Below are positions 1 to 64,000 of a stretch of 64,000 bases of DNA, piece after piece. The notes below the pieces were generated by a model. That model was given only the letters and a program-made list of their open reading frames with translations. It had not been told where the DNA came from and did no database searches. Location of the stretch: the NCBI GenBank assembly GCA_034421515.1, contig DAOUKH010000003.1, forward strand, positions 29,691-93,690. The letters run 5' to 3'. Numbering within the stretch: the first letter of the stretch is position 1; each line of letters opens with the position of its first letter. Position numbers and translations under genes: made by a program. The DNA comes from Dehalococcoidia bacterium. GTDB lineage: Bacteria; Chloroflexota; Dehalococcoidia; SHYB01.

Positions 1-173
1 TGTCGCCCTCTCGTTCGTCGTAGTCATAGGAGAGCTTGTAGGTGAGGCCGCTGCAGCCGCCGCCCTGGACCGCGACGCGGAGCGCGGCGCCGGGCTTGCC
101 GTCGGCCCCGGCGAGCTTGGCCACCTGGACGGCCGCCTTCTCGGTGATCGTTATTGTGGGCGCTGGTTTCGTG
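1..173 (-). CDS. Fe-S cluster insertion protein, IscA/ErpA/HesB (A-type carrier) family; 5' part only, continues past the window start
   Basis: Minus-strand translation from ATG at 173: MQAPTKPAPTITITEKAAVQVAKLAGADGKPGAALRVAVQGGGCSGLTYKLSYDYDEREGD. It carries the G-G-G-C-S-G motif typical of IscA/SufA/ErpA; the Cys codon is TGC, not TGA. Confidence 0.7.
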
Positions 174-324
174 GGCGCTTGCATCTCAGTATCCGTCCCT
201 TACTTCCATAGGATGCGGCAAGGGGCCGCACAAATCAAGCTCTCTGCCGGCCGGGAGCAGTATGCGCGTTCGCAATATGCGCGAGGCGCGCGAGCCCCGT
301 ATCGAACGGCGGTGACTCGTCCGT

Positions 325-735
325 CTATTCCACCTTGCCCGCCTTCCAGAGACAGGCGCCGGCGGTGGCGAGGACGAGGGGGTTGAGGAAGGAAACGAGC
401 ATCCAGCCGACGTTCTGCGCGTCGGACTGCGTGTCGCCCATGAGGAGGGAGAACCAGAGCGGGAAGAAGATGATCGCGAGGGCCAGCGAGGCGTAGCAGC
501 CGACCTTGGCGGTCAGGCGGCGGACGGGGTCGGCATCGTCGGCGGTCATGCGTTTATGGGCACAGGCAACGGCGATGGCGACGAGGATGCCCGCGCCGGT
601 GATGTAGTTGAAGACGTCCCAAATCTCCTGCGGGTCGAGGGCGTCCACGTAGAAGCGGCTGAAGAGGACCTGCGCCGTGTAGAGGACGGCGTAGACGAAT
701 AGAAGGCCGCCAAGCGTTCGTTTGAGGCGGTACAT
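325..735 (-). CDS. hypothetical small membrane protein
   Basis: 136-aa ORF with about four hydrophobic helices; no recognisable family. Confidence 0.4.
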   Translation of the reverse strand: MYRLKRTLGGLLFVYAVLYTAQVLFSRFYVDALDPQEIWDVFNYITGAGILVAIAVACAHKRMTADDADPVRRLTAKVGCYASLALAIIFFPLWFSLLMGDTQSDAQNVGWMLVSFLNPLVLATAGACLWKAGKVE

Positions 736-818
736 CGCTTCATCCTCCTTCGTGGGCTCACAGCACCCTTGGGCGAGATTGAGTTTCGCGGGAGGCTTTT
801 GCTATGCTTACCTTTTCC

Positions 819-893
819 GGCGACGTAGCCAAGTGGTAAGGCGGAGGTCTGCAAAACCTCTATACACCGGTTCGATTCCGGTCGTCGCCTCCA
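819..893 (+). tRNA. tRNA-Cys (GCA)
   Basis: Cloverleaf GGCGACG...CGTCGCC-T-CCA; anticodon loop cuGCAaa; T-loop GGTTCGATTCC. Confidence 0.85.
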
Positions 894-959
894 AGACCCC
901 GCTTCCGCGCCAATGGCGGCGCGCGCAGGACTCGTGTTCCCGCCCCCGTTTGACCTCGG

Positions 960-1553
960 CTAGAACCGCCACCAGTCGAACCACTTGCCCAGGGGCATCT
1001 CCAAGAGCACGATGTCCCTGGGGTGACCCTGAAGGTCCTTGGCGTGGCCGGGGAGTGAGCCGACCCGAACGAATCCGACATACTCCGCAGCCTTAATGGC
1101 GTCGTCCTCATGATCGGAGACGGCCTCGAGGAGCAGGCGCTCGAGGCCGTGCTCGTTGGCGATGGTGGCGAGCTCGTTGAGCAAGGTGGTGCCGAGCCCG
1201 CGGTTCCGGTAGTCGTCGGCCACGGCGATCCTGATCTGCCCGATGTGGCGGCGGGCGTTGGCGCGGGACCGGTGCAGGGTGCCGTCGGCGACGATGGTGT
1301 CGCCGTCGAGAGCGATGATGGGCAGCGCGCGGTCGTAGTCCATGTCGTCGACCCAGCGCTGAATCACGACGGGCGAGGCCACGTCCTCTTTAAGGAAGAA
1401 CCGGTCCTTGGGAGAGAGCTCCTGAAAGAAGGCGAGCAGGGCGCCGGCGTCGTCCGGCTGCATGGGGCGCAGGACGATCGACGTGCCGTCCCGGAGTCCC
1501 ACCGTCTTGGGGTATGCGCTCAGGGTGTAGGTATGGGGCTTCTGTCCCGCCAT
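960..1553 (-). CDS. GNAT family N-acetyltransferase
   Basis: 197 aa; acetyl-CoA binding motif ...RNRGLGTTLL... and GNAT fold pattern. Confidence 0.75.
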   Translation of the reverse strand: MAGQKPHTYTLSAYPKTVGLRDGTSIVLRPMQPDDAGALLAFFQELSPKDRFFLKEDVASPVVIQRWVDDMDYDRALPIIALDGDTIVADGTLHRSRANARRHIGQIRIAVADDYRNRGLGTTLLNELATIANEHGLERLLLEAVSDHEDDAIKAAEYVGFVRVGSLPGHAKDLQGHPRDIVLLEMPLGKWFDWWRF

Positions 1554-1674
1554 GGCATCCTCGTCTCGTCGTCGTTGCCCGCCGCCGGGCCCGCATCACG
1601 GTACATCGGAGACGCTCCGAGGCGCAACCGCCGCTTGGGCCCGGCACACGTCCGGTGCTAGGGTTGGCGCGGCT

Positions 1675-2967
1675 ATGAGCACGGATACCGCAAGGGAGCC
1701 TGGCGACGTGCGCGGCGGCCCACCGCAACCGCGCAGATTCTTCTACGGCTGGGTGATCCTGGGCGCGGGGACCATCGCCCACGGGTTGAACGCCGCCTTC
1801 GGGATGCTTGGGCTGGGTGTCTTCTTCCTCCCCGTCCAAGAGACGTTCGGCGTTTCCAAGACAGCCCTCTCCGGCGCCTTCTCCCTCGCGCGGCTCGAGA
1901 GCGCCCTCCTCGGCCCGGTCCAGGGCTTCCTTGTAGACCGGTTCGGGGCGCGCCGGATCATGTTCGTTGGCGTGGGAATGCTGGGCGCCGGCTTCATGCT
2001 CCTCGGCGCGGCGCCCAACATCGTCTGGTTCTACGTCATCTTCGTCGGATTCATCGCCATCGGGCTGAACGTCGGGCTGGGCTCGCCCGTCTTCGCCACG
2101 GTGGTCAACTGGTTCGTGCGCCGGCGGACAAAGGCGCTGGCCCTCGTGCTTTCGGGGACGGCCCTCGCCACCCTCATCGTGCCCGGCATCGAGTGGTCCA
2201 TTGGGGAATACGGCTGGGAGCGGACCGCTCTCTATTCCGGGCTCTTCATCTGGGCCGTTGGATTCCCCATTGCCGCGCTCATGCGGTTCCGGCCCGAACC
2301 CTACGGCTATCACCCCGACGGCCTGCCTCCGGAAGAGACGCGGCCGACGACGACGGGCTTTCGGACCAGTCTCGACGGCTTCACCGTCCGCGCGGCGCTG
2401 CGCAGCCCGGCGTTCTGGCTCATCAACGGCTGCTTCGCGCTGCGGATGGCGAGCACGTCGGCGGTGCCGGTCCATCTCGTCGTCTTCCTAGTGGAAGACC
2501 TTGAGTTCAGTACGGAGCGGGGAGCGGTCTACCTCGGGCTCATTGGACTGCTCGGCCTCGGGGGCCGGTTCGCTTTCGGGATGCTTGGGGATATCGCACC
2601 CAAGCGTTTTGTGCTCTCGGCGGCGCTCCTCGTCCAGGCAGCCAGCCTCGCCGTGCTCGCCGCCGCCGACGGAAACGCGCTCGTGGTAGTGGCGTTGGTC
2701 CTCTTCGCCACGGGGCACGCCGGCGGCGGTCCGACCTACCTGGCGATCCAAGGCGAATACTTCGGCACGCGCAACTACGCCACCATCTCGGGCTTCGGGT
2801 CGACGGTGATCCTCGTCGGCGGCGTCAGCGGCCCGCTCATCGCGGGCGCGCTCGCCGACGGTTTCGACGACGGGTACCGCTACGCCTGGGCGGGGCTCGC
2901 GGTCGCGGCCCTCGTCGCAGGGGTCATCCTCGCCTTCGTCCGCGCGCCCAGACGGACGAGAGGGTGA
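1675..2967 (+). CDS. MFS transporter (oxalate/formate antiporter-like)
   Basis: About 12 TM helices and a G-rich MFS signature (GFLVDRFGARR); start placed at the internal ATG MSTDT rather than the upstream Arg-rich extension of ORF 1552. Confidence 0.75.
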   Translation: MSTDTAREPGDVRGGPPQPRRFFYGWVILGAGTIAHGLNAAFGMLGLGVFFLPVQETFGVSKTALSGAFSLARLESALLGPVQGFLVDRFGARRIMFVGVGMLGAGFMLLGAAPNIVWFYVIFVGFIAIGLNVGLGSPVFATVVNWFVRRRTKALALVLSGTALATLIVPGIEWSIGEYGWERTALYSGLFIWAVGFPIAALMRFRPEPYGYHPDGLPPEETRPTTTGFRTSLDGFTVRAALRSPAFWLINGCFALRMASTSAVPVHLVVFLVEDLEFSTERGAVYLGLIGLLGLGGRFAFGMLGDIAPKRFVLSAALLVQAASLAVLAAADGNALVVVALVLFATGHAGGGPTYLAIQGEYFGTRNYATISGFGSTVILVGGVSGPLIAGALADGFDDGYRYAWAGLAVAALVAGVILAFVRAPRRTRG

Positions 2968-2989
2968 GCGGACCTGCGGCTAGCCGCCC

Positions 2990-4684
2990 CTACCCCGCCG
3001 CCGACTCGACGCGGCGGGAGACGGGGGCGCCTTGCTCGTGGTTGTTCACGAAGCCGCGCGACTGGTTCTTTTCGGGGTCGCCGGCGAGCATGAGGCCGAT
3101 CCACTCCGGCTTGGAGAAGACGGGGACGAGCCGGTCGGGGTCGGCCGACTCGACGTAGGCGGGCGGCGCGGACCCCGACGCAGCGAGCGCGGGCAGGTCG
3201 AAGTCGTAGGTCGAGGCGCGGCGGGCGTACTCCTGCAGCCGCCGCGCGGGTATCTTCGACCGCTCGTAGAGGAACGCGCGCACGTCGTCCTTGGACATGC
3301 CGTCGCGCGCGATCACCGACGCCGTCGCCGGGCTCATCGCAAGCAGCGGACACCAGCGCCCAAAGATGGCGGCGTTGAACGACCAGTACTCGTTCTCCAT
3401 CCCGAAGACGTCGGCGAGCATGCCCAACAGGTCTTCGGCGCGGTCGCCGATCGTGTAGATCGGGGGGCTGATGCTGACCACGCTCTGCACGGTGACGACG
3501 CTCTCATTGGGCGCGAAGCCCCGGTCCATGGCAAACGTGGGCCAGCCGATCTCGCGAGCGGCGGGCTCGTTCTCCGCGATGGCCATGTTGAACGTCGCGC
3601 CGAAGGCCGCCTTGTCGCCGCTGCCCGGCGGCGTGCGCAGTCCGGCGACGTTGCGCATGTAGAGGCGGACGAAGCGCCCCACGCTGCTATTGGCGCGGTT
3701 GCCGACGCGCAGGACGCCCGCGCCGGAGGCGAAACCGAGGCGTTCGATCACCGGGCCGCCGACGATGACCAGCGGCTCCCACCCCGGCGTGCTGCCCGCA
3801 TCCTCGAGGCGGAACTCGGGGTCGGCGATGGCCTTGACCGCCGCGACGAGCACCGGCATGTACTCGGGGCGGCATCCCGCCATCACGCCGTTGACGGCGA
3901 CGCTCCACACCGTGGCGAGCCGGTTGTCGGGCGGCAGCGTGCCGAGCGGTTCGTCGGCGTCGCGCGGCGTGCGGCGGAGGAACTCCTCGACCCGGTCAAC
4001 CGTCGGCGGGACGATGGGGAGCCCGTCGGTCCAGAGGAGGGAGTCAAAGCGTTCCTGCACCGCGTCGAGCGGGCCGTGAAAGACGATGTCGCGCGGCGCG
4101 GGTTCGGACTCCTCGCCTGCCAGACCCAGCGGCTTCGAAAAGGCCTCGGTCAAATCATCGGCGAGCGCGAGCACCTTGCCGCGGAACGCCTCCGGCGAGT
4201 CAGTAGCGATGACGCCGGGGTACTCGACGTGCGGCAGCGCTTCGACGCCCAGACCGCGGGCCACGGCGGCGGCTTGGCCCTTGAACGCCGTGGCAAGGAC
4301 GGAGACCGAGGGCACGCCGGCGCGCTCCGCTTCGACGCTGGCCCGCACCACGGCGGGGGTGCAGCTCCCTCAGGAGCCGACCGCCGCGACGACGGCATCC
4401 ACCCCCAGTTCGCGGAGCGCGTCGGGGATGCCCGCCATCACCTCGCGCTCGTCGGCGCCGTGGATGTTGCCAAAGGTGTCCCAGTCGACGAAGCGCGCGC
4501 CCGGCGCCCGCTCGGCGAGGACTTCCTTCATCAGCTCGAACATGCGGTCGCCCTTGAACAGGCCGTTCCACAGGAAGCCGATGGTCTTGCCGTTCAGGCC
4601 GTTCGGCCGGGGCGCGGGACGCAGCGCGCGGCGCGCCCGGGGCGCCAGCGGCCAGACGACCTCGTACGCCGGTTCGTTCGGCAT
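2990..4684 (-). CDS. UGSC-family selenoprotein fused to a conserved partner domain; in-frame UGA (Sec) at 4370-4372
   Basis: ORFs 4370..4684 and 2990..4351 share one frame and are separated only by TGA. Read-through gives ...AVVAAVGS-U-GSCTPAVV..., the U-G-S-C motif. A hairpin follows the UGA. The C-terminal ~400 aa matches paralogs at 59070-60152 and 62675-63718 (DGLPIVPPT, AVNGVMAGC). Confidence 0.7.
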
Positions 4685-4691
4685 GACCGCG

Positions 4692-5507
4692 CTAGGGAAG
4701 GTTCGTCCAGGCGCCCGCTTCCGAGCGGACCCAGCCGCTGCTGGCGAAGGTTCCGCCGTCGACGCTCAGGGTGACTCCCGTGATGTACGACGCCATCTCC
4801 GACGCGAGGAAGACGCAGGCCCCCGCCACCTCGTCGACGGTCCCCTGCCGCCGCATGGGGACGCCCCGGTAACGGTCGGAGCCGGGCTCGGCGTGGGCCC
4901 CGAACGCGGCCGTGTGCGGCGTGTCGACAACGTCGGGGGCGATGGCGTTGACACGGATGCCGTGATCGGCGAGCTCGAGCGCCAGCGTCCGGGTGAAGTT
5001 GATCATCCCCGCCTTGCACGCCGCGTAGACGGAGAAGTTCGGCGCGGCGCGAATCCCCTCGATGCTCGTGATGTTGATGATCGACCCCTTGCGGCCGTCC
5101 TTCATCATCGCCTGCACCGCCTGCTCGGTGGGGCCGAACAGCCCGTTGAAGTTCAGGTCGATGTGCTTCTTCCACGCCGGCGGGCCGCCCAATTCCATGA
5201 ACTGCGCGTAGCGCGTGCCGCCCGCGTTGTTGACCAGGATGTCGACGCCGCCGAGCTCGCTCACCGTGCGCTCCACCAGCGAGGTCACCTGGTCGTAGTC
5301 GCGGATGTCGGTGGTGATGGCGACGCCCTTGCGCCCGAGGCCGCAGACCTGCTCGGCGACGGCGTCGCCGCGCTCGGCGATCTTGTCGGCGATCACCACG
5401 TCGGCGCCGAACTTGGCGAAGGTCAGGGCGATGCCCTTGCCGATGCCGTCGCCGCCCCCGGTGACGATCGCGACCTTGTCGGTCAACAGAATGCTCGATG
5501 GGTCCAT
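4692..5507 (-). CDS. SDR family oxidoreductase
   Basis: TGGGDGIGKG Rossmann motif and catalytic S...YxxxK (YAACKAG); stop lies 8 nt upstream of the UGSC gene start, suggesting an operon. Confidence 0.8.
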   Translation of the reverse strand: MDPSSILLTDKVAIVTGGGDGIGKGIALTFAKFGADVVIADKIAERGDAVAEQVCGLGRKGVAITTDIRDYDQVTSLVERTVSELGGVDILVNNAGGTRYAQFMELGGPPAWKKHIDLNFNGLFGPTEQAVQAMMKDGRKGSIINITSIEGIRAAPNFSVYAACKAGMINFTRTLALELADHGIRVNAIAPDVVDTPHTAAFGAHAEPGSDRYRGVPMRRQGTVDEVAGACVFLASEMASYITGVTLSVDGGTFASSGWVRSEAGAWTNLP

Positions 5508-5552
5508 GCCGCGCCTCCTCAGCCGCTTCCGGCTCCGCGCATAATACCGGAC

Positions 5553-6102
5553 ATGGGCGTGGCGATGCGCATAGAGACCGAACGCCTGGTCTTGCGCGAC
5601 TACAGAGAGGACGATTGGCGGGCCGTCCTCGAATACCAACGCGACCCTCGATGTCTGCGCTTCTATCCATGGGACCGACGGAGCGAACAGGACGCGCGCG
5701 ACTTCGTTGGGCTGTTCATGGAGTGGCGCAAATGAACAGCCTCGCCGCCGCTTTCAACTCGCCATCACACTGCGGGGCGCCGACCTGGCGGTAGGCAGTT
5801 GCGGCCTGCGCCGCAAGCCGGGCGAAGCCGGGGAAGCCGACATCGGGTACGAGGTCGCGCCGCGGCTCTGGGGCCAGGGCTATGCCACGGAGGCGGCGCG
5901 GGCGATGGTGGACTTCGGCTTCCGCACGCTTGGTCTCTACCGGCTCTCGTCTTGGTGCATCGCCGAGAACACGGCGTCGGCGCGCGTGCTGGAAAAGGCC
6001 GGCTTCAAGCTCGAAGGCAGACTGCGGGAAAACGAGTGCTTCAAGGGGCGCCGCTGGGACACGCTCCTCTACGGTCTGCTGAAAGAGGAGTGGGAACGCT
6101 GA
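5553..6102 (+). pseudogene. GNAT (RimJ/RimL-like) N-acetyltransferase interrupted by a +1 frameshift near 5729-5733
   Basis: N-terminal part MGVAMRIETERLVLRDY...FMEWRK* is in frame 0; the C-terminal GNAT core (...FQLAITLRGADLAVGSCGL...WGQGYATEAARAMVDFGF...) is in frame +1. Removing one A from the AAA run at 5729-5731 joins them. Confidence 0.6.
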
Positions 6103-6152
6103 GCGCCACCCTTCCCCCCGACACCTCGCCAATGCTATAGTGACTTTTTCAG

Positions 6153-6243
6153 GGAGGGATCGCATAGTCTGGCCTAGTGCACCCGCCTGCTAAGCGGGAG
6201 GGGTTCGCGCCCCACATGGGTTCAAATCCCATTCCCTCCGCCA
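6153..6243 (+). tRNA. tRNA-Ser (GCU)
   Basis: Acceptor GGAGGGA/TCCCTCC; anticodon loop cuGCUaa; long variable arm; 3' G-CCA. Confidence 0.85.
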
Positions 6244-6337
6244 GTAGCTGAACCTCGACGGTTCCCGAAGAAAGGATTGCGGCACAGGGGGACTCTTGTA
6301 CCCTGAAACAGGGCCGACTTTGTGACATGGATCACAA

Positions 6338-7651
6338 ATGACGACGTATCACATCTGGACCATAGGCTGTCAGATGAACGTGGCCGACTCCGAACGGCTG
6401 GCGAACGCCTTCGACCGCCTCGGCTGCGAGCCGGAGCCGGTCATGGAGCGCGCCGACGTCATCGTGCTCAATAGCTGCGTGGTGCGGCAGGGCGCCGAAG
6501 ACAAGGCCGCCGGCCGCCTCGGATCGCTCCGTGGCCTGAAGCGGGAGCACCCCGGCAAGCTGATCGGGCTCATGGGGTGCATGGTCGGCCCCGACACCCG
6601 CGACCTCGAACGCCGCTTCCCCCACGTCGACTGCTTCATGCGGCCGCAGGAGTTCGGGCCCATCGTCCGGCTCGTCGAGGCCCAGGACGGGACGTGCCTC
6701 GACACCTCGGCTCCACTCATCCCCAGCGCACCGTCCGTCGCCACCTTCATCCCGATCATCCACGGCTGCGACAAGTTCTGCACCTTCTGCATCATCCCCT
6801 ACCGCCGGGGACGGGAGCGCAGCCGCCCCATCGACGAGCTCGTCCAGGAAGCCGAGATGCTGACGGCGCGCGGCGTCAAGGAAGTCACCCTCCTCGGCCA
6901 GAACGTCGACTCTTACGGCCACGACCTCCCCGGCGCGCCCGACCTCGCCGACCTGCTCGAAGCGGTCAACGAGGTCCGCGGCCTGAAGCGCATCCGCTTC
7001 CTCACCTCGCACCCCAACGACATGAGCGACCGCATCATCGACGCCGTCGCGGGCCTGGAGAAGGTCTGCGAGTTCATCAACCTGCCGGTGCAAGCGGGGG
7101 ACGACGCCGTGCTCGAAGCGATGCGGCGCGGCTACACCCGCGAGCAGTATTTCGAGAAGGTCGACCGCATCCGCGAGGTCATGCCCGACGCGGGGCTGAC
7201 CACGGACATCATCGTCGGCTTCCCCGGTGAGACCGAGGTCCAGTTCGAGCAGACCGTCGACCTCGTCCGCCGGGTCCGGTTCGACAAGGTGCACATCGCC
7301 TCCTACTCGGTGCGGCCGGGCACGATCGCTTCCAGGAAGCAGCCCGACGACGTGCCGGCGGAGGAGAAGAAGCGCCGCAACGCCGCCCTGGAGGCGGTGC
7401 AGAACGAGATCGGTCACGAGATCAACAAGGGCTACGTCGGGCGCGAGGAGGAGGTCCTCATCGAGGACTCCAAGGACGGCCGGTGGCATGGCCGGACTCG
7501 CTCGAACAAGCTGGTGTACGTGGACGGCGGCGAGCGCTACCACGGCGAGCTGGTCGACGTGACCATCCGCGAGGCGTCGCCGTTCTCCCTGACCGGCAGC
7601 GCGCCGCGGCGACGGAGCCTGCGCTTGGAGATGGCAGGCGCCGCAAACTAA
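6338..7651 (+). CDS. miaB: tRNA-2-methylthio-N6-dimethylallyladenosine synthase (radical SAM methylthiotransferase)
   Basis: N-terminal MTTase Cys triad, radical SAM CxxxCxxC (CDKFCTFC), TRAM domain at the C-terminus. Confidence 0.9.
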   Translation: MTTYHIWTIGCQMNVADSERLANAFDRLGCEPEPVMERADVIVLNSCVVRQGAEDKAAGRLGSLRGLKREHPGKLIGLMGCMVGPDTRDLERRFPHVDCFMRPQEFGPIVRLVEAQDGTCLDTSAPLIPSAPSVATFIPIIHGCDKFCTFCIIPYRRGRERSRPIDELVQEAEMLTARGVKEVTLLGQNVDSYGHDLPGAPDLADLLEAVNEVRGLKRIRFLTSHPNDMSDRIIDAVAGLEKVCEFINLPVQAGDDAVLEAMRRGYTREQYFEKVDRIREVMPDAGLTTDIIVGFPGETEVQFEQTVDLVRRVRFDKVHIASYSVRPGTIASRKQPDDVPAEEKKRRNAALEAVQNEIGHEINKGYVGREEEVLIEDSKDGRWHGRTRSNKLVYVDGGERYHGELVDVTIREASPFSLTGSAPRRRSLRLEMAGAAN

Positions 7652-7696
7652 CGCAAGACAACGCGAGGCGAAGAGAAGAAAGGGGTCGGTGGCACG

Positions 7697-8887
7697 ATGA
7701 CCCTCGAAGTGGTGCAGGAGAAGCTCACCGTCGGGAAGGGCTGCGACGCGGACCGCTCGCTGCAAGACCTGCTCTACCGCACGGAGCTTTCGACGAAGAC
7801 CGCGTCACGGCTGCCCGGCCGGTATCTCGGCATGCCGGAAGAGGAGATGCACCGGCGCATCGCGGCGGCGCGGGCGGAGCTGGGGTCGCGCCTCGCGATC
7901 CTGGGTCACCACTATCAGCGCGACGAGATCATCCAGTACGCCGACTTCCGCGGCGACTCGTTCAAGCTCGCCCGCAGCGCCGCGGCCCACCCCGAGGCCG
8001 ACTACATCATCTTCTGCGGCGTGCACTTCATGGCCGAGAGCGCCGACGTGCTCAGCGGCCCCCACCAGAAGGTCATCCTCCCCAACCTCTCCGCGGGCTG
8101 CTCGATGGCCGACATGGCCCCCACCGAAGACGTCTTCGCCTGCTGGGACGAGCTGCAGGCCATCGAGGGCGTCGCGGACACCGTCACGCCGGTGACCTAC
8201 ATGAACTCGACGGCGGCGCTGAAGGCCTTCTGCGGCGCGAACGGCGGCGTTGTCTGCACGTCGAGCAACGCCGCCGCCGTGGTCGAGTGGGCGCTGGCGC
8301 AGTCGCCCAAGGTGCTCTTCTTCCCCGACCAGCACCTCGGCCGCAATACGGCGGTCAAGATGGGCTACTCCCCGGACGACACCGTCGTCTGGGACCCCTT
8401 CCAGCCGCTGGGGGGCAACACCGAGGACGCGCTCCGGAAGGCGACGTTCATCCTGTGGCGGGGCCACTGCTCGGTGCACAAGCGCTTCACCGTGGGGCAG
8501 ATCGAAGAGGCCCGCAAGAACTTCCCGGGCGTCAGCGTCATCGTCCACCCCGAGTGCGAGTTGGAGGTAGCCCAGATCGCCGACTACATCGGCTCGACGG
8601 AGCGCATCATCGAGACGGTCGCCGGCGCGCCCGCCGGCACCTCTTGGGCCGTCGGCACCGAGATCAACCTCGTGAACCGCCTCGCCGCCGAGCACCCCGA
8701 CAAGACCATCTTCTGCCTCGACCCGGTCATCTGTCCCTGCTCGACCATGTACCGCATCCACCCCGCCTACCTAGCGTGGGTGATCGAGGCCCTCGCCGAG
8801 GGCGAGGTCGTCAACCAGGTGTCGGTCGACGAAACGGTGACGCACTGGGCCAAGGTCGCGCTGGAGCGCATGCTCGCCACCACCTAG
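7697..8887 (+). CDS. nadA: quinolinate synthase
   Basis: 396 aa; FCGVHFMAE and other NadA signatures; N-terminally extended type. Confidence 0.9.
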   Translation: MTLEVVQEKLTVGKGCDADRSLQDLLYRTELSTKTASRLPGRYLGMPEEEMHRRIAAARAELGSRLAILGHHYQRDEIIQYADFRGDSFKLARSAAAHPEADYIIFCGVHFMAESADVLSGPHQKVILPNLSAGCSMADMAPTEDVFACWDELQAIEGVADTVTPVTYMNSTAALKAFCGANGGVVCTSSNAAAVVEWALAQSPKVLFFPDQHLGRNTAVKMGYSPDDTVVWDPFQPLGGNTEDALRKATFILWRGHCSVHKRFTVGQIEEARKNFPGVSVIVHPECELEVAQIADYIGSTERIIETVAGAPAGTSWAVGTEINLVNRLAAEHPDKTIFCLDPVICPCSTMYRIHPAYLAWVIEALAEGEVVNQVSVDETVTHWAKVALERMLATT

Positions 8888-8909
8888 CAGCCCGCGAGAA
8901 ACACGGCGT

Positions 8910-10457
8910 TTGAACGCGCACTACGACTTCGTCATCGTCGGCTCCGGCATCGCCGGGCTCTACACCGCGCTCCTCGCCTCGGAGTCGGCCAGCGTCCTCG
9001 TCCTCACCAAGGGCAGCGTCCAGGACTGCAACACGCAGTACGCGCAGGGCGGCATCGCGGCGCCCATCGGCCCCGGCGACACGCCCCGGCGGCACGCCGA
9101 CGACACCGGCCGCGCCGGGGCCGGCCTCTGCGACCCAGCCAACGTCGAGATCCTGACCCGCGACGCCCCCGACCGCATCGCCGACCTGATCCGGCTCGGC
9201 GTGCCGTTCGACTCGATGGAGGGCGAGATCGTGCTGGCGCGGGAGGGGGCGCACTCGGTGCCCCGCGTCCTGCACGCCGGCGGCGACGCGACCGGCAGAC
9301 ACATCGAGACGACGCTGCTCGACGCGGCGCGGAGCCGGGGCATCCCCATCCGCGAGTTCGCGCTGGCGTGCGACGCCGTGATCGAAGACGGCGCGGTGCG
9401 CGGCGTAGACGTGCTCGACCTCGCGACCGGCGCGTGGGAGCGGATCGGCTGCGGCCACCTCGTGCTCGCCACCGGCGGCGCGGGCCGCCTCTACCGCATC
9501 ACCACGAACTCCAGCGTGGTGACCGGCGACGGCGTCGCCCTGGGATTCCGGGCCGGCGCCGAGGTGATGGACATGGAGTTCTTCCAGTTCCATCCCACCG
9601 CCCTACGGCTGCCCGATGCTCCACCGTTCCTGACCTCAGAGGCGGTGCGCGGCGAGGGCGGCGTCTTGCTGAACGCTCGCGAACAGCGGTTCATGGAGCG
9701 CTACGCCGGCGACGGCGAGCTGGCGGCGCGGGACATCGTCGCGCGCGCCATCGTGGCCGAGATGCGGGCGACCGGCGCCGACAACGTCCTGCTCGACGTG
9801 CGGCACCTCGACCCGGGTACGGTCACCTCCCGGTTCCCCTCGATCTACCAGTTCTGCCTTCAGTACGGCCTCGACATCACCAAGGAGCCCATTCCCGTGG
9901 CCCCGGCGGCCCATTACATGATGGGCGGCCTGCGGGTGACGCCGGACGGACGGACCAACGTCCCCGGCCTCCTCGCGGCGGGAGAGACCGCGTGCACCGG
10001 CGCGCACGGCGCAAACCGGCTCGCCAGCAACTCGCTCCTGGAAACGCTGGTCTTCGCCCGGCGCATGGTCGACGAGGCCCAAGGGACGGCGACAACGCCC
10101 GTCGAAGAGCCGCCCGTCCGCCGCGAAGAGCGGCGCGTCCTGCCCGCCCGCGAGGTCGACCCGCGCGCCTATCCCGCCGCAAGCCTGGAGACGCTACAGA
10201 ACTTGATGTGGGACAACGTCGGCATCGAACGCGACGCGGATGGGCTCGCCCTCGCGGCGAACACGCTGACCGCCTGGGAAACGTCGCTCCCCGAGCCGGC
10301 CGACCGCGCCGGCTACGACCTCCGCAACGCCGTCGTCACCGCCCGCCTCATCGCCGAATCGGCCCTGGCCCGCGAGGAGAGCCGCGGCGCCCACACCCGC
10401 ACCGACTTTCCCCACACCTCCCGCGCCTGGGAGCGCCGCCTCGTCTACACGGGCTAG
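8910..10457 (+). CDS. nadB: L-aspartate oxidase
   Basis: FAD GxGxAG motif (VGSGIAGL); succinate dehydrogenase/fumarate reductase flavoprotein-like core; lies downstream of nadA. Confidence 0.9.
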   Translation: MNAHYDFVIVGSGIAGLYTALLASESASVLVLTKGSVQDCNTQYAQGGIAAPIGPGDTPRRHADDTGRAGAGLCDPANVEILTRDAPDRIADLIRLGVPFDSMEGEIVLAREGAHSVPRVLHAGGDATGRHIETTLLDAARSRGIPIREFALACDAVIEDGAVRGVDVLDLATGAWERIGCGHLVLATGGAGRLYRITTNSSVVTGDGVALGFRAGAEVMDMEFFQFHPTALRLPDAPPFLTSEAVRGEGGVLLNAREQRFMERYAGDGELAARDIVARAIVAEMRATGADNVLLDVRHLDPGTVTSRFPSIYQFCLQYGLDITKEPIPVAPAAHYMMGGLRVTPDGRTNVPGLLAAGETACTGAHGANRLASNSLLETLVFARRMVDEAQGTATTPVEEPPVRREERRVLPAREVDPRAYPAASLETLQNLMWDNVGIERDADGLALAANTLTAWETSLPEPADRAGYDLRNAVVTARLIAESALAREESRGAHTRTDFPHTSRAWERRLVYTG

Positions 10458-10462
10458 CGGCG

Positions 10463-10696
10463 CTACTCCGCCGCGACGATTTGCGTGTTGTGGCGCACCA
10501 CGACCTGCGGGTCGCCGTCCTGGTCGTAGACTGGGTTTCCCGCATCGTCCAGGACGCGGAAGATCCTCGCCACCGTGGTCTTCACGCGGACCGAGCCGCC
10601 GTCGAGGAACTTGTACTCGTTCCAGTCCTCTCGGACGATCTCGAAGTCCTCTTCCCTGGCGTTGACCTCTCTATCGCCGACGCGGATCTTCTTCAT
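10463..10696 (-). CDS. hypothetical small protein (77 aa)
   Basis: ATG at 10696; real ORF at the 3' end of the long frame 10463..11194; no family recognised. Confidence 0.35.
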   Translation of the reverse strand: MKKIRVGDREVNAREEDFEIVREDWNEYKFLDGGSVRVKTTVARIFRVLDDAGNPVYDQDGDPQVVVRHNTQIVAAE

Positions 10697-10746
10697 GGGC
10701 TTCACTGGACTCTCCCTGTTATTGGTGTGGTCCGCGCGGGAACGGT

Positions 10747-11394
10747 CTATTTCAGGCGGGCGTAGTGTCCGAGGTGGCGGAGCTTGAGCGCCTCCGGCGG
10801 CGGCGACATCTTGGCGTTGGCCCTGGAGATGCGGTCGGCTTCGTCGGGGTCGTGCTCCGACTCGTAGACGGCGAGGAAGCGGCCATACTGCTCCACCGGC
10901 TCGCATATCTCGTAGCGGGTCGCGGTGTGGTAGGCGCCGCTCGCCAGGAACTCCGAGATGTGCGTGGTGTTGTACCACTGGTTGAAATCGTCGACCGTCG
11001 CCTCGTCGTTGTAGTCGACGTTGACCAGGAGCACGCTCTTGGTCGGCTTGCCGCCGTGCGGCGAGGCGTGGAGCAAGCGGAAGGTGCCCATCAACGCGAC
11101 ATCCGACGCCGGCCGCGGGGCGTTGGGATCGGCGCTCGCGGCTAGGGCAGTCCGCAGGTCGCCCCACGCGCCCTCGACGTCCTCGCGGGGGCACTCATAC
11201 AGGGCCATGTGCGTCGCGTCCGACGGAGCACGGCCGCCGGTGCGCTCGAACCGAACGCCGGCCGTGAAGATGCCGGGATCGAGCACCTCCGGCATGTGCA
11301 CGTCGATGTACCACGCGCCCCACGCCGCGGCGTCCTCGCCATCGGCCGCGGAGTTCATCACCACGAAGGCTCCCTTGTGCTCACGTCCGTCCAT
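10747..11394 (-). CDS. hypothetical protein
   Basis: 215-aa ORF with codon usage typical of the genome; family not recognised. Confidence 0.4.
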   Translation of the reverse strand: MDGREHKGAFVVMNSAADGEDAAAWGAWYIDVHMPEVLDPGIFTAGVRFERTGGRAPSDATHMALYECPREDVEGAWGDLRTALAASADPNAPRPASDVALMGTFRLLHASPHGGKPTKSVLLVNVDYNDEATVDDFNQWYNTTHISEFLASGAYHTATRYEICEPVEQYGRFLAVYESEHDPDEADRISRANAKMSPPPEALKLRHLGHYARLK

Positions 11395-11418
11395 GCCGTC
11401 TCCTTCTGTCTCTTCTGC

Positions 11419-12612
11419 CTAGCCGCGCGGCAGTCCAAGCCCGCGCGTCGCCACGATGTTGCGCTGCACCTCGGACGTTCCGCCGCGGAGGGTGAACGAG
11501 AGGTCGTTGACGTACTCCGCGGTGGGCCAGCCATCCAGGATGGCGTACTCCGACCCCCGGTGCACCTGCCCGGCAAGCCCCATGATGCGCATCCCCACCT
11601 GCGAGATGCGCTGCGCGATCTCCGTGCCGATGAGCTTGGAGGCCGACGCCTCCTGGTTCGGTATCTTTCCCTGCGACTGCATGAAGCCGACGCGATAGGC
11701 GAGCATCCTGCCCGCGTGGTTGGCGATGGCGACGTCGGCGAGCGCGTTCTTGAGCGCGGCGGGCAGCGCCGAGCCCCCGTTCGCGGCCATCTCGCCGGCG
11801 ATCTCGACCAGCTCGTCGATGGAGCGCTGCCCTGAGGCGAACTTGGCGATCCCCGAACGCTCGAAGTCGAGCGTCGTCGCCGCCACGTACCAGCCGCGGT
11901 TCTCCTCGCCGATCATCATGTGTTTGGGCACGCGCACGTCGTCGAAGAAGACCTGGTTGAAGTAGTGCACGCCGAGGGGGTTGAGGATCGGGCGCACCGT
12001 GATGCCGGGCAGGTCCATGGGGATGAGGAAGACTGAGATGCCGCGGTGCTTCGGCGCTTCAGGGTCGGTGCGGGTGAGGAGGATGCAGCGGTTTGACCGG
12101 TGGGCGCCGCTCGTCCAGATCTTCGAGCCGTTGACCACGTAGTCGTCGCCGTCGGCCACGGCGGCGCACTGCAGCGAGGCCAGGTCCGACCCCGACCCCG
12201 GCTCGCTGAACCCCTGACAGTAGATGTGCTCGCCCGCCCGGATCGGCGGCAGGATCTCCTGCCGCTGCGCCTCCGTGCCGTGGACCATCACCGTCGGCGC
12301 GACGAGGTTGACCCCGGTGGAGAGGTCGCGCTGCGGCGCGCGGTAGTACGACTGCTCCTCGTTGTAGACCATCTGGTCGAGGACGGAGAGGCCCCTGCCG
12401 CCGTACTCCGGGGGCCAGGCCATCGTCAGCCAGCCCCGCTCGACGAGGCGCGCGGTGAAGTCGCGGATCAGGCCCCAGTACTCGTCCTCGAAGTAGGAAT
12501 CGGGATAGACGCCGCGCCACCCGTCGGGCAGGGCCTCGCGGAGGAAGCTCCGCACCTCGAGGCGGAAGTCCTCCTGCTCCTGGGTAAAGCGAAACTCCAT
12601 GCACGGCTCCAA
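11419..12612 (-). CDS. acyl-CoA dehydrogenase family protein
   Basis: 397 aa; ACAD N-terminal, middle and C-terminal domains; C-terminal FTLRGGTSEVQRNIVA motif. Confidence 0.85.
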   Translation of the reverse strand: MEPCMEFRFTQEQEDFRLEVRSFLREALPDGWRGVYPDSYFEDEYWGLIRDFTARLVERGWLTMAWPPEYGGRGLSVLDQMVYNEEQSYYRAPQRDLSTGVNLVAPTVMVHGTEAQRQEILPPIRAGEHIYCQGFSEPGSGSDLASLQCAAVADGDDYVVNGSKIWTSGAHRSNRCILLTRTDPEAPKHRGISVFLIPMDLPGITVRPILNPLGVHYFNQVFFDDVRVPKHMMIGEENRGWYVAATTLDFERSGIAKFASGQRSIDELVEIAGEMAANGGSALPAALKNALADVAIANHAGRMLAYRVGFMQSQGKIPNQEASASKLIGTEIAQRISQVGMRIMGLAGQVHRGSEYAILDGWPTAEYVNDLSFTLRGGTSEVQRNIVATRGLGLPRG

Positions 12613-12895
12613 CGCTCGGGACGGCCCGATTCTAGGCGCGGCGGCGAAAGGCGTAAAGCGGCGGGGGGGACGGGCTGTCGCTGTTGCGGTACGGACGACG
12701 CCCTACTCTGGGGCATGTGTGCAAATTGCAAGTACTACTTTCAATTTGCACGCCGTATGCAGTCGAGGGACGACGGCGCGGCGACAGCGGAGGGCTGCCG
12801 CCGACCTTGACGTCGTGTGTTAGGGTCCTGGACCGTTCGGCGCCCTCCGCCGAACAACCAGGACAAGGGCAACGGATCAGAAAGGAGCACCACAC

Positions 12896-13135
12896 ATGGC
12901 AGCTGGAGAATACGTGATCGCCCCGGGAGTGAAGGTCATTCTTGACGAAACGACGTATGGATGCCACAGCTACTGGGGATTCGGGTATGAGGATGAAGGG
13001 TATGTCTCGTTCCGCGTCCAGAGCGATGATGACGGGTGTGCCGATTTTGTGGGCGATGTAACGGCGTGGCTGCGAGAGAGGCAGGAGGCGTTCCTAGCCG
13101 AGTGGCGGACGTCTTTCCTCGAATCCATGGACTAG
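12896..13135 (+). CDS. hypothetical protein (79 aa), inside the low-GC island
   Basis: ORF with an RBS-like AGGAGCA upstream; no family. Confidence 0.3.
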   Translation: MAAGEYVIAPGVKVILDETTYGCHSYWGFGYEDEGYVSFRVQSDDDGCADFVGDVTAWLRERQEAFLAEWRTSFLESMD

Positions 13136-13169
13136 GGCCAAAGGCGCCGGAGCCGTAAAGGAGCATCGC

Positions 13170-13328
13170 ATGGGCGGAGTCCTGAGGATTCCCTTCTACT
13201 ACTGCAACGATTGCGTCGATGAGCGGCAGGTTGATGTCGAGCTATCGGAGAAGGACGAAGTGTGTCCCCGATGCGGCGAAGAGCTCGACTGGAATGACAT
13301 CTACGGCCCTCCTGCGCTAAACCCTTAG
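13170..13328 (+). CDS. small zinc-ribbon protein (52 aa, CxxC...CxxC)
   Basis: Not in the ORF track because it is under 60 aa. MGGVLRIPFYYCNDCVDERQVDVELSEKDEVCPRCGEELDWNDIYGPPALNP*; sits immediately upstream of the AIPR gene. Confidence 0.35.
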   Translation: MGGVLRIPFYYCNDCVDERQVDVELSEKDEVCPRCGEELDWNDIYGPPALNP

Positions 13329-13413
13329 CTGCAGGCCACGCGTTGACACGGCGCTGTGGACCTCCTCTAGAAGCTGCGCTAGACTGCCCCGATACCGAAT
13401 CGAGGGCAGACAT

Positions 13414-15252
13414 ATGGCGCCACGCAAGGCCGACTCGAAAGCATACAGACAAAGGATCCGGCCATTCCTCAAGGAGTGGGAGGAACGCGGCTTCTCTAAA
13501 GAATGGCAGCAGTTCCGAAATTGGTCGGTAGAGCAGGTCTTGTGGGACCAGGAACTGTCTCCGGCAGAAATCGAAGACGCTACTCAAATTGACGGGTCGG
13601 ACGACAAGGGCATCGACGCCTGGTACTTCGATGAGGATGCTGATCCACCGCGCCTTATTCTGATCCAAGCCAAAGATCAGGAGATTGGAACACGTGACTT
13701 CCCTACGCTTCTATCCGGCTTCCGGGACGTGGTCAGTGGACTAGCGAGTGGAAACGCTGCTCTACAAGAAAAGGCTGCCGCATTTCGTTTACAACCGCCC
13801 AAGTTCTTCAACCTCGAATTATATCTTACAACCTCGACCATCGCGCAGGAGGGCTACCGGCCAAAGGAAGACGGAAGTCCTGTACGTACCGAATCGGAAT
13901 TTCTCAAGGTCCTTGACAACAGCTTCGCCAAAGTCTCCTATTATGTCAGAGACATTAAGTATCTTTACGATAAGTTGCAAGTATACAACAACGCACGGAT
14001 TGGATATACCTTCCATGTCGACAAAGACGCCTTCTTCGCGTTTGAAGCAGCCAATCACAAAACTGTTTGCGCTGCTATTGCTGGCGAAGAATTAGCGGAG
14101 TTGTTTTTAAATCATCGGGAGAATCTCTTCCGGGAAAACCCTCGCTACCATCTCCGTTCCGTCACGAACGAAAGGATCAAGGGAGCCCTTCGCGAATCCC
14201 AGCCTGACTTCTTTTTATACAATAATGGGCTCACTTGCGTCGCACGAACAATCAATTTGCCAGATGGCAGTGAAGGAGACAAGGTGCGGATTGAGGTTGA
14301 GGATTTTCAAATAGTCAATGGTTGCCAAACTGTAGCATCAATATGGTCAGTATTCAAGGACAAGACGGCAAACATCAGTAAGGTCAGAGTCTTGGCAAAA
14401 ATTGTCGAAAATTCTACAGCTGGTTCGGATGCAGATGGAATGTCTATGTTGATTGCCGAACGGTCAAACACTCAAAATGCATTGAAGGCCTTCGATTGGA
14501 AGGCAAATGACAAGCGACAGCAGCGTTGGCACGCACTGCTCCAGAGAATGGACCCTCCCTGGTTTTATGAAATCAAGCGGGGTACTTGGGCAGCCCTTCC
14601 AGCATCAGACAAGGCACATTATCGCTCGGGCAAGACTACTCAAAAGGTTAGCATGAAGGAGTTGGGGCAAGCAGGCTATGCGTTCTTGGGTTATCCAGGT
14701 TCCGCGGCGGACAAGCCTCGCAACATCTTCAAAAGTGATCGTGGCGATCCGGAGGACAATCGCGATAACTTATACGACACGATATTCCATGAAGGACTTT
14801 CTGGATCGCAATTGTTGTTGCCTCATCTGGTCTTCTTGGAAGCCGACGAAATAGCGAAAAGGAAACCGACTCTCAAGCTTTCAGATGCCAAAGATGACGT
14901 ATTCCCAAGCAAGTCACTTCGTTTCCCGGCCGTGGCCATAGTTGGGCATATGCTATCCGCGCTCGCGGAGCAGAAGCAGGGCTATCTTTCTCCCGCGCAC
15001 TCCGACGAGTTGCTTCGCAATAGGACTTGGCTTCCAGAGTTCGCAAAGACAGCGTTTGACGTGCTGGAGCCTAAACTGGCTGAGGTGTCCCGAGCACCAG
15101 GTTCGGGTGGCCCTAGGCGCATCGTCAGGGGCGACAATTGGATGGGCGATGCTCCCGCGAATGCACTCAATCAGATTCGTGCTCAGCTCAGGACTGAACA
15201 GCGTCTCGGTGCTAGTGGCGAGGGAACCCTTTCCGGGTCACTGCCCTTCTAG
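13414..15252 (+). CDS. AIPR-family abortive-infection (phage resistance) protein
   Basis: 612 aa, about 50% GC against a 70% GC background; QIVNGCQT motif and overall layout of Abi-like AIPR proteins. Confidence 0.6.
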   Translation: MAPRKADSKAYRQRIRPFLKEWEERGFSKEWQQFRNWSVEQVLWDQELSPAEIEDATQIDGSDDKGIDAWYFDEDADPPRLILIQAKDQEIGTRDFPTLLSGFRDVVSGLASGNAALQEKAAAFRLQPPKFFNLELYLTTSTIAQEGYRPKEDGSPVRTESEFLKVLDNSFAKVSYYVRDIKYLYDKLQVYNNARIGYTFHVDKDAFFAFEAANHKTVCAAIAGEELAELFLNHRENLFRENPRYHLRSVTNERIKGALRESQPDFFLYNNGLTCVARTINLPDGSEGDKVRIEVEDFQIVNGCQTVASIWSVFKDKTANISKVRVLAKIVENSTAGSDADGMSMLIAERSNTQNALKAFDWKANDKRQQRWHALLQRMDPPWFYEIKRGTWAALPASDKAHYRSGKTTQKVSMKELGQAGYAFLGYPGSAADKPRNIFKSDRGDPEDNRDNLYDTIFHEGLSGSQLLLPHLVFLEADEIAKRKPTLKLSDAKDDVFPSKSLRFPAVAIVGHMLSALAEQKQGYLSPAHSDELLRNRTWLPEFAKTAFDVLEPKLAEVSRAPGSGGPRRIVRGDNWMGDAPANALNQIRAQLRTEQRLGASGEGTLSGSLPF

Positions 15253-15307
15253 CCCCTAGCCCTCCTGCGAGACTGCTACACCCTACCGCCATCCCCGTCC
15301 AGGGTGC

Positions 15308-15601
15308 CTACCCCGATACCCCATCGCAGATGATGGTGCTGCAGATGGTGCTCCTTGAGCGGATCTTCGCAAGATCCCGGTACTCCGGCGAGTTGACGAA
15401 GGCCCGGGCCTTGCCGAGGTCTCCGAACTCTATGACGACGACTCGGTCATGCGTCCGGTCGCTGTCCACGACCTCGATGATGCCCCTGCGCACCAGATAC
15501 CTGCCGTCGTGGGCCTCCACGAGCGCCCCGATTCGATTGGAGAATTGAGCGAGCAGCTCCGCGTCGGTGACTTCCATATCGGCGATCAAATACGCTGCCA
15601 T
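15308..15601 (-). CDS. DUF1330 domain protein
   Basis: 97 aa; MAAYLIADMEVTD...GRYLVRRG...VVVIEF...A..NSPEY pattern. Confidence 0.65.
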   Translation of the reverse strand: MAAYLIADMEVTDAELLAQFSNRIGALVEAHDGRYLVRRGIIEVVDSDRTHDRVVVIEFGDLGKARAFVNSPEYRDLAKIRSRSTICSTIICDGVSG

Positions 15602-15709
15602 CTCGACACCTCTCTTCTCGCTTCTATCGTAACGACGTCAATTCCGTGACACTTTTCCCGTGCCGTGCTGAACGCGCGGCGCGGCAGGCGGAACGAGATG
15701 CACGCCCCC

Positions 15710-16114
15710 CTACGGCCTGCGCCACCACGCCACGCCCGTGAGGGCGGCGGAGAAGGCGAACATCGCGAGGCCGAGCGGCACGTGGAGGGCGGAGAACCAG
15801 CGGTAGTCGACGGTGCCTTCGCCGAGGGCTTGCTGGATGGTCCAGAGGAAGGCGAGCGCGGCGGTGGCGGGGACGATCCGGGTGGCGGGGTCGAAGCCGG
15901 CGCGGAGGGCGGCGGGGAGGATGACGGCGAGGACGACGGCGAAGGAGATGCGTCCCAGCCAGAGGTGGATGTCGAGCATGGTGGCGCCGCCGCCTGAGTA
16001 GAAGCCGCCGAAGAGGAAGCCCTGGAGCAGGACGACGAGCGGCGTCAGGGTGATCAGCAGGCGGTAGAGCTTGGCGGCGGTGGGCCGACGGGCGGGGTGC
16101 GTAACGCCAATCAC
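15710..16114 (-). CDS. hypothetical integral membrane protein
   Basis: 134 aa with 3-4 TM helices. Confidence 0.4.
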   Translation of the reverse strand: MIGVTHPARRPTAAKLYRLLITLTPLVVLLQGFLFGGFYSGGGATMLDIHLWLGRISFAVVLAVILPAALRAGFDPATRIVPATAALAFLWTIQQALGEGTVDYRWFSALHVPLGLAMFAFSAALTGVAWWRRP

Positions 16115-16731
16115 GTGGGCCTCCGGCGAGTCGGTTCGGCCTCCGCGGCCTGCACCGCGTCGTCGAGAAGACGGGCGGCGCGGTCTTCGAGGGCGAGTGC
16201 TTGGGCGGCGGCACGGCCCTGGGGACTCATCTTTCGCCAGGTGCTGACAAGCACCTCGACCATGCGCGCGTCGTCGTCGAGCTGGCCGGCGAAGTCGGCG
16301 AGCTGGGTCTCCATGAAGACGAGGCAGAGGGCGTCCTCCATGGCCTGGGCGTCGGGGTCGCGGCCGAGGCCGCGCTTGCGCACGAGGTCCTGGGCTCGCT
16401 TGACCTCGGCGGCGCCGTAGCCGGCATCGGCCATGATCTCGCCGAGCGCGTCGGCGTGGAAGCGCTGGAGGGCGGTGCGCCAGCGGAGGTAGCCCTCGCG
16501 GCCGGCGGGGTAGGCATCGCGGGGATGCTCCCAGCGCCGGATGTGGTGGGCGCGGGCGGCGAGCAGGAGCAACTCGCCCGCGTCGGGGCGCAGCGCGCTC
16601 ACCCAGCGGGTCATCATCTCGGCGTGGGCGGCTTCCTTGGGACGGGGAACGCCTTCAACGGTCAGCCTGTTGGGATCGGCGGCGTTGGCGTCGTCGATGC
16701 GGCGGATGGCTTCCTCGAAGCGGGCGGTCAT
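16111..16731 (-). CDS. DUF4202 domain protein
   Basis: Start set at internal ATG (MTARFEEAIRRIDDANAADPN...LAARAHHIRRW...YLRWRTALQRFHA); the upstream part of ORF 16111..17007 overlaps hemH and is Arg/Pro-rich shadow. Confidence 0.5.
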   Translation of the reverse strand: MTARFEEAIRRIDDANAADPNRLTVEGVPRPKEAAHAEMMTRWVSALRPDAGELLLLAARAHHIRRWEHPRDAYPAGREGYLRWRTALQRFHADALGEIMADAGYGAAEVKRAQDLVRKRGLGRDPDAQAMEDALCLVFMETQLADFAGQLDDDARMVEVLVSTWRKMSPQGRAAAQALALEDRAARLLDDAVQAAEAEPTRRRPT

Positions 16732-17696
16732 GGCGCGGATGGGAGGGAGAGTTGCTCCCAGCCGGCGGACTGGACTTCGCGGGCGACGACCGCGGCGAGG
16801 GCGTCGATGAAGGGGGGCCAGGCGTTGAAGGTCTCGATGCGGGAGAGGACCAGCCCGGCCTCGTTCGCTTGCTCCGCCGCCGCCACGTCGATGTCGTAGA
16901 GGACTTCGAGGTGGTCGGAGAGGAACTGGACAGGGACGATGAGGACGCGGCCATGGCCGGCGTCGCGGAGGCCGGGGAAGAGGTCCTTGATGTCGGGCTT
17001 GAGCCACTCGACAGGCTGGTGTCCCGCGCTCTGGTAGGCCAAGCGCCAGCGGTCGCCGGCGAGCCCGCAGCGCTCGGCGGCGAGGCGGGCCGTCTCTTCG
17101 AGCATGCTGATGTAGCCGGGCTCGCGGTCGACGACCGCCTTCGGCATGCTGTGAGCGGTCATCAGGACGGGAACGCAGTCTCGTTCTTCGGGAGGCAGGC
17201 GTTCCACCGCCTGCTCAATGCGGCGCGCCAGAGCGTCGATAAAGGCGGGCAGCGTGTGCCACGAGCCGGCGACACGAACCTCGCAGCCGGCGGGCAGCGA
17301 CGCCTTGGCGGCGTCGACGGCGGTGAGATAGCCGCCCATGATGATCGGCGAGTACTGGGGCGAGAGGATGAGGCAGACCATGTGCCGCGCCCCCTCAGCG
17401 GCGAGCGATTCGAGCGCGTCGGCTATGAAGGGCGGCGCGTTGCGCATGCCGATGGCGACGCGGTAGGCCCCCTCCTCGCGCCCGTTGAGGCGTGCTTCGA
17501 GCGCCTCGGCCTGCTCGCCGGTGATGCGGGTGAGCGGCGACCCGCCGATGACGCGGTAGCGCCGCTGCATCTCCTCGACGACCTCGGCGGGCGCGGGGGC
17601 GCCGCGGATGCGTTCGAGGTAGGCGGGCACGTCGGCGATGGCGGCCGCCGAGCCGAAGCTCATGAGCACGACGCCGACCGGCGCGCCGCTCGTCAC
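16728..17696 (-). CDS. hemH: ferrochelatase
   Basis: GVVLMSFGSAA N-terminus, conserved His/Glu regions (LMTAHSMP); GTG start overlaps the hemE stop as GTGA; stop overlaps the downstream start as ATGA. Confidence 0.8.
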   Translation of the reverse strand: MTSGAPVGVVLMSFGSAAAIADVPAYLERIRGAPAPAEVVEEMQRRYRVIGGSPLTRITGEQAEALEARLNGREEGAYRVAIGMRNAPPFIADALESLAAEGARHMVCLILSPQYSPIIMGGYLTAVDAAKASLPAGCEVRVAGSWHTLPAFIDALARRIEQAVERLPPEERDCVPVLMTAHSMPKAVVDREPGYISMLEETARLAAERCGLAGDRWRLAYQSAGHQPVEWLKPDIKDLFPGLRDAGHGRVLIVPVQFLSDHLEVLYDIDVAAAEQANEAGLVLSRIETFNAWPPFIDALAAVVAREVQSAGWEQLSLPSAP

Positions 17697-18742
17697 CGGC
17701 GGCTCTCCTCGTGCACCAAGTCGACGATGCGCTTGAGGTCTTCGGGGTTGGTGTCGGGTAGGACGCCGTGGCCAAGGTTGAAGACGTGGCCGGGGCGGTT
17801 TTCGGCGCGGCGCAGGATGTCGCGGACGCCGTCGCGAATGGTCTCCCACGGCGCGAGGAGGAGGACGGGGTCGAGGTTGCCCTGGATGCCCTTGTCGTGG
17901 CCGATCCGGGCCCAGGCGGCGTCGAGGTCGACGCGCCAGTCGAGGCTCATGATGTCGCTGCCGGCGTCGCGCATCAAGTCGAGCAGCGACGCGTTCCCGG
18001 TGCCGAAGTGGATCGTTGGGATGCCGGTCTCGCGGACGGCGTCGAAGATGCGGGTCACGTAGGGCAGCACCGACGTCCGGTACTGGCCGGGACCGAGGAC
18101 GCCGACCCAGCTATCGAAAATCTGGATGATCTCAGCGCCGGCGGCGACCTGCTCGCGGAGGTAGCGGATGACGACCTCGGTGGTCTTGTCCATGAGCCTT
18201 GCCCAGAGATCGGGGCGGGCGAGCATGAGGCCCTTGGCCTTGTCGTAGTTGCGGGAGGGGCGGCCCTCGATCATGTAGCAGGCTAGGGTGAAGGGCGAGC
18301 CGGAGAAGCCGACGAGGGCGGCTCGGCCGTCGAGCTGCCGCCCGATGAGGCGGATGGCGTCGAAGAGGTAGGGGGTGGCCTCGGCTGCGTCGATGACGCG
18401 GATGGCGTCGATCTGGGCCTCGGTGCGTATGGGGTCGTGGATGATGGGGCCGGTGTCGGGCTCGATGTGGAAGGGGACGCCCATGCCCTCGAGCGGGAGC
18501 ATGATGTCGGCGAACATGACCGCCGCGTCGACGCCAAGCCGGTCGACGGGCAACAGCGTGACCTCGGCGCAGAGCTCGGGGGTCTTGGCGATGGTCAGGA
18601 TCTCGTACTTCTTGCGGAGGTCGCGGTACTCCTGGAAGCAGCGCCCCGCCTGGCGCATGAACCACACCGGGGTGGCGTCGACCTCGCGGAGGCGGCAGGC
18701 GTCGAGCATGCGCCGCGCCCCGGCCTTGGAATCCGATGTCAT
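17693..18742 (-). CDS. hemE: uroporphyrinogen decarboxylase
   Basis: PVWFMRQAGR signature; about 350 aa; start at MTSDSKAGARRML. Confidence 0.85.
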   Translation of the reverse strand: MTSDSKAGARRMLDACRLREVDATPVWFMRQAGRCFQEYRDLRKKYEILTIAKTPELCAEVTLLPVDRLGVDAAVMFADIMLPLEGMGVPFHIEPDTGPIIHDPIRTEAQIDAIRVIDAAEATPYLFDAIRLIGRQLDGRAALVGFSGSPFTLACYMIEGRPSRNYDKAKGLMLARPDLWARLMDKTTEVVIRYLREQVAAGAEIIQIFDSWVGVLGPGQYRTSVLPYVTRIFDAVRETGIPTIHFGTGNASLLDLMRDAGSDIMSLDWRVDLDAAWARIGHDKGIQGNLDPVLLLAPWETIRDGVRDILRRAENRPGHVFNLGHGVLPDTNPEDLKRIVDLVHEESRR

Positions 18743-18874
18743 CGTCGCGCCCCCATGTTCAAGACCGGCCGCAGGCCGCCGCCCATTGTAGTGCACTGGC
18801 GGGCGCGCGGCGCGGTGGGGGAATCGACCACCGTTTGCACGATAACGATACCGCTGGTAGTATCACCTCGCAGC

Positions 18875-19123
18875 ATGTCACAGAAGGAAAAACGGCTGGC
18901 GAGGGCGAAGGAGAACCCGCAGGGATTCCGATTCGAGGAACTCCTACAGCTTTACAAGGATTGGGGATTCGTAGTCGAGCCAAGCGGGAGGGGAAGCCAC
19001 TACAAGGCACAGCTGCCGGGAACCCCCGTTAGGACTAGGGTTCTCACGCGCTCAAACCCCGTGAAAAGCATCTACGTGAAGCAGGCGGTAGAGGCCATTG
19101 AAGAGGCTCAGGCGCTGTCTTGA
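18875..19123 (+). CDS. hicA: type II toxin-antitoxin system HicA-family toxin
   Basis: 82 aa; MSQKEKRLARAKENPQGFRFEELLQLYKDWGFVVEPSGRGSHYK... Confidence 0.65.
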   Translation: MSQKEKRLARAKENPQGFRFEELLQLYKDWGFVVEPSGRGSHYKAQLPGTPVRTRVLTRSNPVKSIYVKQAVEAIEEAQALS

Positions 19124-19143
19124 GGCGGGAAGGACCTTCGACG

Positions 19144-19569
19144 ATGAGCGGTGATCTTGCGCATTACGCGGCACTGCGTTATCCGGTGCTCCTGACGCGG
19201 GTATCGGACAACGACGAGGATTACTGGGCGGCTGAGTTCCCAGACTTGCCGGGCTGCCTCGCGGATGGACGGACCCCAGACGAGGCCGTGGAGAACGCGG
19301 AGGCCGCCAAGGGCATCTGGATTGAAGCCGAGCTCGAAGCAGGACGAGCGGTCCCAGAACCGGCAGGCGACCGCGACTATAGCGGCCGGTTTGTCGTGCG
19401 GATTCCCCGCTCGCTCCATCGCCGCCTTGCCCTCACTGCACAGAGGGAAGGCGTGAGCTTGAATCAGCAGGTCGTGTCGAGACTCGCGGAAACGACCGCC
19501 GCTCCGGAATCTCCACGGAAGTCCGCTGCGCCGCGACGGTACCCAGGGAGAACGGCGAAGTCGGCGTAG
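19144..19569 (+). CDS. hicB: HicB-family antitoxin (UPF0150 N-domain plus C-terminal ribbon-helix-helix)
   Basis: YPVLLTRVSDNDEDYWAAEFPDLPGCLADGRTPDEAVENAEAA motif; C-terminal RIPRSLHRRLALTAQREGVSLNQQVVSRL. Confidence 0.7.
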   Translation: MSGDLAHYAALRYPVLLTRVSDNDEDYWAAEFPDLPGCLADGRTPDEAVENAEAAKGIWIEAELEAGRAVPEPAGDRDYSGRFVVRIPRSLHRRLALTAQREGVSLNQQVVSRLAETTAAPESPRKSAAPRRYPGRTAKSA

Positions 19570-19629
19570 CCGGGTCTCAGGCCGTACTGGCGGCCACTTT
19601 ACGCCCGCCCGCGTGGTATCCTGCGCGCC

Positions 19630-21315
19630 ATGCATGACCTGCTGATTCGCAACGCGCGGATCGTGGATGGGAGCGGCGGGCCGTCGCGGTATGGCGCCGT
19701 GGCCGTCTCCGATGGGCGCGTGACCGAGACCGGCGAGGGCAACGGGCTGGCGCGGCGCGTCATCGACGCCGAGGGGCTCGTCGTCGCGCCGGGTTTCATC
19801 GACATCCACACCCACTACGACGCGCAGCTTGCCTGGGACCCGCTCTGCACGCCGTCGTGCTACCACGGCACGACGAGCATCGTGATGAGCAACTGCGGCT
19901 ACGGCATGGCGCCGGTGCGCCCCGAGGACCGCGACTACACGATGGGGACGTTCAGCTGCGTCGAGGGCGTTTCCAAAGAGACGCTGATCAACGGGCTGCC
20001 CTGGGAGTGGGAGACGCTGCCGGAGTATCTGGCCTGGCTGGAGGAGCGCGGGCTGGGGATCAACGTCGCGGCGCAGGTGGGGCACTCGGCGGTGCGCCGC
20101 TGGGTGCTGGGGCCGGAGGCCCACGAGCGCGAGGCCACCCCCGACGAGATCGCGACGATGCGCGCCATGGTGCGCGACGGCATGGACGCCGGGGCCGTCG
20201 GCTTCACCACGTCGCGCGTCGCGCACCAGAAGGGCGAGTTCGGCGAGCCGATCCCCTCCTTCGCGGCGCACGAAGACGAGCTGTTCGAGCTCGCCGGCGT
20301 CCTCCGCGACCTCGGGCGGGGCATCATCGGGATCAATCCGCGGACGAAGTCGCTGGAGTTCGTCCAAGAGGACAAGGACCAGCTCTACCAGCTCGCGGCG
20401 CGGACGGGGCGGCCGGTCAACTGGAACGAGTTCAACCAGCGGGACATCTATCCCGGCCAGTGGCGGGTGCTCCTCGACTACATGGAGCACGCCCAACAGC
20501 TCGGGGCGATGGTCTACGCGGTGATGCGCTGCCAGCGCATGGACATGCACTTCAACCTGCGCGACACGCACGCGTTCAACCGATCGAAGCTGTGGCGCGA
20601 CTTCATGGCACGGTCGACGGAGACGAAGCTCCGCGACCTCGAAGACGGGGACTTCCGCCGCCGGCTGCTCGAAGAGATGCAGCCGCGCTTCTCGCAGGGC
20701 GGGGCCGGGTTCGAGCGCCTCGCCATCGCCATCGCGGCCACCGACCGCCACCGCGGGTTCGACGGCCGCCTGGTGCGGGACGTAGCGGCCGAGACCGGCG
20801 AGGACGCCGGCGAGCTCTTCTTCCGCATCGCCCGCGAGGAGCAGCTCGAGACCGAGTTCGCCTACCACGGCGTCACCAACGGCGACGACGACGCGGTGCG
20901 GGCGATGATCGAGAGCCCGGGGACGATCATCGGCATCTCCGACGCGGGCGCGCACCTCCACACCATGTCCGGCGTCGACTACCCGACGTACTTCCTGGGC
21001 CGCTGGATACGAGAGAAGCAGGCGATGTCCTTGGAAGCGGGCGTCGCGGCGCTCACCTCGGCGCCGGCCCGGTTAGCCGGACTCGAGGGGCGCGGCGTCA
21101 TCGAGCCAGGCGCCGCCGCCGACCTCTGCATCTTCGACCCCGACACCATCGGGCCGCGGTCCATGGAGATCTGGAACGACTTGCCGGGCGGCGAGGGGCG
21201 GCACGTGAAGCGGGCCGCCGGCGTGCGCGAGGTCATCGTCAACGGCGAGGCGCTGGTCCAAGACGGCGAGCCGACCGGGGAGCTGCCGGGCCGCGTGCTG
21301 CGTCACGGACGCTAG
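19630..21315 (+). CDS. N-acyl-D-amino-acid deacylase (D-aminoacylase) family amidohydrolase
   Basis: 561 aa; GFIDIHTHYD metal-binding motif and D-aminoacylase-like layout. Confidence 0.8.
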   Translation: MHDLLIRNARIVDGSGGPSRYGAVAVSDGRVTETGEGNGLARRVIDAEGLVVAPGFIDIHTHYDAQLAWDPLCTPSCYHGTTSIVMSNCGYGMAPVRPEDRDYTMGTFSCVEGVSKETLINGLPWEWETLPEYLAWLEERGLGINVAAQVGHSAVRRWVLGPEAHEREATPDEIATMRAMVRDGMDAGAVGFTTSRVAHQKGEFGEPIPSFAAHEDELFELAGVLRDLGRGIIGINPRTKSLEFVQEDKDQLYQLAARTGRPVNWNEFNQRDIYPGQWRVLLDYMEHAQQLGAMVYAVMRCQRMDMHFNLRDTHAFNRSKLWRDFMARSTETKLRDLEDGDFRRRLLEEMQPRFSQGGAGFERLAIAIAATDRHRGFDGRLVRDVAAETGEDAGELFFRIAREEQLETEFAYHGVTNGDDDAVRAMIESPGTIIGISDAGAHLHTMSGVDYPTYFLGRWIREKQAMSLEAGVAALTSAPARLAGLEGRGVIEPGAAADLCIFDPDTIGPRSMEIWNDLPGGEGRHVKRAAGVREVIVNGEALVQDGEPTGELPGRVLRHGR

Positions 21316-21322
21316 CGGGAAC

Positions 21323-22090
21323 ATGCGTCCCAACAAGCTCAAGCAGATGTGGCGCGACGGCCGGCCCGCCAACATGGGCTGGATGAGCACGGCGGACCCG
21401 CTCATGGCCGAGACGATGGCCTACGCCGGCTTCGACGCGGTGACCCTGGACATGCAGCACGGCATGGGCATCGGCCCCGACCGCGCCGCAACCTGGCTCC
21501 AGGCCATCAGCCAGACCGAGACCGTCCCCCTGGTTCGCGTGCCGTGGAACGATCCCAGCTATATGCAGTGGGTGCTCGACGCCGGAGCCTACGGGGTCAT
21601 CGTGCCGCTGATCAGTACGCGCGAGCAGGCGGAGCGCGCCGGCGGGGCCTGCCGCTATCCGCCCATCGGCTACCGCAGCGTCGGACCCAACCGGGCGCGC
21701 ACCTACGCGGGCAACGACTACATCGAGAAGGCGAACGACGAGATCGTCTGCCTGGTGATGATCGAGCACATCGACACCATCGGGCGGCTCGACGACCTCG
21801 CCCAAGCGCCGGGCATCGACGGCTTCTACATCGGCCCGATGGACCTGGCCCAGACGATGGGCCTCGCCAACCCGGGCCGCTACGCCGACTCGAAGGAGCA
21901 CGCCGACGCCTGCCAGGCCGTCCTCGACGCCGCCAACCGCGCCGGCCTCGTCGCCGGCGTCCACTGCGGCGGCCCCGAGGAAGCCCTCGAACGCTTCGAG
22001 CAGGGCTTCCGCCTCTGCCCCATCCTCTCCGACACCCGCGCCGTCGGCTCGGCAGCCTCCGCCGCCCTCAAAGCCATCGGCCAGCGGTAG
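21323..22090 (+). CDS. HpcH/HpaI-family 2-keto-3-deoxy-acid aldolase
   Basis: 255 aa; class II aldolase (HpcH/HpaI) pattern with divalent-metal ligands (IEH..., D in FYIGPMDL). Confidence 0.75.
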   Translation: MRPNKLKQMWRDGRPANMGWMSTADPLMAETMAYAGFDAVTLDMQHGMGIGPDRAATWLQAISQTETVPLVRVPWNDPSYMQWVLDAGAYGVIVPLISTREQAERAGGACRYPPIGYRSVGPNRARTYAGNDYIEKANDEIVCLVMIEHIDTIGRLDDLAQAPGIDGFYIGPMDLAQTMGLANPGRYADSKEHADACQAVLDAANRAGLVAGVHCGGPEEALERFEQGFRLCPILSDTRAVGSAASAALKAIGQR

Positions 22091-22232
22091 GACGGCGGCT
22101 ATGGAACGTCTGCCTTCGGAGCTGGATGTTCCAGGGAGGAGTCCTCTGCGATAGCGTGGAAGGGTTGTACTTGCCTTTAGACATAGTCTATATTGGACTA
22201 TATCGGCTTGTGCGAAGAGAGGAAGGTAGACG

Positions 22233-22511
22233 GTGGCCTTACCGAAACCCAGCCGGGTTTGGACCGTGGCCGAGGCCAAGGCGCGGCTATCGGAGATCTT
22301 ACGCCTCGCCGAAGAGGAGGGCCCGCAGCGCATCGGCGCGCGTAAGTCCTTTGTGGTCGTTCCCGAGCACGTTTGGGAGTCTCAAACGCCTTCCCGGAAA
22401 CCCTTGGGCCAGTGGCTAATCGAAAACGTGCCGCGGGGTACAAACCTCGAAGTACCAGACCGGAGTTCCAACCGAGAGATTCCGTTCGTCCACGACGAAG
22501 ATGACGGATGA
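22233..22511 (+). CDS. type II antitoxin, Phd/YefM-like (VapB partner)
   Basis: VWTVAEAKARLSEIL... motif; overlaps the downstream PIN toxin gene by 4 nt. Confidence 0.6.
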   Translation: MALPKPSRVWTVAEAKARLSEILRLAEEEGPQRIGARKSFVVVPEHVWESQTPSRKPLGQWLIENVPRGTNLEVPDRSSNREIPFVHDEDDG

Positions 22512-22927
22512 GTGGCTGTCTGTTGGACACCAATGTGGTCTCGGAGTTGACAAGGGATGCTCCGGACCCACGCGTCCTGGCATTCCTGGCGGACCGGGAA
22601 GATGTATGGCTGTCGTCTGTTCTCGTCCATGAGACGGAATACGGCATACGGCTACTTCCCAGGGGAAGGCGGCGTGACCGGCTGGCTGCGATGCAGGCAG
22701 GGATCCTGTCCATCTATGCCCATCGCATACTGCCTTTAGACAGAACCAGCGCGGAGTGGGCAGCCGAATTCCGTGCCAACGCGCGGCTGTCCGGGCGTGT
22801 CGTTGAGCTTGGAGACGTGCTGATAGCCGGAATAGCCAAGGCCCATGACCTCACCGTGGCCACCCGCAATAGAGTCGATTTCGAGCCCCTTAACGTCGAT
22901 GTCGTCAACCCCTGGGAATTCTCCTAA
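22508..22927 (+). CDS. vapC: VapC PIN-domain toxin
   Basis: LLDTNVVSEL N-terminus and acidic PIN residues. Confidence 0.8.
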   Translation: MSGCLLDTNVVSELTRDAPDPRVLAFLADREDVWLSSVLVHETEYGIRLLPRGRRRDRLAAMQAGILSIYAHRILPLDRTSAEWAAEFRANARLSGRVVELGDVLIAGIAKAHDLTVATRNRVDFEPLNVDVVNPWEFS

Positions 22928-23003
22928 CCGACAGCCAGCCCCTGGGCCGTTGCTATAATGGCCGGTGCGGGCGTGGCCGGCGGCGGGCGCTCCCGCGCTG
23001 TCT

Positions 23004-24773
23004 ATGGGTACCTGGCTCCGAATCCTTGGCTATCTGCGCCCTTACCGTAAGAGCGTCGCCGCCGCCTATGTAGCCCTGATCGGGGCCACGGCCCTCTTTC
23101 TCGCGCTGCCCTTCCTCATCGGCGAGTCGATCGACCGGATCGTCGAGTCCGACGACCGCGTCACGCTCGTGATCATCGGGGCGTTGCTGCTGGGCGTGGC
23201 GGCGCTGCGCGGGGTCTTCTCCTACTTCGAGACGTACCTGCGGGAGAAGCTGGCGCAGCTCGTCGCCTACGACATGCGCAACCAGATCTTCGCGCACCTC
23301 CAACGTCTGAGCTTCGCCTACCACGACCGGCAGCAAACGGGGCAGCTGATGTCCCGCGCCACGGCGGACGTCGAGGCCATCCGGTGGTTCATCAACCTCG
23401 GCGTGCTGCGGATGTCCTACCTGGCGCTGCTCGTCATCGGCGTCTCCGCCCTGCTGCTCACCATCGACTGGCAGCTCGCCCTCATGAGCCTGAGCTTCGT
23501 GCCGTTCATCATGGTGCGCGGGTGGAGCATCAGCCGGACGCTGCGGGGCATCTGGACGCGCGCGCAGGAGTACATGGGCGAGCTCGGCATGCTGCTCCAA
23601 GAGAGCCTGAGCGGGGTGAAGGTGGTGAAGGTCTTCACCGCCGAGGGGCGCGAAGAGGCGAAGTTCGCCGGCAAGGCGCGCGAGCTCTACGACGAGAACC
23701 TCGCTGCGGTCCGGGTGCAGGCGACGAACACGCCGGTGCTGGTCTTCACCTTCGCCGCCCTCACCGTCTTCATTCTCTGGTTCGGGGGGCACCGCGTCAT
23801 CGACGGCGGGATGACGCCGGGCGACCTGACCAAGTTCATCTTGTACATGGCCATGCTGCAGATGCCGGTGCGGATGAGCGGCTTCTTGCTCAACCTGCAA
23901 TCGCGAGCGGTCTCGTCCGGTGAGCGCATCTTCGAAATCCTCGACGCCGACTCGCCGGTGCAGGACCGGCCCGGCGCGATCGAGCTCAACGGCGCGCGCG
24001 GGCAGGTCGTGATGGACCGGGTGGCGTTCGGCTACTCGGCGGCGAGCCCGGTGCTGGAAGAGATCAGCTTCACGGCGGAGCCGGGCGAGGTCGTCGCGCT
24101 GCTGGGCAAGACCGGCAGCGGCAAGAGCACCATCGTCCACCTGGTCCCGCGCTTCTACGACGCGACCGCCGGCGCGGTCACCATCGACGGGCAGGACGTG
24201 CGCGACCTGACCCTGGAGTCGCTGCGGCGCAGCATCGGCATCGTGCAGCAGGACGTCTTCCTGTTCACCGACACCATCGAGGCGAACATCGCCTACGGCG
24301 TCCCCGGGGCCGACCGGGAGCGGGTGGAATGGGCGGCGAAGATCGCCAACATCCACGACTTCATCCTGAGTCTGCCCCACGGCTACGACACGTGGGTCGG
24401 CGAGCGCGGCATCACGCTGTCCGGAGGCCAGAAGCAGCGGATCGCCATCGCGCGGACGCTGCTCATCGACCCCCGCATCCTCATCCTTGACGACTCGACG
24501 TCGAGCGTCGACACGCGCACCGAGTTCGAGATCCGCCGCGCCCTTGAGCACCTCATCGAGGGGCGGACGACGTTCGTCATCGCGCAGCGCCTCTCGACGG
24601 TGAAGAGCGCCGACCAGATTCTGGTGCTCGACCGGGGACGCATCGTGCAGCGGGGGCGGCACGAGGAGCTGCTCGAAGACGTGGACGGCATCTACCGCGA
24701 GATCTACGACATGCAGCTGCGGGCCCAGGAAGAAGCGGGGCGGCCGGCGGCGGCCGGGGAGGCGGCGACGTAA
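23004..24773 (+). CDS. ABC transporter permease/ATP-binding protein (exporter type)
   Basis: Six-TM domain plus NBD with Walker A GKTGSGKST, signature LSGGQKQR, Walker B ILILDD. Confidence 0.85.
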   Translation: MGTWLRILGYLRPYRKSVAAAYVALIGATALFLALPFLIGESIDRIVESDDRVTLVIIGALLLGVAALRGVFSYFETYLREKLAQLVAYDMRNQIFAHLQRLSFAYHDRQQTGQLMSRATADVEAIRWFINLGVLRMSYLALLVIGVSALLLTIDWQLALMSLSFVPFIMVRGWSISRTLRGIWTRAQEYMGELGMLLQESLSGVKVVKVFTAEGREEAKFAGKARELYDENLAAVRVQATNTPVLVFTFAALTVFILWFGGHRVIDGGMTPGDLTKFILYMAMLQMPVRMSGFLLNLQSRAVSSGERIFEILDADSPVQDRPGAIELNGARGQVVMDRVAFGYSAASPVLEEISFTAEPGEVVALLGKTGSGKSTIVHLVPRFYDATAGAVTIDGQDVRDLTLESLRRSIGIVQQDVFLFTDTIEANIAYGVPGADRERVEWAAKIANIHDFILSLPHGYDTWVGERGITLSGGQKQRIAIARTLLIDPRILILDDSTSSVDTRTEFEIRRALEHLIEGRTTFVIAQRLSTVKSADQILVLDRGRIVQRGRHEELLEDVDGIYREIYDMQLRAQEEAGRPAAAGEAAT

Positions 24774-26614
24774 TGCGCGGCGGGACCGGCGGAGGCATTT
24801 CCGCGATGCGGCAGGCGGTCGGCTCGAGCCGGCTGGCCGACGACGAAGAGATCCTCACTAAGCCGTTCGATAACCGGGTCATTGCGCGGCTGTTCAGGTA
24901 CGTCCGGCCGTACAAGGGGATGGCGATCATCGCCGCCGTGACGATGCTGCTCTACACCGCGGCGCTCGTCGCCGCGCCGTGGCTGGTGGCCATCGGCATC
25001 GAGCAAATCCAAGACGGCGACGGCGGCGGGCTAAACCGCACCGTCATCATCTTCATCTCCGTCGCGCTCGGCGGCTGGGCGGCGCAGTACATCCACCTGC
25101 GGGCCATGGCGCGGGTGACCCAGGGCATCCTCTTCACCCTGCGCGACGATATGTTCCGCCACCTCCACCGCCTCTCGATGAAGTTCCACGACCGGAACGA
25201 GATCGGCCGCGTCATGTCCCGCGTCCAGAACGACATTCTCAACCTGCAGGAGTTCCTCTCCACCGCCATCCTCGGAATCGCCGACGTCCTGGCGCTGGGC
25301 GGAATCCTCGTCGCCATGTTCCTCATGGAGCCCAGGCTGGCGGCGGCGACGCTCTCTGTCGTCCCCGTGCTCTTCATCGGGCTTTACTTCTGGCAGGCCC
25401 ACGCCCGCATGGCCTTCATACGGGTGCGGCAGGCCATCGCGCTGGTGAACGCCGACCTGCAGGAAAGCATCTCCGGCGTCCGGGTGGTGCAGAGCCTCAA
25501 CCGGCAGGACCGCAACTTCTCCAACTTCGACGACCTGAACGAGGCCCACCTCCAGCGGAACCTGGAGGCCGGGCGCCTCTCCGCGCTCATCTTGCCCAAG
25601 GTCGAGACGCTGATGGCGACGGCGCTTACCATCGTCGTGATCTTCGGGGGAAACCTCGTGCTCGGCGGCACGCTCGAAGTGGCCGTGCTGGTGGCCTTCG
25701 CGCTCTACATCCAGCGCTTCTTCGATCCCATCCGCAACCTGACGATGCAGTACACCGAGATGCAGCGCGCCATGGCGTCGGGGGTGCGCATCTTTGAGGT
25801 GCTCGACACCAAGGCCGACATCGTCGACGCGCCGGACGCGGTCGACCTCACCGACGTCAAGGGCGAGATCACCTTCGTGCGCGTCAGTCACCACTACACC
25901 CCCGACGTCCAGGTGCTGCACGACATCAACCTGCGCGTGCGGCCCGGCGAGACCGTCGCCCTCGTGGGCCAGACCGGCGCGGGGAAGACGACGATCACGT
26001 CGCTGATCGCTCGGCTCTACGACATCTCCGGCGGCACCATCCTGGTCGACGGCCACGACGTGCGGTCGGTGACGGCATCGTCGCTGCGGGCACGGATGAG
26101 CATGGTGCTGCAGGACCCGTTCCTGTTTTCGATGTCGGTGCGCGACAACATCCGCTACGGTCGGCCCGAGGCGACGGACGAGGAGATCGAACGCGCGGCG
26201 CGGCTCGTCGGCGCCCACGACTTCATCACCGGGCTGGAGCGCGGCTACGACACGGTGCTGCAGGAGAGGGGCGGCAACCTGAGCGTGGGGCAGCGGCAGC
26301 TCGTCAGCTACGCCCGCGCCATCGTCCGCGACCCCGCCATCCTGATCCTCGACGAGGCCACGGCGAACATCGACACGCAGACCGAGGTGCTGATCCAGAA
26401 CGCCCTCGCCCAGCTGCTCAAGGGGCGCACGTCGGTCGTCATCGCGCACCGCCTCTCAACCATCCGCAACGCCGACCAGATCGTCGTGCTGGAGGGCGGG
26501 CGCATCGTCGAGTCCGGCCCGCACGAGGAGCTGATGGCGCAGGGCGGCGTCTACCACCGCCTCTACACGATGAACTACCAGCTCGAATCCAACGGCGGCG
26601 CCCGCGTGGACTAG
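24773..26614 (+). CDS. ABC transporter permease/ATP-binding protein (exporter type), heterodimer partner
   Basis: Walker A GQTGAGKTT, LSVGQRQL, ILILDE; its start overlaps the upstream stop (TAATG). Confidence 0.85.
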   Translation: MRGGTGGGISAMRQAVGSSRLADDEEILTKPFDNRVIARLFRYVRPYKGMAIIAAVTMLLYTAALVAAPWLVAIGIEQIQDGDGGGLNRTVIIFISVALGGWAAQYIHLRAMARVTQGILFTLRDDMFRHLHRLSMKFHDRNEIGRVMSRVQNDILNLQEFLSTAILGIADVLALGGILVAMFLMEPRLAAATLSVVPVLFIGLYFWQAHARMAFIRVRQAIALVNADLQESISGVRVVQSLNRQDRNFSNFDDLNEAHLQRNLEAGRLSALILPKVETLMATALTIVVIFGGNLVLGGTLEVAVLVAFALYIQRFFDPIRNLTMQYTEMQRAMASGVRIFEVLDTKADIVDAPDAVDLTDVKGEITFVRVSHHYTPDVQVLHDINLRVRPGETVALVGQTGAGKTTITSLIARLYDISGGTILVDGHDVRSVTASSLRARMSMVLQDPFLFSMSVRDNIRYGRPEATDEEIERAARLVGAHDFITGLERGYDTVLQERGGNLSVGQRQLVSYARAIVRDPAILILDEATANIDTQTEVLIQNALAQLLKGRTSVVIAHRLSTIRNADQIVVLEGGRIVESGPHEELMAQGGVYHRLYTMNYQLESNGGARVD

Positions 26615-26633
26615 CGGCGGGCGCCCGGGGTTC

Positions 26634-27272
26634 CTACCACCGCTCCGGCTTGGTTATCACGCCCTGCCCATCCTTGACCGACAAGGGAAGTTGGCTGCGC
26701 CGCAGATGGCTCTTCCACAGCCGTTTGACGCGCGTCACTGCCTTCTGCAAGTCCTTTGGCGTGTTGGCCTTCCGGTCGGGGTTGACCACGACGATGGGCA
26801 GGCACAGCCCATCCCGAACGTACCGTATCGGAGCTGCGAGGTCGGCATCGTTCGTCACCACGATGGCCTGTTCGTAGACCCCGGTGAAGCCATCGACGAG
26901 CAGGCGCGTCGCTAGGTTCACGTCCGACCCCTTCTCCTGAGAGTCGAGCACATCGACGTATGCCGGCAGTCCCGGTACCGGCTTGGCGAGCGGGCGCGTC
27001 TTCGTCTGTGCCTGAAATCGGCCGAAGTGCGCCTCGAAGCCCGGAAGCGTCCGCAAGGCTCTGAGATACAAGATCTGTCGTCGCGGTTGATAGGGGTCGC
27101 CGGGGCGCGCAGCCAGGAGCGCGGTGAAGTAGCATATCCGATTGATCGTGTCGTTGGGGAAGAGGACCTCGGCCAGCTTGCGCAAGTCCAGCCACTTGAA
27201 CTCGGTCCCCTTCACGGCACGGTTATACAGATTGAACCCGTCGACGTAGAAGTTGGATATCAACAACGCCAC
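26634..27272 (-). CDS. NYN-domain (LabA-like) protein
   Basis: 212 aa; N-terminal acidic NYN/PIN-like residues (FYVDGFNLY...VVTNDAD). Confidence 0.65.
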   Translation of the reverse strand: MALLISNFYVDGFNLYNRAVKGTEFKWLDLRKLAEVLFPNDTINRICYFTALLAARPGDPYQPRRQILYLRALRTLPGFEAHFGRFQAQTKTRPLAKPVPGLPAYVDVLDSQEKGSDVNLATRLLVDGFTGVYEQAIVVTNDADLAAPIRYVRDGLCLPIVVVNPDRKANTPKDLQKAVTRVKRLWKSHLRRSQLPLSVKDGQGVITKPERW

Positions 27273-27392
27273 CCCTTACAAAGACAGAGACCGCCCGGAG
27301 GCGGTCTCGACCCTACCGTCGAAGGGGTAGGGGGGGATGGCTTGACTATAGGAGCTTGGCCTTGTCGTGTCAACACCAACGTGTCAGCCACC

Positions 27393-28460
27393 CTAGGCCC
27401 GGTCGGCGATGAGCCAGTAGGCATTGGGCATGCCCTCGCTCACCTCGGGCTTGCCGAAGCCGGCGTCGGCGAGCATGCGCTCGTAGTCTTCGCGGCGGCG
27501 GCACTCGCCGCCGGCCGTGCCCATCAGCAGCCCGAGCGAGTACGCCGTCGCGAACCAGCCGCGGCCGTCCATCAGCGGGTCGTCGAGGAGGAAGGCATGG
27601 ACGGCGACCCGCCCGTCGTATGCGAGCACGCCGCGCACCCGCCGCAGCAGCTCCGTCGCCCGCTCCACGGAAAACAGGTCGAGCACCATGCTGACGATGG
27701 CGAGGTCGTAGGGGCCGCCGAGCTCGATCTCGAAGGCGTCGCCGGGCAGGTAGACGACGCGGTCCGCGACATCGAGGCGGTCCGCCTCCTTCTTCGCCTC
27801 CTCCAGCACCGCCGCGCCGTCGTTGGCCCACACCTTGGCCCCGGGGTGGGCCCGCGCCATGTAGAACCCGTAGGAGCCGCCGCCGCACCCCGCATCGAGA
27901 ACGTGAAGCCGCTCCCGGTCGCGGGCCCACTCGCCGATGACGCCGAGGAGCGACTTGGCCGCGGGGCCGGCGAAGAGCAGACTCGCCCCGGCCTGGAGGA
28001 CCCACTCGTCGGTGTCTGAGTTGTCTTCGAGTTCGCCGTCGATGGGGCCGCCGGTGCGAATCCCGTCAGCGAGTCGTCCCAGGCGGTCCCATAGACGGTC
28101 GCCGGCGAAGATGCGCCGGACCCCGCCAACGTAGCCCGGTCTGCCGCTCACGAGGTGGGCCTGCGCCGACGGCGTCAGCCGGTACGTTCCATCCTCGACA
28201 ATCAGCGTCTGCAGAGCGACGAGGCCTTCAAGGAGGAGCCGGGTGGCGCGCAGGTCGGTGCCCGCTGCGGCGGCGATGGTAGTGGCGTCGGCTTGGCCTT
28301 TGGCCATGTGGTCGAAGATGCGCAGCTCGAGTCCGGCGCGCAAAACGGCGGTCCGCATGAAGGCGAGCGACATGGCGACGTAGTGCTCGGCGCGCTGCGG
28401 CTTGGCGAAGAGCTCGCGTTGGAGCGCGTCGTCGTTCGCGTCTCTTTCAGGCGGAGGCAT
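27393..28460 (-). CDS. class I SAM-dependent O-methyltransferase
   Basis: 355 aa; N-terminal dimerisation/winged-helix region and [13 protein letters not shown] motif; the rest of the 857-aa ORF in this frame is antisense shadow of the mutase gene. Confidence 0.75.
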
Positions 28461-28625
28461 GGCGTCCAGCCTATGAGCGCGCCCCGCGTTCCGCAAGGGC
28501 GGTACCCCTCCGCCCGTTTGAACCGTTGGAGGCGATTGGGTAGACTGAAGGGCGGCGCCGCAACAGAAGCGCCGAACGCTTCGCGACGCCGGCAGGGCGG
28601 CCCGCGCGGCGTTGGAGGTGGCCCC

Positions 28626-30284
28626 ATGACCACGAGACGGAAGGCCGAGGCCGATTGGCGCGAAAAGACCTACGACCCGGCGGTGAAGCGCTTCGGGGAG
28701 CGTAAGGAGTTCGCGAGCACGTCGGGCTATCCCATCGAGCCGGTCTACGGCCCCGACGGCGAGGCGAACGGCGGCTACGACGAGGACGTCGGCTACCCCG
28801 GCCAGTACCCCTACACGCGTGGCGTCCAGCCGACGATGTACCGCGGCCGGCTGTGGACCATGCGCCAATACGCCGGCTTCGCCTCCGCCGAGGAGTCGAA
28901 CCGGCGCTACCGCTACCTGCTGGAGCAGGGCCAGACGGGCCTGAGCGTCGCATTCGACCTCCCCACGCAGACCGGCTACGACTCCGACGCCGAGATGGCG
29001 CGCGGCGAGGTGGGCAAGGTCGGCGTCCCCATTTGCAGCCTGGCCGACATGGAGACCCTGTTCGACGAGATCCCTCTGGACAAGGTCACCACGTCGATGA
29101 CGATCAACGCGACGGCCCCGATCCTGCTCGCCCTCTATATCGCCGTCGCGAAGAAGCAGGGCGTGCCCGCCGAGAAGCTGGGCGGCACCGTGCAGAACGA
29201 CATCCTGAAGGAGTACATCGCGCGGGGCACCTACATCTTCCCGCCGAAGCCCTCGCTGCGACTGATCACCGACGTCTTCAAGTACTGCTCGGAGCGCGTG
29301 CCGCAGTGGAACACGATCAGCATCAGCGGCTACCACATGAGCGAGGCCGGCGCGACGGCGGCGCAGGAGCTCGCCTTCACCATCGCCAACGGCATCGCCT
29401 ACGTCGACGCGGCCCTGGAATCGGGCCTCGACATCGACGCCTTCGCGCCGCGCCTCTCCTTCTTCTTCGTGGCGCAGAAGAACTTCTTCGAGGAGGTCGC
29501 CAAGTACCGCGCCGCGCGCCGGCTCTGGGCACGGCTGATGAAGGAGCGTTACGGGGCGAAGAACCCGCGCTCCTGGCCGCTGCGCTTCCACACCCAGACC
29601 GCCGGCGTCAGCCTGACCGCGCAGCAGGTGGAGAACAACGTCGTGCGCACCACGGTGCAGGCGCTCGCCGCCGTGCTCGGCGGCACGCAGTCGCTGCATA
29701 CCAACTCGATGGACGAGGCGCTGGCCCTGCCCACCGATAAGGCGGTCACCATCGCGCTGCGCACGCAGCAGATCCTCGCCGAGGAGTGCGGCGTCGCCGA
29801 CACCGTCGACCCGCTGGCCGGCTCGTACTACGTCGAGCACCTCACCGACACCGTCGAGGAGAAGGCGAACGAGTACCTGCAGGCCATCGAGGACATGGGC
29901 GGAGCGCTGGCCGCGATCGACCGCGGCTACATCCAGCGCGAGATCCAGGAATCGGCCTATCAGCACCAGAAGAGCATCGAGGCGGGCGACACCGTCATCG
30001 TCGGCGTGAACCGCTACGTCACCGAGGACAAGGACACCCGCGACATCCTGCGCATCGACCAGGAAGCGGCGGAGCGGCAGCTCGCCCGGCTCAACCAGGT
30101 GCGGTCGCAGCGCGACCCCGCCACCGCCGAGGCCGCACTTCAGAAGGTGCGCGCCATGGCCCGGGGCTCGGACAACGCCATGCCGGTGCTCGTCGAGGCC
30201 GTCGAGAACTACGTGACGCTTGGCGAGATCTGCGACGCCCTGCGCGAAGAGTGGGGCGTCTACCGGGAGGCGATCGTCTTCTAG
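28626..30284 (+). CDS. methylmalonyl-CoA mutase family, catalytic (large) subunit without the B12-binding domain
   Basis: 552 aa; TIM-barrel catalytic domain signatures (YPYTRGV..., [18 protein letters not shown]); ends before the cobalamin-binding domain. Confidence 0.85.
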
Positions 30285-30295
30285 CCGCGCCGCCT

Positions 30296-30736
30296 ATGAC
30301 CACCGAGACGACATGGCCGACGCGCATCGCGGCCGAGAGCACGCAAGAGGGGATTATCGCCGTGCTCCGGCTGTTCGGCTTGGAGGAAGTGGCTGACCGC
30401 TTGGACTATCTTCGCGGTCTCATAGCTGACGACCCCGACGAGCCGCCGATGCATGTCGAGTCGCTGCGAGCAATGTCCCTCTTCCTCATGGGCGAACGGC
30501 AACTTCCCGAGCCGGAGATAGGAATCACCCCAGACGGCCTTATGCAGACCGAGTGGCGGACTCCGTCCAACGGCATCTTGGCCATGGAGTTCCTGCCTTC
30601 CGGCCTGGTCCGGTTCGCGGCCATCTCCTCCCCGGCCCAGCAAGGAGTCGACCGGCTGAGCCTCAACGGCACACTGCCGAAGGACGAGGCTTTGGCCGCC
30701 CTCCGGCCTTTCACCGCGCTGCTGCCTTCCACGTGA
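30296..30736 (+). CDS. hypothetical protein (146 aa)
   Basis: ATG at 30296 just after the mutase stop; no family recognised. Confidence 0.35.
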   Translation: MTTETTWPTRIAAESTQEGIIAVLRLFGLEEVADRLDYLRGLIADDPDEPPMHVESLRAMSLFLMGERQLPEPEIGITPDGLMQTEWRTPSNGILAMEFLPSGLVRFAAISSPAQQGVDRLSLNGTLPKDEALAALRPFTALLPST

Positions 30737-31164
30737 ACGGCGACCCTCTCCCCGAGGACGACCACGTCTCTCGCTACTGCAAGCCGACAAGCGTGGACCG
30801 GCAGGGGCTCCCCATGGCCGCCGCCTTCAGACTTCGGCAGGGCGAGGAATACCTCTCCGTCAACTGGGTTGAGTACTTGGGCGCGCCGGACCTTCCCGCC
30901 GCCGTCGAACGGATTCGCGACGTGTTCCGCCGGAAGAACTATGCCCTGCGAGCGAATGGGCGGTTCGCGCTGCTACAGGTCGGCGACGCTAAGACAGCCG
31001 TCCACGAAGGTGTCGGCTATGCTCTTCGCTTTGACCACCTGCCCCTCGACAACGATCAGTCCTATACCGGCGTCTTCGGGTACACTGCGGACGACTTAGC
31101 GGTGGCCGCGGAGCTTGCGGTGCTCGTCGCACCCCAGGATGTACACCATGCCGTGGCAGTTTGA
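30733..31164 (+). CDS. hypothetical protein (about 143 aa), GTG start overlapping the upstream stop (GTGA)
   Basis: VNGDPLPEDDHVSRYCKPTS...AAFRLRQGEEYLSVNWVEY...; forms a two-gene unit with 30296..30736. Confidence 0.3.
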   Translation: MNGDPLPEDDHVSRYCKPTSVDRQGLPMAAAFRLRQGEEYLSVNWVEYLGAPDLPAAVERIRDVFRRKNYALRANGRFALLQVGDAKTAVHEGVGYALRFDHLPLDNDQSYTGVFGYTADDLAVAAELAVLVAPQDVHHAVAV

Positions 31165-31210
31165 TTCGGCTGTGAGCCTGATCGGCGCGATGTTGAACAA
31201 GGAGGCCGCC

Positions 31211-31690
31211 ATGCCGAAACTCTCGTCCCTGGGCCATGTCGGTCTCTACGTCCGCGACCTGGGCCGCATGCGCGACTTCTACACCCGCGTGCTCGGCCTT
31301 CAGGTGACGGATGAGAGCGCCGAGCGCCGCATGGTCTTCCTCTCCTCGCGGCCCGACGAGGAGCACCACGAGGTGCTGCTGATCGAGCGCCGGGACGACG
31401 CCGGCGGGCCGGGACCGTCGCTACTCCAGCAGGTCGCCTTCCACGTGGAGAGCCTCGACGAGTTGCGCGGTTTCAAGCGGACGTTCGAAGACGAGGGCGT
31501 CGAGATCACCCAGACGGTCACCCACGGGAACACGGCGAGCATCTACTTCAAGGACCCCGAGGGCAACGTCCTCGAAGCCTACCACACCGTCGCCCCGACC
31601 TGGCCCCAGCCCCTCTCCGTCCCCATCGACCTCGACGTTGACGACGCGTCGGTCCTCCGCCAGATCGAGGAGGCCAAGCGGGCGGGATAA
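31211..31690 (+). CDS. VOC (glyoxalase/bleomycin resistance/extradiol dioxygenase) family protein
   Basis: LGHVGLYVRDLGRMRDFYTRVLG... and second-half motifs. Confidence 0.75.
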   Translation: MPKLSSLGHVGLYVRDLGRMRDFYTRVLGLQVTDESAERRMVFLSSRPDEEHHEVLLIERRDDAGGPGPSLLQQVAFHVESLDELRGFKRTFEDEGVEITQTVTHGNTASIYFKDPEGNVLEAYHTVAPTWPQPLSVPIDLDVDDASVLRQIEEAKRAG

Positions 31691-31700
31691 CGGGAGCACC

Positions 31701-32852
31701 ATGCAGTTCACCTACTCCGAGTCCGATCAGCTGCTCCGACGCGCCATCCGCGACTTCTCGGTGCGCGAGCTCGAGCCCGGGGCACGGGAGCGCGATGCGG
31801 CGGAGTCGTTCGACGCCGCGCTCTACCGCAAGGTCGGCGACCTCGGGCTGGCCGGCCTCGGCATCGCCCCTGAGCGCGACGGTGGGGGCGGCGGCCTGCT
31901 TCAGACAGCCATCGCCGTCGAGGAACTGGCCCGCTCCGATCCCAGCATGAGCTTGACCTTGCTCGCCAGCCTCTCGCTCGCCACCATCGGCATCGAACGG
32001 TTCGGCACCGACGCTCAGAAGGAGAAGTACGTCCCGCCCCTTGCGCGGGGCGAGGCCATCGGCGCCTTCTGCCTCACTGAGCCCAACGCGGGCAGCGACG
32101 CCGCCGCCGGCAGCACCCACGCCGCGGCCAAGGACGGCGGCCTTGTCCTCAACGGGGCGAAGACCTACATCACCAACGGCGACGTGGCCGATACGCTCCT
32201 CGTCTTCGCCACCGCCCAGCCCGGATCGCGGGCCAAGGGCGTGGTCAGCGTGATCGTGGAGGCGGGGACGCCGGGCCTCGAAGTCCGCAAGCAGCACGGC
32301 AAGCTGGGCATGCGCGCCTCCACCACCTCGGACGTCTACTTCGACGACGTCTTCGTACCCGGCGAGAACCTCGTGGCCCCCGCGGGCGACGGCTTCAAAG
32401 TCGCCATGCAGATCCTCGACGCCAGCCGCCCCATCATCGGGGCGCAGGCCGTGGGCATCGCCCAGGGCGCCTTCGACCTCGCCTTAAAGCACGTGAACCA
32501 GCGGGAGCAGTTCGGCCAGACCATCGCCGGCTTCCAGGGCGTGCAGTGGATGCTCGCCGACATGGCAACCCAGATCGAAGCGGCCCGCCTGCTGACCTAC
32601 CAAGCCGCCTCACTCCACGACGACGGCCTGCCCTTTAGCAAGCAAGCCTCGATGGCCAAGCTCTTCGCCAGCGAGACGGCCACGCGGGTCGCCGACATGG
32701 CGCTCCAGCTCCACGGCGGCATCGGCTACTTCAAGGAGAGCCCCGTCGAGCGCTACTACCGCGACGCCAAGGTCACCGAGATCTACGAGGGCACGTCGCA
32801 GATCCAGCGCCTCGTCATCTCCCGCCACGTCCTCGCCGAAGCCGGCCGCTAG
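31701..32852 (+). CDS. acyl-CoA dehydrogenase (short/medium-chain type)
   Basis: 383 aa; full ACAD domain layout; C-terminal YEGTSQIQRLVIS motif. Confidence 0.85.
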   Translation: MQFTYSESDQLLRRAIRDFSVRELEPGARERDAAESFDAALYRKVGDLGLAGLGIAPERDGGGGGLLQTAIAVEELARSDPSMSLTLLASLSLATIGIERFGTDAQKEKYVPPLARGEAIGAFCLTEPNAGSDAAAGSTHAAAKDGGLVLNGAKTYITNGDVADTLLVFATAQPGSRAKGVVSVIVEAGTPGLEVRKQHGKLGMRASTTSDVYFDDVFVPGENLVAPAGDGFKVAMQILDASRPIIGAQAVGIAQGAFDLALKHVNQREQFGQTIAGFQGVQWMLADMATQIEAARLLTYQAASLHDDGLPFSKQASMAKLFASETATRVADMALQLHGGIGYFKESPVERYYRDAKVTEIYEGTSQIQRLVISRHVLAEAGR

Positions 32853-32885
32853 CTGCAGGGGCTACTTTGGTACCATGACTACCGG

Positions 32886-33071
32886 ATGGAAACCAACCGG
32901 CAACAGGTTGTCAGACGGCTGGAGCGAGAGGGCTGGCGGTTGCGCCGCCACGGCAGAGGGCACGACATCTTCAGCCATCCCGACCGCACGGTCAGCATCC
33001 AGATTCCACGTCACAGGGATTTGGCGATTGGCACGGCCAGAGCCATAGCCCGACGAGCCGGTTGGATTTAG
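32886..33071 (+). CDS. hicA: HicA-family toxin
   Basis: 61 aa; ...VVRRLEREGWRLRRHGRGHDIFSHPDRTVSIQIPRH... Confidence 0.7.
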   Translation: METNRQQVVRRLEREGWRLRRHGRGHDIFSHPDRTVSIQIPRHRDLAIGTARAIARRAGWI

Positions 33072-33107
33072 GATGGGCGGAGTCTCCTCGACTCTGGAGG
33101 TGAAGGC

Positions 33108-33362
33108 ATGAAACGCTATCCGGGTCTCGTGGAATACGACGCGAAGGTGGGCGCCTACGGGGTGGTCTTCCCAGACCTTCCGGGCTGTTGCGCGATGGGG
33201 GAGACGTTGGAGGAACTCTACGAAAACGCGGAGGAGGCCCTGCGAGACTTCGTCGAGGTCATGATCGAGGATGGCCTGGACGTTCCCGAACCAGGTCCAT
33301 TCCACTGCCTTATCAGCGTCCCGCTAGCGAATCGTGATGCTGTGGAACCTGCCGCCTTATAG
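33108..33362 (+). CDS. hicB: HicB-family antitoxin
   Basis: 84 aa; YPGLVEYDAKVGAYGVVFPDLPGCCAMGETLEELYENAEEALRDF. Confidence 0.7.
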   Translation: MKRYPGLVEYDAKVGAYGVVFPDLPGCCAMGETLEELYENAEEALRDFVEVMIEDGLDVPEPGPFHCLISVPLANRDAVEPAAL

Positions 33363-33423
33363 GCGGCGACCGTACGGCCACGTTTCCTGTCGATCCGCTA
33401 TGCGTGGCCCCTGACTACTCCCC

Positions 33424-34524
33424 CTACAGCCCGTAAAGACCCCGCGCGTTCGACGAGACGAGCATCTCGACCTCGTCGTCGGGCACGCCCTCGAAGTCCT
33501 TCTGGATGGCCTCCATCGAATGCGGCCACGTGCTGTCGCTGTGCGGGTAGTCGTTCGACCACATGATGTTGCCGATCCCGATGGTGTGGCGCTCGCGCAC
33601 GCCGACCGGGTCCTCGATGAAGGTGCCGTAGACCTGGCGGCGGAAGTAAGCGCTGGGCATGTCGCCGATGTCCAGGTTCTGCCAGTGGCGGTGCCGCTCG
33701 TAGACGTTGTCCATCCACGGCACCATGAACGCCATCCAGCCGACGCCGCTCTCGACCGAGACGATCTTCAACTTGGGATGGCGGCGCAGCGCGCCGGAGT
33801 AGATCAGCGAGGTGATCGGCTCGGCCATCATCGCCTTGTTGCACACGATGGAGGCGAAGAGATTCTGGTTGAGGCCCGGCGTCAGCGGGTGCGCGCCGAG
33901 GTGCATGTGCGCCGGCATGTCGAGGTCGACCAGGGCCTCCCAGAGTGAGTCCCACCACGGGTGGGTGTAATTCTTGTCGGCGGGCGCCGACCACGGCCCC
34001 TCGATGTTGGGGATCGCGGGGATGAGGACGCCCTTCAGCCCCTTGTCGCGGGCCCGCTTCGCTTCCGCTGCGGCAAGCTCGGCGTCCCACGTGGGGATCT
34101 CGGCGATGCCGATGAGGCGGTCGGGAGCCACGGCGCAGAAGTCGGCCAGCCAGTCGTTGTAGGCCCGCATCAGGGCGAACCGGAGCGGCCGGTCGGCGGT
34201 CTTGAAGGTAAGCACCCCGCCGAAGAGGACCTCGGCGTCGACGTTGTCGACGTCCTGATCGACGATGCGCGCCGCCGCGTCGAAGCCGCCGCGCCGCCCG
34301 TCCTCGAAGCTCTTCGAGTCGGACTCGTAGTCCTCGTATTTGCGGCCCGCGACGGTGGAGATCAGCGAGTGCTTGGTCTCCTCGCCCTCGAAGATCATCA
34401 CTTCGTATTCGCCCCGGATCTCCGTGCGGGGAGCCTTGTCGCGGAACTCGGGGTCGGTGTACTCCTGCCACATCGAGGGGAGAGGGTTCACGTGCGAGTC
34501 CGCGGAAATGATCTTGTACGCCAT
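33424..34524 (-). CDS. amidohydrolase-2 family protein (ACMSD-like metal-dependent hydrolase/decarboxylase)
   Basis: IISADSHV N-terminus and conserved His/Asp positions (HMHLG..., ...SNDYPHSD). Confidence 0.8.
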   Translation of the reverse strand: MAYKIISADSHVNPLPSMWQEYTDPEFRDKAPRTEIRGEYEVMIFEGEETKHSLISTVAGRKYEDYESDSKSFEDGRRGGFDAAARIVDQDVDNVDAEVLFGGVLTFKTADRPLRFALMRAYNDWLADFCAVAPDRLIGIAEIPTWDAELAAAEAKRARDKGLKGVLIPAIPNIEGPWSAPADKNYTHPWWDSLWEALVDLDMPAHMHLGAHPLTPGLNQNLFASIVCNKAMMAEPITSLIYSGALRRHPKLKIVSVESGVGWMAFMVPWMDNVYERHRHWQNLDIGDMPSAYFRRQVYGTFIEDPVGVRERHTIGIGNIMWSNDYPHSDSTWPHSMEAIQKDFEGVPDDEVEMLVSSNARGLYGL

Positions 34525-34619
34525 GCCGGTTGCCGCCTTTCTCTCGTCTTGCCCGCCGGCCCTGGGCCGCGGCGCCCAAAAGCCTACCACGCCGCGCCGT
34601 TCGCTGCGCGGCCCCTCCC

Positions 34620-34680
34620 TCCCATGTAGGGGCAACCCTTGTGGTTGCCCGGGGCGGTCTCCGGGGCTCCCTAGACCGCG
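34620..34680. repeat. partial copy of the gtaggggcaacccttgtggttgccc hairpin module
   Basis: catgtaggggcaacccttgtggttgcccggggcggtctccggggctccc between two convergent genes. Confidence 0.55.
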
Positions 34681-35828
34681 TCGTAAAGCGCCTGGAGAAT
34701 CCGGCTTCGCCGCGGGTCGTCGCCCAAGCCCGCCAGGTACTGGTTCGGCGCGTAGCCGAAGCCGATGCGGGCCTCGGGGTCGGCGAAACCAAGGGAGCCG
34801 CCGTAGCCCGCGTGCCCGAACGCACGAAGACTAGGACCGAGGTTGGGCGGACGGTTGAGCTGGAAGCCGAGGCCGAACCGCATCTCTCCGCCCAGCGTCG
34901 CCTCGACGCCGTCCGAGCGCTCGACGGTGGCCCGGTCGATGGCCTCCTGGCTCAGGACGTGGACACCGTCGAGCTCGCCCCCCTCGGCCAGGGCGGCGTA
35001 CATGCGCGCCGCGGCGCGCGCGGTGGTGTGGCCGTTGGCGGCCGGAATCTCGGCGGCGCGCCACTCCCGCGTGTTCAGACTGCGGAAGGTGCCGGGCGGG
35101 TTCCCGATCGCCTTGCCTCCCAACGATTCAGGGTCGGGTCGAACGGCGTTGGGGTCGAACGGGGGCGAGAGGACCTGGGCGACGCGCCCGTCGTGCTTGG
35201 CCCCGAAGCCGATCAACCAGTCGAGGCCCAACGGCCCGGCGACCTCCTCGCGGAAGTACGTCCCCAGGCTGCGCCCGTCGATGCGCCGCACCAGCTCGCC
35301 GACGAGCCAGCCGAAAGTGAAGGCGTGGTAGCCGAACATCGTCCCCGGCTCCCACCATGGTTCGGCCCTGGCCAGGGCCGCCGTCATCGCCTCCCAGTCG
35401 AAGAGCGCCTCGGCGGGCAGCGACTCGCGCACGGCGGCGAGGCCGGACCGGTGACTCAGCACCATGTGGACGGGGATTGAGCCCTTGCCGGCTTGGGCGA
35501 ACTCGGGCCAGTAGCGGGCCACCGGCGCGTCGAAGTCGAGCTTGCCCGCGTCGGCGAGCCGGTGGGCGCAGAGCGACGCCGCGCCCTTCGTCGTGGACAT
35601 CACGCAGACGATGGTGTCGCGCTCCCAGGGGCGCGACCGCTGCTTGTCGGCGTAGCCACCCCAGAGGTCGACGACGGGCTCGCCTTCAAGGTAGACGGCG
35701 AGGGCCGCGCCGCACTCGGCGACCTCGCCGGAGCCGGACCGTGGCCGGTTAAAATTGGCGGCGAAGGCGTCGGCGACTGCGAGAAAGCGCGCGTCGACGT
35801 GGCCGTGGACCGGGACGTTGTCGCCCAT
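34671..35828 (-). CDS. serine hydrolase, beta-lactamase/esterase family
   Basis: S-x-x-K active site (MSTTKGAAS); roughly 385 aa class C-like fold. Confidence 0.8.
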   Translation of the reverse strand: MGDNVPVHGHVDARFLAVADAFAANFNRPRSGSGEVAECGAALAVYLEGEPVVDLWGGYADKQRSRPWERDTIVCVMSTTKGAASLCAHRLADAGKLDFDAPVARYWPEFAQAGKGSIPVHMVLSHRSGLAAVRESLPAEALFDWEAMTAALARAEPWWEPGTMFGYHAFTFGWLVGELVRRIDGRSLGTYFREEVAGPLGLDWLIGFGAKHDGRVAQVLSPPFDPNAVRPDPESLGGKAIGNPPGTFRSLNTREWRAAEIPAANGHTTARAAARMYAALAEGGELDGVHVLSQEAIDRATVERSDGVEATLGGEMRFGLGFQLNRPPNLGPSLRAFGHAGYGGSLGFADPEARIGFGYAPNQYLAGLGDDPRRSRILQALYDAV

Positions 35829-35833
35829 GTCGG

Positions 35834-36283
35834 CTATGACGGTAGCCCGCCGGGCCTCGTGCCCGTCGTCCACGACGCCTGCTCGATCCGCTCGGTGATG
35901 CGCCAGCCGGCCTCGGTGCGCGCGAGCTTGTCGTTGTAGTACCCGCCGACAAAGAAGACCTGCATCTCGCCCTCCTCGTCCTGCCAGCCCATGGGGTTGA
36001 AGAACATGGTGCGCGTCGTGGCGCGGTCGCCGCCAATCTCGAACTCCGTGTTGCTGACGAGGTGCTGCGTCATGACGAACATGGCGAGCACCTCGGAGAG
36101 CCACTGCTTCATCTCCGCGCGATTGCCCCGTACGTCGGGCATCGAGGAGCTGTAGTCGATCAGGGCATCCTCGGTGAAGACGTCGTCGAGCAGGTCGAAC
36201 TGCTTCGAGTCGATGGCGGTGCAGTAGCGGGTGAGCAGCCCGCTGATTTCGACACGGTCGGCAACTTCCTGGGCGTCGAGCAT
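35834..36283 (-). CDS. nuclear transport factor 2 (SnoaL-like) family protein
   Basis: 149 aa; ...LLTRYCTAIDSKQFDLL... NTF2-like pattern. Confidence 0.6.
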   Translation of the reverse strand: MLDAQEVADRVEISGLLTRYCTAIDSKQFDLLDDVFTEDALIDYSSSMPDVRGNRAEMKQWLSEVLAMFVMTQHLVSNTEFEIGGDRATTRTMFFNPMGWQDEEGEMQVFFVGGYYNDKLARTEAGWRITERIEQASWTTGTRPGGLPS

Positions 36284-36335
36284 GGCGTTCCCTCCCTAGG
36301 CGCGTCGGCCACGGTACCCGCTTTCGCCCGCCGCG

Positions 36336-37571
36336 TCACCCCTCGACGCGGTCTTTATCCTCCGTCTCGTCAGCGGCCCCGGTGCCCTCCGCCAGCGCGG
36401 CCGTGTCGGGGCGGGCCAACAGGATTGCCGCGATTGCCAGCGCCGGCAGGGCCGCCATCGCGATGATCGCGATGCGGAAGCTGTCGAACAGACCCTCAAG
36501 CGCGGCGAGCGGCAGCGGGCCGAGCGCCGCCGCGGAAATCATGATCATCACCGCCGAGCCCTGTATCCGACCCAGCCGATGGCGTCCATAGAAGTGGGCC
36601 CACATCACGCCCATCACGACCTGCGAAATGCCGGCCGACGCCCCGAGCAGCGCCGCGTAGCCGGCCGCGGCCGCCGGCGACGCCATGAACAGGCCCATGG
36701 TCACCGCCGCCGCCATCACGGTCATGCCCAGCGCGAAGATCCGCTGCGGGCCGATGCGCTCGATGAGCAGGCCGCCGGTGGAGGCCCCCATCGCCGAGGC
36801 GATGGCGAAGGCCACGAAGACCGCGGCCGCGACGTCCTCGCTGAGACCGCGCTCCTTGAAAATGGCGGTCTGGTGGAAGATCAGGCCGGTGATCACGAAG
36901 GCGGGGACGGCGAGTGGCAGAGCGAGCCGCCAGAAGGTGGGCGAGGTGAAGACCGGCCGCCGGTCGGGACCCTCACTCCGTTCCTCCGGCGGCGTTTCTC
37001 CGGCGGGCGGGGCGCCCGCGCCGTCGGGGTGCAGCCCGACCTCCTCGGGCGTGTTGCGGACGAAGAGCAGGGTGGCGGGAATCACCAGGAGCCACACCGC
37101 GATGCCGAGCACGAAGTAGGTGTCCCGCCAGCCGATGCTCTCGATGAGCGCGCGCGACACCGGCGGGAACACCGCATTCGAGGCGGAGAAGCCGAGCGAC
37201 ATGAGCGCGAAGGCCCGGCCCCGCATCACCACGAACCACTGCGCCACGAGCAGCGTCGGGTTCACGAACATCGAACCCTGCCCCAGCGCACGCAGCGCGG
37301 CGAGCGCGAAGAAGAAGCCCACGATCCCCGATGACAGCGCCATCCCGAAGCACGCCGACCCCAGCGCGGCCGCCACCAGCGCCAGGATGCGTCGTGGGCC
37401 GAAGCGGTCGGAGAGGCGGCTGACCATCGCCGCCATCAACGCGCTCACGCCCGTGCTGATGCCGTACAGCACCGAGATCGTCGTGCGCGAGATGCCGGTG
37501 TCTTCGATGATCGGGTCGATGAACGAGGAGACCCCGAACGACTGTCCCGGCCCTGAGCTGAACGCCACCAC
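36336..37571 (-). CDS. MFS transporter
   Basis: About 12 TM helices and MFS loop motifs; N-terminus may start further upstream. Confidence 0.75.
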   Translation of the reverse strand: MVAFSSGPGQSFGVSSFIDPIIEDTGISRTTISVLYGISTGVSALMAAMVSRLSDRFGPRRILALVAAALGSACFGMALSSGIVGFFFALAALRALGQGSMFVNPTLLVAQWFVVMRGRAFALMSLGFSASNAVFPPVSRALIESIGWRDTYFVLGIAVWLLVIPATLLFVRNTPEEVGLHPDGAGAPPAGETPPEERSEGPDRRPVFTSPTFWRLALPLAVPAFVITGLIFHQTAIFKERGLSEDVAAAVFVAFAIASAMGASTGGLLIERIGPQRIFALGMTVMAAAVTMGLFMASPAAAAGYAALLGASAGISQVVMGVMWAHFYGRHRLGRIQGSAVMIMISAAALGPLPLAALEGLFDSFRIAIIAMAALPALAIAAILLARPDTAALAEGTGAADETEDKDRVEG

Positions 37572-37852
37572 GAAGCCGACGGCGACGATGATCCAGCCAC
37601 GGTAGAGCTTGGGGCGCGCGATCCGCCGCCCGGCCCGGCGAGACCGGGGTGAGCGCTGAGTGGACTTGAACGGCTTGGGCAGGGCGGCTTCTCTCGGCGC
37701 GGCGGGCGTGAAGGCGCACGGTTACGATACCAGACCGATCCTTGGCACTGTCAGACGATGCTACGCCGCGAAGCAGCGAATATGTACAGACTATTGCTCT
37801 ATTATGTACTTCTAATGTACAGTAGAGCCAACACATAGGGAAGCGCTGGGGC

Positions 37853-38170
37853 TTGAAGTACCGTACCGTCATCACTTCACGGGCTGGAGAGGGCCTTCGC
37901 GGTGTCAGAGACCTTCGTGAGCAACGCAGAGTCTACCGGCGGGCGCTGGACCTGGAGGCCGAGCCACTCAAACAGGGGAAGCCACTCACGGGCGGTCTCC
38001 TAGGGTACCGGAGCATTCGTGCAGGGCAGCGTCATCGCATCCTCTACACCGTCGACGAAGGGGAGCGCGCAGTCGTCGTCGTATTGATCGGGACACGAAA
38101 GGAGGGCGACAAGGGAGATGTGTACAGAATCGCGGAACGGCTCTCCAGGCTGGGCCTTCTATCACCTTGA
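37853..38170 (+). CDS. RelE/ParE-family toxin
   Basis: ...YRSIRAGQRHRILYTVDEGERAVVVVLIGTRKEGDKGDVY C-terminal RelE signature. Confidence 0.7.
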   Translation: MKYRTVITSRAGEGLRGVRDLREQRRVYRRALDLEAEPLKQGKPLTGGLLGYRSIRAGQRHRILYTVDEGERAVVVVLIGTRKEGDKGDVYRIAERLSRLGLLSP

Positions 38171-38251
38171 ATCGTGTCGTTACCTACCCACTAGTCTCGG
38201 GTGACATGATTGGTCACCGCCCTCGAATGGGCACACGAAAAGGGAAACAAC

Positions 38252-38548
38252 ATGACAACAGATCAACTAAACAGGAAGACGGAGCGGGTCAGCATAACGA
38301 ACGCCAGGAACTCCCTGACCAAGCTGCCGGAGAAGCTTGAGCAAGACCCCGCAATCATCGAAGTGACGCGGCAGAACATCCCGGTCCTCGCCATCCTCAA
38401 TTGGGACGACTGGGAGGCGATTGTAGAGACGCTCGAGATACTGGCCGACCCGGAAGCGATGGAGCAGCTTCGTCAGTCCATCGCCGACATCGAAGCCGGC
38501 CGCGTCCAGGACCTGCGGGAGTTGGGCAAGGAGCTTGGACTCGATTAG
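38252..38548 (+). CDS. Phd/YefM-family antitoxin
   Basis: ...ITNARNSLTKL...EVTRQNIPVLAILNWDDWEAIVETLEILADPEAMEQLRQS; located downstream of the toxin. Confidence 0.7.
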   Translation: MTTDQLNRKTERVSITNARNSLTKLPEKLEQDPAIIEVTRQNIPVLAILNWDDWEAIVETLEILADPEAMEQLRQSIADIEAGRVQDLRELGKELGLD

Positions 38549-38553
38549 CCCGA

Positions 38554-39735
38554 CTACCCCCCGCCGAGGTAGTCGAGCGCCGTCGCCGCAAGGAGATGCG
38601 CCGCGGCGGGCAACACCGACTCGTCGAAGTCGAAGGCGGCGTTGTGGTGGCCTTGGGTGAGGCCGCGCGCCTCGTTGCGCGACCCCATCATGACGTAGCA
38701 GCCGGGGACGCGGTCGAGAAAGAAGGCCATGTCGTCGCCGAGCGCCGCCTGCTCGACGGAGGCGATGCTCTCGGGCCCGAGCTCGCGGGCGGCGACGCCG
38801 CGCACCAGCTCGGTCATCGCCTCGTCGTTGACCACGGGCGGCGCGAGGTACTCCGAGGTGAACTCGTAGTCGGCCCGCGCGGCAAGGCAGACGCCGCGCA
38901 CCACGTCCTCGGCGCGCTCGACGAGCGCGTCGCGCTGCGCGTGGTCGAACGTCCGCAGCGTCCCCTGCAACACCGCCTCGCCGGGAATGACGTTCCACGT
39001 CGTCCCCGCCTGGAGCGACGTGACGCTCAGGACGACGGGGCTCCCGAGGCGCGACTCGCGGCTCACCAGCGTCTGCAGAGCCAGCACGACCTGGGATGCC
39101 GCCGGGATGGGGTCGATGGTCTGATGCGGCGTCGCGGCATGGCCGCCCCGCCCCACGATCTTGATCCGCAGCCGGTCCACCGAGGCCCAGATCGGCCCCG
39201 CGCGCAGCCCGACGGCGCCGGCAGGTAAAAAATTCCACAGATGGAAGGCGAAGATGGCGTCCACCGGCGGGTCGGCGAGGACGCCGTCCTCGATCATCGC
39301 GGGGGCGCCGGCCGCCATCTCCTCCGCGGGCTGGAAGATGAACTTGACGTTCCCCGCCAGGTCGCCGCGCCGTTGGGCGAGCATCTCGGCCGCGGCAAGG
39401 ACCGCCGCGGTGTGGCCGTCGTGGCCTCAGGCATGCATCGCGCCGGCGTTGACCGACCGGTAGTCGACGTCGTTCGCCTCCTCGATGGGGAGGGCGTCGA
39501 TGTCGGCGCGGAGGGCGACGGTCTTGCCCGGCCGCGCGCCGCGCAGCAGCCCGACGACGCCGGTCTGCCCCACGCCGGTGCGCACGTCGAGGCCCAGCGC
39601 TTCGAGCCGCTCGGCGATGATCCCGGCGGTGCGCGTCTCCTTGAAGGCGAGCTCGGGGTGCGCGTGGAGGTCGCGGCGGAGGGCCACGATCTGCGGCGCG
39701 AGTGCGGCGGCCTCGTCGGCGAGGTTGGTAGCCAT
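38554..39735 (-). CDS. M20D-family amidohydrolase (hippurate/aminoacylase-like) with in-frame UGA (candidate Sec) at 39427-39429
   Basis: ORFs 39427..39735 and 38554..39384 share one frame. Joined translation reads ...RSVNAGAMHA-U-GHDGHTAAVLAAAEML...; the UGA sits at the metal-ligand Cys of the M20D MHACGHDxH motif. The rest of the protein is intact. Confidence 0.65.
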
Positions 39736-39865
39736 GAGCGGTCCTTTCCGGGGTGAGAAAGCGGCGGGCGCGGGCCGGAAAAACGCCCCTACTATGATAG
39801 AGTTAGAGCCCGGTTAGGCAAGCCGGAACGGGCCGCCGTCACAGCCGCGAAGACTTGGAGGAAAC

Positions 39866-40879
<1,014 letters not shown>

Positions 40880-40884
40880 CGCAA

Positions 40885-41070
40885 GCGGGAGCCATCCCCC
40901 TCCCGTAGGGGCACCTCTTGTGGGTGCCCGTCCCCTCCCCGGTAGGGGCGAGTCGCGACTCGCCCGCTCCCCAACACCCACCGCCCCCTCTGGGGGAGAC
41001 TGAGAGAGGGCACGCGCCGCAGGCGCGTCGGCGGTGTGGCGCCGGGAGGTCCTACCCCCTCCCCCCACCC
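40885..41070. repeat. composite palindromic intergenic repeat (copy downstream of gap)
   Basis: gtaggggcaNCtcttgtgNgtgccc hairpin module plus ccccctctgggggagactgagagagggcacgcgccgcaggcgcg module. Confidence 0.6.
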
Positions 41071-41124
41071 ATGGACACGCTACACATACACCCTAGACAT
41101 TAGTAACGGTTCTCGTTAGCATAG

Positions 41125-41409
41125 TTGGTGGTGGATCGGTTCCGAGATAGAGATGCACAGCGCCTCTTCGGCGGGCAAGGCGTTCGACGATTACCGGCCG
41201 ACATCCAACGCCGCGCTCGCATGCGGTTGCAACGTGTGGTAGCGGCTACAGCGCTCGCCGACCTTCGCCTGCCGCCGTCCCACCGGTTGGAGGCCCTTCG
41301 GGGAGATCGGGCAGGGCAACACAGCATCCGCATCAATGACCAGTGGCGCGTGTGCTTTGTCTGGACGGACCGGGGCGCAATGGAGATCGAAGTCACCGAC
41401 TACCACTGA
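41125..41409 (+). CDS. higB: HigB-like RelE/ParE-family toxin (killer protein)
   Basis: ...HSIRINDQWRVCFVWTDRGAMEIEVTDYH C-terminus typical of HigB; TTG/GTG start. Confidence 0.7.
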   Translation: MVVDRFRDRDAQRLFGGQGVRRLPADIQRRARMRLQRVVAATALADLRLPPSHRLEALRGDRAGQHSIRINDQWRVCFVWTDRGAMEIEVTDYH

Positions 41410-41421
41410 GGAGGAAAGCCT

Positions 41422-41718
41422 ATGGCCGACGCGGAACCCATCCATCCAGGAGAACATCTGGCGGAGATGTTGCAAGAGCTGGGCATCACCCAATACCGCC
41501 TTGCGAAGACGATCGGCGTGCCCCAGATCCGCATTCACGACATCGTCCACTGCCGCAGGTCGATCACTGCGGACACCGCGCTTCGGATCGGCCAAGCACT
41601 GGGAATGACGCCCGACTACTGGCTGAACCTCCAGCGGATGTACGACCTCGACGTGGCCCGCACCAAGACCGACGTCAGCGCCATCGAACCGCTCGTCGAG
41701 GCGTCCACCGTCCCCTAG
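41422..41718 (+). CDS. higA: HigA-family antitoxin (XRE helix-turn-helix)
   Basis: IHPGEHLAEMLQELGITQYRLAKTIGVPQIRIHDIVHCRRSITADTALRIGQALGMTPDYWLNLQ. Confidence 0.75.
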   Translation: MADAEPIHPGEHLAEMLQELGITQYRLAKTIGVPQIRIHDIVHCRRSITADTALRIGQALGMTPDYWLNLQRMYDLDVARTKTDVSAIEPLVEASTVP

Positions 41719-43067
41719 TGCTTGAAATGCCGCGCGCCGGTGAACACCATCGCCAGCCCCGCCGCGTCGGCGGCGGCGATGACCTCCTCGTCGCGGATGG
41801 AGCCGCCCGGCTGGACGATAGCCGTGACCCCGCCCTCGGCGGCGGCTTCGACGCCGTCGGCGAAGGGGAAGAAGGCGTCGGACGCCGCCACGCATCCCTG
41901 GGCCTCGTCGCCGGCGGCTCGCAAGGCGAGGTGCACGCTGGTCACCCGGTTCGGCTGGCCCGCGCCCATGCCGCGCAGCGCCCGCTCCTTGGTGAGCACG
42001 ATGGCGTTGGACTTCACGTGCTTCACCGCACGCCACGCGAAGGCGAGCTCGGCAAGCTCATCGGTTGAAGGAGCGCGGCCGGTGACGACCCGCCACGACT
42101 TCGGGTTCTCGGGAAGCTCGTCCGGCGTCTGCACCAGCATGCCGCCCGCCACACGCCGGTAGTCGAGCGGCGGCGGGCCTTCCGCGCCGCCCATGATCTC
42201 CAGGATGCGCAGGTCGCGCTTCTTTCGCAGCAGCGCCAATGCGTCGGTCTGGAACGAGGGGGCGATGACGATCTCGAAGAAGATCTTGCGCATCTCCTCC
42301 GCGGCGGCAAGGGTCAGCTCGCGGTTGCAGGCGACGATCCCGCCGAAGGCGGAGACGGGGTCGCCGGCGAAGGCAAGTCGGTAGGCCTCCGCCTGATTGC
42401 CGCGCGAGGCGAGGCCGCAGGGGTTGGTGTGCTTGACGATGGCGAAGGTCTGCTCCTCAAAGTCGCGGGCAACGGACCACGCCGCGTCGGCGTCGATGAT
42501 GTTGTTGTGGGAAAGCTCCTTGCCGTGCAGCTGCTTCGCCGTCGCGATGACGCCGCCCCGCGCCGGCAGCTCCTGGTAGAACGCCGACTTCTGATGCGGG
42601 TTCTCCCCGTAGCGCAGGCTCTGCAGCCGCCGCAGGCCGATGACGAGGTCGGGCCCCAGCGTGGGGTCGGAGGGGTCTTCCTCACCGCGTAGCGAGGCGG
42701 CCACCGACGCGTCGTAGGACGACACGTGCTGGAAGGCCTTGTGGGCCAGCATCCGGCGTTGGTCGAGCGAAAGCCCGCCGCCGGTCAGCGCGGTCGCGAC
42801 CCAAGGGTAGTCGTCGGGGTCGACGACCACGGCCACGGCGGCGAAGCGCTTGGCCGCGGCGCGCAGGAGCGCGGTGCCGCTGATGTCGATGTCCTCGACC
42901 GCGCCGGTGAACGGCCGCAGGTTCATCACCACGAGGCCGGACCCTTCGATCTCCTTGACCCCGACCGCCCTTCCGGCGGGAACGACGTCGAACCCGCCGA
43001 TCGTTCGCAGCCGGTCAAGGAAAACGGACAGTCCACGGTCGTCCCAAACCCCGACGATTGCCTTCAC
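41715..43067 (-). CDS. purH: bifunctional AICAR transformylase / IMP cyclohydrolase
   Basis: C-terminal AICARFT domain motifs (...ASDAFFPF..., IVQPGGSIRD); GTG start chosen at MKAIVGVWDDRGLSVF, matching the PurH MKRALISVSDKTG N-terminus; the IMP cyclohydrolase domain looks shorter than in E. coli. Confidence 0.8.
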   Translation of the reverse strand: MKAIVGVWDDRGLSVFLDRLRTIGGFDVVPAGRAVGVKEIEGSGLVVMNLRPFTGAVEDIDISGTALLRAAAKRFAAVAVVVDPDDYPWVATALTGGGLSLDQRRMLAHKAFQHVSSYDASVAASLRGEEDPSDPTLGPDLVIGLRRLQSLRYGENPHQKSAFYQELPARGGVIATAKQLHGKELSHNNIIDADAAWSVARDFEEQTFAIVKHTNPCGLASRGNQAEAYRLAFAGDPVSAFGGIVACNRELTLAAAEEMRKIFFEIVIAPSFQTDALALLRKKRDLRILEIMGGAEGPPPLDYRRVAGGMLVQTPDELPENPKSWRVVTGRAPSTDELAELAFAWRAVKHVKSNAIVLTKERALRGMGAGQPNRVTSVHLALRAAGDEAQGCVAASDAFFPFADGVEAAAEGGVTAIVQPGGSIRDEEVIAAADAAGLAMVFTGARHFKH

Positions 43068-43089
43068 GCCACGCTCCTGCCTCTCAACT

Positions 43090-43160
43090 AGCCAATCCTG
43101 TAGGGGCAACCCTTGTGGTTGCCCAGGGGTGGTCTCCGGGGAGCCACCCCGCCCCGTCCT
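43090..43160. repeat. partial copy of the gtaggggcaacccttgtggttgccc hairpin module (purH-purM spacer)
   Basis: ctgtaggggcaacccttgtggttgcccaggggtggtctccggggagcc; a near-identical copy occurs at 34625-34680. Confidence 0.55.
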
Positions 43161-44199
43161 ACCCCAGCAACACGCGCTCGTCCCCGCGCTGCTCGACGAC
43201 CTCACCAATGACGACCGCCTCGGGCGCCTGCTCCACGACCGCGCCCACGTGCTCCGGCGCGGTGAACACCGTCATCCCGATCCCCATGTTGAAGGCGCGC
43301 CACATCTCCTCGTCGGCGACGTCGCCCGCCCGCTGAATCATCCGAAAGATCTCGGGAACTTCCCACGCGGACCGGTCGAACCGCGCGGCGACCCCGTCGG
43401 GCAGGACGCGCGGCACGTTGCCGGGCAAGCCGCCGCCGGTAATGTGCGCCATGCCGCGAATCCACTCCAACGCCGGCTGCAACGGCTTCAGGTAGGAGCG
43501 GTGCGGTTCGAGGAGCGCCTCGCCCAGCGTGCCGCCAAGCGCGTCGTGGCGCTCGTCGAGCCGCGCCGGGTCGTCGTCGGTCCCCAGGGCGCGCCGGGCC
43601 AGGGTGTAGCCGTTGGTGTGCAGGCCGCTGGAGGGCAGACCCAGAATCGCGTCGCCCGGTCGAATGGCGCCGCCGTCGATGACCCCGTCCCGCTCGACGG
43701 CCCCGACGATGAAGCCGACGAGGTCGAAGTCGCCGCGCTTGTAGAGGCTGGGCAGCTCGGCGGTCTCCCCGCCGACCAGGGCGCAGTTGTTGTCGCGGCA
43801 GGCCGAGGCCACGCCCATGACGACGCGCTCGACCTGCTCGGGGTCGAGCTTGCCGATGCCGATGTAGTCGAGGAAGAAGAGCGGCTCCGCGCCGCCCACG
43901 AAGATGTCGTTGACGCAGTGGTTCACGAGATCGACGCCGATGGTGTCGAACCGCCCCATCTGTATGGCCAGCAGCACCTTCGTCCCCACGGAGTCGGTGC
44001 TGGAGACGAGCACCGGGTTGGCGTACCCGCCGAGTTGGAAGAGCCCGCCGAAGAAGCCGACACCGCCGACCACCTCAGGGCGGCGCGTCGAGGCCGCGAG
44101 TGGCTTGATGAGTGCGGCGGCCCGTTCGCCGGCGTCGATGTCGACCCCGGCGTCGGCGTAGGTCAGCGCGCCGGCGCTGCTCCCGGAACCCTTCCCCAT
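43159..44199 (-). CDS. purM: phosphoribosylformylglycinamidine cyclo-ligase (AIR synthase)
   Basis: 346 aa; PurM N- and C-domain signatures (GGLFQLGGYANPVLVSSTDSVGTK, HITGGGL). Confidence 0.9.
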   Translation of the reverse strand: MGKGSGSSAGALTYADAGVDIDAGERAAALIKPLAASTRRPEVVGGVGFFGGLFQLGGYANPVLVSSTDSVGTKVLLAIQMGRFDTIGVDLVNHCVNDIFVGGAEPLFFLDYIGIGKLDPEQVERVVMGVASACRDNNCALVGGETAELPSLYKRGDFDLVGFIVGAVERDGVIDGGAIRPGDAILGLPSSGLHTNGYTLARRALGTDDDPARLDERHDALGGTLGEALLEPHRSYLKPLQPALEWIRGMAHITGGGLPGNVPRVLPDGVAARFDRSAWEVPEIFRMIQRAGDVADEEMWRAFNMGIGMTVFTAPEHVGAVVEQAPEAVVIGEVVEQRGDERVLLG

Positions 44200-44205
44200 C
44201 GTCGG

Positions 44206-45618
44206 CTACACCGTTTCCAGCGCGAACTTGTCGAGCTCAAGCTGGACGGGAATGGGGTACCGGCCGGTGAAGCAGGCCTTGCAGAAGCGCGACCCGTTGT
44301 TCGTCGCGCCCTCGCCCTCGACGACCTTCGAGAGCCCCTCCACGCTGAGGTAGCCCAGCGAGTCGGCGCCGATGGTCCGGCGTATCTGCTCGACCGAAGT
44401 CTTCGCCGCGATCAGCTCGCTCCGGGTCGCCATGTCGACGCCGAAGTGGCACGGCCAGCGGATCGGCGGAGCGCAGACCCGCACGTGCACCTCCGCCGCG
44501 CCGGAGCGCCGGACGAGGTTCACCACGTGGGGCGTCGTCGTGCCCCGCACGATGCTGTCATCGACGAGCACGACGCGCTTATCGCGCACGACTTCCGGCA
44601 GGGGGTTGAACTTGAGCGCGACGCCGCGGTCGCGCAGCCCCTGGTCGGGCTGGATGAACGTCCGGCCCACGTACCGGTTCTTGACCAGGATGTCGCTGTA
44701 GGGAATGCCCGACTCGCGGGCGTAGCCGAGGCCGGCGGCGGTGGCCGAGTCGGGGACGCCCGTCACCAGGTCGGCCTCGACGGGATGCTCCTTGGCAAGC
44801 TGCGCGCCCATCGCCTCCCGCTGCTGGTAGATCAGCGCGTCGCCGGCCATGCTGTCGGGCCGGGAGAAGTAGATGTTCTCGAAGACGCACGAGGCGCGCT
44901 TCTTGCTCGGGGCCGCCTGCCACAGGTGGAGCCCGTTCTGGTCGATGACCAGCGCCTCGCCGGGATGCATCTCACGCTCGAGCTTGGCGCCCAGGTGGTC
45001 GAGGGCGCACGTCTCGGACGCGACGACCCATCCGTCGTTGTAGCGCCCAAAGCACAGTGGCCGGACGCCCAACGGGTCGCGGCACGCGATAAGGGCGTCC
45101 TCCGTGGCGATGGTGAGGCTGTACGCCCCCCGGAGCCGTCCCATGGCGTAGCGCACGCGCTCCTGCCAATCGTTCCCGGGAGCCGTCGCGATCATCCAGG
45201 CGATGACCTCGGAGTCGGTCGCCGTCTGGAAGACGACGCCTTCCTTTTCGAGGCCCCGCCGCAGCTCCAGCGCGTTGACCACGTTGCCGTTGTGCGCCAG
45301 GGCCAGCGGTCCCCACGGCCCCTTCACGAGCAACGGCTGCGCGTTGTGCGCCCGGCTCGACCCGGTCGTCGAGTAGCGGGTGTGCCCGATCGCGAGGTGG
45401 CCGGTGAGGCGTTCCAGGTCGTGTTCGTCGAAGGCCTGGTTCACCAGCCCCATGCTGGTATGCAGGTGAAGGCGGGAGCCGTCGCCGGTGGCGATGCCCG
45501 CGCTCTCCTGACCTCGGTGCTGGAGAGCGTAGATCCCGAAGAAGGTGATGCGGGATACGTCTTCGCCGGGGGCGTAGACGCCAAAGACGCCGCAACTCTC
45601 CTTTAGGCCTTCGAGCAC
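44206..45618 (-). CDS. purF: amidophosphoribosyltransferase
   Basis: N-terminal CGVFG Ntn-glutaminase start, PRTase motif VVLVDDSIVRGTT, C-terminal Cys cluster. Confidence 0.9.
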   Translation of the reverse strand: MLEGLKESCGVFGVYAPGEDVSRITFFGIYALQHRGQESAGIATGDGSRLHLHTSMGLVNQAFDEHDLERLTGHLAIGHTRYSTTGSSRAHNAQPLLVKGPWGPLALAHNGNVVNALELRRGLEKEGVVFQTATDSEVIAWMIATAPGNDWQERVRYAMGRLRGAYSLTIATEDALIACRDPLGVRPLCFGRYNDGWVVASETCALDHLGAKLEREMHPGEALVIDQNGLHLWQAAPSKKRASCVFENIYFSRPDSMAGDALIYQQREAMGAQLAKEHPVEADLVTGVPDSATAAGLGYARESGIPYSDILVKNRYVGRTFIQPDQGLRDRGVALKFNPLPEVVRDKRVVLVDDSIVRGTTTPHVVNLVRRSGAAEVHVRVCAPPIRWPCHFGVDMATRSELIAAKTSVEQIRRTIGADSLGYLSVEGLSKVVEGEGATNNGSRFCKACFTGRYPIPVQLELDKFALETV

Positions 45619-45734
45619 GTGTTCCTTAACTGCGCCATCGCAAGCGTACGGGCAGGAATCGAAGCCACCAGGAACGGGACTTCAGTATGTCACAACCCAC
45701 CCAACTGTCAAGCGAAACAGCCGCGATTCCCCTC

Positions 45735-45995
45735 AACGCCCTCCCCCTGTAGGGGCGATTCACGAATCGCCCGTCCCCTCTGGGCGAACACCTTAAGCCT
45801 CCCTCCCTCTGGGAGGGACTGAGGGCGGGCACGCGCCTGGCCCGTCGGCGGGCCGGTCTCCCCCCTGTCCCGCACCTTAAGCCTCTCCCCCTCTGGGGGA
45901 GACTGAGAGAGGGCGCGCGCCGCCAGGCGCGCGGCGCCCAAAGGGCGCCCTCCGGCGTCCCCTCCCCACCCAAAAGAAGAGCGCCCCTTCCGGGG
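45735..45995. repeat. composite palindromic intergenic repeat, two tandem units (between purF and oppF-like)
   Basis: ccttaagcctccctccctctgggagggactgagggcgggcacgcgcc... followed by ccttaagcctctccccctctgggggagactgagagagggcgcgcgccgccaggcgcg. Confidence 0.65.
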
Positions 45996-46026
45996 CGCCC
46001 TCGCATACAACCGAACGTCGAATGCC

Positions 46027-47073
46027 CTACACGCGGTGACAGGCCACGAAGTGGTCCTTGCCCATCTCCCGCCACTCCGGTATCTCCGCCTTGCAGACGT
46101 CGATGGCGATGGGGCAGCGCGTGTGGAAGACGCACCCCGTCGGGGGATTCAGCGGGCTCGGGACGTCGCCTTCGAGCACGATACGCTCCCGCTTCGCCTC
46201 CACCACCGGGTCGGGGACGGGGACCGCGGAGAGCAGCGCCTTGGTGTACGGGTGCAGCGGGTTCTCGTAGAGCTCGTTCCGGTCGGCGAGCTCCATGACC
46301 TTGCCCAGGTACATGACCGCGACCCGGTCGCTGATATGCCGTACGACGGCGAGGTCGTGGGCGATGAACAGGTAGGTCAGGCCGAACTGCGACTGAAGCT
46401 CTTCCAGCAGGTTGATGATCTGCGCCTGAATCGATACGTCGAGCGCCGAGACCGGCTCGTCGCAGACGATCAGGTCGGGCTGCACCGCCAGCGCCCGGGC
46501 GACGCCGATGCGCTGCCGCTGCCCGCCGGAGAACTCGTGCGGGTAGCGGTCCTTCATATGCGGGTTCAGTCCCACCGTCGTGAGCAGCTCTTCGACCCGC
46601 GCGTCCCGCTCTTCCTTCGTCTCCGCCAGGTTGTGGATGACCAGCGGCTCGCCGATGATGCCGCCCGCGGTCATGCGGGGATTCAGGGAGCCGTACGGGT
46701 CCTGGAAGATGATCTGCATCCTCTGCCGCATCGGCCGCATCTCGGCCGGACGCAGCGCGGTGAGGTCGCGCCCCTCGTAGACCACCGAGCCATCGGTGGG
46801 TTCGTAGAGCTGGAGAATGGCGCGGCCCGTAGTCGTCTTGCCGCAGCCGCTCTCGCCCACAAGGCCCAGCGTCTCGCCCCGGTTGATGTGGAAGCTGACG
46901 TCGTCGACGGCCTTGATGTCGGCGATCTTCCGCTGGAAGACGATCCCCTGCGTCACCGGGAAGTACATCTTGAGGTTGCGCACCTCAAGCAGCACCTCGC
47001 CGGTGTCGGTCGAGCGCTCGCCGTTTCCGGCGGTATCTTGCGTGACTTCTTCGGTAGCGGCTTCCTGCGTCAT
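46027..47073 (-). CDS. oligopeptide/dipeptide ABC transporter ATP-binding protein (OppF/DppF-like)
   Basis: Walker [19 protein letters not shown]-terminal oligopeptide-type extension with Cys residues. Confidence 0.85.
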
Positions 47074-48122
47074 ACGGCCCTCGGCTTTCCTTCCTCCATG
47101 TCGTACCAGCAGGCGGTCCAGTGGTCATCGGCCACGGGGAACAAAGGCGGGTTCTCTTCCTGGCAACGATCGAACGCGTAGCGGCAGCGGGGAGCGAACG
47201 GGCACCCCGCGGGAAGGTTCGAGAGGTCGGGCGGCTGCCCTTCGATCGGCACCAGCCGCTGCCTCACCGTCTCGTCGAGGCGCGGCACCGACTGCAGCAA
47301 GCCCTCCGTGTAGGGATGGTGCGGGTCGCCGTACACCTTCTCCGCTGTCGAGGTCTCGACGATGTGGCCCGCGTACATCACGTTCACCCGGTCGGCGTGG
47401 CGGGCCACGACGCCCAGGTTGTGGGTGATGATCATGATCGAGGTGTTGAACTGCTGCGCCAGCTCGTTGATCACCTCCAGCACCTGGGCCTGAATCGTCA
47501 CGTCGAGCGCCGTCGTGGGCTCGTCCGCGATGATCAGCTTGGGGTCGCACGACAGCGCCATCGCGATCATCACGCGTTGCCGCATCCCGCCGCTGAACTG
47601 GTGCGGGTAATCGTCGACCCGTCGGGCGGCGTCGGGAATACCGACGATGTCGAGCAGCTCGATGGCCCGGTCTTTGGCGGCCTTCTTGTCGAGGTTCAGG
47701 TGCAACTCCAGGGTCTCGGTGAGCTGCCGGCTGATGGTCAGCACCGGGTTCAGCGAGGTCATCGGCTCCTGGAAGACCATCGAGATCTGGTTGCCGCGGA
47801 TGTTCCGGATCTGGTCCGGCGACATCTGCACCATGTCCTGGCCCTGGAACAGGATCTTCCCGCTGACGATCTTGCCCGGCGGCTCCGGAATCAGGCGCAT
47901 CACGGAGAGGGCGCTGACGCTCTTACCCGAGCCGCTTTCCCCCACGAGGGCGAGGGTCTCGCCTTCCTTCAGGTTCCAGTTCACGCCATCGACGGCCTTG
48001 ACCACCCCGGCGTGGGTATAGAAGTAGGTCCTGAGGTCCTGGACGTCGAGGAGCATGCCGTTGGACGACGCTCCGTTGGAACCGGTCGCGGCTTCTTCGA
48101 CTGCGGCTTCGTTGTCGGCCAC
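47070..48122 (-). CDS. oligopeptide/dipeptide ABC transporter ATP-binding protein (OppD/DppD-like)
   Basis: Walker [17 protein letters not shown]; overlaps the downstream gene by 4 nt. Confidence 0.85.
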
Positions 48123-48243
48123 TTCCGACCTCCTCGCCTGGGCCTAGCGTAATCTGAGGGCGGACGCGTCCGGCGGCCGCCCGGCCCACCTTACCTTATA
48201 TCATGTTCGCGCGTAACGTGCTCGCCGTGTGGAAGTCGAGAAG

Positions 48244-48325
48244 TGGGGAAGAGGAGACTCGAACTCCTACGCCTTTCGGCACATGATCCTAAATCATGCT
48301 CGTCTGCCAATTCCGACACTTCCCC
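48244..48325 (-). tRNA. tRNA-Leu (UAG)
   Basis: Minus strand: GGGGAAG...anticodon loop uuUAGga...long variable arm...CTTCCCC-A; no encoded CCA. Confidence 0.8.
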
Positions 48326-48362
48326 ATCGCGGGCCCCGGCCCAGCGTCCGAGCCTGGCGCGA

Positions 48363-48438
48363 TGGTGAGCCGCACAGGACTCGAACCTGTAACCTACTGA
48401 TTAAGAGTCAGTTGCTCTACCAATTGAGCTAGCGGCCC
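48363..48438 (-). tRNA. tRNA-Lys (CUU)
   Basis: Minus strand: GGGCCGCTAGCTCAATTGGTAGAGCAACTGACTCTTAATCAGTAGGTTACAGGTTCGAGTCCTGTGCGGCTCACCA. Confidence 0.85.
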
Positions 48439-48519
48439 CCGGACCCACCCGGTGGAGCGCGGAGCGTAGCACACGCCTCCATACCGGTCAATCCGTTGCG
48501 CAACCCCTGTTGGCGTGGG

Positions 48520-48845
48520 TCATTTCCGGCGCCTCGCCGTAGGGGCAACCCTCGTAGACTGGCCGAACACCTTAAGCCTCCCTCCCTCCGGGAGGGACTG
48601 AGGGAGGGCACGGGCCGGGAGGTCTCACCCCTTCTCCCCACGGGAGAAGGTTGGGATGAGGGGCCCCGCGTCAACCACCGGCGCCCTAGCAAAGAACGCC
48701 GACTCGGAGCGCCATCCTCGGGCCTGTCTCCCCTCTGGCGCCCCCTTAAACCTCTCCCCCGCTGGGGGAGACTGAGAGAGGGCACGCGCCGCAGGCGCGT
48801 CGGAGGGCGGGGGCCGGGAGGACGGTATGCTTTGGGCGAGCCCCA
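48520..48845. repeat. composite palindromic intergenic repeat, two units (downstream of tRNA-Lys)
   Basis: Same modules as above: gtaggggcaaccctcgtag..., ccttaagcctccctccctccgggagggactgagggagggcacg..., ccttaaacctctcccccgctgggggagactgagagagggcacgcgccgcaggcgcg. Confidence 0.65.
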
Positions 48846-48884
48846 GGGTCGCCTGGGGTGTCGGCGAACTGAGGCAGTGACAGC

Positions 48885-50426
48885 GTGAACAGCGCCTTTT
48901 CTCAGCGATGCCAGGCGGCGCTCACCCATCCGGTGACGCTGGCCGCAATCGCAGTGCTGGTGGTGAACGACCTGGCGCTGAAGGCGCTGTGGCCGTCGCC
49001 TTGGACGACGGGCAAGCTGAGCGACCTGGCGTGGGTCGTCTTCGCATCGCCCTTGCTGGCCTTCCTGCTGTCGTTGGCTACACCCAGGAATGCTTACGCG
49101 GAGCGGGCGGTCTTCGCGGCCGCCTACATAGGGCTCCCGCTCCTGTACGCCGCGTTCAACACCCTGGAACCGGTGCATGACTGGATCTCGAGCGGGCTGG
49201 GGCTGCTGGCGGGGAGGCCGACCGGAGGGACGCCGGACCCGACCGACTCGCTGGTCATTCCCCTAGGCTTGGCGGCGGCCCTCTGGGTCTGGCGCCGCGG
49301 CGCCGCCAATCAGAGCGACGTACGCCAGCGGCTCGTCTTGCTCACTGCCGGCTTCGCCGCGTTCGCGTCGGTGGCGAGCGGCCCACCTCCTCATGAGCTT
49401 GGGGTCGTAGACGTGGGCGTGGGAGAAGACGGTGTCCTCATCGCGCGCAGTGTGGACGGTCACGAGGGCCTCGTAGAACCGGAGGGTGGCCAGCACTACA
49501 TGAGCACCGACGGCGGTTCCTCATGGGGCGATGGGGAATGGGTCGACCGAGAGATAGCGGGGGCTATCGCGTGGGGCGGGCAGACCGCGGAAACTCCGCG
49601 AGGGACCTATTCCGTCAATACGACGGGTATCGCCCTGACTAGCGATGGCACGTCGGAAACCGTCTATTCCACGGAGTTCCTGGGAGACCCTGCCAACCGG
49701 TTGCAGCATGAAGTAGCCACCAAACGATTTAGTGAGCGGATGCTAAGGTTTTCCCCGCGAAGCATCGTCTATCACGAAGCAAGCGGCAACGTGATAGCGA
49801 CCTTGGGGCTCCAGGGCGTGGTTGTGGGTGACGCCGACGAGGTCTGGCAGAGGATAGCGGTGGGGCGCTACTCGCCGACGGACTTTTCGGCGAGCGGCAA
49901 GCTGCGGACCATCTTTTCCCGCGCCGCGTTCTGGTTCACCGGACTCGCGGTCGCCGCCTCCTTGACGGCGTCGGCATTGGCATTGGCGCGCGTGGCGCCG
50001 AACTGGGCGCTGGGAAGAATCCTCTTCGCCATCGCCGCCGCCACAGCAGCCATTGTCGCCTTGCTTCTCCTCTTCTCCACCGAGACCAGCACGCCGATCG
50101 GCGAGGGGGTCCTCAGGGAACCGGACATCCTGTTCACTTTTGGAGCGGTGATGATGTTGCTCTTCTCGCTGTGGTCGGCGCTGGCCGTCGCGGCGTCGAT
50201 CTTGCCGCGGCGACAGTATCTTCTCGCGGCGTTCGTCGCTCTGCTGGCGATGATGGCGCTCTTTGCGGTGTCCTTCTTGATTGCCATCGCGCAGGAGGTG
50301 CGTACCGCCAAATTGTTCGCCTTACTCCTTGTCTTCCTGGCCGCGGTCTCGTTCTACGTCTACCTTCGGAGGAAGCTGTCGGAGGAGCAACCGGCCTTGC
50401 CGGAGGGAGGGCCGCCCAGAGGGTGA
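48885..50426 (+). CDS. hypothetical polytopic membrane protein
   Basis: 513 aa; several TM helices at both ends and a central soluble region; lies between the tRNA-Lys and the terminase module. Confidence 0.45.
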   Translation: MNSAFSQRCQAALTHPVTLAAIAVLVVNDLALKALWPSPWTTGKLSDLAWVVFASPLLAFLLSLATPRNAYAERAVFAAAYIGLPLLYAAFNTLEPVHDWISSGLGLLAGRPTGGTPDPTDSLVIPLGLAAALWVWRRGAANQSDVRQRLVLLTAGFAAFASVASGPPPHELGVVDVGVGEDGVLIARSVDGHEGLVEPEGGQHYMSTDGGSSWGDGEWVDREIAGAIAWGGQTAETPRGTYSVNTTGIALTSDGTSETVYSTEFLGDPANRLQHEVATKRFSERMLRFSPRSIVYHEASGNVIATLGLQGVVVGDADEVWQRIAVGRYSPTDFSASGKLRTIFSRAAFWFTGLAVAASLTASALALARVAPNWALGRILFAIAAATAAIVALLLLFSTETSTPIGEGVLREPDILFTFGAVMMLLFSLWSALAVAASILPRRQYLLAAFVALLAMMALFAVSFLIAIAQEVRTAKLFALLLVFLAAVSFYVYLRRKLSEEQPALPEGGPPRG

Positions 50427-50499
50427 GGCGCGACCTTGCCGCCTTCGGCCCCGTTGGCCTTGCTTCGCCCCAAAATGGATTTTCGGCCGAAATGAGCTA

Positions 50500-50550
50500 T
50501 TGACAGCCTTGTCAAGGGGGTTTATCGTTAGAGTACAGAACGTACGTTCT
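50500..50550 (+). promoter_or_regulatory. sigma70-like promoter (TTGACA-N18-TATCGT) overlapped by a Cheo-type LexA box AGAACGTACGTTCT
   Basis: TTGACAgcctTGTCAA at 50500-50515; -10 candidates TATCGT (50524-29) or TAGAGT (50529-34); perfect 14-bp palindrome AGAACGTACGTTCT at 50537-50550 matches the Gram-positive/actinobacterial SOS box GAAC-N4-GTTC. Confidence 0.45.
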
Positions 50551-50593
50551 CTAGCGGGGCGGCCCAAAACGGCCCTCCGCGCACCCGCCGAAG

Positions 50594-50630
50594 ACCCGCT
50601 CCCCGCGAGCGGGTCTCGCGGTTTAAGGGG
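50594..50630 (+). terminator. GC-rich hairpin followed by a T-tract; candidate intrinsic terminator for the 48885..50426 gene
   Basis: GACCCGCTCG-CCC-CGAGCGGGTC stem followed by tcgcggttt. Confidence 0.3.
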
Positions 50631-50636
50631 CCTGCG

Positions 50637-50712
50637 GGTCGTGAGCTTCGTGAGCGTTCGTACAGGTAGGGCGTCGTGAGCGTCGTGAGCGCCATGAGCG
50701 TTCGTGAGCGCT
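50637..50712 (+). repeat. array of six CGTGAGCG-like direct repeats at roughly 9-10 bp spacing (iteron-like)
   Basis: cgtgagct/cgtgagcg/cgtgagcg/cgtgagcg/catgagcg/cgtgagcg between the promoter and the terminase small-subunit RBS. Confidence 0.4.
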
Positions 50713-50755
50713 TTTGACATGCGCGCGCCGCGAAGGCGCGGGAGGAGGGAGTCGA

Positions 50756-51565
50756 ATGGCAAGGGGTAAGAAGGGGCCGGCGCGGACGTCGAGGCGGCGG
50801 CGAGAGATGGAGGAACGGCAGCGGGTGTTTCTGGACGCGTTGCGGCGGACCGGGGATGCGGAGGCGGCAAGGGCGTCGATCGATGTCGGCGAGTCGACAG
50901 TGCGGCGATGGAGGGGGAAGGACGATGTGTTCCGAGCCGCGTACAAGGAGGCGCAGGGAGCCAAGGGGGCGGCTCCGGAGGGGCGGCCGAAATTCACGGG
51001 GCGGAAGCGGGTGTTCCTGGATGCATTCGAGCGGGCGGGGGTAGTAGCGGCGGCGCTGCGCGCGGCGGAGGCGACGGCGAAGGATCTGCGTCGATGGGTG
51101 CGGGATGACGCGGAGTTTCTGGACTCATACGTGGAGGCAAGGGGGCGCATCCGGGCGCGGGCCGACGAGGAGACGGAGCGACGGATCGCGGCAGGGGAGC
51201 AGGTCTCGGCAGCAGGGCGGAAGCGGGTCTTCTTGAAGCATCTGGCGAGCGTGGGCACGACGACGGGAGGCTGCGAGGCAGCGGGGATCACCTTGAAGAC
51301 GCTGAAGGAGTGGCTGGAGAGGGATGAGTTCGCGGAGGCGTTCGCGGAGGCGAAGCAGCGTTTCCGGGACCACATCGAGGAAGCGATCGTGCAGCGGATC
51401 GATGAAGGGAAGAACGGAGGGCTGCTCCAATTCAAGGCGCGGGCGGAGCTTCCTGAAAAGTACGGGAAGGGGGAAAAGACCCCGCCGAAGGAGCAGGCCG
51501 GCGTGACCTGGGAGGATATCGAGCGGGCAGCGAGGGAGCCATATGACGCGACAGGAGCGTGTTAA
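50756..51565 (+). CDS. phage terminase small subunit-like protein (three HTH-like repeats)
   Basis: GGAGGAGGGA RBS upstream; three copies of R(Q/K)RVFLDAL-x-GxxxxAxxxxxVxxxTxxRWRxxDxxFxxAYxEA, the motif of small-terminase DNA-binding domains. Confidence 0.55.
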   Translation: MARGKKGPARTSRRRREMEERQRVFLDALRRTGDAEAARASIDVGESTVRRWRGKDDVFRAAYKEAQGAKGAAPEGRPKFTGRKRVFLDAFERAGVVAAALRAAEATAKDLRRWVRDDAEFLDSYVEARGRIRARADEETERRIAAGEQVSAAGRKRVFLKHLASVGTTTGGCEAAGITLKTLKEWLERDEFAEAFAEAKQRFRDHIEEAIVQRIDEGKNGGLLQFKARAELPEKYGKGEKTPPKEQAGVTWEDIERAAREPYDATGAC

Positions 51566-52931
51566 GTTTGAGCGGCGGTGTCAAGACGACCCCGCGTTCT
51601 TCTTTCGGCACGTGCTCGGCTGGACGCCGTGGGCGAAGCAGGCGGAGATCGCGCGGGCGGTGGCGGAAGCGGTGCGCGGCGCGGGCCCGCGGCGGGTGGC
51701 GGTGCGGAGCGGGAACGGCGTGGGGAAGACGGCACTGGCGGCGCGGCTGATGCTGTGGGCGCTGCAGAGCCACCCCTCGAGCGTGGTGGTGACGACGGCG
51801 CCGACGCAGCGTCAGGTGACGGAGCTGCTGTGGCGGGAGGCGCGGTCGGCGTACTACCGGGCGCGGGTGCCACTGGGCGGGGTCTTCTACGAGGGGCAGC
51901 CGCGGTGGGACTTCGGGCCGCGGCGGTACGCGATCGGGGTGAGCCCGGAGCACACCCGGCCGGAGGCGTTCCAGGGCTTCCACGCCGACCTGATCGTGTT
52001 CCTGGTCGACGAGGCAAGCGGGGTGCCGGCGGCGCACTGGGAGGCGATCAAGGGGTCGCTGCTGGCGGGGAACGCGGCAGTGCTGGCGATCGGGAACCCG
52101 ACGCGGCTGGAGGGGGAGTTCTACGACGCCTTCCACGGCCAGGCTGCCCTGTGGCGGCGGCTGCACATCTCGGCGTTCGACACGCCGAACCTGACGGGCG
52201 GCGACGTGCCGGGCCTGGTGACACCGGCGGCGGTGGCCGAGGCGGCGCGGGACTGGGGCGAGGAGAGTCCGCTCTATCAGATCCGGGTGCTGGGCGAATT
52301 TCCCTCGGCGGCGAGCCATCAGCTCATCCGCTTCGAGTGGACCGAGCAGGCGGCGGAGGCCCCGTCGGCGGGCGGCGGCTTCGCCCTCGGCGTCGACGTG
52401 GCGCGGAGCGGCGAGGACGAGACGGCGGCGGTGCTGCTGGAAGGCAACCGCCTGGCGCGCCTGCAGCGCTGGCTGGGACAGAACACGATGCGGACCGTCG
52501 CCGAGATCAAGGGCCTCGTAGACGAGCTCGGCGAGGTGGCGGTCGCGGTGGACGACGGCGGGGTCGGCGGCGGCGTGGTCGACCGGCTGCGGGAGCTGGA
52601 CGTGCGGGTCTACGCGGTGAAGTTCGGGGCGGCGGCGGATGGGCGGTCGTCGGTGCATTTCAAGAACAAGCTCGCCGAGATGTACTGGCGGCTGCGCGAG
52701 CGCCTGGAGGCTGGGACGCTGCGGCTGCCGCAGGAAGCGTCGTTGACGGGAGGCGGCAAGCTCGCGGCGCAACTGGCGCAGATCGAGTGGGAAGTCGAGA
52801 GCGACCGGGTGATCCGGGTCCACAAGCGGGGTCTGTCGGGCCACGCGCCGAGCCCGGACATCGCGGACGCGCTCGCCTTGGCGCTGGAGGCGCAGGCGCG
52901 GTCGGAGCGCGGCGCGGGCGTGTGGTTTTAG
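51543..52931 (+). CDS. phage terminase large subunit
   Basis: Walker A GNGVGKT, Walker B LVFLVDEAS; C-terminal RNase-H-like nuclease region with acidic residues; overlaps the small-subunit gene. Confidence 0.8.
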   Translation: MTRQERVKFERRCQDDPAFFFRHVLGWTPWAKQAEIARAVAEAVRGAGPRRVAVRSGNGVGKTALAARLMLWALQSHPSSVVVTTAPTQRQVTELLWREARSAYYRARVPLGGVFYEGQPRWDFGPRRYAIGVSPEHTRPEAFQGFHADLIVFLVDEASGVPAAHWEAIKGSLLAGNAAVLAIGNPTRLEGEFYDAFHGQAALWRRLHISAFDTPNLTGGDVPGLVTPAAVAEAARDWGEESPLYQIRVLGEFPSAASHQLIRFEWTEQAAEAPSAGGGFALGVDVARSGEDETAAVLLEGNRLARLQRWLGQNTMRTVAEIKGLVDELGEVAVAVDDGGVGGGVVDRLRELDVRVYAVKFGAAADGRSSVHFKNKLAEMYWRLRERLEAGTLRLPQEASLTGGGKLAAQLAQIEWEVESDRVIRVHKRGLSGHAPSPDIADALALALEAQARSERGAGVWF

Positions 52932-52944
52932 GCGCCCTGCGGGC

Positions 52945-53020
52945 GCCCGCGCGCCTGTCGGCGCGCGCCCTCTCTCTAATCTCCCCCAGAGGGGGAGAGG
53001 TTTAAGAAGGGAGAAGAGGT
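52945..53020. repeat. palindromic intergenic repeat unit (after terminase large subunit)
   Basis: gccctctctctaatctcccccagagggggagaggtttaagaag, reverse orientation of the ctctgggggagactgagagagggc module. Confidence 0.55.
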
Positions 53021-53968
53021 CTAGAGGCGGGCGAGGACTTGGTTGGCGAAGGCGTGGAGGTTGCGGAGGTGGTCGTCGGGGGTGGTCCAGGTGAAGTTGA
53101 CGCCGAGGTTGGTGAAGCCGGCCTCGGCGTAGCGGTGGACGAGCTCGCGGACGGCCTCCGGGGTGCCTTCCGGGCCCTGCGCGGCGGGGCGTTCTCCGGC
53201 CTGCCTGCCGGTGACGTGGGACCGGGCGACGAGGGAGAGGGGGTCGGGCTCGCCGAAGAAGACCTCGTAGGCGAAGTCGAGGGCGTCGGCGTCGCGGCCG
53301 CGGGCCGTCACCGCCGCCTTGATACGGGCGACGTCGCCGGCGAGGCCCGGCAGCTCGCCAACCATGGGGATCCAGCCGTCGCCGAACTCCGCGACGCGGC
53401 GTTCCGCAGCCGGGCCGCTACCGCCGATCCAGAGCGGGACGTGCGGCTGCTGATAGCACTTGGGCTCAAAGGCGATGCTGCCGAAGCGGGTGTACTTGCC
53501 CTCAAACGACGGGGCGTCGCTGGTCCAAAGCTCGCGCATCGCCGCCAGGTATTCGTCGGTGACCGTGCCGCGCTCGGCGTGGGTCAGGCCGAGGACGCGG
53601 AACTCGCCGCGCATCCAGCCGACGCCCGTCCCCACGATCAGGCGGCCCTTGGAGACCTGGTCGAGCGTCGCGATCAGCTTCGCCGTCTGCACCGGCGGAC
53701 GGTACGGGGTCACCATGACGCTGAAAACGATTCGGATGCGTTCCGTCAGGGTCGCGAGGTGCGCGCCGAGCACGAAGTTGTCGTACCAGACGGTGCTCAC
53801 CGAGGGGGCGTCGGGGCGCACCGGCATGATGATGTGCTCAGGGAGGCGGACGCCCCAGAAGCCAAGCTCCTCCGCGGCCCGCACCGACCGCGCCAGCGGC
53901 TCGATGCCGCCCCAGCGGTCGTAGGGGAAGACGGGCATGGTGAAGTTGACGGCCTTTGCCTGGGGCAT
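53021..53968 (-). CDS. LLM-class F420-dependent / flavin-dependent oxidoreductase
   Basis: 315 aa; luciferase-like monooxygenase TIM-barrel pattern (GFWGVRLPEH..., LWIGGSG). Confidence 0.7.
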   Translation of the reverse strand: MPQAKAVNFTMPVFPYDRWGGIEPLARSVRAAEELGFWGVRLPEHIIMPVRPDAPSVSTVWYDNFVLGAHLATLTERIRIVFSVMVTPYRPPVQTAKLIATLDQVSKGRLIVGTGVGWMRGEFRVLGLTHAERGTVTDEYLAAMRELWTSDAPSFEGKYTRFGSIAFEPKCYQQPHVPLWIGGSGPAAERRVAEFGDGWIPMVGELPGLAGDVARIKAAVTARGRDADALDFAYEVFFGEPDPLSLVARSHVTGRQAGERPAAQGPEGTPEAVRELVHRYAEAGFTNLGVNFTWTTPDDHLRNLHAFANQVLARL

Positions 53969-54045
53969 GGCTGCTCCGCCCTCTCTCAGTCTCTCCCAGG
54001 GGGAGAGAGGCGTAAGGTGGCTTCTCCCAGAGAGAGAGGTTTAAG
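53969..54045. repeat. palindromic intergenic repeat unit (degenerate)
   Basis: ccctctctcagtctctcccagggggagagaggcgtaagg...ctcccagagagagaggtttaagg. Confidence 0.5.
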
Positions 54046-54460
54046 GCGAGGGGCGCTCGGCGATCGCTTGCTTGATGAAGTCGGCGATTTCGTGGGTGGG
54101 GCTGCCGGGGCCGAAGATGCCGGTGACGCCCATATCGCGGAGGCGGTCGTAGTCGTCCTCGGGGATGATGCCGCCGGCGACGATCAGGGCGTCGTCCTTG
54201 CCCTGGGCTTTCAGGCCGTCGACGATGAGGGGGAAGAGCTCGAGGTGCGCGCCCGAGAGGATGCTGAGGCCGACGACGTCGACGTCCTCCTGGACCGCCG
54301 CCTCGACGATCATCTCCGGGGTCTGCCGGATGCCGGTGTAGATGACCTCCATGCCGGCGTCGCGGAGGGCGCGGGCGATGACCTTCGCGCCTCGGTCGTG
54401 GCCGTCGAGGCCGGGCTTCGCCACCAGCACGCGAATCGTATCCTTCGGCGCGCTCACCAT
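54041..54460 (-). CDS. methylmalonyl-CoA mutase small subunit (cobalamin-binding domain)
   Basis: 139 aa; B12-binding DxHxxG motif ([10 protein letters not shown]) and Rossmann-like layout. Confidence 0.85.
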
Positions 54461-54493
54461 CGTCTCACCTCCGGCGTCCGCCCCCGCCGACGC

Positions 54494-54907
54494 TTACTCG
54501 CCCTCCTCGACCGGCGTGCAGAGCTCGGTCAGCACGCCCCTCGTGGCCTTGGGGTGCAGAAAGCCGACCATGCCGGCGAGCCCCGGGCGCGAGGTCTTGT
54601 CGATGAGCCGGACGCCCCTGCGGTCCAGGTCCGCGAGCTCGGCGTCGACGTCGTGGACCTCGAAGCAGATATGGTGCAGCGACTCGCCGCGCCGCTCGAG
54701 GAACTTGGCCACGCCGCCCTCGGGGTCGGTCGGCTCGATGAGCTCGATCTCGGCGTCGCCGACGGGGATCAGCGTCGCCTTCACCTGCTGCGACTCGACG
54801 AAGACGACCTCGGTGCGGGGCAGCCCCAGCACGTCGGCGTAGTCGCCGAGCGCCTCCTCGATGTCGTGCACCGCGAGGGCGATGTGATGCAGCTTCTTCA
54901 AGTTCAT
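54494..54907 (-). CDS. mce: methylmalonyl-CoA epimerase (VOC family)
   Basis: 137 aa; HHIALAVHDIEEAL...HHICFEVHDVDAEL paired VOC motifs; adjacent to the mutase B12 subunit. Confidence 0.75.
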   Translation of the reverse strand: MNLKKLHHIALAVHDIEEALGDYADVLGLPRTEVVFVESQQVKATLIPVGDAEIELIEPTDPEGGVAKFLERRGESLHHICFEVHDVDAELADLDRRGVRLIDKTSRPGLAGMVGFLHPKATRGVLTELCTPVEEGE

Positions 54908-55006
54908 AGCGCGTCCAGCCTCTGCTCCGAGAAATGCGGGCGCTATTGTACGACACCGCGCCGAAGGCTGCCCGCGCCGCGCCGGACGGGGCGCGGCGCG
55001 GGTGGG

Positions 55007-55807
55007 TCAGAGTCCTTGGAGGGCGGCGGTGCTGAAGACGACAGAGAAGGGTTTGCAGTAGATGACGACGCTGTTGAAGGCCGAGACGTCGACGCCCGCC
55101 GGGACCGTGTAGTTCTGGTTCCCCCGGTTGCCCTTGAGTCTGCCGAGGTCGAGGTACTCGCCCTGCTTCACCTCGTCCGGCCTCGCCGGGTCGGCGTGGG
55201 AGGACAAGATCACGTGGAGCGCCGGCCCGTTCGTGACCGAGAAGTTCTCCAGGCGGAGCAGGTGGCCGCCGCCGGGCGCGGTGTAGATGATGGCCTGACC
55301 GCTGCCGCGGTGGAAGCTGTCGGCGTCCTTGAAGTCGCCCTGCTTCAGCCGCTGGACTTCGCCCTCGGAGTCGGCGGCGGCTTTCATTGCGCCCATCGCG
55401 TCGCCGGCGGCGAGCATCGACCCGGCGTCCATGGCCGCTGCTTCGGGCAGCGCCTCCCGCATCAGCGGGTCGTCGACCATGGCCATGCCGGCCATCACGC
55501 CCTCGACGTCGGCCATCTCCATGCCCTCGGGCAGCACGGCGTTGACGGCGAAGGGGAACTCCTCCTCGACCGTGACGTTGATGAACAGCGGCGATCCAAG
55601 CGACCAGCCGAGCCAGAGCGTAAGGGCCAAGATCGGGACCGAAGCGATTCCGAAGGCCACGCGGTGGCGCAGGATGACCTGGTGCCAGCCCTGCCGATAG
55701 CCGTAGGCGAGGAGGGCGGCGATAAAGGCGATGGTGAGGCCGCCGATGAGCCAGCGGTACTCATAGAGGTTGGCGAGTGCACGTTCGACGTCACCGATGG
55801 TGGACAT
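55007..55807 (-). CDS. DM13-domain protein with N-terminal TM anchor
   Basis: C-terminal GSGQAIIYTAPGGGHLLRLENFSVTNGPALHVILS...NSVVIYCKPFSVVF matches DM13. Confidence 0.55.
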   Translation of the reverse strand: MSTIGDVERALANLYEYRWLIGGLTIAFIAALLAYGYRQGWHQVILRHRVAFGIASVPILALTLWLGWSLGSPLFINVTVEEEFPFAVNAVLPEGMEMADVEGVMAGMAMVDDPLMREALPEAAAMDAGSMLAAGDAMGAMKAAADSEGEVQRLKQGDFKDADSFHRGSGQAIIYTAPGGGHLLRLENFSVTNGPALHVILSSHADPARPDEVKQGEYLDLGRLKGNRGNQNYTVPAGVDVSAFNSVVIYCKPFSVVFSTAALQGL

Positions 55808-55951
55808 GACATTCCTCCGGCGTCCGCTGCCGTTCGTGTTGCGTTCATAGGGTAATACGAAGGCGGGCCGCCGGGCGGCTCCAATGGGCGGCTAGCCGCC
55901 GTCGTCGAGCATCGGGTAGGCTGTTTCGGACGTGGAGAAGGCAGGCGACGC

Positions 55952-57433
55952 TTGAACCAGGCCCCCGGCGCGCGGCGCGTCAGCATGTGGGCGATCTATC
56001 TCATCGTCGGGGCGGGCGTCTATGTGACCTCCGCCGACTTCGGCCTGATCAACATCGCCGTTCCCACGATCGCCAGCCGCTTCGACGCGGACCTGCCGAC
56101 GATCCAGTGGGTCGTGCTCGTGCACGTGCTGGTCACCGGGGCCTTCTTGCTCCCGGCGGGGGCGGTCGGCGACGCACTGGGGAAGAAGCGACTGTTCGTG
56201 GGCGGGTTCGCCCTGTTCGCCGCCGGCTCCGTCCTGTGCGCGGTCTCGGGAAACCTGGTGCTGCTCATCGCGGCGCGCGGCATCCAGGGGATCGGCGGCG
56301 GGGTGGTCACCGGCGTCGGGTGGGCGACGCTGGTCAACTCCGCGCCGCCGGAGCAGCGCGGGCGCACGCTGGGCTTCCTGACCGGGATGGTGGCGGTGGG
56401 GATGATTTCGGGGCCGGTCTTCGGCGGCCTGCTCGTCGACGCGCTCGACTGGCGCAGCGTCTTCATCTTCACCGGCGTGCTCGCCCTGTTCGGCACGGTC
56501 TTCGCTCACTTCCGGCTCGCGGACGACACTCCCGAAGACCCTCCCAGCGTGCGGCAGCTCGACTGGCTGGGCATGGCCCTCGCCGCCGGGGCCATCGTCG
56601 GGGCGATGCTGATGTTGACCTCCGGGCCGAGGACGGGCTGGGATTCCGCCATGGTGATCGTCCCCGGCGCCGCCGCGGGGTGCGCCGTCGCCGCGCTTGT
56701 GTTCGTCGAGCTGCGCCATCCCGTGCCCATGATCGACTTGCGGCTCTTCCGCAACCGGGCCTTTTCGATGGGCAGCCTGGGGATGTTCCTCACCTTCACC
56801 ACGCTGGCGATCACGCCGGTCATGCTGCCCTTCTACCTGCAGGGCGTGCTCGAATTCTCGCCCCGCGCCGCGGGACTCATCCTGGCGCCGCAGATGACGA
56901 TGCTCGCCCTCTTCGGGCCCATCGGCGGGCGCATCGCCGACCGGGTGGGGTCGCGGTGGCCGGCGGCCGCGGGCGCCTGCTGCATGTTGGCGGCCTACCT
57001 GATCTTCACGCGGTTGGACGCCGAGACGTCCCTGCTGTTCATCATCATTCCGCTCATGCTGCAAGGGATGGGGAATGGGATGTTGGGCCCCGCCAACAAC
57101 AGCGGGATCGTGAGCTCGGTCGGGGCGGCGCGGATGGGGGTGGCGACGAGCTTCGTCAACCTGTCACGGGCGAGCGGCCTGAACGTGGGTATCGCCCTCG
57201 CGACGATCGTGATCACGCTGGGCATCACCACCATGGGCGTCGACCCCGATATCGGCGTCTTCCGTGAGGAGGGGGCCGTTCCCGACCCGCGACTCGTCGA
57301 CGGCTTCGTGGCGGGCCTGAGCAACACGTACCTCGTCGCCGCCGGTCTCATCACCGCGGCGGGGATCCTGATCGTCACCGGCATGCCCCGGCGGCGCGTC
57401 GCTGAGGGTGCGGCGGCAAAGGAAGCAGCGTAG
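55952..57433 (+). CDS. MFS transporter, DHA2 (14-TMS drug:H+ antiporter) family
   Basis: About 14 TM helices; GxLaDrxGrR-like motif (GPIGGRIADRVGSR). Confidence 0.8.
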   Translation: MNQAPGARRVSMWAIYLIVGAGVYVTSADFGLINIAVPTIASRFDADLPTIQWVVLVHVLVTGAFLLPAGAVGDALGKKRLFVGGFALFAAGSVLCAVSGNLVLLIAARGIQGIGGGVVTGVGWATLVNSAPPEQRGRTLGFLTGMVAVGMISGPVFGGLLVDALDWRSVFIFTGVLALFGTVFAHFRLADDTPEDPPSVRQLDWLGMALAAGAIVGAMLMLTSGPRTGWDSAMVIVPGAAAGCAVAALVFVELRHPVPMIDLRLFRNRAFSMGSLGMFLTFTTLAITPVMLPFYLQGVLEFSPRAAGLILAPQMTMLALFGPIGGRIADRVGSRWPAAAGACCMLAAYLIFTRLDAETSLLFIIIPLMLQGMGNGMLGPANNSGIVSSVGAARMGVATSFVNLSRASGLNVGIALATIVITLGITTMGVDPDIGVFREEGAVPDPRLVDGFVAGLSNTYLVAAGLITAAGILIVTGMPRRRVAEGAAAKEAA

Positions 57434-57457
57434 GGTAGGCTGCCAACGGAGGGGAGC

Positions 57458-58378
57458 ATGGGGAACAGTCTCGAGGGGCACGTTGCCATCGTCACGGGGG
57501 CGAGCCGCGGGATCGGGCAGGCTATCGCCGTGCGGTTCGCGGCGGAAGGAGCCGCGGTCGTTGCCGTGGGGCGGGACGAGCAGCGGCGCAACAAGGAGAT
57601 GGTGGGTTCGCTCGACGAGACCCTTCAAATGGTCCGGCAGGCCGGCGGGGCAGCCATCGCGGCGCACCTGGACTTCGAGGACCTCGATTTCGACAAGGGC
57701 CGTGTCGTGCGGCAGGCGGAGGAGGCCTTCGGGGCTTCCGTCGACATCCTGGTGAACAACGCGGCGGCGCCCCGGGAGTTCGACAACGAGGGCTTCATCC
57801 CCTTCGCGGAGATGCCCCGCGACTTCTTCCTCCGCAGCGTCGCGGTCAATCTTTGGGCGGCCTGGGACCTGGCGAAGGCGGTGATTCCCGGCATGCGGAG
57901 CCGGGGCGCAGGGTGGGTGCTGTCGATCTCTTCTTCCCAGGCCGAGCCGCGCCCCAAGCCCGGCGGCGCGACGCCCATGAACCGTCTGGGTGGCGGCTGC
58001 CTCTATGGGAGCTCCAAGGCTTTCCTGGACCGCCTGTCCACCGGCGCAGCGATGGAGCTCTTCGAGGACAACATCGCCGTCAACACCCTGGCTCCGACCA
58101 GCTTCATCGAGACACCCCTCTCCCGAGGCGTGGTGAGCAGCGTACCGACGGGCGCCGGCCGGGAGCCGCTGGAGACCTTCGCCGAGGCGGCGTTGGCGCT
58201 GTGCTCGGGCGACCCCCGCGTCTTGACGAGCCGCGTCGTGTACAGTCTCCCGCTCCTGGCCGAGCTCGACCGGCCGGTCTACACGCTGGACGGCACGCGC
58301 CTGTACGAGGGGTGGCAGCCGTCGCACGACGATCCCCGGAAGGGGCGGGCGACCTATCTGGCGGCGCTGGGGCACTAG
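57458..58378 (+). CDS. SDR family oxidoreductase
   Basis: VTGASRGIGQAIA Rossmann motif, NNAA, S...YxxxK (YGSSKAF). Confidence 0.8.
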   Translation: MGNSLEGHVAIVTGASRGIGQAIAVRFAAEGAAVVAVGRDEQRRNKEMVGSLDETLQMVRQAGGAAIAAHLDFEDLDFDKGRVVRQAEEAFGASVDILVNNAAAPREFDNEGFIPFAEMPRDFFLRSVAVNLWAAWDLAKAVIPGMRSRGAGWVLSISSSQAEPRPKPGGATPMNRLGGGCLYGSSKAFLDRLSTGAAMELFEDNIAVNTLAPTSFIETPLSRGVVSSVPTGAGREPLETFAEAALALCSGDPRVLTSRVVYSLPLLAELDRPVYTLDGTRLYEGWQPSHDDPRKGRATYLAALGH

Positions 58379-58402
58379 GATGATGACGACAAGGAGGCAG
58401 GC

Positions 58403-58915
58403 ATGGCCCACGACATGAGCGGCCGCGTGGCCCGGTTTGACGAGCTGCGCGCCAACCGGCAGGCGTTCGTCGATAGCAAGCTCCCCGGACACGAGCGGGA
58501 GAACTTCCGCATCATCGGGAAGGGGGTCACCGAAGACCCCGCCGATCGGCCCGCCATCACCGCGCCGCACGACTTCAACGTCGGCGGCATCAGGGCCAAG
58601 CCGGGCCACGGCGCGGCGTTGCACAGCCATCTGACCGTGGAGATCTTCATCCCCTTCTCCGGGCGGTGGGAGGTCTACTACGGCGACGACGGCGGGGAAA
58701 GCGTGGTCTTGGGCCCGCTGGACACCTTTTCGGTGCCGGCGGGCGTCATGCGGGGATTCCGCAACGTCGGGGACGACGAGGCGTTCCTGCTGACGATCAT
58801 CGGCGGGGCGGAGCCGGGGAAGGTCACGTGGTCGCCGGAGGTTCTCGCCGCCGCCTCGGCGTCGGGCGTCACGCGCAACGAGGCGGGGAATCTGGAGAAG
58901 GAGACGTCTGTGTAA
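58403..58915 (+). CDS. cupin-domain protein
   Basis: 170 aa; two-His cupin motif (GAALHSHLTVEIFIPFSGRWEV...). Confidence 0.65.
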   Translation: MAHDMSGRVARFDELRANRQAFVDSKLPGHERENFRIIGKGVTEDPADRPAITAPHDFNVGGIRAKPGHGAALHSHLTVEIFIPFSGRWEVYYGDDGGESVVLGPLDTFSVPAGVMRGFRNVGDDEAFLLTIIGGAEPGKVTWSPEVLAAASASGVTRNEAGNLEKETSV

Positions 58916-58924
58916 CGGCTCTGG

Positions 58925-59075
58925 TTGTGGGGGAGCGGGCGCGTCGCGACGCGCCCCTACAGGGAAGGGGCACCCCTCCCGGCCCCCGCCCTCCGACGCG
59001 CCTGCGGCGCGTGCCCTCTCTCAGTCTCCCCCAGAGGGGGAGAGGTTAAGGTGCCACCTGCGGGGGCGGTTAGGC
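58925..59075. repeat. composite palindromic intergenic repeat (between the cupin gene and the UGSC locus)
   Basis: cctacagggaaggggcaccc... plus cgcctgcggcgcgtgccctctctcagtctcccccagagggggagaggttaagg. Confidence 0.6.
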
Positions 59076-60152
59076 GGGGGCGGGCCTGATCGGGCGGCTG
59101 GTGGCCCAGCCGCCCATGTAGCCCCAGGACTGGATGCAGGCGCAGAAGCCGGCCTGGAGTCCGCCGGCCACGGTGATGAGCAGGTCTTCGGGCTTGCGCA
59201 GCACGGCGAGCATCGTGGTGTCGTCGAGGTCGTCGGGGGTTGCAGGCCAGACGTCCTCGGGCGCGCCGGCGTCCCACTGGATGCGACCGCGGTCAAGCAT
59301 GGTCTTCAGCGATACGAGGGCCCGCTCGTGGACGTGCTCCCCGATGGCCTGCTTCGACCAGCCGGCGTCGTAGAGCGGCTGGGCGACAAGGGGATTGAGC
59401 ACGAAGAAGACCTGCCCTCCGCGGCGGATGGTGTGCCAGCAGACCCGCACTTGCTCGATCATATCGAGCAAGGAGGCGTCGGGTTCGCGCGAGCCGCCGT
59501 ACTGGACGGGGCTGTCGCAGCCGATGACGGTGACGCCGCCGGCGCTGTCCACGCCGAAGTCGGCATGGAGCGGACCCCAGGGCGCGTCGGGCGACTCGCC
59601 GATGCAGTAGACGTACTTGCCGGGCGAGCCGAGGACGGACTTGTCACCCGTCTCCGGGTAGCCGCCGCCGAGCACCATCATCACGAGGCGCAGCGCCCGC
59701 CCGATCGTGGCGTTGGCGCGGTAGCCGGGCCCGAAGGCGCTGGTGCCGTAGTTGATTTCGAGGTCGTCGACGACCGGGCCGCTGACGATCACCAGCGGCC
59801 CCGCGGGGTGCGTCGTGGCCTGGAGCCCGTTGAGGTTGAAGCGCTCGTCGAGGGCGGCCTCGACGGCGGCCAGCACCACGGGGAAGTAGTCGGGACGGCA
59901 GCCCGCCATCACGGCGTTGGCGGCGACGGTCTCGATGGTGGCCACTCCCATGCGCGGCGGCACCGGCCCGAGGACCTCTTGAGGGTCGCGCCCGCTGCCC
60001 TCGACCATGCGCTCGATGAGGTCGGGGGTCGGTGGGATGATGGGCAGGCCGTCGGTCCAGCCCTTGCGGTAGAACTCCTCGATGGTCTCGATGCAGGAGT
60101 CCCAGCTATCGGCCGCGGTGAAGGTGGACGCCGCTTCGCCGGACTGGGTCAT
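59070..60152 (-). CDS. UGSC-associated conserved partner protein (paralog 2), separate gene
   Basis: MTQSGEAASTF...WTDGLPIIPPT...AANAVMAGCRPDYFPVVLAAVEA...; its ATG overlaps the UGSC gene stop as ATGA. Paralog of the C-terminal domain of 2990..4684 and of 62675..63718. Confidence 0.6.
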   Translation of the reverse strand: MTQSGEAASTFTAADSWDSCIETIEEFYRKGWTDGLPIIPPTPDLIERMVEGSGRDPQEVLGPVPPRMGVATIETVAANAVMAGCRPDYFPVVLAAVEAALDERFNLNGLQATTHPAGPLVIVSGPVVDDLEINYGTSAFGPGYRANATIGRALRLVMMVLGGGYPETGDKSVLGSPGKYVYCIGESPDAPWGPLHADFGVDSAGGVTVIGCDSPVQYGGSREPDASLLDMIEQVRVCWHTIRRGGQVFFVLNPLVAQPLYDAGWSKQAIGEHVHERALVSLKTMLDRGRIQWDAGAPEDVWPATPDDLDDTTMLAVLRKPEDLLITVAGGLQAGFCACIQSWGYMGGWATSRPIRPAPA

Positions 60153-60766
60153 GGCCGGTTTGCGGCTCGCGCGGCCGTTGGGGGCTCGGCGGATTTCGGG
60201 GTCAGCGTCCCTTCCATCAGCCATCGGACTACGCCGGGGTAGGCCGCTTCGCCCTGGGCCCGGTTGGCCTCGGCGTCGCCGAGATAGCCGGGGAGGATGA
60301 CGGGCTCGAATTCCTCGCAGCGCAGGTGGCGCCGCTTCATGAACGCCAACTGGCGGAAGACGTCGAGGATGACGACGGCGGCGGGGATGCCGTCGGTCTC
60401 GAAGGTGATCCCGTCGTGCATACAGCACGACGTGCAGGAGCCTCAGGCCCCGACGCCGATCACCATGGAGTCGACCTGCGCCTTCAGCTCCTCGTACATG
60501 TCCGGCGGGACCCGGGCCGAGAGGTTGGGCTTGCGTTTGAGGATTACTTGGTCGACGCCGTTATGTTCCTGTAGGAGCTCGCCGATGCGCTCAAGGACGA
60601 TGTGGCTGTCTTGGACGCCGTCGTCGAGCAGGCCGACGGTCTTCCCCCGGAGGGTGTCCACACGTCTGGCGAGGGAGGTTGGCTCGCGCCAGACGTGGCC
60701 GGACGGGTCGACGACGGTGATTTCTCGGTTCACGGTCTGCGCCATGGCGTTAGCCGTGCGGGTCAT
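60149..60766 (-). CDS. UGSC-family selenoprotein (stand-alone); in-frame UGA (Sec) at 60443-60445
   Basis: ORFs 60443..60802 and 60149..60421 are in one frame, separated only by TGA: ...MVIGVGA-U-GSCTSCCMHDG.... A perfect 8-bp stem hairpin (CGUCGUGC-UGUAU-GCACGACG) starts 10 nt after the UGA. Start set at ATG 60766, which overlaps the upstream hicB-like stop. Confidence 0.7.
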
Positions 60767-60996
60767 CTTGCAGCGCTTGGGGTGGGAGGGTTGAAGGTCC
60801 ACCCCTCTTTTTCCATATCGTCAATGTAAATGCGCAGGACATCGTCGGCGTTACGGATGGCATCATCCAGGGTCTTCCCAGTCGCCGCTACGCCGTCGAT
60901 ATCAGGAAAGGTCACCCAGTACATGCCCTTCTCCCGTTCTATCAGCGCGGGATATGTCAGCATGCCGTCACTCCCAACCGCAATACCTGAATGCAC
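60763..60996 (-). CDS. HicB-like (UPF0150) antitoxin-family protein
   Basis: 77 aa; ...YWVTFPDIDGVAATGKTLDDAIRNADDVLRIYIDDM... Confidence 0.55.
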   Translation of the reverse strand: MHSGIAVGSDGMLTYPALIEREKGMYWVTFPDIDGVAATGKTLDDAIRNADDVLRIYIDDMEKEGWTFNPPTPSAAR

Positions 60997-61005
60997 CGGC
61001 GGAAG

Positions 61006-61221
61006 TCACGCCTGCATCAGGCGTTCGCCCTTCGGCTCCGGAATCGGGTCGCCGAACTCTCGCGCCGTCTCAAGCCACAAGTCCATAGCCTCGTTGATGT
61101 GCACCAAGGCCGCCTCCTGCGTGTCGCCGTGGGCGGCGCAACCCGGAAGCTCGGGCACTTCGGCCACGAAGGCACCGTCTTCGTTGCTCCAATAGATGAT
61201 GATCTCGTACTTGTGCATCAT
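61006..61221 (-). CDS. hicB: HicB-family antitoxin
   Basis: 71 aa; YEIIIYWSNEDGAFVAEVPELPGCAAHGDTQEAALVHINEAMDLWLE. Confidence 0.7.
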   Translation of the reverse strand: MMHKYEIIIYWSNEDGAFVAEVPELPGCAAHGDTQEAALVHINEAMDLWLETAREFGDPIPEPKGERLMQA

Positions 61222-61475
61222 GATCCCTCTTCAAGCCGGTGTCTCAGGATGACATGACGGACCTGTCGGACCTGGTAGGGCTTGGCATGGTTGCCGTCGC
61301 GCTGCAAATTCACCCGTTCCCGGACGCCTTCTTTCCTGAAGATGTGATGACTGCCCCGCGTCCGCTCAACGAATCCTAAGCGTAGCAGGAATAGCCGCAG
61401 GTCGTCGAAGCGGACATTTGCGTCTGACCGACCGCTGAGAATCCTGTGGCGTAACTCGTTGCTGCGAGATGTCAT
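61218..61475 (-). CDS. hicA: HicA-family toxin
   Basis: 85 aa; ...LGFVERTRGSHHIFRKEGVRERVNLQRDGNHAKPYQVRQV...; overlaps hicB by 4 nt. Confidence 0.7.
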   Translation of the reverse strand: MTSRSNELRHRILSGRSDANVRFDDLRLFLLRLGFVERTRGSHHIFRKEGVRERVNLQRDGNHAKPYQVRQVRHVILRHRLEEGS

Positions 61476-61487
61476 CGCCGTCGCGCC

Positions 61488-62672
61488 CTAACCCCTATGC
61501 CCACGCCGGCGGACGTGGGCGGCGCTGAGGTCGGCGACGCTGGGGCAGCCGAGGAGGGCCAGGGCGCGGCGGAGCTCGGTGCGGAGGAGATCGAGGGCGC
61601 GGTCGACGCCGGGCTCGCCGCCGGCGCCGATGCCGTAGAGGTAGGCGCGTCCGATGGCGACGGCGCGCGCGCCGAGGGCCAGCGCCTTCGCCACGTCGGC
61701 GCCGCGGCGGACGCCGCCGTCGAGGATGACCTCGGCCCGGCCCGCCACCGACTCGACGACGGCGGGCAGCGCGTCGAGGGCCGCCGGGGCGTGGTCGAGC
61801 TGGCGCCCGCCGTGGTTCGACACGACGATCCCCTGCGCGCCGAGCGACGCCGCCCGCGCCGCATCCTCGGGGTCGAGTATCCCCTTGACCGCGAAGGGGC
61901 CGTTCCACTCGGCGATCATCCATTCCAGGTCGTCCCACGTCACCGAGGGGTCGAACTGGGTGTTGATGTACGTCCACAGCGCGGTGAGGTCGCCGCGGCC
62001 CGCGTCGCCCTGGCCCGCGACGTTGGCGAACCCGATGCGGCGACTCGTCAGGAAGTTCCACCACCACGACGGATGCAGCGCCGCGTCGAAGGCCGCCCCC
62101 AGGGTGAGCGACGGTGGGATGGTCATGCCGTTCCGGAGGTCGCGCTCCCGCTGGCCGAAGACGGGCATGTCGGCGGTGAGCATCAGGGCGTCGTAGCCGG
62201 CGTCGCGGCAGCGGCTGAAGAACTCGCGGACGAGCCCCCGGTCCTTCCAGACGTAGATCTGGAACCAGTTCGGGCCGTCGGACGCCGCGGCGAGCTCCTC
62301 GATCGACAGCGTGCTCAACGAGGAGAGCGAGTAGATCAGCCCGGCCCGGTGGGCCGACCGCGCCGCGGCGGCCTCGCCCTCGTGGTGGAAGAGCCGCGTC
62401 ATGCCCGTCGGCGCGAGCATGACCGGCATCGATACCGGCGTCCCCAGGACGGTGGTGGAGAGATCGACCGTCGACACGTCCCGAAGCACGCGGGGCAGGA
62501 GCTCGTAGTCCTGGAACGCCGCCTCGTTACGCCGCGCCGTGACCTCGTCCTCGGCGGCGCCGTCGGCGTAGTCGAACACGGCGCGGGGCAGGCGGCGCAT
62601 AGCGAGGCGGCGCAGGTCGGCGATGGAGTGGCAGCGGGCCAGCCGCGCCTCGGTGGAGAAGGGGAGCGGCAT
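61488..62672 (-). CDS. FMN-dependent alpha-hydroxy acid dehydrogenase/oxidase (LldD/glycolate oxidase family)
   Basis: Start set at MPLPFSTEAR...; FMN-binding TIM-barrel motifs (...VSNHGGRQLD..., LDGGVRRGADV); its ATG lies 3 nt after the stop of paralog 3. Confidence 0.8.
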   Translation of the reverse strand: MPLPFSTEARLARCHSIADLRRLAMRRLPRAVFDYADGAAEDEVTARRNEAAFQDYELLPRVLRDVSTVDLSTTVLGTPVSMPVMLAPTGMTRLFHHEGEAAAARSAHRAGLIYSLSSLSTLSIEELAAASDGPNWFQIYVWKDRGLVREFFSRCRDAGYDALMLTADMPVFGQRERDLRNGMTIPPSLTLGAAFDAALHPSWWWNFLTSRRIGFANVAGQGDAGRGDLTALWTYINTQFDPSVTWDDLEWMIAEWNGPFAVKGILDPEDAARAASLGAQGIVVSNHGGRQLDHAPAALDALPAVVESVAGRAEVILDGGVRRGADVAKALALGARAVAIGRAYLYGIGAGGEPGVDRALDLLRTELRRALALLGCPSVADLSAAHVRRRGHRG

Positions 62673-62674
62673 CG

Positions 62675-63718
62675 CTACCGCCGTATCGGCTTGGTGACCG
62701 ACTTGGGCGAGCCGAACGACGGCATGTAGGTCGAGTGCAGGCCGCCGTCGCCGCCGGCCACGGCGATCATCCAATAGTCCGCCGTCGGCACCATCGGGTA
62801 CATGCCGTCCACGATCAGGTCGGGGCGGGTGTCGCGGCGGCTTCTCGCGGTCGCGTGGATGCGGTCGCCGGGCAGGCGGGTGTGTTCGTGGAAGTAGCGC
62901 TTGACGTCGTCCTTCGACCAGCCCCCTTCGGCCAGGGCGCGGGCGTGGCCGGGGTTGAAGACCACCAGCGGCTCGCCGGTGAAAAGGGAGAACTGCGTGA
63001 TCGCGGGCGCGGTCATCGTCTGCGCGAAGGCGGCCATGCCGCCCTCGGCCATGACACGGTCGCCGTAGGTGCAGTTCAGCGTCGTGTTGGGCGCGATGAC
63101 GGTGACGCAGCTCTCGTCCGCGTCGAAGCCGCGTTCGACGTGGAGCGGGTCCCAGGGGCTCTCTTCTTCATTCTCGCCGAAGCACAGAGAGAATTTGCCG
63201 GGAAAGCCCTGCGTCGCCTTGTCGACCTCGCCGGGCACGGCGCCCCCGATGTTGAGCAGAATCAGGCGGACGGCCCGCCCGATCGAGGCGTTGGCGCGGG
63301 TTCCCGGCCCGAGGCACCCGGCGCCGGAGTTGATCCCGATCTCGTGGCGGATAGGGCCGTTCACAATGACGCCGACCCCCACGGGGTTGGTGGTGGTCTG
63401 GATGCTGTAGAGGAGGAACTCCTCCTCGGTCATCGCCTCGACGGCGGTGGCGACCACCGGCATGTGCTCGGGCAGGCAGCCCGCCATCACCGCGTTCACC
63501 GCGACCTTCTCGACGGTGGCCTCGGCCACCGCAGGGTGCACGACGCCGAGGACGTCGTCGGGCGCCCGACCCGACGCGGCGACCATCGCCGCGACGCGCT
63601 CCTCCGTGGGCGGCACGATGGGCAGCCCGTCGGTCATGCCGCGGGCGTGGAAATACTCGATGGCCTCGTCGTAGCCGCCCGCGGAGACGCGCGTGGAGGT
63701 GAGGTGTGGGTCGGCCAT
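62675..63718 (-). CDS. UGSC-associated conserved partner protein (paralog 3)
   Basis: MADPHLTST...MTDGLPIVPPT...AVNAVMAGCLPEHMPVVATAVEA...GAGCLGPGTRANASIGRAVRL. Confidence 0.6.
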   Translation of the reverse strand: MADPHLTSTRVSAGGYDEAIEYFHARGMTDGLPIVPPTEERVAAMVAASGRAPDDVLGVVHPAVAEATVEKVAVNAVMAGCLPEHMPVVATAVEAMTEEEFLLYSIQTTTNPVGVGVIVNGPIRHEIGINSGAGCLGPGTRANASIGRAVRLILLNIGGAVPGEVDKATQGFPGKFSLCFGENEEESPWDPLHVERGFDADESCVTVIAPNTTLNCTYGDRVMAEGGMAAFAQTMTAPAITQFSLFTGEPLVVFNPGHARALAEGGWSKDDVKRYFHEHTRLPGDRIHATARSRRDTRPDLIVDGMYPMVPTADYWMIAVAGGDGGLHSTYMPSFGSPKSVTKPIRR

Positions 63719-63723
63719 CGCGG

Positions 63724-64000
63724 CTATGCCTCGGACGCCTCGGCGGGAACGTTCACCACGCCCCGGTCAGGGACCAGGAGGGCGGCGACGGCGGCGTCGA
63801 GCGCCCGGTAGGCGATTTCGCGGACCAAGGGTTCGTCAAGCGTGTCGTAGGGGAAGGGGAGGATGACCTGGGGCAGCGCCGGCATCCCCCGGCCCTTCGC
63901 CGAGGCCGCCGCCAGGGCTTGGAAGGCCTTGGTGCTCACGGTCACCGTGGGGATGCCCTGCTTCTCGATCTCGATGCTGTCGTGGATACACCACGCGGTG
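63724..64000 (-). CDS. UGSC-family protein, 3' part only; the U/C-G-S-C motif lies just beyond the window end
   Basis: In-frame translation to the window edge: TAWCIHDSIEIEKQGIPTVTVSTKAFQAL...PQVILPFPYDTLDEPLVREIAYRALDAAV...*. It aligns with the post-UGSC region of the other two copies (CMHDGITFETDGIPAAVVILDVF...EPVILPGYLGD...). Confidence 0.5.
   Translation of the reverse strand, partial: TAWCIHDSIEIEKQGIPTVTVSTKAFQALAAASAKGRGMPALPQVILPFPYDTLDEPLVREIAYRALDAAVAALLVPDRGVVNVPAEASEA

Follow-up and report, generated by a model that had tools for sequence, protein, structure and literature searches.

Why a Dehalococcoidia chromosome should carry a pair of terminase genes with no head or tail genes behind it is the question raised by this locus. 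The window, i.e., the whole 64-kb stretch of DNA analyzed here, contains terS and terL downstream of a promoter, and a sequence-only reading had described them as a packaging module that is either a prophage remnant, a PICI-type hijacker, or a GTA-like unit whose other parts lie elsewhere. That no portal, capsid, or tail genes follow terL was confirmed across the 64 kb: when proteins of the closest relatives served as tblastn queries, no portal, protease, or capsid homologue was found in the window, and tail genes were not found in it either. Here, we report that the terS-terL pair is probably one fragment of a LexA-repressed, domesticated, phage-derived, GTA-like particle gene set, ancient and fixed in Dehalococcoidia chromosomes. 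The features of the locus are collected in Table 1.

Table 1. Features of the terminase locus; positions are counted from the first nucleotide of the window.
Feature	Position	Strand	Remarks
Sigma-70-type promoter TTGACA-17-TATCGT	50500..50528	+	-35 at 50500, -10 at 50528; 10/12 matches
LexA-type operator AGAACGTACGTTCT (GAAC-N4-GTTC), predicted	50537..50550		perfect 14-nt palindrome
Leader hairpin 1, GCGGGGCGGCC-caaaac-GGCCCTCCGC	50554..50580	+	MFE and centroid fold
Leader hairpin 2, GACCCGCTC-cccgc-GAGCGGGTC and T-containing tail	50593..50626	+	terminator-like; weak U-tract in window
Degenerate 9-nt tandem array, unit GTCGTGAGC, ~8 copies	50638..50710	+	TRF: 8.1 copies
Small hairpin GCGCGCCGCGAAGGCGCG, then ribosome-binding site GGGAGGAGGGAG	50723..50755	+	just 5' of terS start codon
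terS, small terminase subunit, 269 aa	50756..51565	+	three tandem HTH-type repeats and conserved C-terminal segment
terL, large terminase subunit, 462 aa	51543..52931	+	ATPase and RNase-H-like nuclease
REP-like two-hairpin dispersed repeat	52926..53012		right after terL stop; at least 5 copies in window

Both subunits had been read as intact, the large one with Walker A/B motifs and a nuclease region, and this is borne out. TerL matches phrog_2 at 1.9e-38. Its ATPase has Walker A GNGVGKT (G61, K62, T63) and Walker B VDEAS (D156, E157), its nuclease has the motifs DVAR, DDGGVGGG, and SPDIAD, and these ATPase residues as well as D285, D337, D439, and D442 of the nuclease are unchanged in 23 homologues, i.e., no catalytic residue carries an inactivating change. 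The TerL profile matched solved structures in both parts: 4zni for the ATPase domain, and 8dkr (1.6e-12), Sf6 gp2, 5tge, and 5m1f for the nuclease domain. The dN/dS of the window terL is 0.18-0.20 versus L001 and L002 (L numbers denote the relatives' loci), and that of pairs of portal-adjacent relatives is 0.27 (comparisons used: L001, L002, L003, L004, and L062); judged from these ratios, the window terL is evolving under purifying selection.

For the small subunit, phrog_4044 (2.5e-23, three matched stretches) and the self-alignment of the repeats agree on the three tandem HTH-like repeats that had been proposed, and Pfam Sf6_terminase (PF20901) matches at 28.4 bits (cut-off 27). Each repeat is ~65-70 aa long and the three, in place of the usual single copy, can be aligned with one another; the conserved C-terminal segment runs LLQFKARAELPEKYG...TWEDIER. 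The AlphaFold model (mean pLDDT 72) is helical with three equal units, the C-terminal segment being modeled at low confidence, and a Foldseek search of the whole model against PDB gave no significant match (best E = 0.39), with the Sf6 and PaP3 small terminases among the weak matches. terS lies directly 5' of terL with a 23-nt overlap at 51543-51565, and the two genes are probably translationally coupled. Among relatives, terS is fast-evolving and varies in repeat number, and its modules appear to have been swapped between genomes.

Upstream of terS, a TTGACA -35 inside an inverted repeat, a -10, and a perfect GAAC-N4-GTTC palindrome are all where the sequence-only reading had put them. The promoter is the sole promoter-like site within 50300-53100; the inverted repeat containing its -35 is TTGACAgcctTGTCAA (50500-50515), the invariant GGGGGTTTATCGTTA comes next, and the -35/-10 region is almost unchanged across 14 cassettes from 14 loci. 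The operator sequence is the only perfect 14-mer palindrome in the 64 kb. One other GAAC-N4-GTTC occurs in the window, at 9681, where it is intragenic; the copy at 50537 alone has a promoter context. Since the operator starts 9 nt past the -10 hexamer, the expected transcription start is covered, and the position of the operator relative to the promoter is identical in all cassettes compared. The palindrome, which had been taken for a LexA-type site, seems to act like a conserved operator at the expected start.

This arrangement recurs among relatives. Among the distinct terS/Zn-terL loci of the two closest clades, 27 of 28 have a perfect GAAC-N4-GTTC immediately past the -10, and the GC content of these genomes ranges from 52 to 72%. 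Elsewhere in 1.63 Mb the box occurs about once per 63 kb, which is the chance level. At most loci it extends to AGAAC...GTTCT or TTAGAAC...GTTCTAA. Second boxes precede displaced protease-capsid blocks, perfect in L012 and L024 and with one mismatch in L082 and L008, and boxes are also located before the detached portal genes in L087 and L171. The box of L004 is degenerate, and in a more distant clade (37-38% identity) the box is mostly missing. Further promoter-like boxes were seen in L010 and L026; they lie before small ORFs and are of no help in calibrating the motif.

In Firmicutes and Actinobacteria, the LexA motif is GAAC-N4-GTTC (PMC4951493); for Chloroflexi, the same paper, citing Fernandez de Henestrosa 2002 on Dehalococcoides, reports variants of it. 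No LexA homologue was found by tblastn in the window and loci L001-L084 (~1.6 Mb; the queries were E. coli and B. subtilis LexA), and the DNA compared contained no lexA, recA, or uvrA gene. The palindrome might instead be the operator of another repressor, phage CI-like or host, with GAAC/GTTC half-sites, in which case the set would not be SOS-controlled: the LexA assignment is made by motif, and the -35 palindrome (TTGACA-N3/4-TGTCAA) together with the invariant spacer hints at additional DNA-binding factors. We consider this unlikely, because the site is an exact match to the LexA consensus, spacing included, with extended arms at most loci, and is of the type reported, in variants, for Chloroflexi; moreover, a private operator would need a repressor gene in the cluster, and no such gene travels with it.

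Between operator and terS, the leader contains two predicted hairpins and a repeat array. An equivalent of hairpin 1 is visible in other clade-A cassettes. Hairpin 2 was found in 14/14 cassettes; it is predicted in all six loci compared, where both sides of one stem pair have changed with the pairing retained, and in L003 and L062 it has different stems and canonical T-runs. A terminator-like hairpin in the leader implies one more control step. Rfam at gathering thresholds returned only tRNAs in the window, and permissive searches of the window leader and of the leader of the L082 protease yielded no more than miRNA, snoRNA, and sRNA matches at chance level.

The 9-nt array forms two blocks on either side of the core CGTACAGGTAGGGCGT (50659-50674). 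Octamers of the CGTGAGCG type start at 50640, 50649, 50675, 50684, 50693, and 50703, four exact and two with one mismatch, and the whole 64 kb holds only 6 exact copies of CGTGAGCG. The six repeats noticed earlier are therefore present, although their spacing as measured is 9, 26, 9, 9, and 10 nt instead of regularly helical. Their likeness to iterons did not hold up: iterons are direct repeats of ~17-22 bp beside a rep gene or origin, whereas the unit here is 9-10 nt, the array sits in the transcribed leader with no rep gene, and the same array is found before portal genes in relatives. In L089 and L173 a homologous array precedes the three-repeat terS, in L087 and L171 one precedes the detached portal, and the array is missing from the leaders of two-repeat terS genes; the GCGCGCCGCGAAGGCGCG/GGGAGGAGGGAG motif is likewise confined to array-bearing cassettes (the window, L084, L087/L088, L089, and L171). 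By analogy with known packaging sites, the array could be a pac-like part of the regulatory cassette.

What is missing from the window can be read from its relatives. In the species-level genome set, TerL relatives were confirmed at >417 loci, of which nearly all are on Dehalococcoidia chromosomes; the best TerL match has at most 37% identity in isolated phages and 44% among 2.9 million virome contigs. The cluster comprises a small subunit or a zinc-ribbon protein, TerL, HK97-type head-and-tail genes, and several unmatched genes, with the zinc-ribbon protein standing in for TerS in most genomes. terL is usually followed by portal, S78 protease, major capsid, head-tail adaptor, tail terminator, and major tail protein genes, in this order. 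None of the cluster genes could be recognized as a tape measure, tail fibre, holin, or endolysin gene, and the genes past the major tail protein match nothing. The portal gene is directly 3' of terL in 55/84 loci, an adjacency present in most relatives and absent in the window. The 'D. mccartyi' label on L082 looks wrong, given its 51% GC and SAR202-like promoter, and we therefore make no claim for Dehalococcoides proper.

The palindromic repeat reported at the end of the module is present, and it proved to be one copy of a dispersed REP-like element, which marks the point where relatives go on into portal. The same REP-like repeat occurs in L081 after terL and between genes, and a Y1 transposase gene sits at the terL/portal junction in L173. 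In the closest relative, terS-terL (94% identity) and the portal-to-tail genes are ~280 kb apart on one 526-kb scaffold, both pieces being preceded by the same cassette; the missing genes of the window can thus lie elsewhere, and the GTA-like unit with dispersed parts is the option that these comparative data favor. L085 and L175 are independent orphan terS-terL pairs with cassette; orphan pairs are found in three different genomic contexts, genes and cassettes intact. Contiguous clusters share no sequence upstream of portal that could serve as a recombination route for terS-terL excision.

A non-functional remnant, i.e., a degraded prophage with its structural genes deleted, the pair unused, and promoter and box left as relics, would account for a 64-kb window without portal or capsid and for a REP-like element exactly at the break. 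It would also agree with cluster genes that are fragmented or missing in some relatives (fragmented gene calls for terL in L089, portal in L171 and L173, and capsid in L171; no protease in L090), which could reflect assembly error or decay. We nevertheless regard such decay as rather unlikely: both ORFs are intact with every catalytic residue kept, dN/dS (~0.2) is just as low where clusters are complete, the cassette is conserved nucleotide by nucleotide, intact orphan pairs with cassettes recur, and the closest relative demonstrates where missing genes can be. Purifying selection and clade-wide conservation contradict the remnant as a decaying leftover.

Selection on orphan pairs that have their own LexA-type cassette would also be expected if TerS and TerL worked without a capsid, as an SOS-induced DNA translocase-nuclease in repair, chromosome processing, or anti-phage defence that has no need of a portal; the fast evolution of terS and its variable repeat number would suit changing DNA targets. 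Such an exaptation is improbable in our judgment, given that portal so often directly follows terL and co-diverges with TerL (r = 0.91-0.92), and given that the same cassette on the relatives' detached portal-to-tail locus argues for joint use with the terminase. We know of no precedent for a terminase acting without a portal.

The fragment of a host-owned particle gene set that we prefer should be inherited with the chromosome. Epimerase and Na/H exchanger genes flank the cluster in conserved synteny, in genomes that range from 52 to 64% GC; the Na/H exchanger gene sits between portal and protease-capsid, where L082 has six further host genes. The GC content of the cluster follows that of its flanks (r = 0.97), and pairwise identities of TerL and portal follow those of adjacent host genes (r = 0.81-0.93), the absolute levels being similar. 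Judged from these patterns, the gene set is vertically inherited with the host chromosome. Two properties by which a GTA may be recognized can be set against these data: for vertical inheritance and purifying selection in a host clade, we found synteny, co-divergence, GC amelioration, and low dN/dS; for control by a host regulator across several loci, we found split loci and the operator on the fragments, through which a host regulator would act.

Signs of mobility were sought as well. The tRNA genes, which had been put forward as adjacent and typical integration targets, are on the minus strand at 48243-48438, 2 kb from the module with a 513-aa ORF in between, and their 3' ends face away from it. 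Direct repeats of the tRNA ends, including the att repeats suggested for the tRNA-Lys 3' end, gave only short chance matches in 48200-54100, and no integrase, att repeats, rep, or repressor genes are present at the window locus. At the relatives' loci, neither an integrase nor an att site was found, and no replication or repressor genes lie beside the clusters, several genes of which are unmatched; in L087 and L171, an XerC/D-type integrase gene is located ~6 kb upstream of the cassette that precedes the detached portal. Gene content like the packaging and head module of capsid-forming PICIs, the tRNA genes upstream in the window and beside the cluster in L081, and the terS modules seemingly exchanged between genomes would be in keeping with a family of PICI- or cf-PICI-like islands or temperate phages that share integration sites and are not host-inherited. 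We consider this very improbable, since integrase, replication, and repressor genes and att repeats are lacking in the flanks, conserved positions within the cluster are occupied by host genes, GC is ameliorated, the genes co-diverge with host genes, and the 2.9 million virome contigs hold no close relatives. The PICI-type hijacker proposed earlier does not fit these syntenic flanks, the co-divergence, and the host genes within the cluster.

We therefore return to the dispersed, GTA-like gene set and propose how it may work. In the lineage of the window, the set would have been broken apart repeatedly by rearrangements, with REP-like repeats and Y1 transposases at the junctions, and each detached piece would have retained its cassette of a strong sigma-70-type promoter, an operator over the start, and a two-hairpin leader. 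LexA on the operators would hold every piece silent; upon DNA damage, RecA would become active, LexA would cleave itself, and all cassettes would switch on together. TerS and TerL would then act on procapsids from a portal/capsid locus elsewhere in the genome, and DNA would be packed into phage-like particles, as in a GTA-like or PBSX-like defective-phage system. In this scheme, we infer LexA as the operator-binding protein, SOS induction, the formation of particles, the DNA carried, and the other pieces in the window genome.

More tentatively, and with odds that we put well on the low side, many Dehalococcoidia, including SAR202, may own an SOS-triggered packaging machine that is an independent invention of a GTA. 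Its dispersed pieces would be a LexA regulon and the 9-10-nt arrays with their core chromosomal pac sites, from which headfuls of neighboring host DNA would be packaged in situ after damage and exported, similar to lateral transduction but host-run. Induction of the packaging system could also be behind the unexplained light death of the cultured SAR202 strain JH545.

The terminase pair and the dispersed set constitute a candidate GTA-like system; in the literature searched, we found no description of such a system in Dehalococcoidia or Chloroflexi, including SAR202. GTAs are known from a handful of lineages, and our reading bears on how often bacteria domesticate phage particles and how these are controlled. 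If true, it adds an independent Chloroflexota case over hundreds of Dehalococcoidia genomes, including SAR202, which are among the most abundant bacteria of the ocean, and one with a control logic that is unusually easy to read, i.e., a host DNA-damage operator copied onto the fragments of the gene set. The operator would therefore also be a marker by which remaining parts (tail tip, lysis) could be recognized as belonging to one regulon. Since one carrier, the SAR202 strain Ca. Lucifugimonas marina JH545, is in culture, the prediction can be tested directly. Should particles be made, they would mean damage-induced gene exchange or cell death in organisms that matter to carbon cycling in the ocean and to dechlorination.

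Among known systems, RcGTA of Alphaproteobacteria has the same HK97-type order of terS, terL, portal, protease, capsid, adaptor, and tail genes, has no phage replication or lysogeny genes, of which none were seen beside the Dehalococcoidia clusters either, and likewise shows vertical, host-like divergence over a large clade. Its genes, too, are in several loci that need host co-regulation (for the multilocus RcGTA genome, see PMC5026251). Unlike RcGTA, the Dehalococcoidia terL clade is an unrelated lineage with no close phage or virome relatives, and a zinc-ribbon protein replaces TerS in most genomes; RcGTA uses CtrA/GafA, whereas the Dehalococcoidia set seemingly uses a LexA-type operator directly on the pieces. 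cf-PICIs encode their own terS, terL, portal, protease, capsid, and connector genes and are mobile islands with integrase, regulators, and a replication module; the Dehalococcoidia loci have no integrase, regulator, or replication module and show a vertical inheritance pattern.

PBSX of Bacillus subtilis and VSH-1 of Brachyspira are damage-inducible defective phage-like particles that package host DNA. Context on VSH-1 and carbadox is given in PMC5550749. The phage-like structural genes are chromosomally fixed in these systems as in ours, damage induction being known there and inferred here. PBSX is one contiguous element with its own Xre repressor in a narrow host group, whereas the Dehalococcoidia genes are dispersed, occur in many genomes, and have a host LexA-type operator on the pieces in the two closest clades. 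The pac sites of SPP1 and P1 lie beside or upstream of terS, and by analogy the array, with short direct repeats spaced by roughly one helical turn in two blocks around a conserved core, may be compared with them; unlike those sites, the array is in a transcribed leader and is also found before a portal gene without terS. In CTXphi and Bacillus thuringiensis GIL01, host LexA directly controls a phage promoter that SOS switches on. Their operators are on early or regulatory promoters of replicating phages, whereas the Dehalococcoidia set is a non-mobile element in which late-type operons, for structure and packaging, bear the operator and the fragments have each received a copy.

Both terminase genes are intact, as the sequence-only reading had proposed. 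They overlap by 23 nt; terS consists of three tandem HTH-like repeats, each about 65-70 aa long, and in terL the Walker A and Walker B motifs and the acidic residues of the nuclease are invariant among 23 homologues with identity down to 41%, whose profile matches solved TerL ATPase and nuclease domains. Inactivating catalytic mutations were looked for in terL and none was found. The dN/dS of the window terL is 0.18-0.20 against two homologous loci, L001 and L002, and 0.27 between those two; this low value, no higher than that of the L001-L002 pair, indicates that the terS-terL pair is maintained.

Features of the terS-terL operon and its upstream region (window positions)
Feature	Position	Strand	Remark
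tRNA-Leu and tRNA-Lys	2 kb upstream	minus	behind the 513-aa membrane-protein ORF
513-aa multi-pass membrane protein	48885-50426	plus	no family match; between the tRNAs and the cassette
Palindrome AGAACGTACGTTCT	50537-50550		perfect; nine bases 3' of the -10
Leader hairpin 1	50554-80		predicted fold
Leader hairpin 2	50593-615		predicted fold; followed by a short T-containing tail
Degenerate 9-nt tandem array	50638-50710		8.1 copies (TRF)
terS	50756-51565		phrog_4044, 2.5e-23, in three stretches; Pfam Sf6_terminase just above cut-off
terL	51543-52931		phrog_2, 1.9e-38

The pair stands alone, as had also been read from the sequence: a tblastn search of the whole window for portal, protease, capsid and tail proteins, with those of the closest relatives as queries, gave no match, and terL is followed by an 87-nt REP-like element and then by a convergent luciferase-like monooxygenase gene. 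The palindromic repeat taken to end the module is thus there, as one copy of a dispersed element that comprises two hairpins side by side, CGCGCCTGCGGCGCG and CTCTCCCCCAGAGGGGGAGAG, ends in TTTAAG and occupies many intergenic gaps (window 40984-41027, 45876-45934, 48745-48799, 52926-53012 and 58997-59047; homologous locus L081 11542-11826, 14543-14616 and 16169-16231). The break after terL coincides with this repeat, which also separates the cluster genes of L081; at locus L173 the gene exactly between terL and portal (12357-12971) encodes a Y1 transposase of the REP-associated type, and a gene of the same type is found in L090 (5350-6063).

Solitary terS-terL pairs in which both genes and the cassette (promoter, GAAC-N4-GTTC box and two-hairpin leader) are intact occur in three contexts: that of the window and L084, that of L085, and that of L175, ahead of polA and ileS. 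In the closest non-identical relative (TerL 94% identity), terS-terL lies at one end of a scaffold of 526 kb; about 280 kb away on the same scaffold are portal, protease, capsid, adaptor, terminator, major tail protein and further genes, both pieces being preceded by the same cassette; L171 is a second genome with the same detached portal locus. Since the pair is maintained, the partner genes most likely lie elsewhere in the window's genome, in keeping with the earlier suggestion of dispersed parts. The solitary state of the two genes would also fit an inert remnant, which their maintenance makes rather unlikely, or a use of the terminase independent of any capsid, which we consider quite unlikely next to the split set of the closest relative.

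Database homologues of TerL number more than 2,250, many on megabase contigs, and a scan in which each species was represented by one genome gave more than 417 confirmed terL loci. Of the best 80, nearly all are on Dehalococcoidia chromosomes, which places the window, at 68% GC, in a high-GC member of this class. The best TerL match is 37% identity or less in isolated phages and 44% among 2.9 million virome contigs, the rest of which reach 40% or less. An HK97-type portal directly follows terL in 55 of 84 loci. In the window's own clade (clade A) the complete set runs terS, terL, portal, S78 protease, major capsid and head-tail adaptor, followed by tail terminator, in places a PIN/RHH toxin-antitoxin, major tail protein and four genes without recognisable family. 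PIN/RHH and FitA-like toxin-antitoxin pairs lie between structural genes at L081 17850-18502, L090 15156-15808 and 20423-21105, and L087 15637-15885 and 20157-20569; in L090, otherwise complete, capsid comes after portal with no S78 protease gene in between (10001-12821).

The window type of site (purF, two oligopeptide ABC ATPases, tRNAs) is the ancestral one. An opposite-strand tautomerase gene precedes the promoter in L081, L089 and L090, at the place of the 513-aa ORF of the window; two paralogues of the 513-aa protein (45% identity) are encoded in L089 between the tail terminator and major tail protein genes (16271-19853, minus strand). The larger sister clade has, in the terS position, a four-Cys zinc-ribbon protein of about 70 aa and not an HTH TerS. 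This protein (CPRC...LEKADPxAxTCYRCRxCGHIFSPR, without HTH) is encoded just upstream of terL in L083 (9790-9996) and in L006-L014, L017, L019, L020, L024, L026 and L082; it could act as a regulator or represent another type of small terminase subunit. L082 belongs to an assembly labelled Dehalococcoides mccartyi (GCA_017114025.1), has 51% GC and shares an almost identical promoter and leader with SAR202 loci L008 and L013; on these grounds the species label is doubtful.

Host flanks show synteny among genomes whose GC ranges from 52 to 64%, with an epimerase upstream and a Na/H exchanger directly after portal; in L024 the exchanger sits between portal and protease-capsid, and in L082 six further host genes have accumulated there. 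Cluster GC tracks flank GC over the range 52-72% (r = 0.97), and pairwise TerL and portal identity tracks that of adjacent host genes (r = 0.81-0.93) at a similar level, about 70% versus 73% and 61%. At the flanks of the clusters examined there is no gene for an integrase, for replication or for a repressor, and no att repeats were found within the window. This pattern of synteny, internal host genes, matched GC and co-divergence argues that the clusters are a domesticated element and not a circulating prophage or satellite. The sequence-only reading had taken the two tRNA genes for adjacent integration targets, a point in favour of a mobile satellite or prophage family; with the membrane-protein ORF in between and no att repeats, this is not borne out, and such a family is very improbable.

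The promoter and the palindrome agree with the earlier description. The sole sigma-70-type promoter in 50300-53100 is TTGACA (50500)-17-TATCGT (50528), the cassette reading, in short, TTGACA...GAACGTACGTTC. GAAC-N4-GTTC occurs twice in the 64 kb, the other copy (9681) lying within long ORFs; the 14-mer AGAACGTACGTTCT has no second perfect copy and one single-mismatch copy (19031). A perfect box just 3' of the -10 of a TTGAC-type promoter was found at 27 of 28 distinct loci of the two closest clades that have terS or the zinc-ribbon gene before terL, the exception being L004 (degenerate GTAC-N8-GTCT); in the remainder of the 1.63 Mb covered by these loci the motif has a density of about one per 63 kb, as expected by chance. 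In a more distant clade (37-38% identity) the box is mostly absent. More telling than this conservation, the detached pieces have boxes of their own: the portal-to-tail loci of L087 and L171 one each, and the displaced protease-capsid blocks a perfect copy (L012, L024) or one with a single mismatch (L082, L008). Judged by this distribution, the operator is a phylogenetic footprint. In a 2002 study, Dehalococcoides LexA reportedly bound GAAC-N4-GTTC. The motif is that of LexA in Firmicutes and Actinobacteria; for Chloroflexi, a review that cites the 2002 study gives variants of it (PMC4951493). It is unlikely that the box is the operator of some other regulator.

Three more promoter-like boxes precede small uncharacterised ORFs (L026 20217 and 20968; L010 17054), possibly additional regulon members; the product of one of these ORFs (L026 20223-20600) is 125 aa long and internally duplicated.

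The alignment of 14 clade-A cassettes, all with the box and both leader hairpins, is almost invariant from -35 to -10 (window 50500-50536), including the palindrome TTGACA-N3/4-TGTCAA, which takes in the -35 hexamer and whose spacer varies and whose arms are constant, and the next GGGGGTTTATCGTTA, which is invariant. A sigma-70 promoter would not require conservation on this scale, which suggests that a second factor binds the DNA here. Hairpin 2 is followed in clade A by a T-run, its pairing kept through changes on both sides; in L003 and L062 its stems are wholly different, with canonical T-runs, and the protease leaders of L082 and L008 likewise hold a hairpin plus T-run. These hairpins suggest an attenuation or antitermination step; Rfam gave no match for the leader. 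The displaced protease-capsid leaders share AGGGACTGACCCGG (L082 19421-19561, L008 20836-21047, L012 17075-17127, L024 14629-14696), which in L082 and L008 lies within a hairpin before 7-8 T, a counterpart of the terminator-like hairpin in the window leader.

TerS is the fast-evolving part of the module: it is only 39-45% identical where TerL is 88-94% identical, it has one, two or three HTH repeats across genomes (three being rare, 11 protein clusters), and the stretch that is exchanged begins in the leader and extends to roughly terL codon 14. The predicted model has three equal four-helix units; its fold search was not significant. One homologue, P0022 (718 aa, MAG Chloroflexi HY261_03285), fuses an HTH-like N-terminal region to TerL, with large low-complexity insertions.

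The repeats once called iteron-like are real 9-nt repeats and belong to one cassette variant, ahead of the three-repeat terS in the window, L084, L089 and L173 and also ahead of the detached portals of L087 and L171; that label does not hold. They are missing from two-repeat terS leaders. Exact CGTGAGCG has six copies in the window, four within the array; the unit varies by lineage (GTCGTGAGC, TCGTGAACGT, GCGTTTTGA), and a core, CGTACAGGTAGGGCG, is conserved between two repeat blocks. Between the array and the start codon of terS lie a small hairpin and a GGAGG ribosome-binding site. Slippage alone could keep up the array. Pac sites have repeat blocks around the cleavage site, and the layout here recalls them, a resemblance only.

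The literature searched contained no account of a system of this kind in Chloroflexota. The box, zinc-ribbon, terL and portal locus is present in the cultured SAR202 strain Ca. Lucifugimonas marina JH545 (L013; NZ_CP046146.1 2647942-2669252), for which arrest of growth and death under continuous light have been reported without an explanation (PMC10444878); a link to the particle gene set is speculation. Taken together, the most economical reading is a host-owned particle gene set that would be repressed by LexA, with the window locus supplying its packaging enzyme, and that would be GTA-like or PBSX-like.

What the first reader, a model, noticed from the sequence alone, without database searches (positions are those of the whole stretch)
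59070..60766. Second UGSC selenoprotein locus, split form, with a strong SECIS-like hairpin and ATGA coupling to the partner gene
At 60149-60766 on the minus strand an in-frame TGA (60443-60445) gives ...MVIGVGA-U-GSCTSCCMHDG.... A perfect 8-bp stem hairpin, CGUCGUGC-UGUAU-GCACGACG, starts 10 nt downstream at about 60412-60432. That position and size match a bacterial SECIS. The UGSC gene ends in ATGA, overlapping the start of a 360-aa paralog (59070-60152) of the domain that is fused at the first locus. The UGSC gene start also overlaps the stop of an upstream hicB-like gene (ATGA). So these genes are tightly translationally coupled.
Basis: seen in the sequence. Interest (0 to 1): 0.8.

Follow-up and report, generated by a model that had tools for sequence, protein, structure and literature searches.

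The report
Known UGSC selenoprotein with obligate partner
This is a genuine selenocysteine-encoding gene of the already catalogued "UGSC" family, with a conserved recoding hairpin and an always-adjacent partner gene of unknown function; it is a correct but largely ordinary find, and the unannotated partner family is its most useful lead.

Summary
There is an in-frame TGA (60443-60445, minus strand) and a perfect 8-bp hairpin 10 nt downstream (60412-60432). ATGA overlaps sit at both ends of the gene.

The gene belongs to the curated UGSC family (Pfam PF24696, NCBIfam NF041046), known since 2005-2008. In 80 related loci, 72 of 80 UGSC hits carry TGA at this codon and 4 carry Cys.

The hairpin alone is not beyond chance: 4 of 1,351 TGAs in the window have one as good. 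Across 70 homologues, however, it keeps its register and shows compensatory changes. Its synonymous sites are frozen, and it has a loop G/U at +23/+24, as in the E. coli fdhF SECIS.

The 360-aa partner belongs to a large family (about 4,900 clusters at 50% identity) with no Pfam or NCBIfam model and no close solved fold. It lies next to, or is fused with, a UGSC gene in 72 of 87 informative cases.

The window holds three such modules, not two. The hicB overlap is strain-specific, and the conserved start is probably ATG 60745. The modelled UGSC fold is flavodoxin-like, not thioredoxin-like. The biochemical function remains unknown.

The parts
60149..60766 (-). UGSC2 gene, a Sec-type UGSC family selenoprotein. 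It is 205 codons from ATG 60766. The conserved start is more likely ATG 60745 (MAQTVNRE...), which gives 198 codons.
   Evidence: Pfam PF24696 scores 131.8 bits against a cutoff of 25. NCBIfam NF041046 scores 93.2 bits, below its equivalog cutoff of 125. The domain match runs across the TGA.
60443..60445 (-). In-frame UGA read as selenocysteine (the U of UGSC).
   Evidence: The same alignment column is TGA in 72 of 80 UGSC hits and Cys (TGC/TGT) in 4. Natural Cys-type proteins align a Cys at this position.
60412..60432 (-). SECIS hairpin with an 8-bp stem and the loop UGUAU. The loop G lies at +23 (60423) and the loop U at +24 (60422), counted from the U of UGA.
   Evidence: Folding is. It keeps the same register in 70 homologues with covariation. 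Synonymous sites are frozen. The G23/U24 geometry matches the E. coli SECIS description in PMC8659212.
59070..60152 (-). Partner2, a 360-aa protein of a large unannotated family. Invariant residues include the DGLPxxPP motif, Cys85 in VMAGC, and R145, N147, R152 and R155.
   Evidence: There is no Pfam or NCBIfam hit. The family has at least 7,990 clusters at 90% identity and 4,926 representatives at 50% identity. The AF2 model has pLDDT 89. No close PDB fold exists.
60149..60152 (-). ATGA stop/start overlap between UGSC2 and partner2.
   Evidence: Read directly from the sequence. Five of 22 split UGSC-to-partner modules and all 4 Cys-type loci also have overlapping stop and start.
60763..60960 (-). 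hicB-like gene 2, strain-specific. Its TGA stop overlaps ATG 60766.
   Evidence: Pfam HicB_lk_antitox, E = 2.6e-10. It is absent from L002.
61006..61475 (-). hicA (61218-61475) and hicB (61006-61221) toxin-antitoxin pair. It lies between module 3 with its FMN dehydrogenase and module 2.
   Evidence: Pfam HicA_toxin and HicB_lk_antitox/UPF0150.
62675..63718 (-). Partner3, 347 aa and 40% identical to partner2.
   Evidence: and the partner HMM hit.
63724..64000 (-). The 3' part of UGSC3, cut by the window end. The UGA would lie at about 64009-64011. The hairpin core is at 63991-63995 and 63981-63985, with loop UGUAU.
   Evidence: Pfam UGSC, E = 8e-07, covering the C-terminal part. The L002 orthologue reads INGLGN-U-GSCTAWCIH with TGA.
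2990..4684 (-). Module 1, a UGSC-partner fusion. The TGA is at 4370-4372. Its SECIS-type hairpin is CCCGC/GCGGG at 4353-4357 and 4342-4346, with loop CGUGGU.
   Evidence: Homologous fusions (L029, L053, L063, L073) share this GC-rich hairpin variant.

Best explanation
UGSC2 is a bona fide member of the known UGSC selenoprotein family in a Dehalococcoidia genome. Its internal UGA is recoded to selenocysteine by the standard bacterial SelB/tRNA-Sec route. Recoding is directed by the hairpin immediately downstream, which presents a G-U in its apical loop at +23/+24. The gene is co-transcribed, and probably translationally coupled, with the downstream 360-aa partner. The two products most likely work as one two-subunit protein, which in other genomes, and at locus 1 of this window, is a single fused chain. 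In that protein UGSC is a small flavodoxin-like domain carrying the Sec at the N-terminus of a helix. I infer that it supplies the reactive selenol to a site on the partner, whose invariant Cys85 is the obvious counterpart. Status of each step: family membership, conservation of TGA, RNA-level selection on the hairpin, adjacency and fusion are shown. Sec insertion in vivo, physical complex formation and the Sec-Cys85 chemistry are inferred. The substrate is unknown; the variable catabolic neighbourhood suggests small organic acids or aromatic breakdown products.
For: Family: Pfam PF24696 scores 131.8 bits across the TGA, and NCBI names homologues 'UGSC family (seleno)protein'. TGA conservation: 72 U, 4 C, 1 Q and 3 partial hits that do not cover the column, in 80 hits from Chloroflexota, Methylomirabilota, Binatia, Betaproteobacteria, Nitrospinota and Actinomycetota. 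SECIS: the 57-column alignment of 70 sequences is ungapped. The core pairs are paired in 90-100% of sequences. Pair 24:30 is C:G in 47 and G:C in 19. The covariation score is 0.207 against 0.103 in shuffles (0 of 500 reach it) and 0.027-0.133 in slid registers. Third-position entropy is 0.78 bits inside the hairpin and 1.48 outside. The codon at columns 19-21 encodes Ser, Ala or Thr but ends in G in 61 of 70. The loop Ser is AGU in 48 of 51 and the loop Cys is UGU in 9 of 9. G+23/U+24 occurs in 60 of 70 Sec-type genes and 1 of 8 Cys-type genes. This matches the E. coli SECIS geometry. Sec capacity in the lineage: a tRNA-Sec lies about 900 nt from the UGSC gene in Dehalococcoidia MAG L033 (RF01852 at 67.6 bits). 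Dehalococcoidia MAGs with 46-49 selenoproteins are on record. Partner link: 40 partner-then-UGSC, 23 UGSC-then-partner and 9 fused, out of 87 informative partner genes. All 4 Cys-type UGSC genes found from the UGSC side are followed by the partner. Natural full-length fusions exist. Spacing is 30 nt or less in most modules. Fold: the UGSC AF2 model has pLDDT 88 and a five-stranded parallel alpha/beta domain with the Cys/Sec at a helix N-terminus.
Against: No Sec machinery is present in the 64-kb window, and I could not search the rest of the source MAG. The hairpin alone is not statistically unusual. The stem is largely retained in 6 of 8 Cys-type genes, so part of it may be a by-product of the conserved S-[CW]-x-[VI]-H-D peptide or a relic. 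There is no bulged U, unlike E. coli fdhF. The NCBIfam equivalog cutoff is not reached (93 against 125 bits). Complex formation and the Sec-Cys85 pairing rest only on adjacency, fusion and residue invariance; no complex model could be computed. Three of 75 UGSC genes lack the +3 Cys, so a simple intradomain UxxC redox couple is not universal. Fifteen partner genes have no UGSC within 700 nt.
Confidence: 0.78

Rival explanations
1. The TGA is a real stop. The locus would then be a pseudogene, or two separate small genes of 119 aa and 90 aa, and the hairpin would be incidental.
For: Gene callers split it this way: the public contig L001 has 107-aa and 90-aa calls. TGA is also the ordinary stop of this gene and of hicB2. 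A hairpin this good follows 4 of 1,351 TGAs by chance.
Against: The same in-frame TGA is kept in 72 homologues across several phyla, with conserved coding sequence on both sides and Cys at that position in the remainder. The Pfam domain runs through it. Synonymous sites downstream are constrained to keep the hairpin and the loop GU.
Confidence: 0.04
2. Sec is inserted, but the conserved hairpin is mainly a by-product of the conserved peptide (T-S-C/W-S-V/I-H-D) or a relic. It would not itself be the functional SECIS.
For: Six of 8 Cys-type genes keep 4-5 of the 5 core pairs and fold at about -9 to -11 kcal/mol, close to the Sec-type mean of -10.8. There is no bulged U.
Against: Amino acids vary while paired third positions stay fixed (TCG, GCG, ACG). 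The Val/Ile/Leu third base switches G to C together with UGC to UGG (19 sequences). The rare codon AGU is used for the loop Ser in 48 of 51. Cys-type genes relax these constraints: mean core pairs fall from 4.67 to 3.75, and the GU loop is present in 1 of 8. No alternative structure is conserved.
Confidence: 0.1
3. UGSC acts alone as a thioredoxin-like thiol/selenol oxidoreductase, as the literature suggests. The partner would then be just one of its substrates or an unrelated neighbour.
For: The 2008 GOS paper calls it 'likely Trx-like' with a UxxC motif. DSBA, GSHPx and AhpD-like (CMD) genes occasionally lie nearby. Fifteen partner genes lack an adjacent UGSC.
Confidence: 0.1
4. The Sec/Cys cluster of UGSC (U-x-x-C-x-x-C) and partner Cys85 ligate a metal or Fe-S centre at the subunit interface. 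The pair would then be a hydro-lyase-like enzyme for organic acids rather than a redox couple.
Against: TM-scores are only 0.25-0.29 and the alignments cover about a third of the chain. The partner has a single invariant Cys. Twenty-five UGSC genes have only UxxC and 3 have only U. The weak Pfam hit is far below threshold.
Confidence: 0.12

Closest known systems
UGSC family (seleno)protein (NCBIfam NF041046; Pfam PF24696). This is the 'UGSC-containing protein' of Zhang and Gladyshev (2007 NAR, PMC1976440; 2008 PLoS Genet, PMC2398784).
   Same: The domain is the same, and so is the U-G-S-C motif at the same aligned position. Sec-type members strongly predominate over Cys-type (255 against 21 in GOS; 72 against 4 here). 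It occurs in aquatic and environmental bacteria, and its function is unknown.
   Different: Nothing essential differs. UGSC2 scores below NCBIfam's strict equivalog cutoff, so it belongs to a divergent Dehalococcoidia branch. The modelled fold is flavodoxin-like, not the 'Trx-like' fold suggested in 2008.
UGSC/Unknown_1 fusion (Zhang and Gladyshev 2008, Fig. S1A).
   Same: [quoted passage not shown] That is exactly the architecture of locus 1, with loci 2 and 3 as the split form.
   Different: I could not verify that Unknown_1 is this partner family, because the figure is held only as an image. The 2008 paper describes Unknown_1 as limited to a few aquatic organisms. The partner family here has about 4,900 clusters at 50% identity across many phyla, including haloarchaea.
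E. coli fdhF-type bacterial SECIS (SelB-binding hairpin).
   Same: It lies inside the coding sequence immediately 3' of the UGA, with a spacer of about 10-11 nt. The apical loop presents G at +23 and U at +24.
   Different: The stem is perfect, with no bulged U17. The fused subfamily, which includes locus 1, uses a GC-rich 5-6-bp stem and a 6-nt loop with the GU one position earlier. Rfam has no model for it.
Substrate-specific selenoprotein reductase systems (glycine reductase GrdB/GrdE, D-proline reductase PrdB/PrdA). This comparison rests on my own knowledge.
   Same: It may work similarly: a Sec in a UxxC-type motif on one polypeptide, acting together with a second, co-encoded catalytic polypeptide.
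   Different: No sequence relationship was detected. No PDB or Pfam hit links them. There is no evidence for a pyruvoyl proprotein. This is an analogy only, not membership.
Class I ([4Fe-4S]) fumarate hydratase and Fe-S L-serine dehydratase catalytic domains, compared with the partner.
   Same: These are the weak best structural matches by two methods. The modules are sometimes found among organic-acid genes.

Membership tests
UGSC family (Pfam PF24696) | The domain HMM scores above Pfam's gathering threshold. | tested here: met
   131.8 bits against a cutoff of 25. The match covers residues 17-175 and spans the Sec codon, with U replaced by C.
UGSC family (NCBIfam NF041046, equivalog) | The score reaches the curated equivalog cutoff of 125 bits. 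| tested here: not met
   93.2 bits, E = 1.4e-26. UGSC2 is a family relative but sits below NCBI's strict naming threshold.
UGSC family | A U/C-G-S-C motif at the conserved position after beta-strand 3. | tested here: met
   VGA-U-GSC aligns with U in 72 hits and C in 4 of 80, and with the CGSC of natural Cys-type proteins.
Bacterial SECIS (SelB-dependent) | A stem-loop within the ORF starting about 11 nt 3' of the UGA. | tested here: met
   The stem starts 10 nt after the UGA. The register is the same in 70 homologues.
Bacterial SECIS (SelB-dependent) | Conserved G (and U) in the apical loop, equivalent to E. coli G23/U24. | tested here: met
   G+23/U+24 occurs in 60 of 70 Sec-type genes and in 1 of 8 Cys-type genes. 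The reference geometry comes from PMC8659212.
Bacterial SECIS (SelB-dependent) | The structure is maintained by compensatory change. | tested here: met
   The covariation score is 0.207 against 0.103 in shuffles (0 of 500 reach it). Pair 24:30 is CG in 47 and GC in 19. Third-position entropy is 0.78 against 1.48 bits.
Bacterial SECIS (E. coli fdhF type) | A bulged U (U17) in the upper stem. | tested here: not met
   The stem is a perfect 8 bp with no bulge. To my knowledge this feature is not required outside the enterobacterial type.
Bacterial SECIS / selenoprotein | The host encodes selA, selB, selD and tRNA-Sec, and Sec is actually incorporated. | not testable with these tools
   None of these is in the window. 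Indirect support: a tRNA-Sec lies next to the module in Dehalococcoidia MAG L033, and the lineage is known to be selenoprotein-rich.
Thioredoxin-fold oxidoreductases (the literature's suggestion for UGSC) | A thioredoxin fold, with a mixed beta-sheet and CxxC at the helix alpha-1 N-terminus. | tested here: not met
Class I fumarate hydratase / Fe-S hydro-lyases (for the partner) | Whole-domain structural similarity and a three-Cys [4Fe-4S] ligand set. | tested here: not met
HicAB toxin-antitoxin (upstream neighbours) | HicA toxin and HicB antitoxin domains in adjacent small genes. | tested here: met
   HicA_toxin at E = 1.2e-06, and HicB_lk_antitox at E = 2.9e-10 and 2.6e-10. The linkage to UGSC is not conserved.

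The most novel reading that the evidence does not exclude
UGSC plus its partner is a previously uncharacterised, very widespread two-subunit (or fused) selenoenzyme. Its catalytic subunit has a fold with no solved relative, and its active site is an inter-subunit Sec-Cys85 pair (or a Sec-ligated metal site). It would act on small organic substrates in the catabolic gene islands of Dehalococcoidia, Methylomirabilota, Binatia and others. If so, this would give one of the most abundant environmental selenoprotein families its first functional handle.
Probability: 0.35. Interest if true: 0.65.

Novelty: new member of a known kind. Interest (0 to 1): 0.35.

Why it matters
UGSC proteins are among the most abundant selenoproteins in aquatic metagenomes. 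They were the most frequent family in several non-marine GOS samples, yet nearly twenty years on they are still listed as "function unknown". This locus adds no new kind of element. The follow-up does sharpen the picture in ways that can be tested. First, the UGSC gene almost never stands alone: it is paired or fused with one specific family of about 350 aa that has no Pfam or NCBIfam model and no solved structural relative. Second, the UGSC domain is modelled as flavodoxin-like rather than thioredoxin-like. Third, the only invariant reactive residues are the Sec/Cys of UGSC and Cys85 of the partner. Fourth, the family's SECIS is simple and highly conserved, which should help annotation pipelines that still split these genes at the TGA.

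Tried and rejected
1. Rfam. The gathering scan of the window found only four tRNAs. A permissive scan of 60300-60550 found only noise. Rfam offers no bacterial SECIS model for this element.

2. Word-indexed protein search with UGSC2. It returned only 3 hits, because database entries are truncated at the TGA.

3. Modelling the window's own Sec proteins. I used a natural Cys-type UGSC from Natrialba instead.

4. AFDB Foldseek search for the partner. The library was unavailable.

5. PDB sequence searches with profiles of both families. Nothing was significant.

6. Verifying that "Unknown_1" of the 2008 paper is this partner. The figure is held only as an image and the sequence supplement is cut.

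7. Looking for a fixed third gene. A Pfam scan of 142 neighbours gave 207 families with none dominant. The FTR-like domain seen fused in P0288 is absent from all 80 loci.

8. Sec machinery in the window. None was found. The AIRS-domain gene at 43162-44199 is purM by context, lying between purF and purH, and is not selD.

9. L064 as a natural Cys-type fusion. Rejected: it has a TGA stop followed by an ATG in the same frame.

10. Model coordinates are not exposed to scripts, so I could not test whether the partner's invariant residues cluster in space.
Full report
THE OBSERVATION

- The frame opening at ATG 60766 runs to a TGA at 60149-60151.
- It contains one internal TGA at 60443-60445, in the context MVIGVGA*GSCTSCCMHDG.
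- Ten nucleotides after that TGA lies a perfect 8-bp hairpin, CGUCGUGC-UGUAU-GCACGACG (60432-60412).
- The final TGA overlaps the ATG of a 360-codon ORF (59070-60152) as ATGA.
- The ATG at 60766 overlaps the TGA stop of a small upstream ORF.

In a 46-nt context the hairpin folds at -19.3 kcal/mol, with z = -2.5 against dinucleotide shuffles. That is not rare in a window of 67.6% G+C. Four of the 1,351 TGA triplets on the two strands are followed by a perfect stem of at least 8 bp at SECIS spacing. First-order Markov simulated sequences of the same composition give 0-4. The hairpin taken alone is therefore weak evidence.

WHAT THE GENE IS

With U replaced by C, the product matches Pfam PF24696 "UGSC family" at 131.8 bits (cutoff 25), and the match runs across the TGA. 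It matches NCBIfam NF041046 "UGSC family (seleno)protein" at 93 bits, below that model's strict equivalog cutoff of 125.

The family is established in the literature:
- In 2007 it was called a [quoted passage not shown].
- The same study suggested a Trx-like fold and noted a "UGSC/Unknown_1" fusion.
- Reviews from 2022 and 2026 still list it without a function.

The source organism is a Dehalococcoidia bacterium. A MAG contig (L002, DAOUKZ010000254.1) carries the same arrangement at 96% protein identity.

THERE ARE THREE MODULES, NOT TWO

- the fused gene at 2990-4684, with its TGA at 4370-4372;
- the split pair of the finding;
- a third split pair at the window edge.

In the third pair, partner3 lies at 62675-63718 and the 3' part of UGSC3 runs from 63724 to beyond 64000. 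The window ends about 9 nt short of UGSC3's UGA but includes its hairpin (GCGUGG-UGUAU-CCACGA). The L002 orthologue shows the TGA.

Modules 3 and 2 lie in tandem. They are separated by an FMN-dependent alpha-hydroxy-acid dehydrogenase gene and a hicA-hicB-hicB cassette.

IS THE UGA READ AS SEC?

I used the three in-window partner paralogues to seed a scan of one genome per species. It returned 597 relatives, of which 80 loci were kept. HMM searches of stop-tolerant six-frame translations found 80 UGSC domain hits in these loci, the window and one public contig that duplicates the window. The Sec column is TGA in 72 and Cys in 4. The Cys cases are Natrialba, a Sphingomonas MAG, Candidimonas and a Methanobacteriaceae MAG. 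One degenerate copy has Gln, and the other 3 hits are partial and do not cover the Sec column.

The 70 distinct Sec-type sequences align without a single gap over 57 nt around the UGA. The hairpin occupies the same register throughout.

Against the proposed structure:
- The five core pairs are paired in 90-100% of sequences.
- Pair 24:30 is C:G in 47 sequences and G:C in 19.
- The covariation score is 0.207, against 0.103 ± 0.012 in shuffles. None of 500 shuffles reaches it.
- Slid registers score 0.027-0.133.

Because this is coding sequence, I also examined codon positions:
- The codon at columns 19-21 encodes Ser (TCG, 30), Ala (GCG, 20) or Thr (ACG, 9). The amino acid drifts, but the paired third base stays G.
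- The Val/Ile/Leu codon at columns 28-30 ends in G when its partner codon is UGC (GUG, 38). It ends in C when the partner codon is UGG (AUC, CUC or GUC, 19).
- The loop Ser uses the rare codon AGU in 48 of 51 cases, and the loop Cys is UGU in 9 of 9.
- Mean third-position entropy is 0.78 bits inside the hairpin and 1.48 bits outside it.

The conserved loop G and U fall at +23 and +24 from the U of UGA. These are the positions of the essential G23/U24 in the E. coli SECIS, whose minimal stem-loop spans nt 15-31 and lies 11 nt after the UGA.

As a control I collected eight natural Cys-type genes. They keep much of the stem, with a mean of 3.75 core pairs against 4.67. They lose the G/U loop signature, which is present in 1 of 8 against 60 of 70. 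They also use TCC and TGC where Sec-type genes use TCG and UGU. The stem is therefore partly entangled with the conserved peptide or is a relic. The synonymous-site constraints are specific to genes that must recode a UGA.

The window itself contains no Sec machinery. The lineage clearly decodes Sec, however. A Dehalococcoidia MAG (L033) carries a tRNA-Sec about 900 nt from its UGSC gene (RF01852 at 67.6 bits). Dehalococcoidia MAGs with 46-49 selenoproteins are on record.

THE PARTNER

The 360-aa product has no Pfam or NCBIfam match, but it belongs to a very large family:
- at least 7,990 clusters at 90% identity, from a capped search;
- 4,926 representatives at 50% identity with E ≤ 1e-3;
- all labelled "hypothetical".

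Invariant residues across 44 diverse members include the DGLPxxPP motif, Cys85 in VMAGC, R145, N147, R152, R155 and W192.

Of 94 partner genes in the loci, 7 sit at contig edges. Among the other 87:
- 40 are immediately followed by a UGSC gene;
- 23 are immediately preceded by one;
- 9 are fused to one in frame;
- 15 have none within 700 nt.

Starting instead from the UGSC side, all four Cys-type UGSC genes I looked up are followed by the partner, with overlapping stop and start. Spacing is 30 nt or less in most split modules, and 4-nt overlaps like the one here recur. Natural full-length fusions of about 540-560 aa exist. There are also tandem double-partner proteins, and one fusion carries a ferredoxin:thioredoxin-reductase catalytic domain.

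Variable gene order combined with recurrent fusion is the usual signature of two subunits of one protein.

No third gene is fixed. A Pfam scan of 142 neighbours gave 207 families. The most frequent were luciferase-like monooxygenases (11) and NHL repeats (7), with a scatter of SDR, FMN dehydrogenase, CoA-transferase, amidohydrolase, cupin, LigB and HpaB. In the window the neighbours are likewise MFS transporters, SDRs, a cupin and an FMN dehydrogenase.

THE UGSC FOLD

The window's own Sec proteins could not be submitted for modelling. I therefore modelled a natural Cys-type member from Natrialba asiatica, whose name in NCBI is "UGSC family (seleno)protein". The model has pLDDT 88. It is a three-layer alpha/beta/alpha domain with five parallel strands, and the Cys/Sec sits at the N-terminus of the helix after strand 3.

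The motif is UGSC in 62 of 75 genes, and 3 genes lack the +3 Cys altogether. The only universally conserved reactive residues of the module are therefore the Sec/Cys and the partner's Cys85.

THE hicB CLAIM

The ATGA at 60763-60766 is real, but the nearest relative (L002) lacks this second hicB copy. Nucleotide homology between the two strains begins about 5 nt upstream of the ATG at 60745. In L002 that is the only available ATG, and a GAGG precedes it. The conserved start is therefore most likely 60745 (MAQTVNRE...). The hicB overlap is a strain-specific consequence of a toxin-antitoxin insertion, not part of the module.

VERDICT

This is a Sec-type UGSC gene with a functional-looking bacterial SECIS, co-expressed with its cognate partner.

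It is a new member of a known kind. The family, its Sec usage and a UGSC fusion to an unknown conserved domain were already published and are curated. The score of 0.8 is too high.

The follow-up adds several things:
- a quantified SECIS consensus;
- the near-obligate pairing with a very large, unannotated family that has no solved structural relative;
- a corrected fold assignment for UGSC;
- the hypothesis of an inter-subunit Sec-Cys85 site.

The biochemical function remains unknown.

Noticed in passing
window 62675-64000 (minus strand): There is a third UGSC-partner module that the finding does not mention. Partner3 lies at 62675-63718, and the 3' part of UGSC3 is cut by the window end. The SECIS hairpin core is inside the window (63981-63995), but the UGA lies about 9 nt beyond it. 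An FMN-dependent alpha-hydroxy-acid dehydrogenase gene (61488-62774) follows directly.
   Followed up: yes
window 59070-60152; 62675-63718; 2990-4084: The partner family is very large, with about 4,900 clusters at 50% identity and at least 7,990 at 90%. It spans many bacterial phyla and haloarchaea. It has no Pfam or NCBIfam model, and its confident AF2 fold has no close PDB relative. It looks like a good candidate for a new family definition.
   Followed up: partly
P0288 (metagenomic protein, 549 aa): This protein is a UGSC-partner fusion carrying a C-terminal ferredoxin:thioredoxin reductase catalytic-subunit domain (PF02943, E = 1.4e-16, with a CTC...CPC...HCDC motif). That hints at an Fe-S-dependent disulfide or selenosulfide reductase as electron donor. 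No such gene occurs in the 80 fetched loci.
   Followed up: partly
P0282, P0296, P0307, P0316, P0333, P0340; L068 3135-6271: Proteins of about 710-740 aa contain two tandem partner domains. L068 has three partner genes in a row, with its UGSC gene about 4 kb further on. The partner may therefore oligomerise or act without a 1:1 UGSC ratio.
   Followed up: no
L033 8446-8543 (minus strand): A tRNA-Sec gene (anticodon UCA; Rfam RF01852 at 67.6 bits) lies about 900 nt downstream of the UGSC gene in Dehalococcoidia MAG UBA1123.
   Followed up: yes
window 60763-61475 compared with L002 2912-4300: The hicA-hicB-hicB cassette between modules 3 and 2 differs between two strains that are 96% identical in the flanking genes. 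L002 has only one hicB and about 1.1 kb of other sequence. The intergenic slot appears to be a hotspot for toxin-antitoxin turnover.
   Followed up: partly
L059, L081, L070; P0300: Some UGSC variants lack the +3 'resolving' Cys: UGSS, UGTS and the Cys-type CGAS. All of them are fused to the partner. This argues that the intradomain UxxC couple is dispensable when the partner is attached.
   Followed up: partly
alignment A5 (Cys-type UGSC proteins), C-terminus: Cys-type UGSC proteins from haloarchaea and Alphaproteobacteria end in a conserved ...L.CP[IL] or ...CEI tail, with a nearly invariant Cys. The window's Sec-type proteins lack this tail.
   Followed up: no
window 48243-52931: Next to tRNA-Leu and tRNA-Lys (48243-48438) lie three ORFs. 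Two have no Pfam match (48885-50426 and 51543-52931). The third has a weak hit to the phage Sf6 small terminase subunit (50714-51565, 27.8 bits). This may be a remnant of an integrated element.
   Followed up: no
window 55007-55009 (minus); 27526 (minus); 59831 (plus): These are the other TGAs followed by a perfect hairpin of at least 8 bp at SECIS spacing. The one at 55009 is the stop codon of the DM13-domain gene, so its 9-bp hairpin is probably a terminator. The one at 59831 lies antisense inside partner2. All three are treated as chance or terminator matches.
   Followed up: partly
L082 (Salinigranum rubrum CP026309.1, 692407-701039): The haloarchaeal Cys-type module sits in a cluster with two MmgE/PrpD genes, AcnX-type aconitase subunits, a family III CoA-transferase, an acyl-CoA dehydrogenase and DUF6282. 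This organic-acid context, in a culturable host, could guide substrate screening.
   Followed up: no

Follow-up and report, generated by a model that had tools for sequence, protein, structure and literature searches.

This work indicated that the UGSC gene cut by the end of the window, the 64,000-nucleotide stretch of Dehalococcoidia DNA analysed here, is a real selenocysteine (Sec) gene, in which UGA is recoded with a SECIS hairpin in the following codons. Pairing with, and frequent fusion to, an unnamed protein of about 350 residues (the partner) was moreover found almost everywhere in the UGSC family. By analogy with selenoprotein B, this third UGSC protein (UGSC3) and the adjacent partner3 may form a two-subunit selenoenzyme with a reductase mechanism, a reading to which we give a probability of about 0.5.

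The third UGSC locus and its counterparts in the window

The features considered are listed in Table 1. Read on the minus strand from 63999, the truncated frame translates to TAWCIHDSIEIEKQGIPTVTV...PQVILPFPYDTLDEPL... up to its TAG, and Pfam places this fragment in the 'UGSC family' (PF24696; E 2.4e-18, 67.3 bits, cutoff 25). A first-pass annotation of the window had placed the U/C-G-S-C motif of this copy just past position 64000, and had asked whether TGA or TGC stands there. Both points were settled by a contig (Logan SRR13587046_9721, here L001) which agrees with the end of the window at every position of a 2677-nt overlap (0 mismatches) and continues 2005 nt beyond it. The complete gene lies at L001:1704-2282 (192 codons; 156.5 bits to PF24696, cutoff 25) and its motif reads INGLGN-TGA-GSC-TAWCIHD. 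By extension, the TGA falls at 64009-64011 in window numbering, 9-11 nt past the edge, and window base 64000 is the final base of the Cys codon of the motif. UGSC3 carries Sec, since L001 has an in-frame TGA at the motif. A phosphotriesterase-family gene is found upstream of the UGSC3-partner3 locus.

Table 1. Coordinates of the UGSC, partner and neighbouring features within the window.
Feature	Position	Strand	Description
Locus-1 UGSC-partner fusion	2990..4684	-	Single frame, 564 aa; Sec TGA 4372-4370
Locus-1 candidate SECIS hairpin	4342..4357	-	CCCGC-CGUGGU-GCGGG; assigned by homology with fusion-type genes
SDR gene	4692..5639	-	PF13561 + PF00106; 7 nt upstream of the locus-1 fusion; local context
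partner2	59070..60152	-	360 aa; start ATG shares bases with the UGSC2 stop (ATGA)
UGSC2	60149..60766	-	Sec TGA 60445-60443; motif GVGA-U-GSCTSCCMHD
UGSC2 SECIS-like hairpin	60412..60432	-	8-bp stem CGUCGUGC/GCACGACG, loop UGUAU
FMN-dependent alpha-hydroxy-acid dehydrogenase/oxidase-family gene (FMN_dh)	61488..62672	-	PF01070, E 5e-143; ATG 62672
partner3	62675..63718	-	ATG 63718 to TAG 62677-62675; 347 aa
UGSC3, 3' part	63724..64000	-	91 codons + TAG stop at 63726-63724
UGSC3 SECIS-like hairpin	63981..63995	-	CGUGG-UGUAU-CCACG; starts 14 nt after UGA (RNA fold); inside the window

A third partner paralog does follow UGSC3, as the first-pass annotation had described, with a spacer of 5 nt instead of 6; the FMN dehydrogenase after it was likewise recovered through its PF01070 match, with a spacer of 2 nt instead of 3 (its score to NF008398, 369 bits, is slightly under the cutoff of that model). 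The partner3 protein contains the motifs DGLPxxPPT, AVNAVMAGC, RANAxIGR, ENE and PWxPLHVERG, and shares 39.5% identity with partner2 (E 3e-60) and 39.3% with the partner part of locus 1 (E 1e-44). Both other UGSC copies also match PF24696, UGSC2 with E 3.7e-38 (131.8 bits) and the locus-1 fusion with E 1e-31 (110.8 bits). Locus 1 had been described as separate UGSC and partner genes; it is in fact one frame, broken only by its Sec TGA, and its post-TGA part is identical to a database protein (P0121). The SDR gene reported beside it and the hicAB genes reported between FMN_dh and UGSC2 are both present, and MFS transporters flank loci 1 and 2.

Recoding of UGA as selenocysteine

Recoding was clearly reflected in the codons after the UGA. 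The hairpin starts 12-14 nt past this codon and has a loop of the form (U)GU(A/G)(U), i.e., an apical G-U. That of UGSC3 is in register with a hairpin conserved across 68 Sec-type UGSC genes, where 90.8% of the hairpin cells are paired and 35 cells have changed on both sides, with compensatory changes even at a synonymous site; no shuffle out of 500 paired as well. The candidate hairpin of locus 1 is weaker than those of UGSC2 and UGSC3, and the minimum-energy structure given by RNAfold differs from it; its assignment is based on the stem GCCCGC...GCGGGC shared by four fusion-type genes (L012, L016, L023, L027). An Rfam scan of the window at the gathering threshold returned tRNAs only, with no match to any SECIS family.

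The TGA could alternatively be an ordinary stop or a sequencing error, the UGSC3 fragment then being the relic of a pseudogene or an independent short ORF. Gene callers indeed split the gene at this codon, as they routinely do with UGSC genes, and the window contains no sel genes and four tRNAs, none of them tRNA-Sec. This explanation is nevertheless scarcely credible: TGA occupies the Sec position in 76 of 82 related UGSC genes, aligned with Cys in the other 6, the frame is conserved both before and after this codon, the covarying hairpin follows it, and an independent assembly is identical in sequence. In fused homologs, Cys stands in the Sec column in 39 cases out of 41.

Position within the UGSC family

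Judged by its domain matches, the locus is a member of the already known, uncharacterised UGSC family (PF24696, NF041046; the 'UGSC-containing protein' of Zhang and Gladyshev), all three window copies matching PF24696 and sharing the U-G-S-C motif, the in-frame TGA and the SECIS hairpin. The equivalog cutoff of NF041046 (125 bits) is missed by full UGSC3 (102.7), UGSC2 (93.2) and the fusion (68.4), which marks the window copies as divergent subfamilies within the family as Pfam defines it. Fused forms are named 'UGSC family (seleno)protein' by NCBI. The literature assigns it no function (PMC13188914, PMC1976440) and gives no biochemical data for its members (PMC13188914, PMC2398784). Fig. S1A of Zhang and Gladyshev (2008) presents a conserved domain with a conserved Cys, 'Unknown_1', which occurs as a fusion with UGSC in Global Ocean Sampling (GOS) reads and also stands alone in some aquatic organisms, in agreement with our partner by description only. 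Gene neighbourhood, fold and GrdB/PrdB likeness are not analysed in that paper.

The U-x-x-C pair is invariant at both positions in the UGSC alignment, and Sec and the Cys at +3 are situated at a beta-strand/helix junction. The family has been termed thioredoxin-like in the literature, whereas the fold predicted here is flavodoxin/CheY-like. Thioredoxin-fold UxxC/CxxC oxidoreductases (Trx-, Prx- and DsbA-like selenoproteins) do share with UGSC the U-x-x-C at a helix N-terminus and the interchange of Sec and Cys among homologs, but not, according to the predicted model, the thioredoxin fold itself.

Pairing with the partner protein

UGSC and its partner clearly act together. A UGSC gene was present in 74 of the 81 loci retrieved via the partner, while about 5-7 partner loci had none within 6 kb. 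Where the two genes adjoin, they share a strand, with UGSC first in 58 cases and the partner first in 21; several loci hold two to three tandem pairs, and single-ORF fusions are numerous, full-length Cys-type fusions being common. The two trees are also correlated (mirror-tree r = 0.815, a value reached by none of 999 permutations), and the closest relatives of a UGSC protein and of its partner belong to the same pair in 42 of 79 cases. The expected link of the partner to UGSC genes elsewhere was thus borne out, for a conserved family tightly associated with them across many phyla. This near-obligate partner lies outside the definitions of PF24696 and NF041046, and it merits a family model of its own.

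At 50% identity, UGSC plus partner makes up about 8,000 clusters, whose hosts range from Chloroflexota to haloarchaea. Many carriers are aerobes, archaea are also among the hosts, and genomes hold many paralogs, three of them in this window; the family has probably diversified into many paralogs, each specific for its substrate. Among cultured organisms, the Cys form is carried by relatives of Streptomyces, Novosphingobium, Chelativorans, Nocardioides and Natrialba.

Within the partner, Cys81 (in AVNAVMAGC) is conserved in 380 of 387 members (98%) and Gly80 in 100%, and R148 and E182 are conserved too. The predicted model places Cys81 between two helices, at a helix N-terminus. A Cys-type fusion 53% identical to the locus-1 fusion (P0130) gave an AlphaFold2 model with a pLDDT of 91.2 and a pTM of 0.92. 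No recurring family emerged when 38 partner sequences were scanned against Pfam and NCBIfam at relaxed thresholds, sequence-profile searches of the PDB matched neither partner nor UGSC, and no close solved fold was found for the partner. We also considered that the two subunits might share an Fe-S or metal site, but gave this up: C179, the second Cys of the partner, occurs in only 246 of 387 members and is missing from the locus-1 fusion.

Gene neighbourhood

The 149 nearest neighbours included TctC solute-binding proteins (18), family III CoA-transferases (6), SBP_bac_5 (5), DUF6282 (5), acyl-CoA dehydrogenase (4) and Amidohydro_2 (4); TctC proteins, these CoA-transferases and amidohydrolases were the most frequent types. 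This gene context points to small carboxylic acids, as a substrate class only.

The first-pass annotation had seen a dehydrogenase as the companion of UGSC pairs, and had suggested that Sec and the partner Cys of AVNAVMAGC might cycle via an intersubunit selenenylsulfide, with the neighbouring dehydrogenase taking part and a hydroxy- or keto-acid as substrate. The near-invariance of this Cys and its place at a helix N-terminus would suit such a cycle, as would the joint action of the two proteins and the closeness of FMN_dh (2 nt downstream) at locus 3 and of SDR (7 nt upstream) at locus 1. However, FMN_dh adjoins the pair only in the window, with the identical L001, and in a 96%-identical relative (L002), and SDRs make up 3 of the 149 nearest neighbours. 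On these counts a conserved dehydrogenase companion was rejected, the association being local. UGSC furthermore owns an invariant Cys at +3, the usual resolving residue, and we regard the intersubunit cycle as distinctly unlikely.

Thioredoxin-reductase-like genes (TIGR01292-like, with CAAC or CAVC) flank UGSC in several phyla, standing directly beside it in a relative of Streptomyces and in one MAG each of Acidobacteriota and Dehalococcoidales. In Chelativorans, such a gene is located 4 kb from UGSC and may be the housekeeping trxB. In all, these neighbours concern only about 5 of some 87 loci.

Likeness to the selenoprotein B of Stickland-type reductases

The Sec segment of UGSC appears to be distantly homologous to that of GrdB/PrdB. 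Among 34 UGSC sequences, weak matches were obtained to TIGR01917 GrdB (20, best E 1e-6), TIGR01918 (14), GrdF (14), GrdH (12) and PrdB (5), and the GrdB/PrdB-type matches always span the Sec segment. Profile comparison by hhalign gave a probability of 71% (E 3.6e-5) over about 75 residues only, with Sec aligned on Sec, Cys+3 on Cys+3, and a Glu and the G-I-P-T-V strand in register. The pattern strand-Sec-x-x-Cys-helix-Glu-x3-[IV]-P-T-V is accordingly common to UGSC and to GrdB, GrdF, GrdH and PrdB (PF07355, TIGR01917/01918, TIGR04483). Against the GrdB/PrdB models themselves, full UGSC3 reached at best 19.4 bits, with cutoffs of 65 to 800 depending on the model, and did not match PF07355; every score obtained lies far under the curated cutoff concerned.

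Selenoprotein B and UGSC would also resemble each other in being paired with a second, substrate-binding subunit encoded alongside, a role proposed here for the UGSC partner, and in a reductant proposed to be of the thioredoxin type for both. They differ in size, UGSC (about 190 aa) being devoid of the large N-terminal GRDB region (about 330 residues) of selenoprotein B: some 97-105 residues precede Sec in UGSC, versus about 345 positions in the GRDB model. Known Grd and Prd enzymes moreover belong to anaerobic fermenters, whereas UGSC hosts include aerobes and archaea.

The pyruvoyl subunits PrdA/GrdE are second subunits beside a selenoprotein, have a single critical Cys and are required for selenoprotein function, as would also be the case for the partner; we count them as functional analogues of the partner. 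The analogy could be taken further, to a true Prd/Grd mechanism in which the Gly80-Cys81 bond is cleaved, Cys81 becomes an N-terminal pyruvoyl that binds an amine, and Sec cleaves the C-N bond reductively. Formation of pyruvoyl from Cys is known only in the pyruvoyl reductases (PrdA T420/C421), whose companion is a GrdB/PrdB selenoprotein (PMC11229817), and this precedent agrees with the conservation of Gly80 and Cys81 and with the apparent homology of UGSC to the PrdB Sec segment. We nevertheless consider this mechanism very improbable. The partner has no detectable similarity to the PrdA/GrdE families, even at E<=5, and no evidence of self-cleavage was found for it; the modelled Cys81 between two helices is not a typical strand-turn self-cleavage site; and no PrdH-like gene was noticed. 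PrdA/GrdE, GrdA, GrdC and GrdD were likewise absent from the window loci and from the 25 most frequent families among the 149 nearest neighbours.

Proposed function

Most probably, the pair works as a thiol/selenol reductase for small carboxylates, the substrate site being formed by the partner, where C81, R148 and E182 are conserved. In such an enzyme, the selenolate would attack a small carboxylate held in the partner, by analogy with glycine, sarcosine, betaine and D-proline reductases. Indeed, U151 of PrdB attacks the alpha-carbon of its substrate (PMC11229817). The Cys at +3 would then resolve the adduct as a selenenylsulfide, which thioredoxin or a thioredoxin-reductase-like flavoprotein would re-reduce. 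Of the genes around the pair, the phosphotriesterase-family gene on the upstream side and the FMN dehydrogenase on the downstream side would be local pathway neighbours. The Sec-dependent redox role suggested by the first-pass annotation is plausible, in line with the invariant U-x-x-C, the GrdB/PrdB-like Sec segment and the thioredoxin-reductase-like neighbours; the reductase chemistry, the reductant and the substrate class are inferred.

The same architecture may also be read as that of a redox-neutral carboxylate isomerase, racemase, lyase or hydratase, in which Sec/Cys and the partner Cys would serve as nucleophile or acid/base pair. Each half would supply one catalytic thiol or selenol, as in two-thiol racemases and maleate isomerase, and the MmgE/PrpD, enoyl-CoA hydratase, CoA-transferase and lactonase-type neighbours of UGSC typify non-redox acid catabolism; the many paralogs per genome and the aerobic hosts could be understood in the same way. 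Sec is rarely used outside redox chemistry, however, and the strict conservation of U-x-x-C is a redox signature; the Sec segment, apparently homologous to that of reductases, and the thioredoxin-reductase-like genes alongside also speak against redox-neutral catalysis, which we hold to be rather unlikely.

On a broader scale, and as a tentative proposal well short of even odds, UGSC and its partner might constitute an unrecognised, very widespread class of Sec/Cys-dependent reductases, which would have kept only the Sec-x-x-Cys module of Stickland-type selenoprotein B, would have combined it with a substrate subunit that has no structural relative of solved structure, and would cleave alpha-carbon C-N, C-O or C-S bonds of diverse carboxylates in aerobes and anaerobes. 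Since 2007-2008, lists of the selenoprotein families most abundant in ocean and freshwater metagenomes have included UGSC (PMC2398784, PMC13188914), and such a class, if true, would explain this abundance. The pairing, the GrdB/PrdB-like Sec segment, the predicted non-thioredoxin fold and the thioredoxin-reductase-like neighbours together offer a testable enzyme hypothesis for the UGSC family.

The third UGSC-partner locus

The minus-strand fragment of the third UGSC copy (UGSC3), read from position 63999, translates as TAWCIHDSIEIEKQGIPTVTVSTKAF...PQVILPFPYDTLDEPLVREI..., ends at a TAG stop (63726-63724) and matches PF24696 ('UGSC family', E 2.4e-18). An exact-protein look-up of partner3, encoded beside it, retrieved contig L001 (Logan SRR13587046_9721, 4682 bp), which shares 2677 nt with the end of the window at 0 mismatches and extends 2005 nt further. 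There, UGSC3 is complete (192 codons, strong Shine-Dalgarno sequence) and reads ...ADAVINGLGN-TGA-GSC-TAWCIHD..., window base 64000 being the final base of the Cys codon of the motif. The third copy therefore uses TGA, and the motif that the first-pass annotation had placed just beyond the edge is indeed present. The two further UGSC copies and two further partner copies that it had described were recovered by tblastn inside the window, partner3 sharing 39.5% identity with partner2 (E 3e-60) and 39.3% with the partner portion at locus 1 (E 1e-44). Given the Pfam match and these paralogs, the observation is real, far beyond chance, and the third locus is solid. UGSC3 belongs to a known, functionally uncharacterised selenoprotein family.

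UGSC and partner are fused at locus 1; at locus 2 the UGSC2 stop codon is overlapped by the partner2 ATG (ATGA), and at locus 3 a 5-nt spacer separates the two genes. A second HicB-like ORF overlaps the earliest candidate UGSC2 start codons (60802, 60766). The locus-1 fusion and partner2 each face a convergent MFS transporter gene, a theme common to two of the three loci, and at locus 2 an SDR and a cupin gene follow. Elsewhere in the window, a low-GC island (GC 0.46-0.52 vs 0.68 for the window), probably foreign DNA, holds a 612-aa ORF with no sequence relative in PDB.

Upstream of UGSC3, L001 carries a phosphotriesterase-family gene (PF02126) and a 226-aa ORF matching no Pfam or NCBIfam family. 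A relative of the latter (52% identity) lies directly upstream of a UGSC gene on contig L004, and a similar 206-aa gene of no known family is placed likewise on L082; this protein may be an additional companion of the UGSC subfamily concerned.

Coordinates of features in the window and on related contigs
Feature	Position	Strand	Remarks
MFS gene, locus 1	1552-2967		
UGSC-partner fusion, locus 1	4684..2990	minus	one frame, 564 aa, broken only by Sec TGA 4372-4370
Low-GC island	13400-15300		
612-aa ORF	13414..15252	plus	in low-GC island; GC3 0.55
MFS gene, locus 2	within 55952-58915		
SECIS stem	60412-60432		
Second HicB-like ORF	60763..60996		PF15919
hicB	61006..61221		between FMN_dh gene and UGSC2
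hicA	61218..61475		between FMN_dh gene and UGSC2
FMN-dependent dehydrogenase (FMN_dh)	62672..61488	minus	PF01070, E 5e-143; 2 bases after partner3 stop
partner3	ATG 63718, TAG 62677-62675	minus	347-codon ORF, 5 bases after UGSC3 stop
UGSC3 SECIS hairpin (stem)	63981-63995		inside window
226-aa ORF	L001 39-719		just outside window, upstream of phosphotriesterase-family gene
Thioredoxin-reductase-like genes (CAAC or CAVC)	L085 2775-3686; L039 3576-4484; L007 2-325; L087 2822-3775		four distant lineages, beside UGSC or UGSC-fusion genes

Selenocysteine recoding

The UGA of UGSC is recoded as selenocysteine (Sec). TGA occupies this position in 76 of 82 UGSC genes from related loci (TGC or TGT in 6), and Cys stands in the Sec column of 39 of 41 full-length fused homologs. 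In each of the three window copies, a hairpin begins 12-14 nt past the UGA. Across 68 distinct Sec-type genes, 90.8% of its cells were paired and five of eight pairs showed both-sided changes, one of them being G-C in 48 genes and C-G in 20, with its 3' base at a third codon position where the change is synonymous; the real hairpin outperformed all 500 shuffles and every slid register. Rfam contained no family matching the hairpin, and no tRNA-Sec was found within the window. That the TGA is a non-recoded stop codon is scarcely credible.

The SECIS stem (columns 21-39 of A6, the alignment of UGSC genes) is encoded within codons of the conserved peptide S-W-S-V-H-D. In A6, whether Trp (UGG) or Cys (UGC) is used changes together with a synonymous third base five codons on, so that the RNA fold and the protein sequence each limit the other.

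Two halves of one enzyme

Homologs of partner3 number at least 7941, every one labelled 'hypothetical' and none with a Pfam domain; a partner profile searched against 1.84 billion representative proteins retrieved 7982 clusters (50% identity) at E<=1e-3 and 2557 at E<=1e-30. The family gave no recurring Pfam or NCBIfam match, even at E<=5, and the partner has no sequence relative in PDB. Whether this was a named family had been asked earlier: it has no name among Pfam or NCBIfam entries, and UGSC genes regularly lie alongside. Among 387 members, G80, R148 and E182 are invariant, D30, N143 and W189 occur in >99% and C81 in 98%, the latter at a helix N-terminus in the predicted model. That the partner is cleaved between Gly80 and Cys81 and works by a true pyruvoyl mechanism is very improbable. 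Six database proteins of ~710-740 aa (P0241, P0249, P0257, P0279, P0330, P0334) contain the partner domain two or three times in tandem within a single chain.

With one genome scanned per species, partner loci numbered more than 596 and were spread over Chloroflexota/Dehalococcoidia, Betaproteobacteria, Binatia, Rokubacteria, Methylomirabilota, Acidimicrobiia, a haloarchaeon (Natrialba) and Methanobacteriaceae. The nearest, at 96% identity, was in a Dehalococcoidia MAG, which indicates where the organism of the window belongs. A UGSC gene was present at 74 of 81 partner loci examined and, under stricter criteria (same strand, <=450 nt), beside 79 of 105 partner genes, UGSC coming first in 58 of these pairs and the partner in 21. 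Many pairs are fusions, and at several loci the pair is present two or three times in tandem. Distances between UGSC genes were correlated with those between their adjacent partners (r = 0.815; 0 of 999 permutations as high), their nearest relatives formed the same pair in 42 of 79 cases, and a fused Cys-type homolog was predicted to form one compact body (pLDDT 91.2, pTM 0.92). From linkage, fusion, correlated distances and the compact model, we therefore conclude that UGSC and partner are halves of one enzyme.

Five contigs (L006, L059, L075, L078, L028) bear partner genes without a detectable UGSC gene within 6 kb; these may be solitary, or paired with a very divergent UGSC.

Gene neighbourhood

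Among 149 nearest neighbours of UGSC-partner pairs, the commonest families were TctC solute-binding proteins (18), Family III CoA-transferases (6), SBP_bac_5 and DUF6282 (5 each), acyl-CoA dehydrogenases and Amidohydro_2 (4 each) and SDR (3); overall, the context centres on the import and breakdown of small carboxylic acids. Closer partner3 orthologs adjoin amidohydrolases, MFS transporters, acyl-CoA dehydrogenases and CoA-transferases. FMN_dh adjoins the pair only in the window and its near-identical relative, other neighbours being found elsewhere, and the dehydrogenase link is therefore local. The first-pass annotation had envisaged an intersubunit Sec-Cys81 redox pair coupled to neighbouring dehydrogenases; the motif it expected beyond the edge and the UGSC-linked partner stand, but the general dehydrogenase association does not, and we regard this model as doubtful.

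Thioredoxin-reductase-like genes (TIGR01292-like, with CAAC or CAVC motifs) directly adjoin UGSC in a Streptomyces relative, an Acidobacteriota MAG and a Dehalococcoidales MAG, and one lies 4 kb from UGSC in Chelativorans. They occur at a minority of loci, recurring across phyla, and two of the four fall under the TrxB equivalog cutoff, a result suggestive of dedicated paralogs.

Similarity to GrdB/PrdB and proposed mechanism

TIGR01917 (glycine reductase selenoprotein B) was weakly matched by 20 of 34 UGSC proteins (best E 1e-6), TIGR01918 and GrdF by 14 each, GrdH by 12 and PrdB by 5, all of these matches falling on the Sec segment. By hhalign, the UGSC profile matched a GrdB/PrdB profile (18 sequences, 12 matching PF07355) with a probability of 71% (E 3.6e-5), placing Sec on Sec and Cys+3 on Cys+3, with a downstream Glu and a G-I-P-T-V strand in register. 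This likeness spans ~75 residues and lies under every curated cutoff; membership of the GrdB/PrdB family is therefore ruled out. Judging from the alignment, UGSC probably shares the Sec module of that family. The Pfam GRDB model stops two or three residues short of Sec, apparently having been built from proteins truncated at UGA, which hides the UGSC similarity from routine domain searches.

The likeliest reading, by analogy, is that UGSC and partner constitute a thiol/selenol-dependent reductase, and we give the full mechanism a probability of about 0.5. The partner would bind a carboxylate via R148, K/R269, N143, E182 and C81, and the UGSC selenolate would attack the substrate in the manner of PrdB U151, which attacks the D-proline alpha-carbon (PMC11229817). 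The Cys at +3 would then resolve the adduct, yielding a selenenylsulfide, which would be returned to the reduced state by thioredoxin or a TrxR-like flavoprotein. Sec recoding, the pairing and fusion of the halves, their co-evolution, the folds and the in-register likeness to GrdB/PrdB are established; chemistry, reductant and substrate class are what we infer for this enzyme. A redox-neutral isomerase or lyase employing the two thiols is conceivable but unlikely.

A 2008 report notes fusion of UGSC to a conserved Cys-containing domain ('Unknown_1'), which is probably the partner, and fused proteins already go under the name 'UGSC family (seleno)protein' at NCBI. In the searchable literature, we found no mention of the near-obligate two-gene architecture, of a partner without any solved structural relative, of the non-thioredoxin fold of UGSC, of its in-register link to GrdB/PrdB, or of its thioredoxin-reductase-like neighbours. 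The UGSC-partner finding offers a useful lead on a long-standing selenoprotein puzzle.
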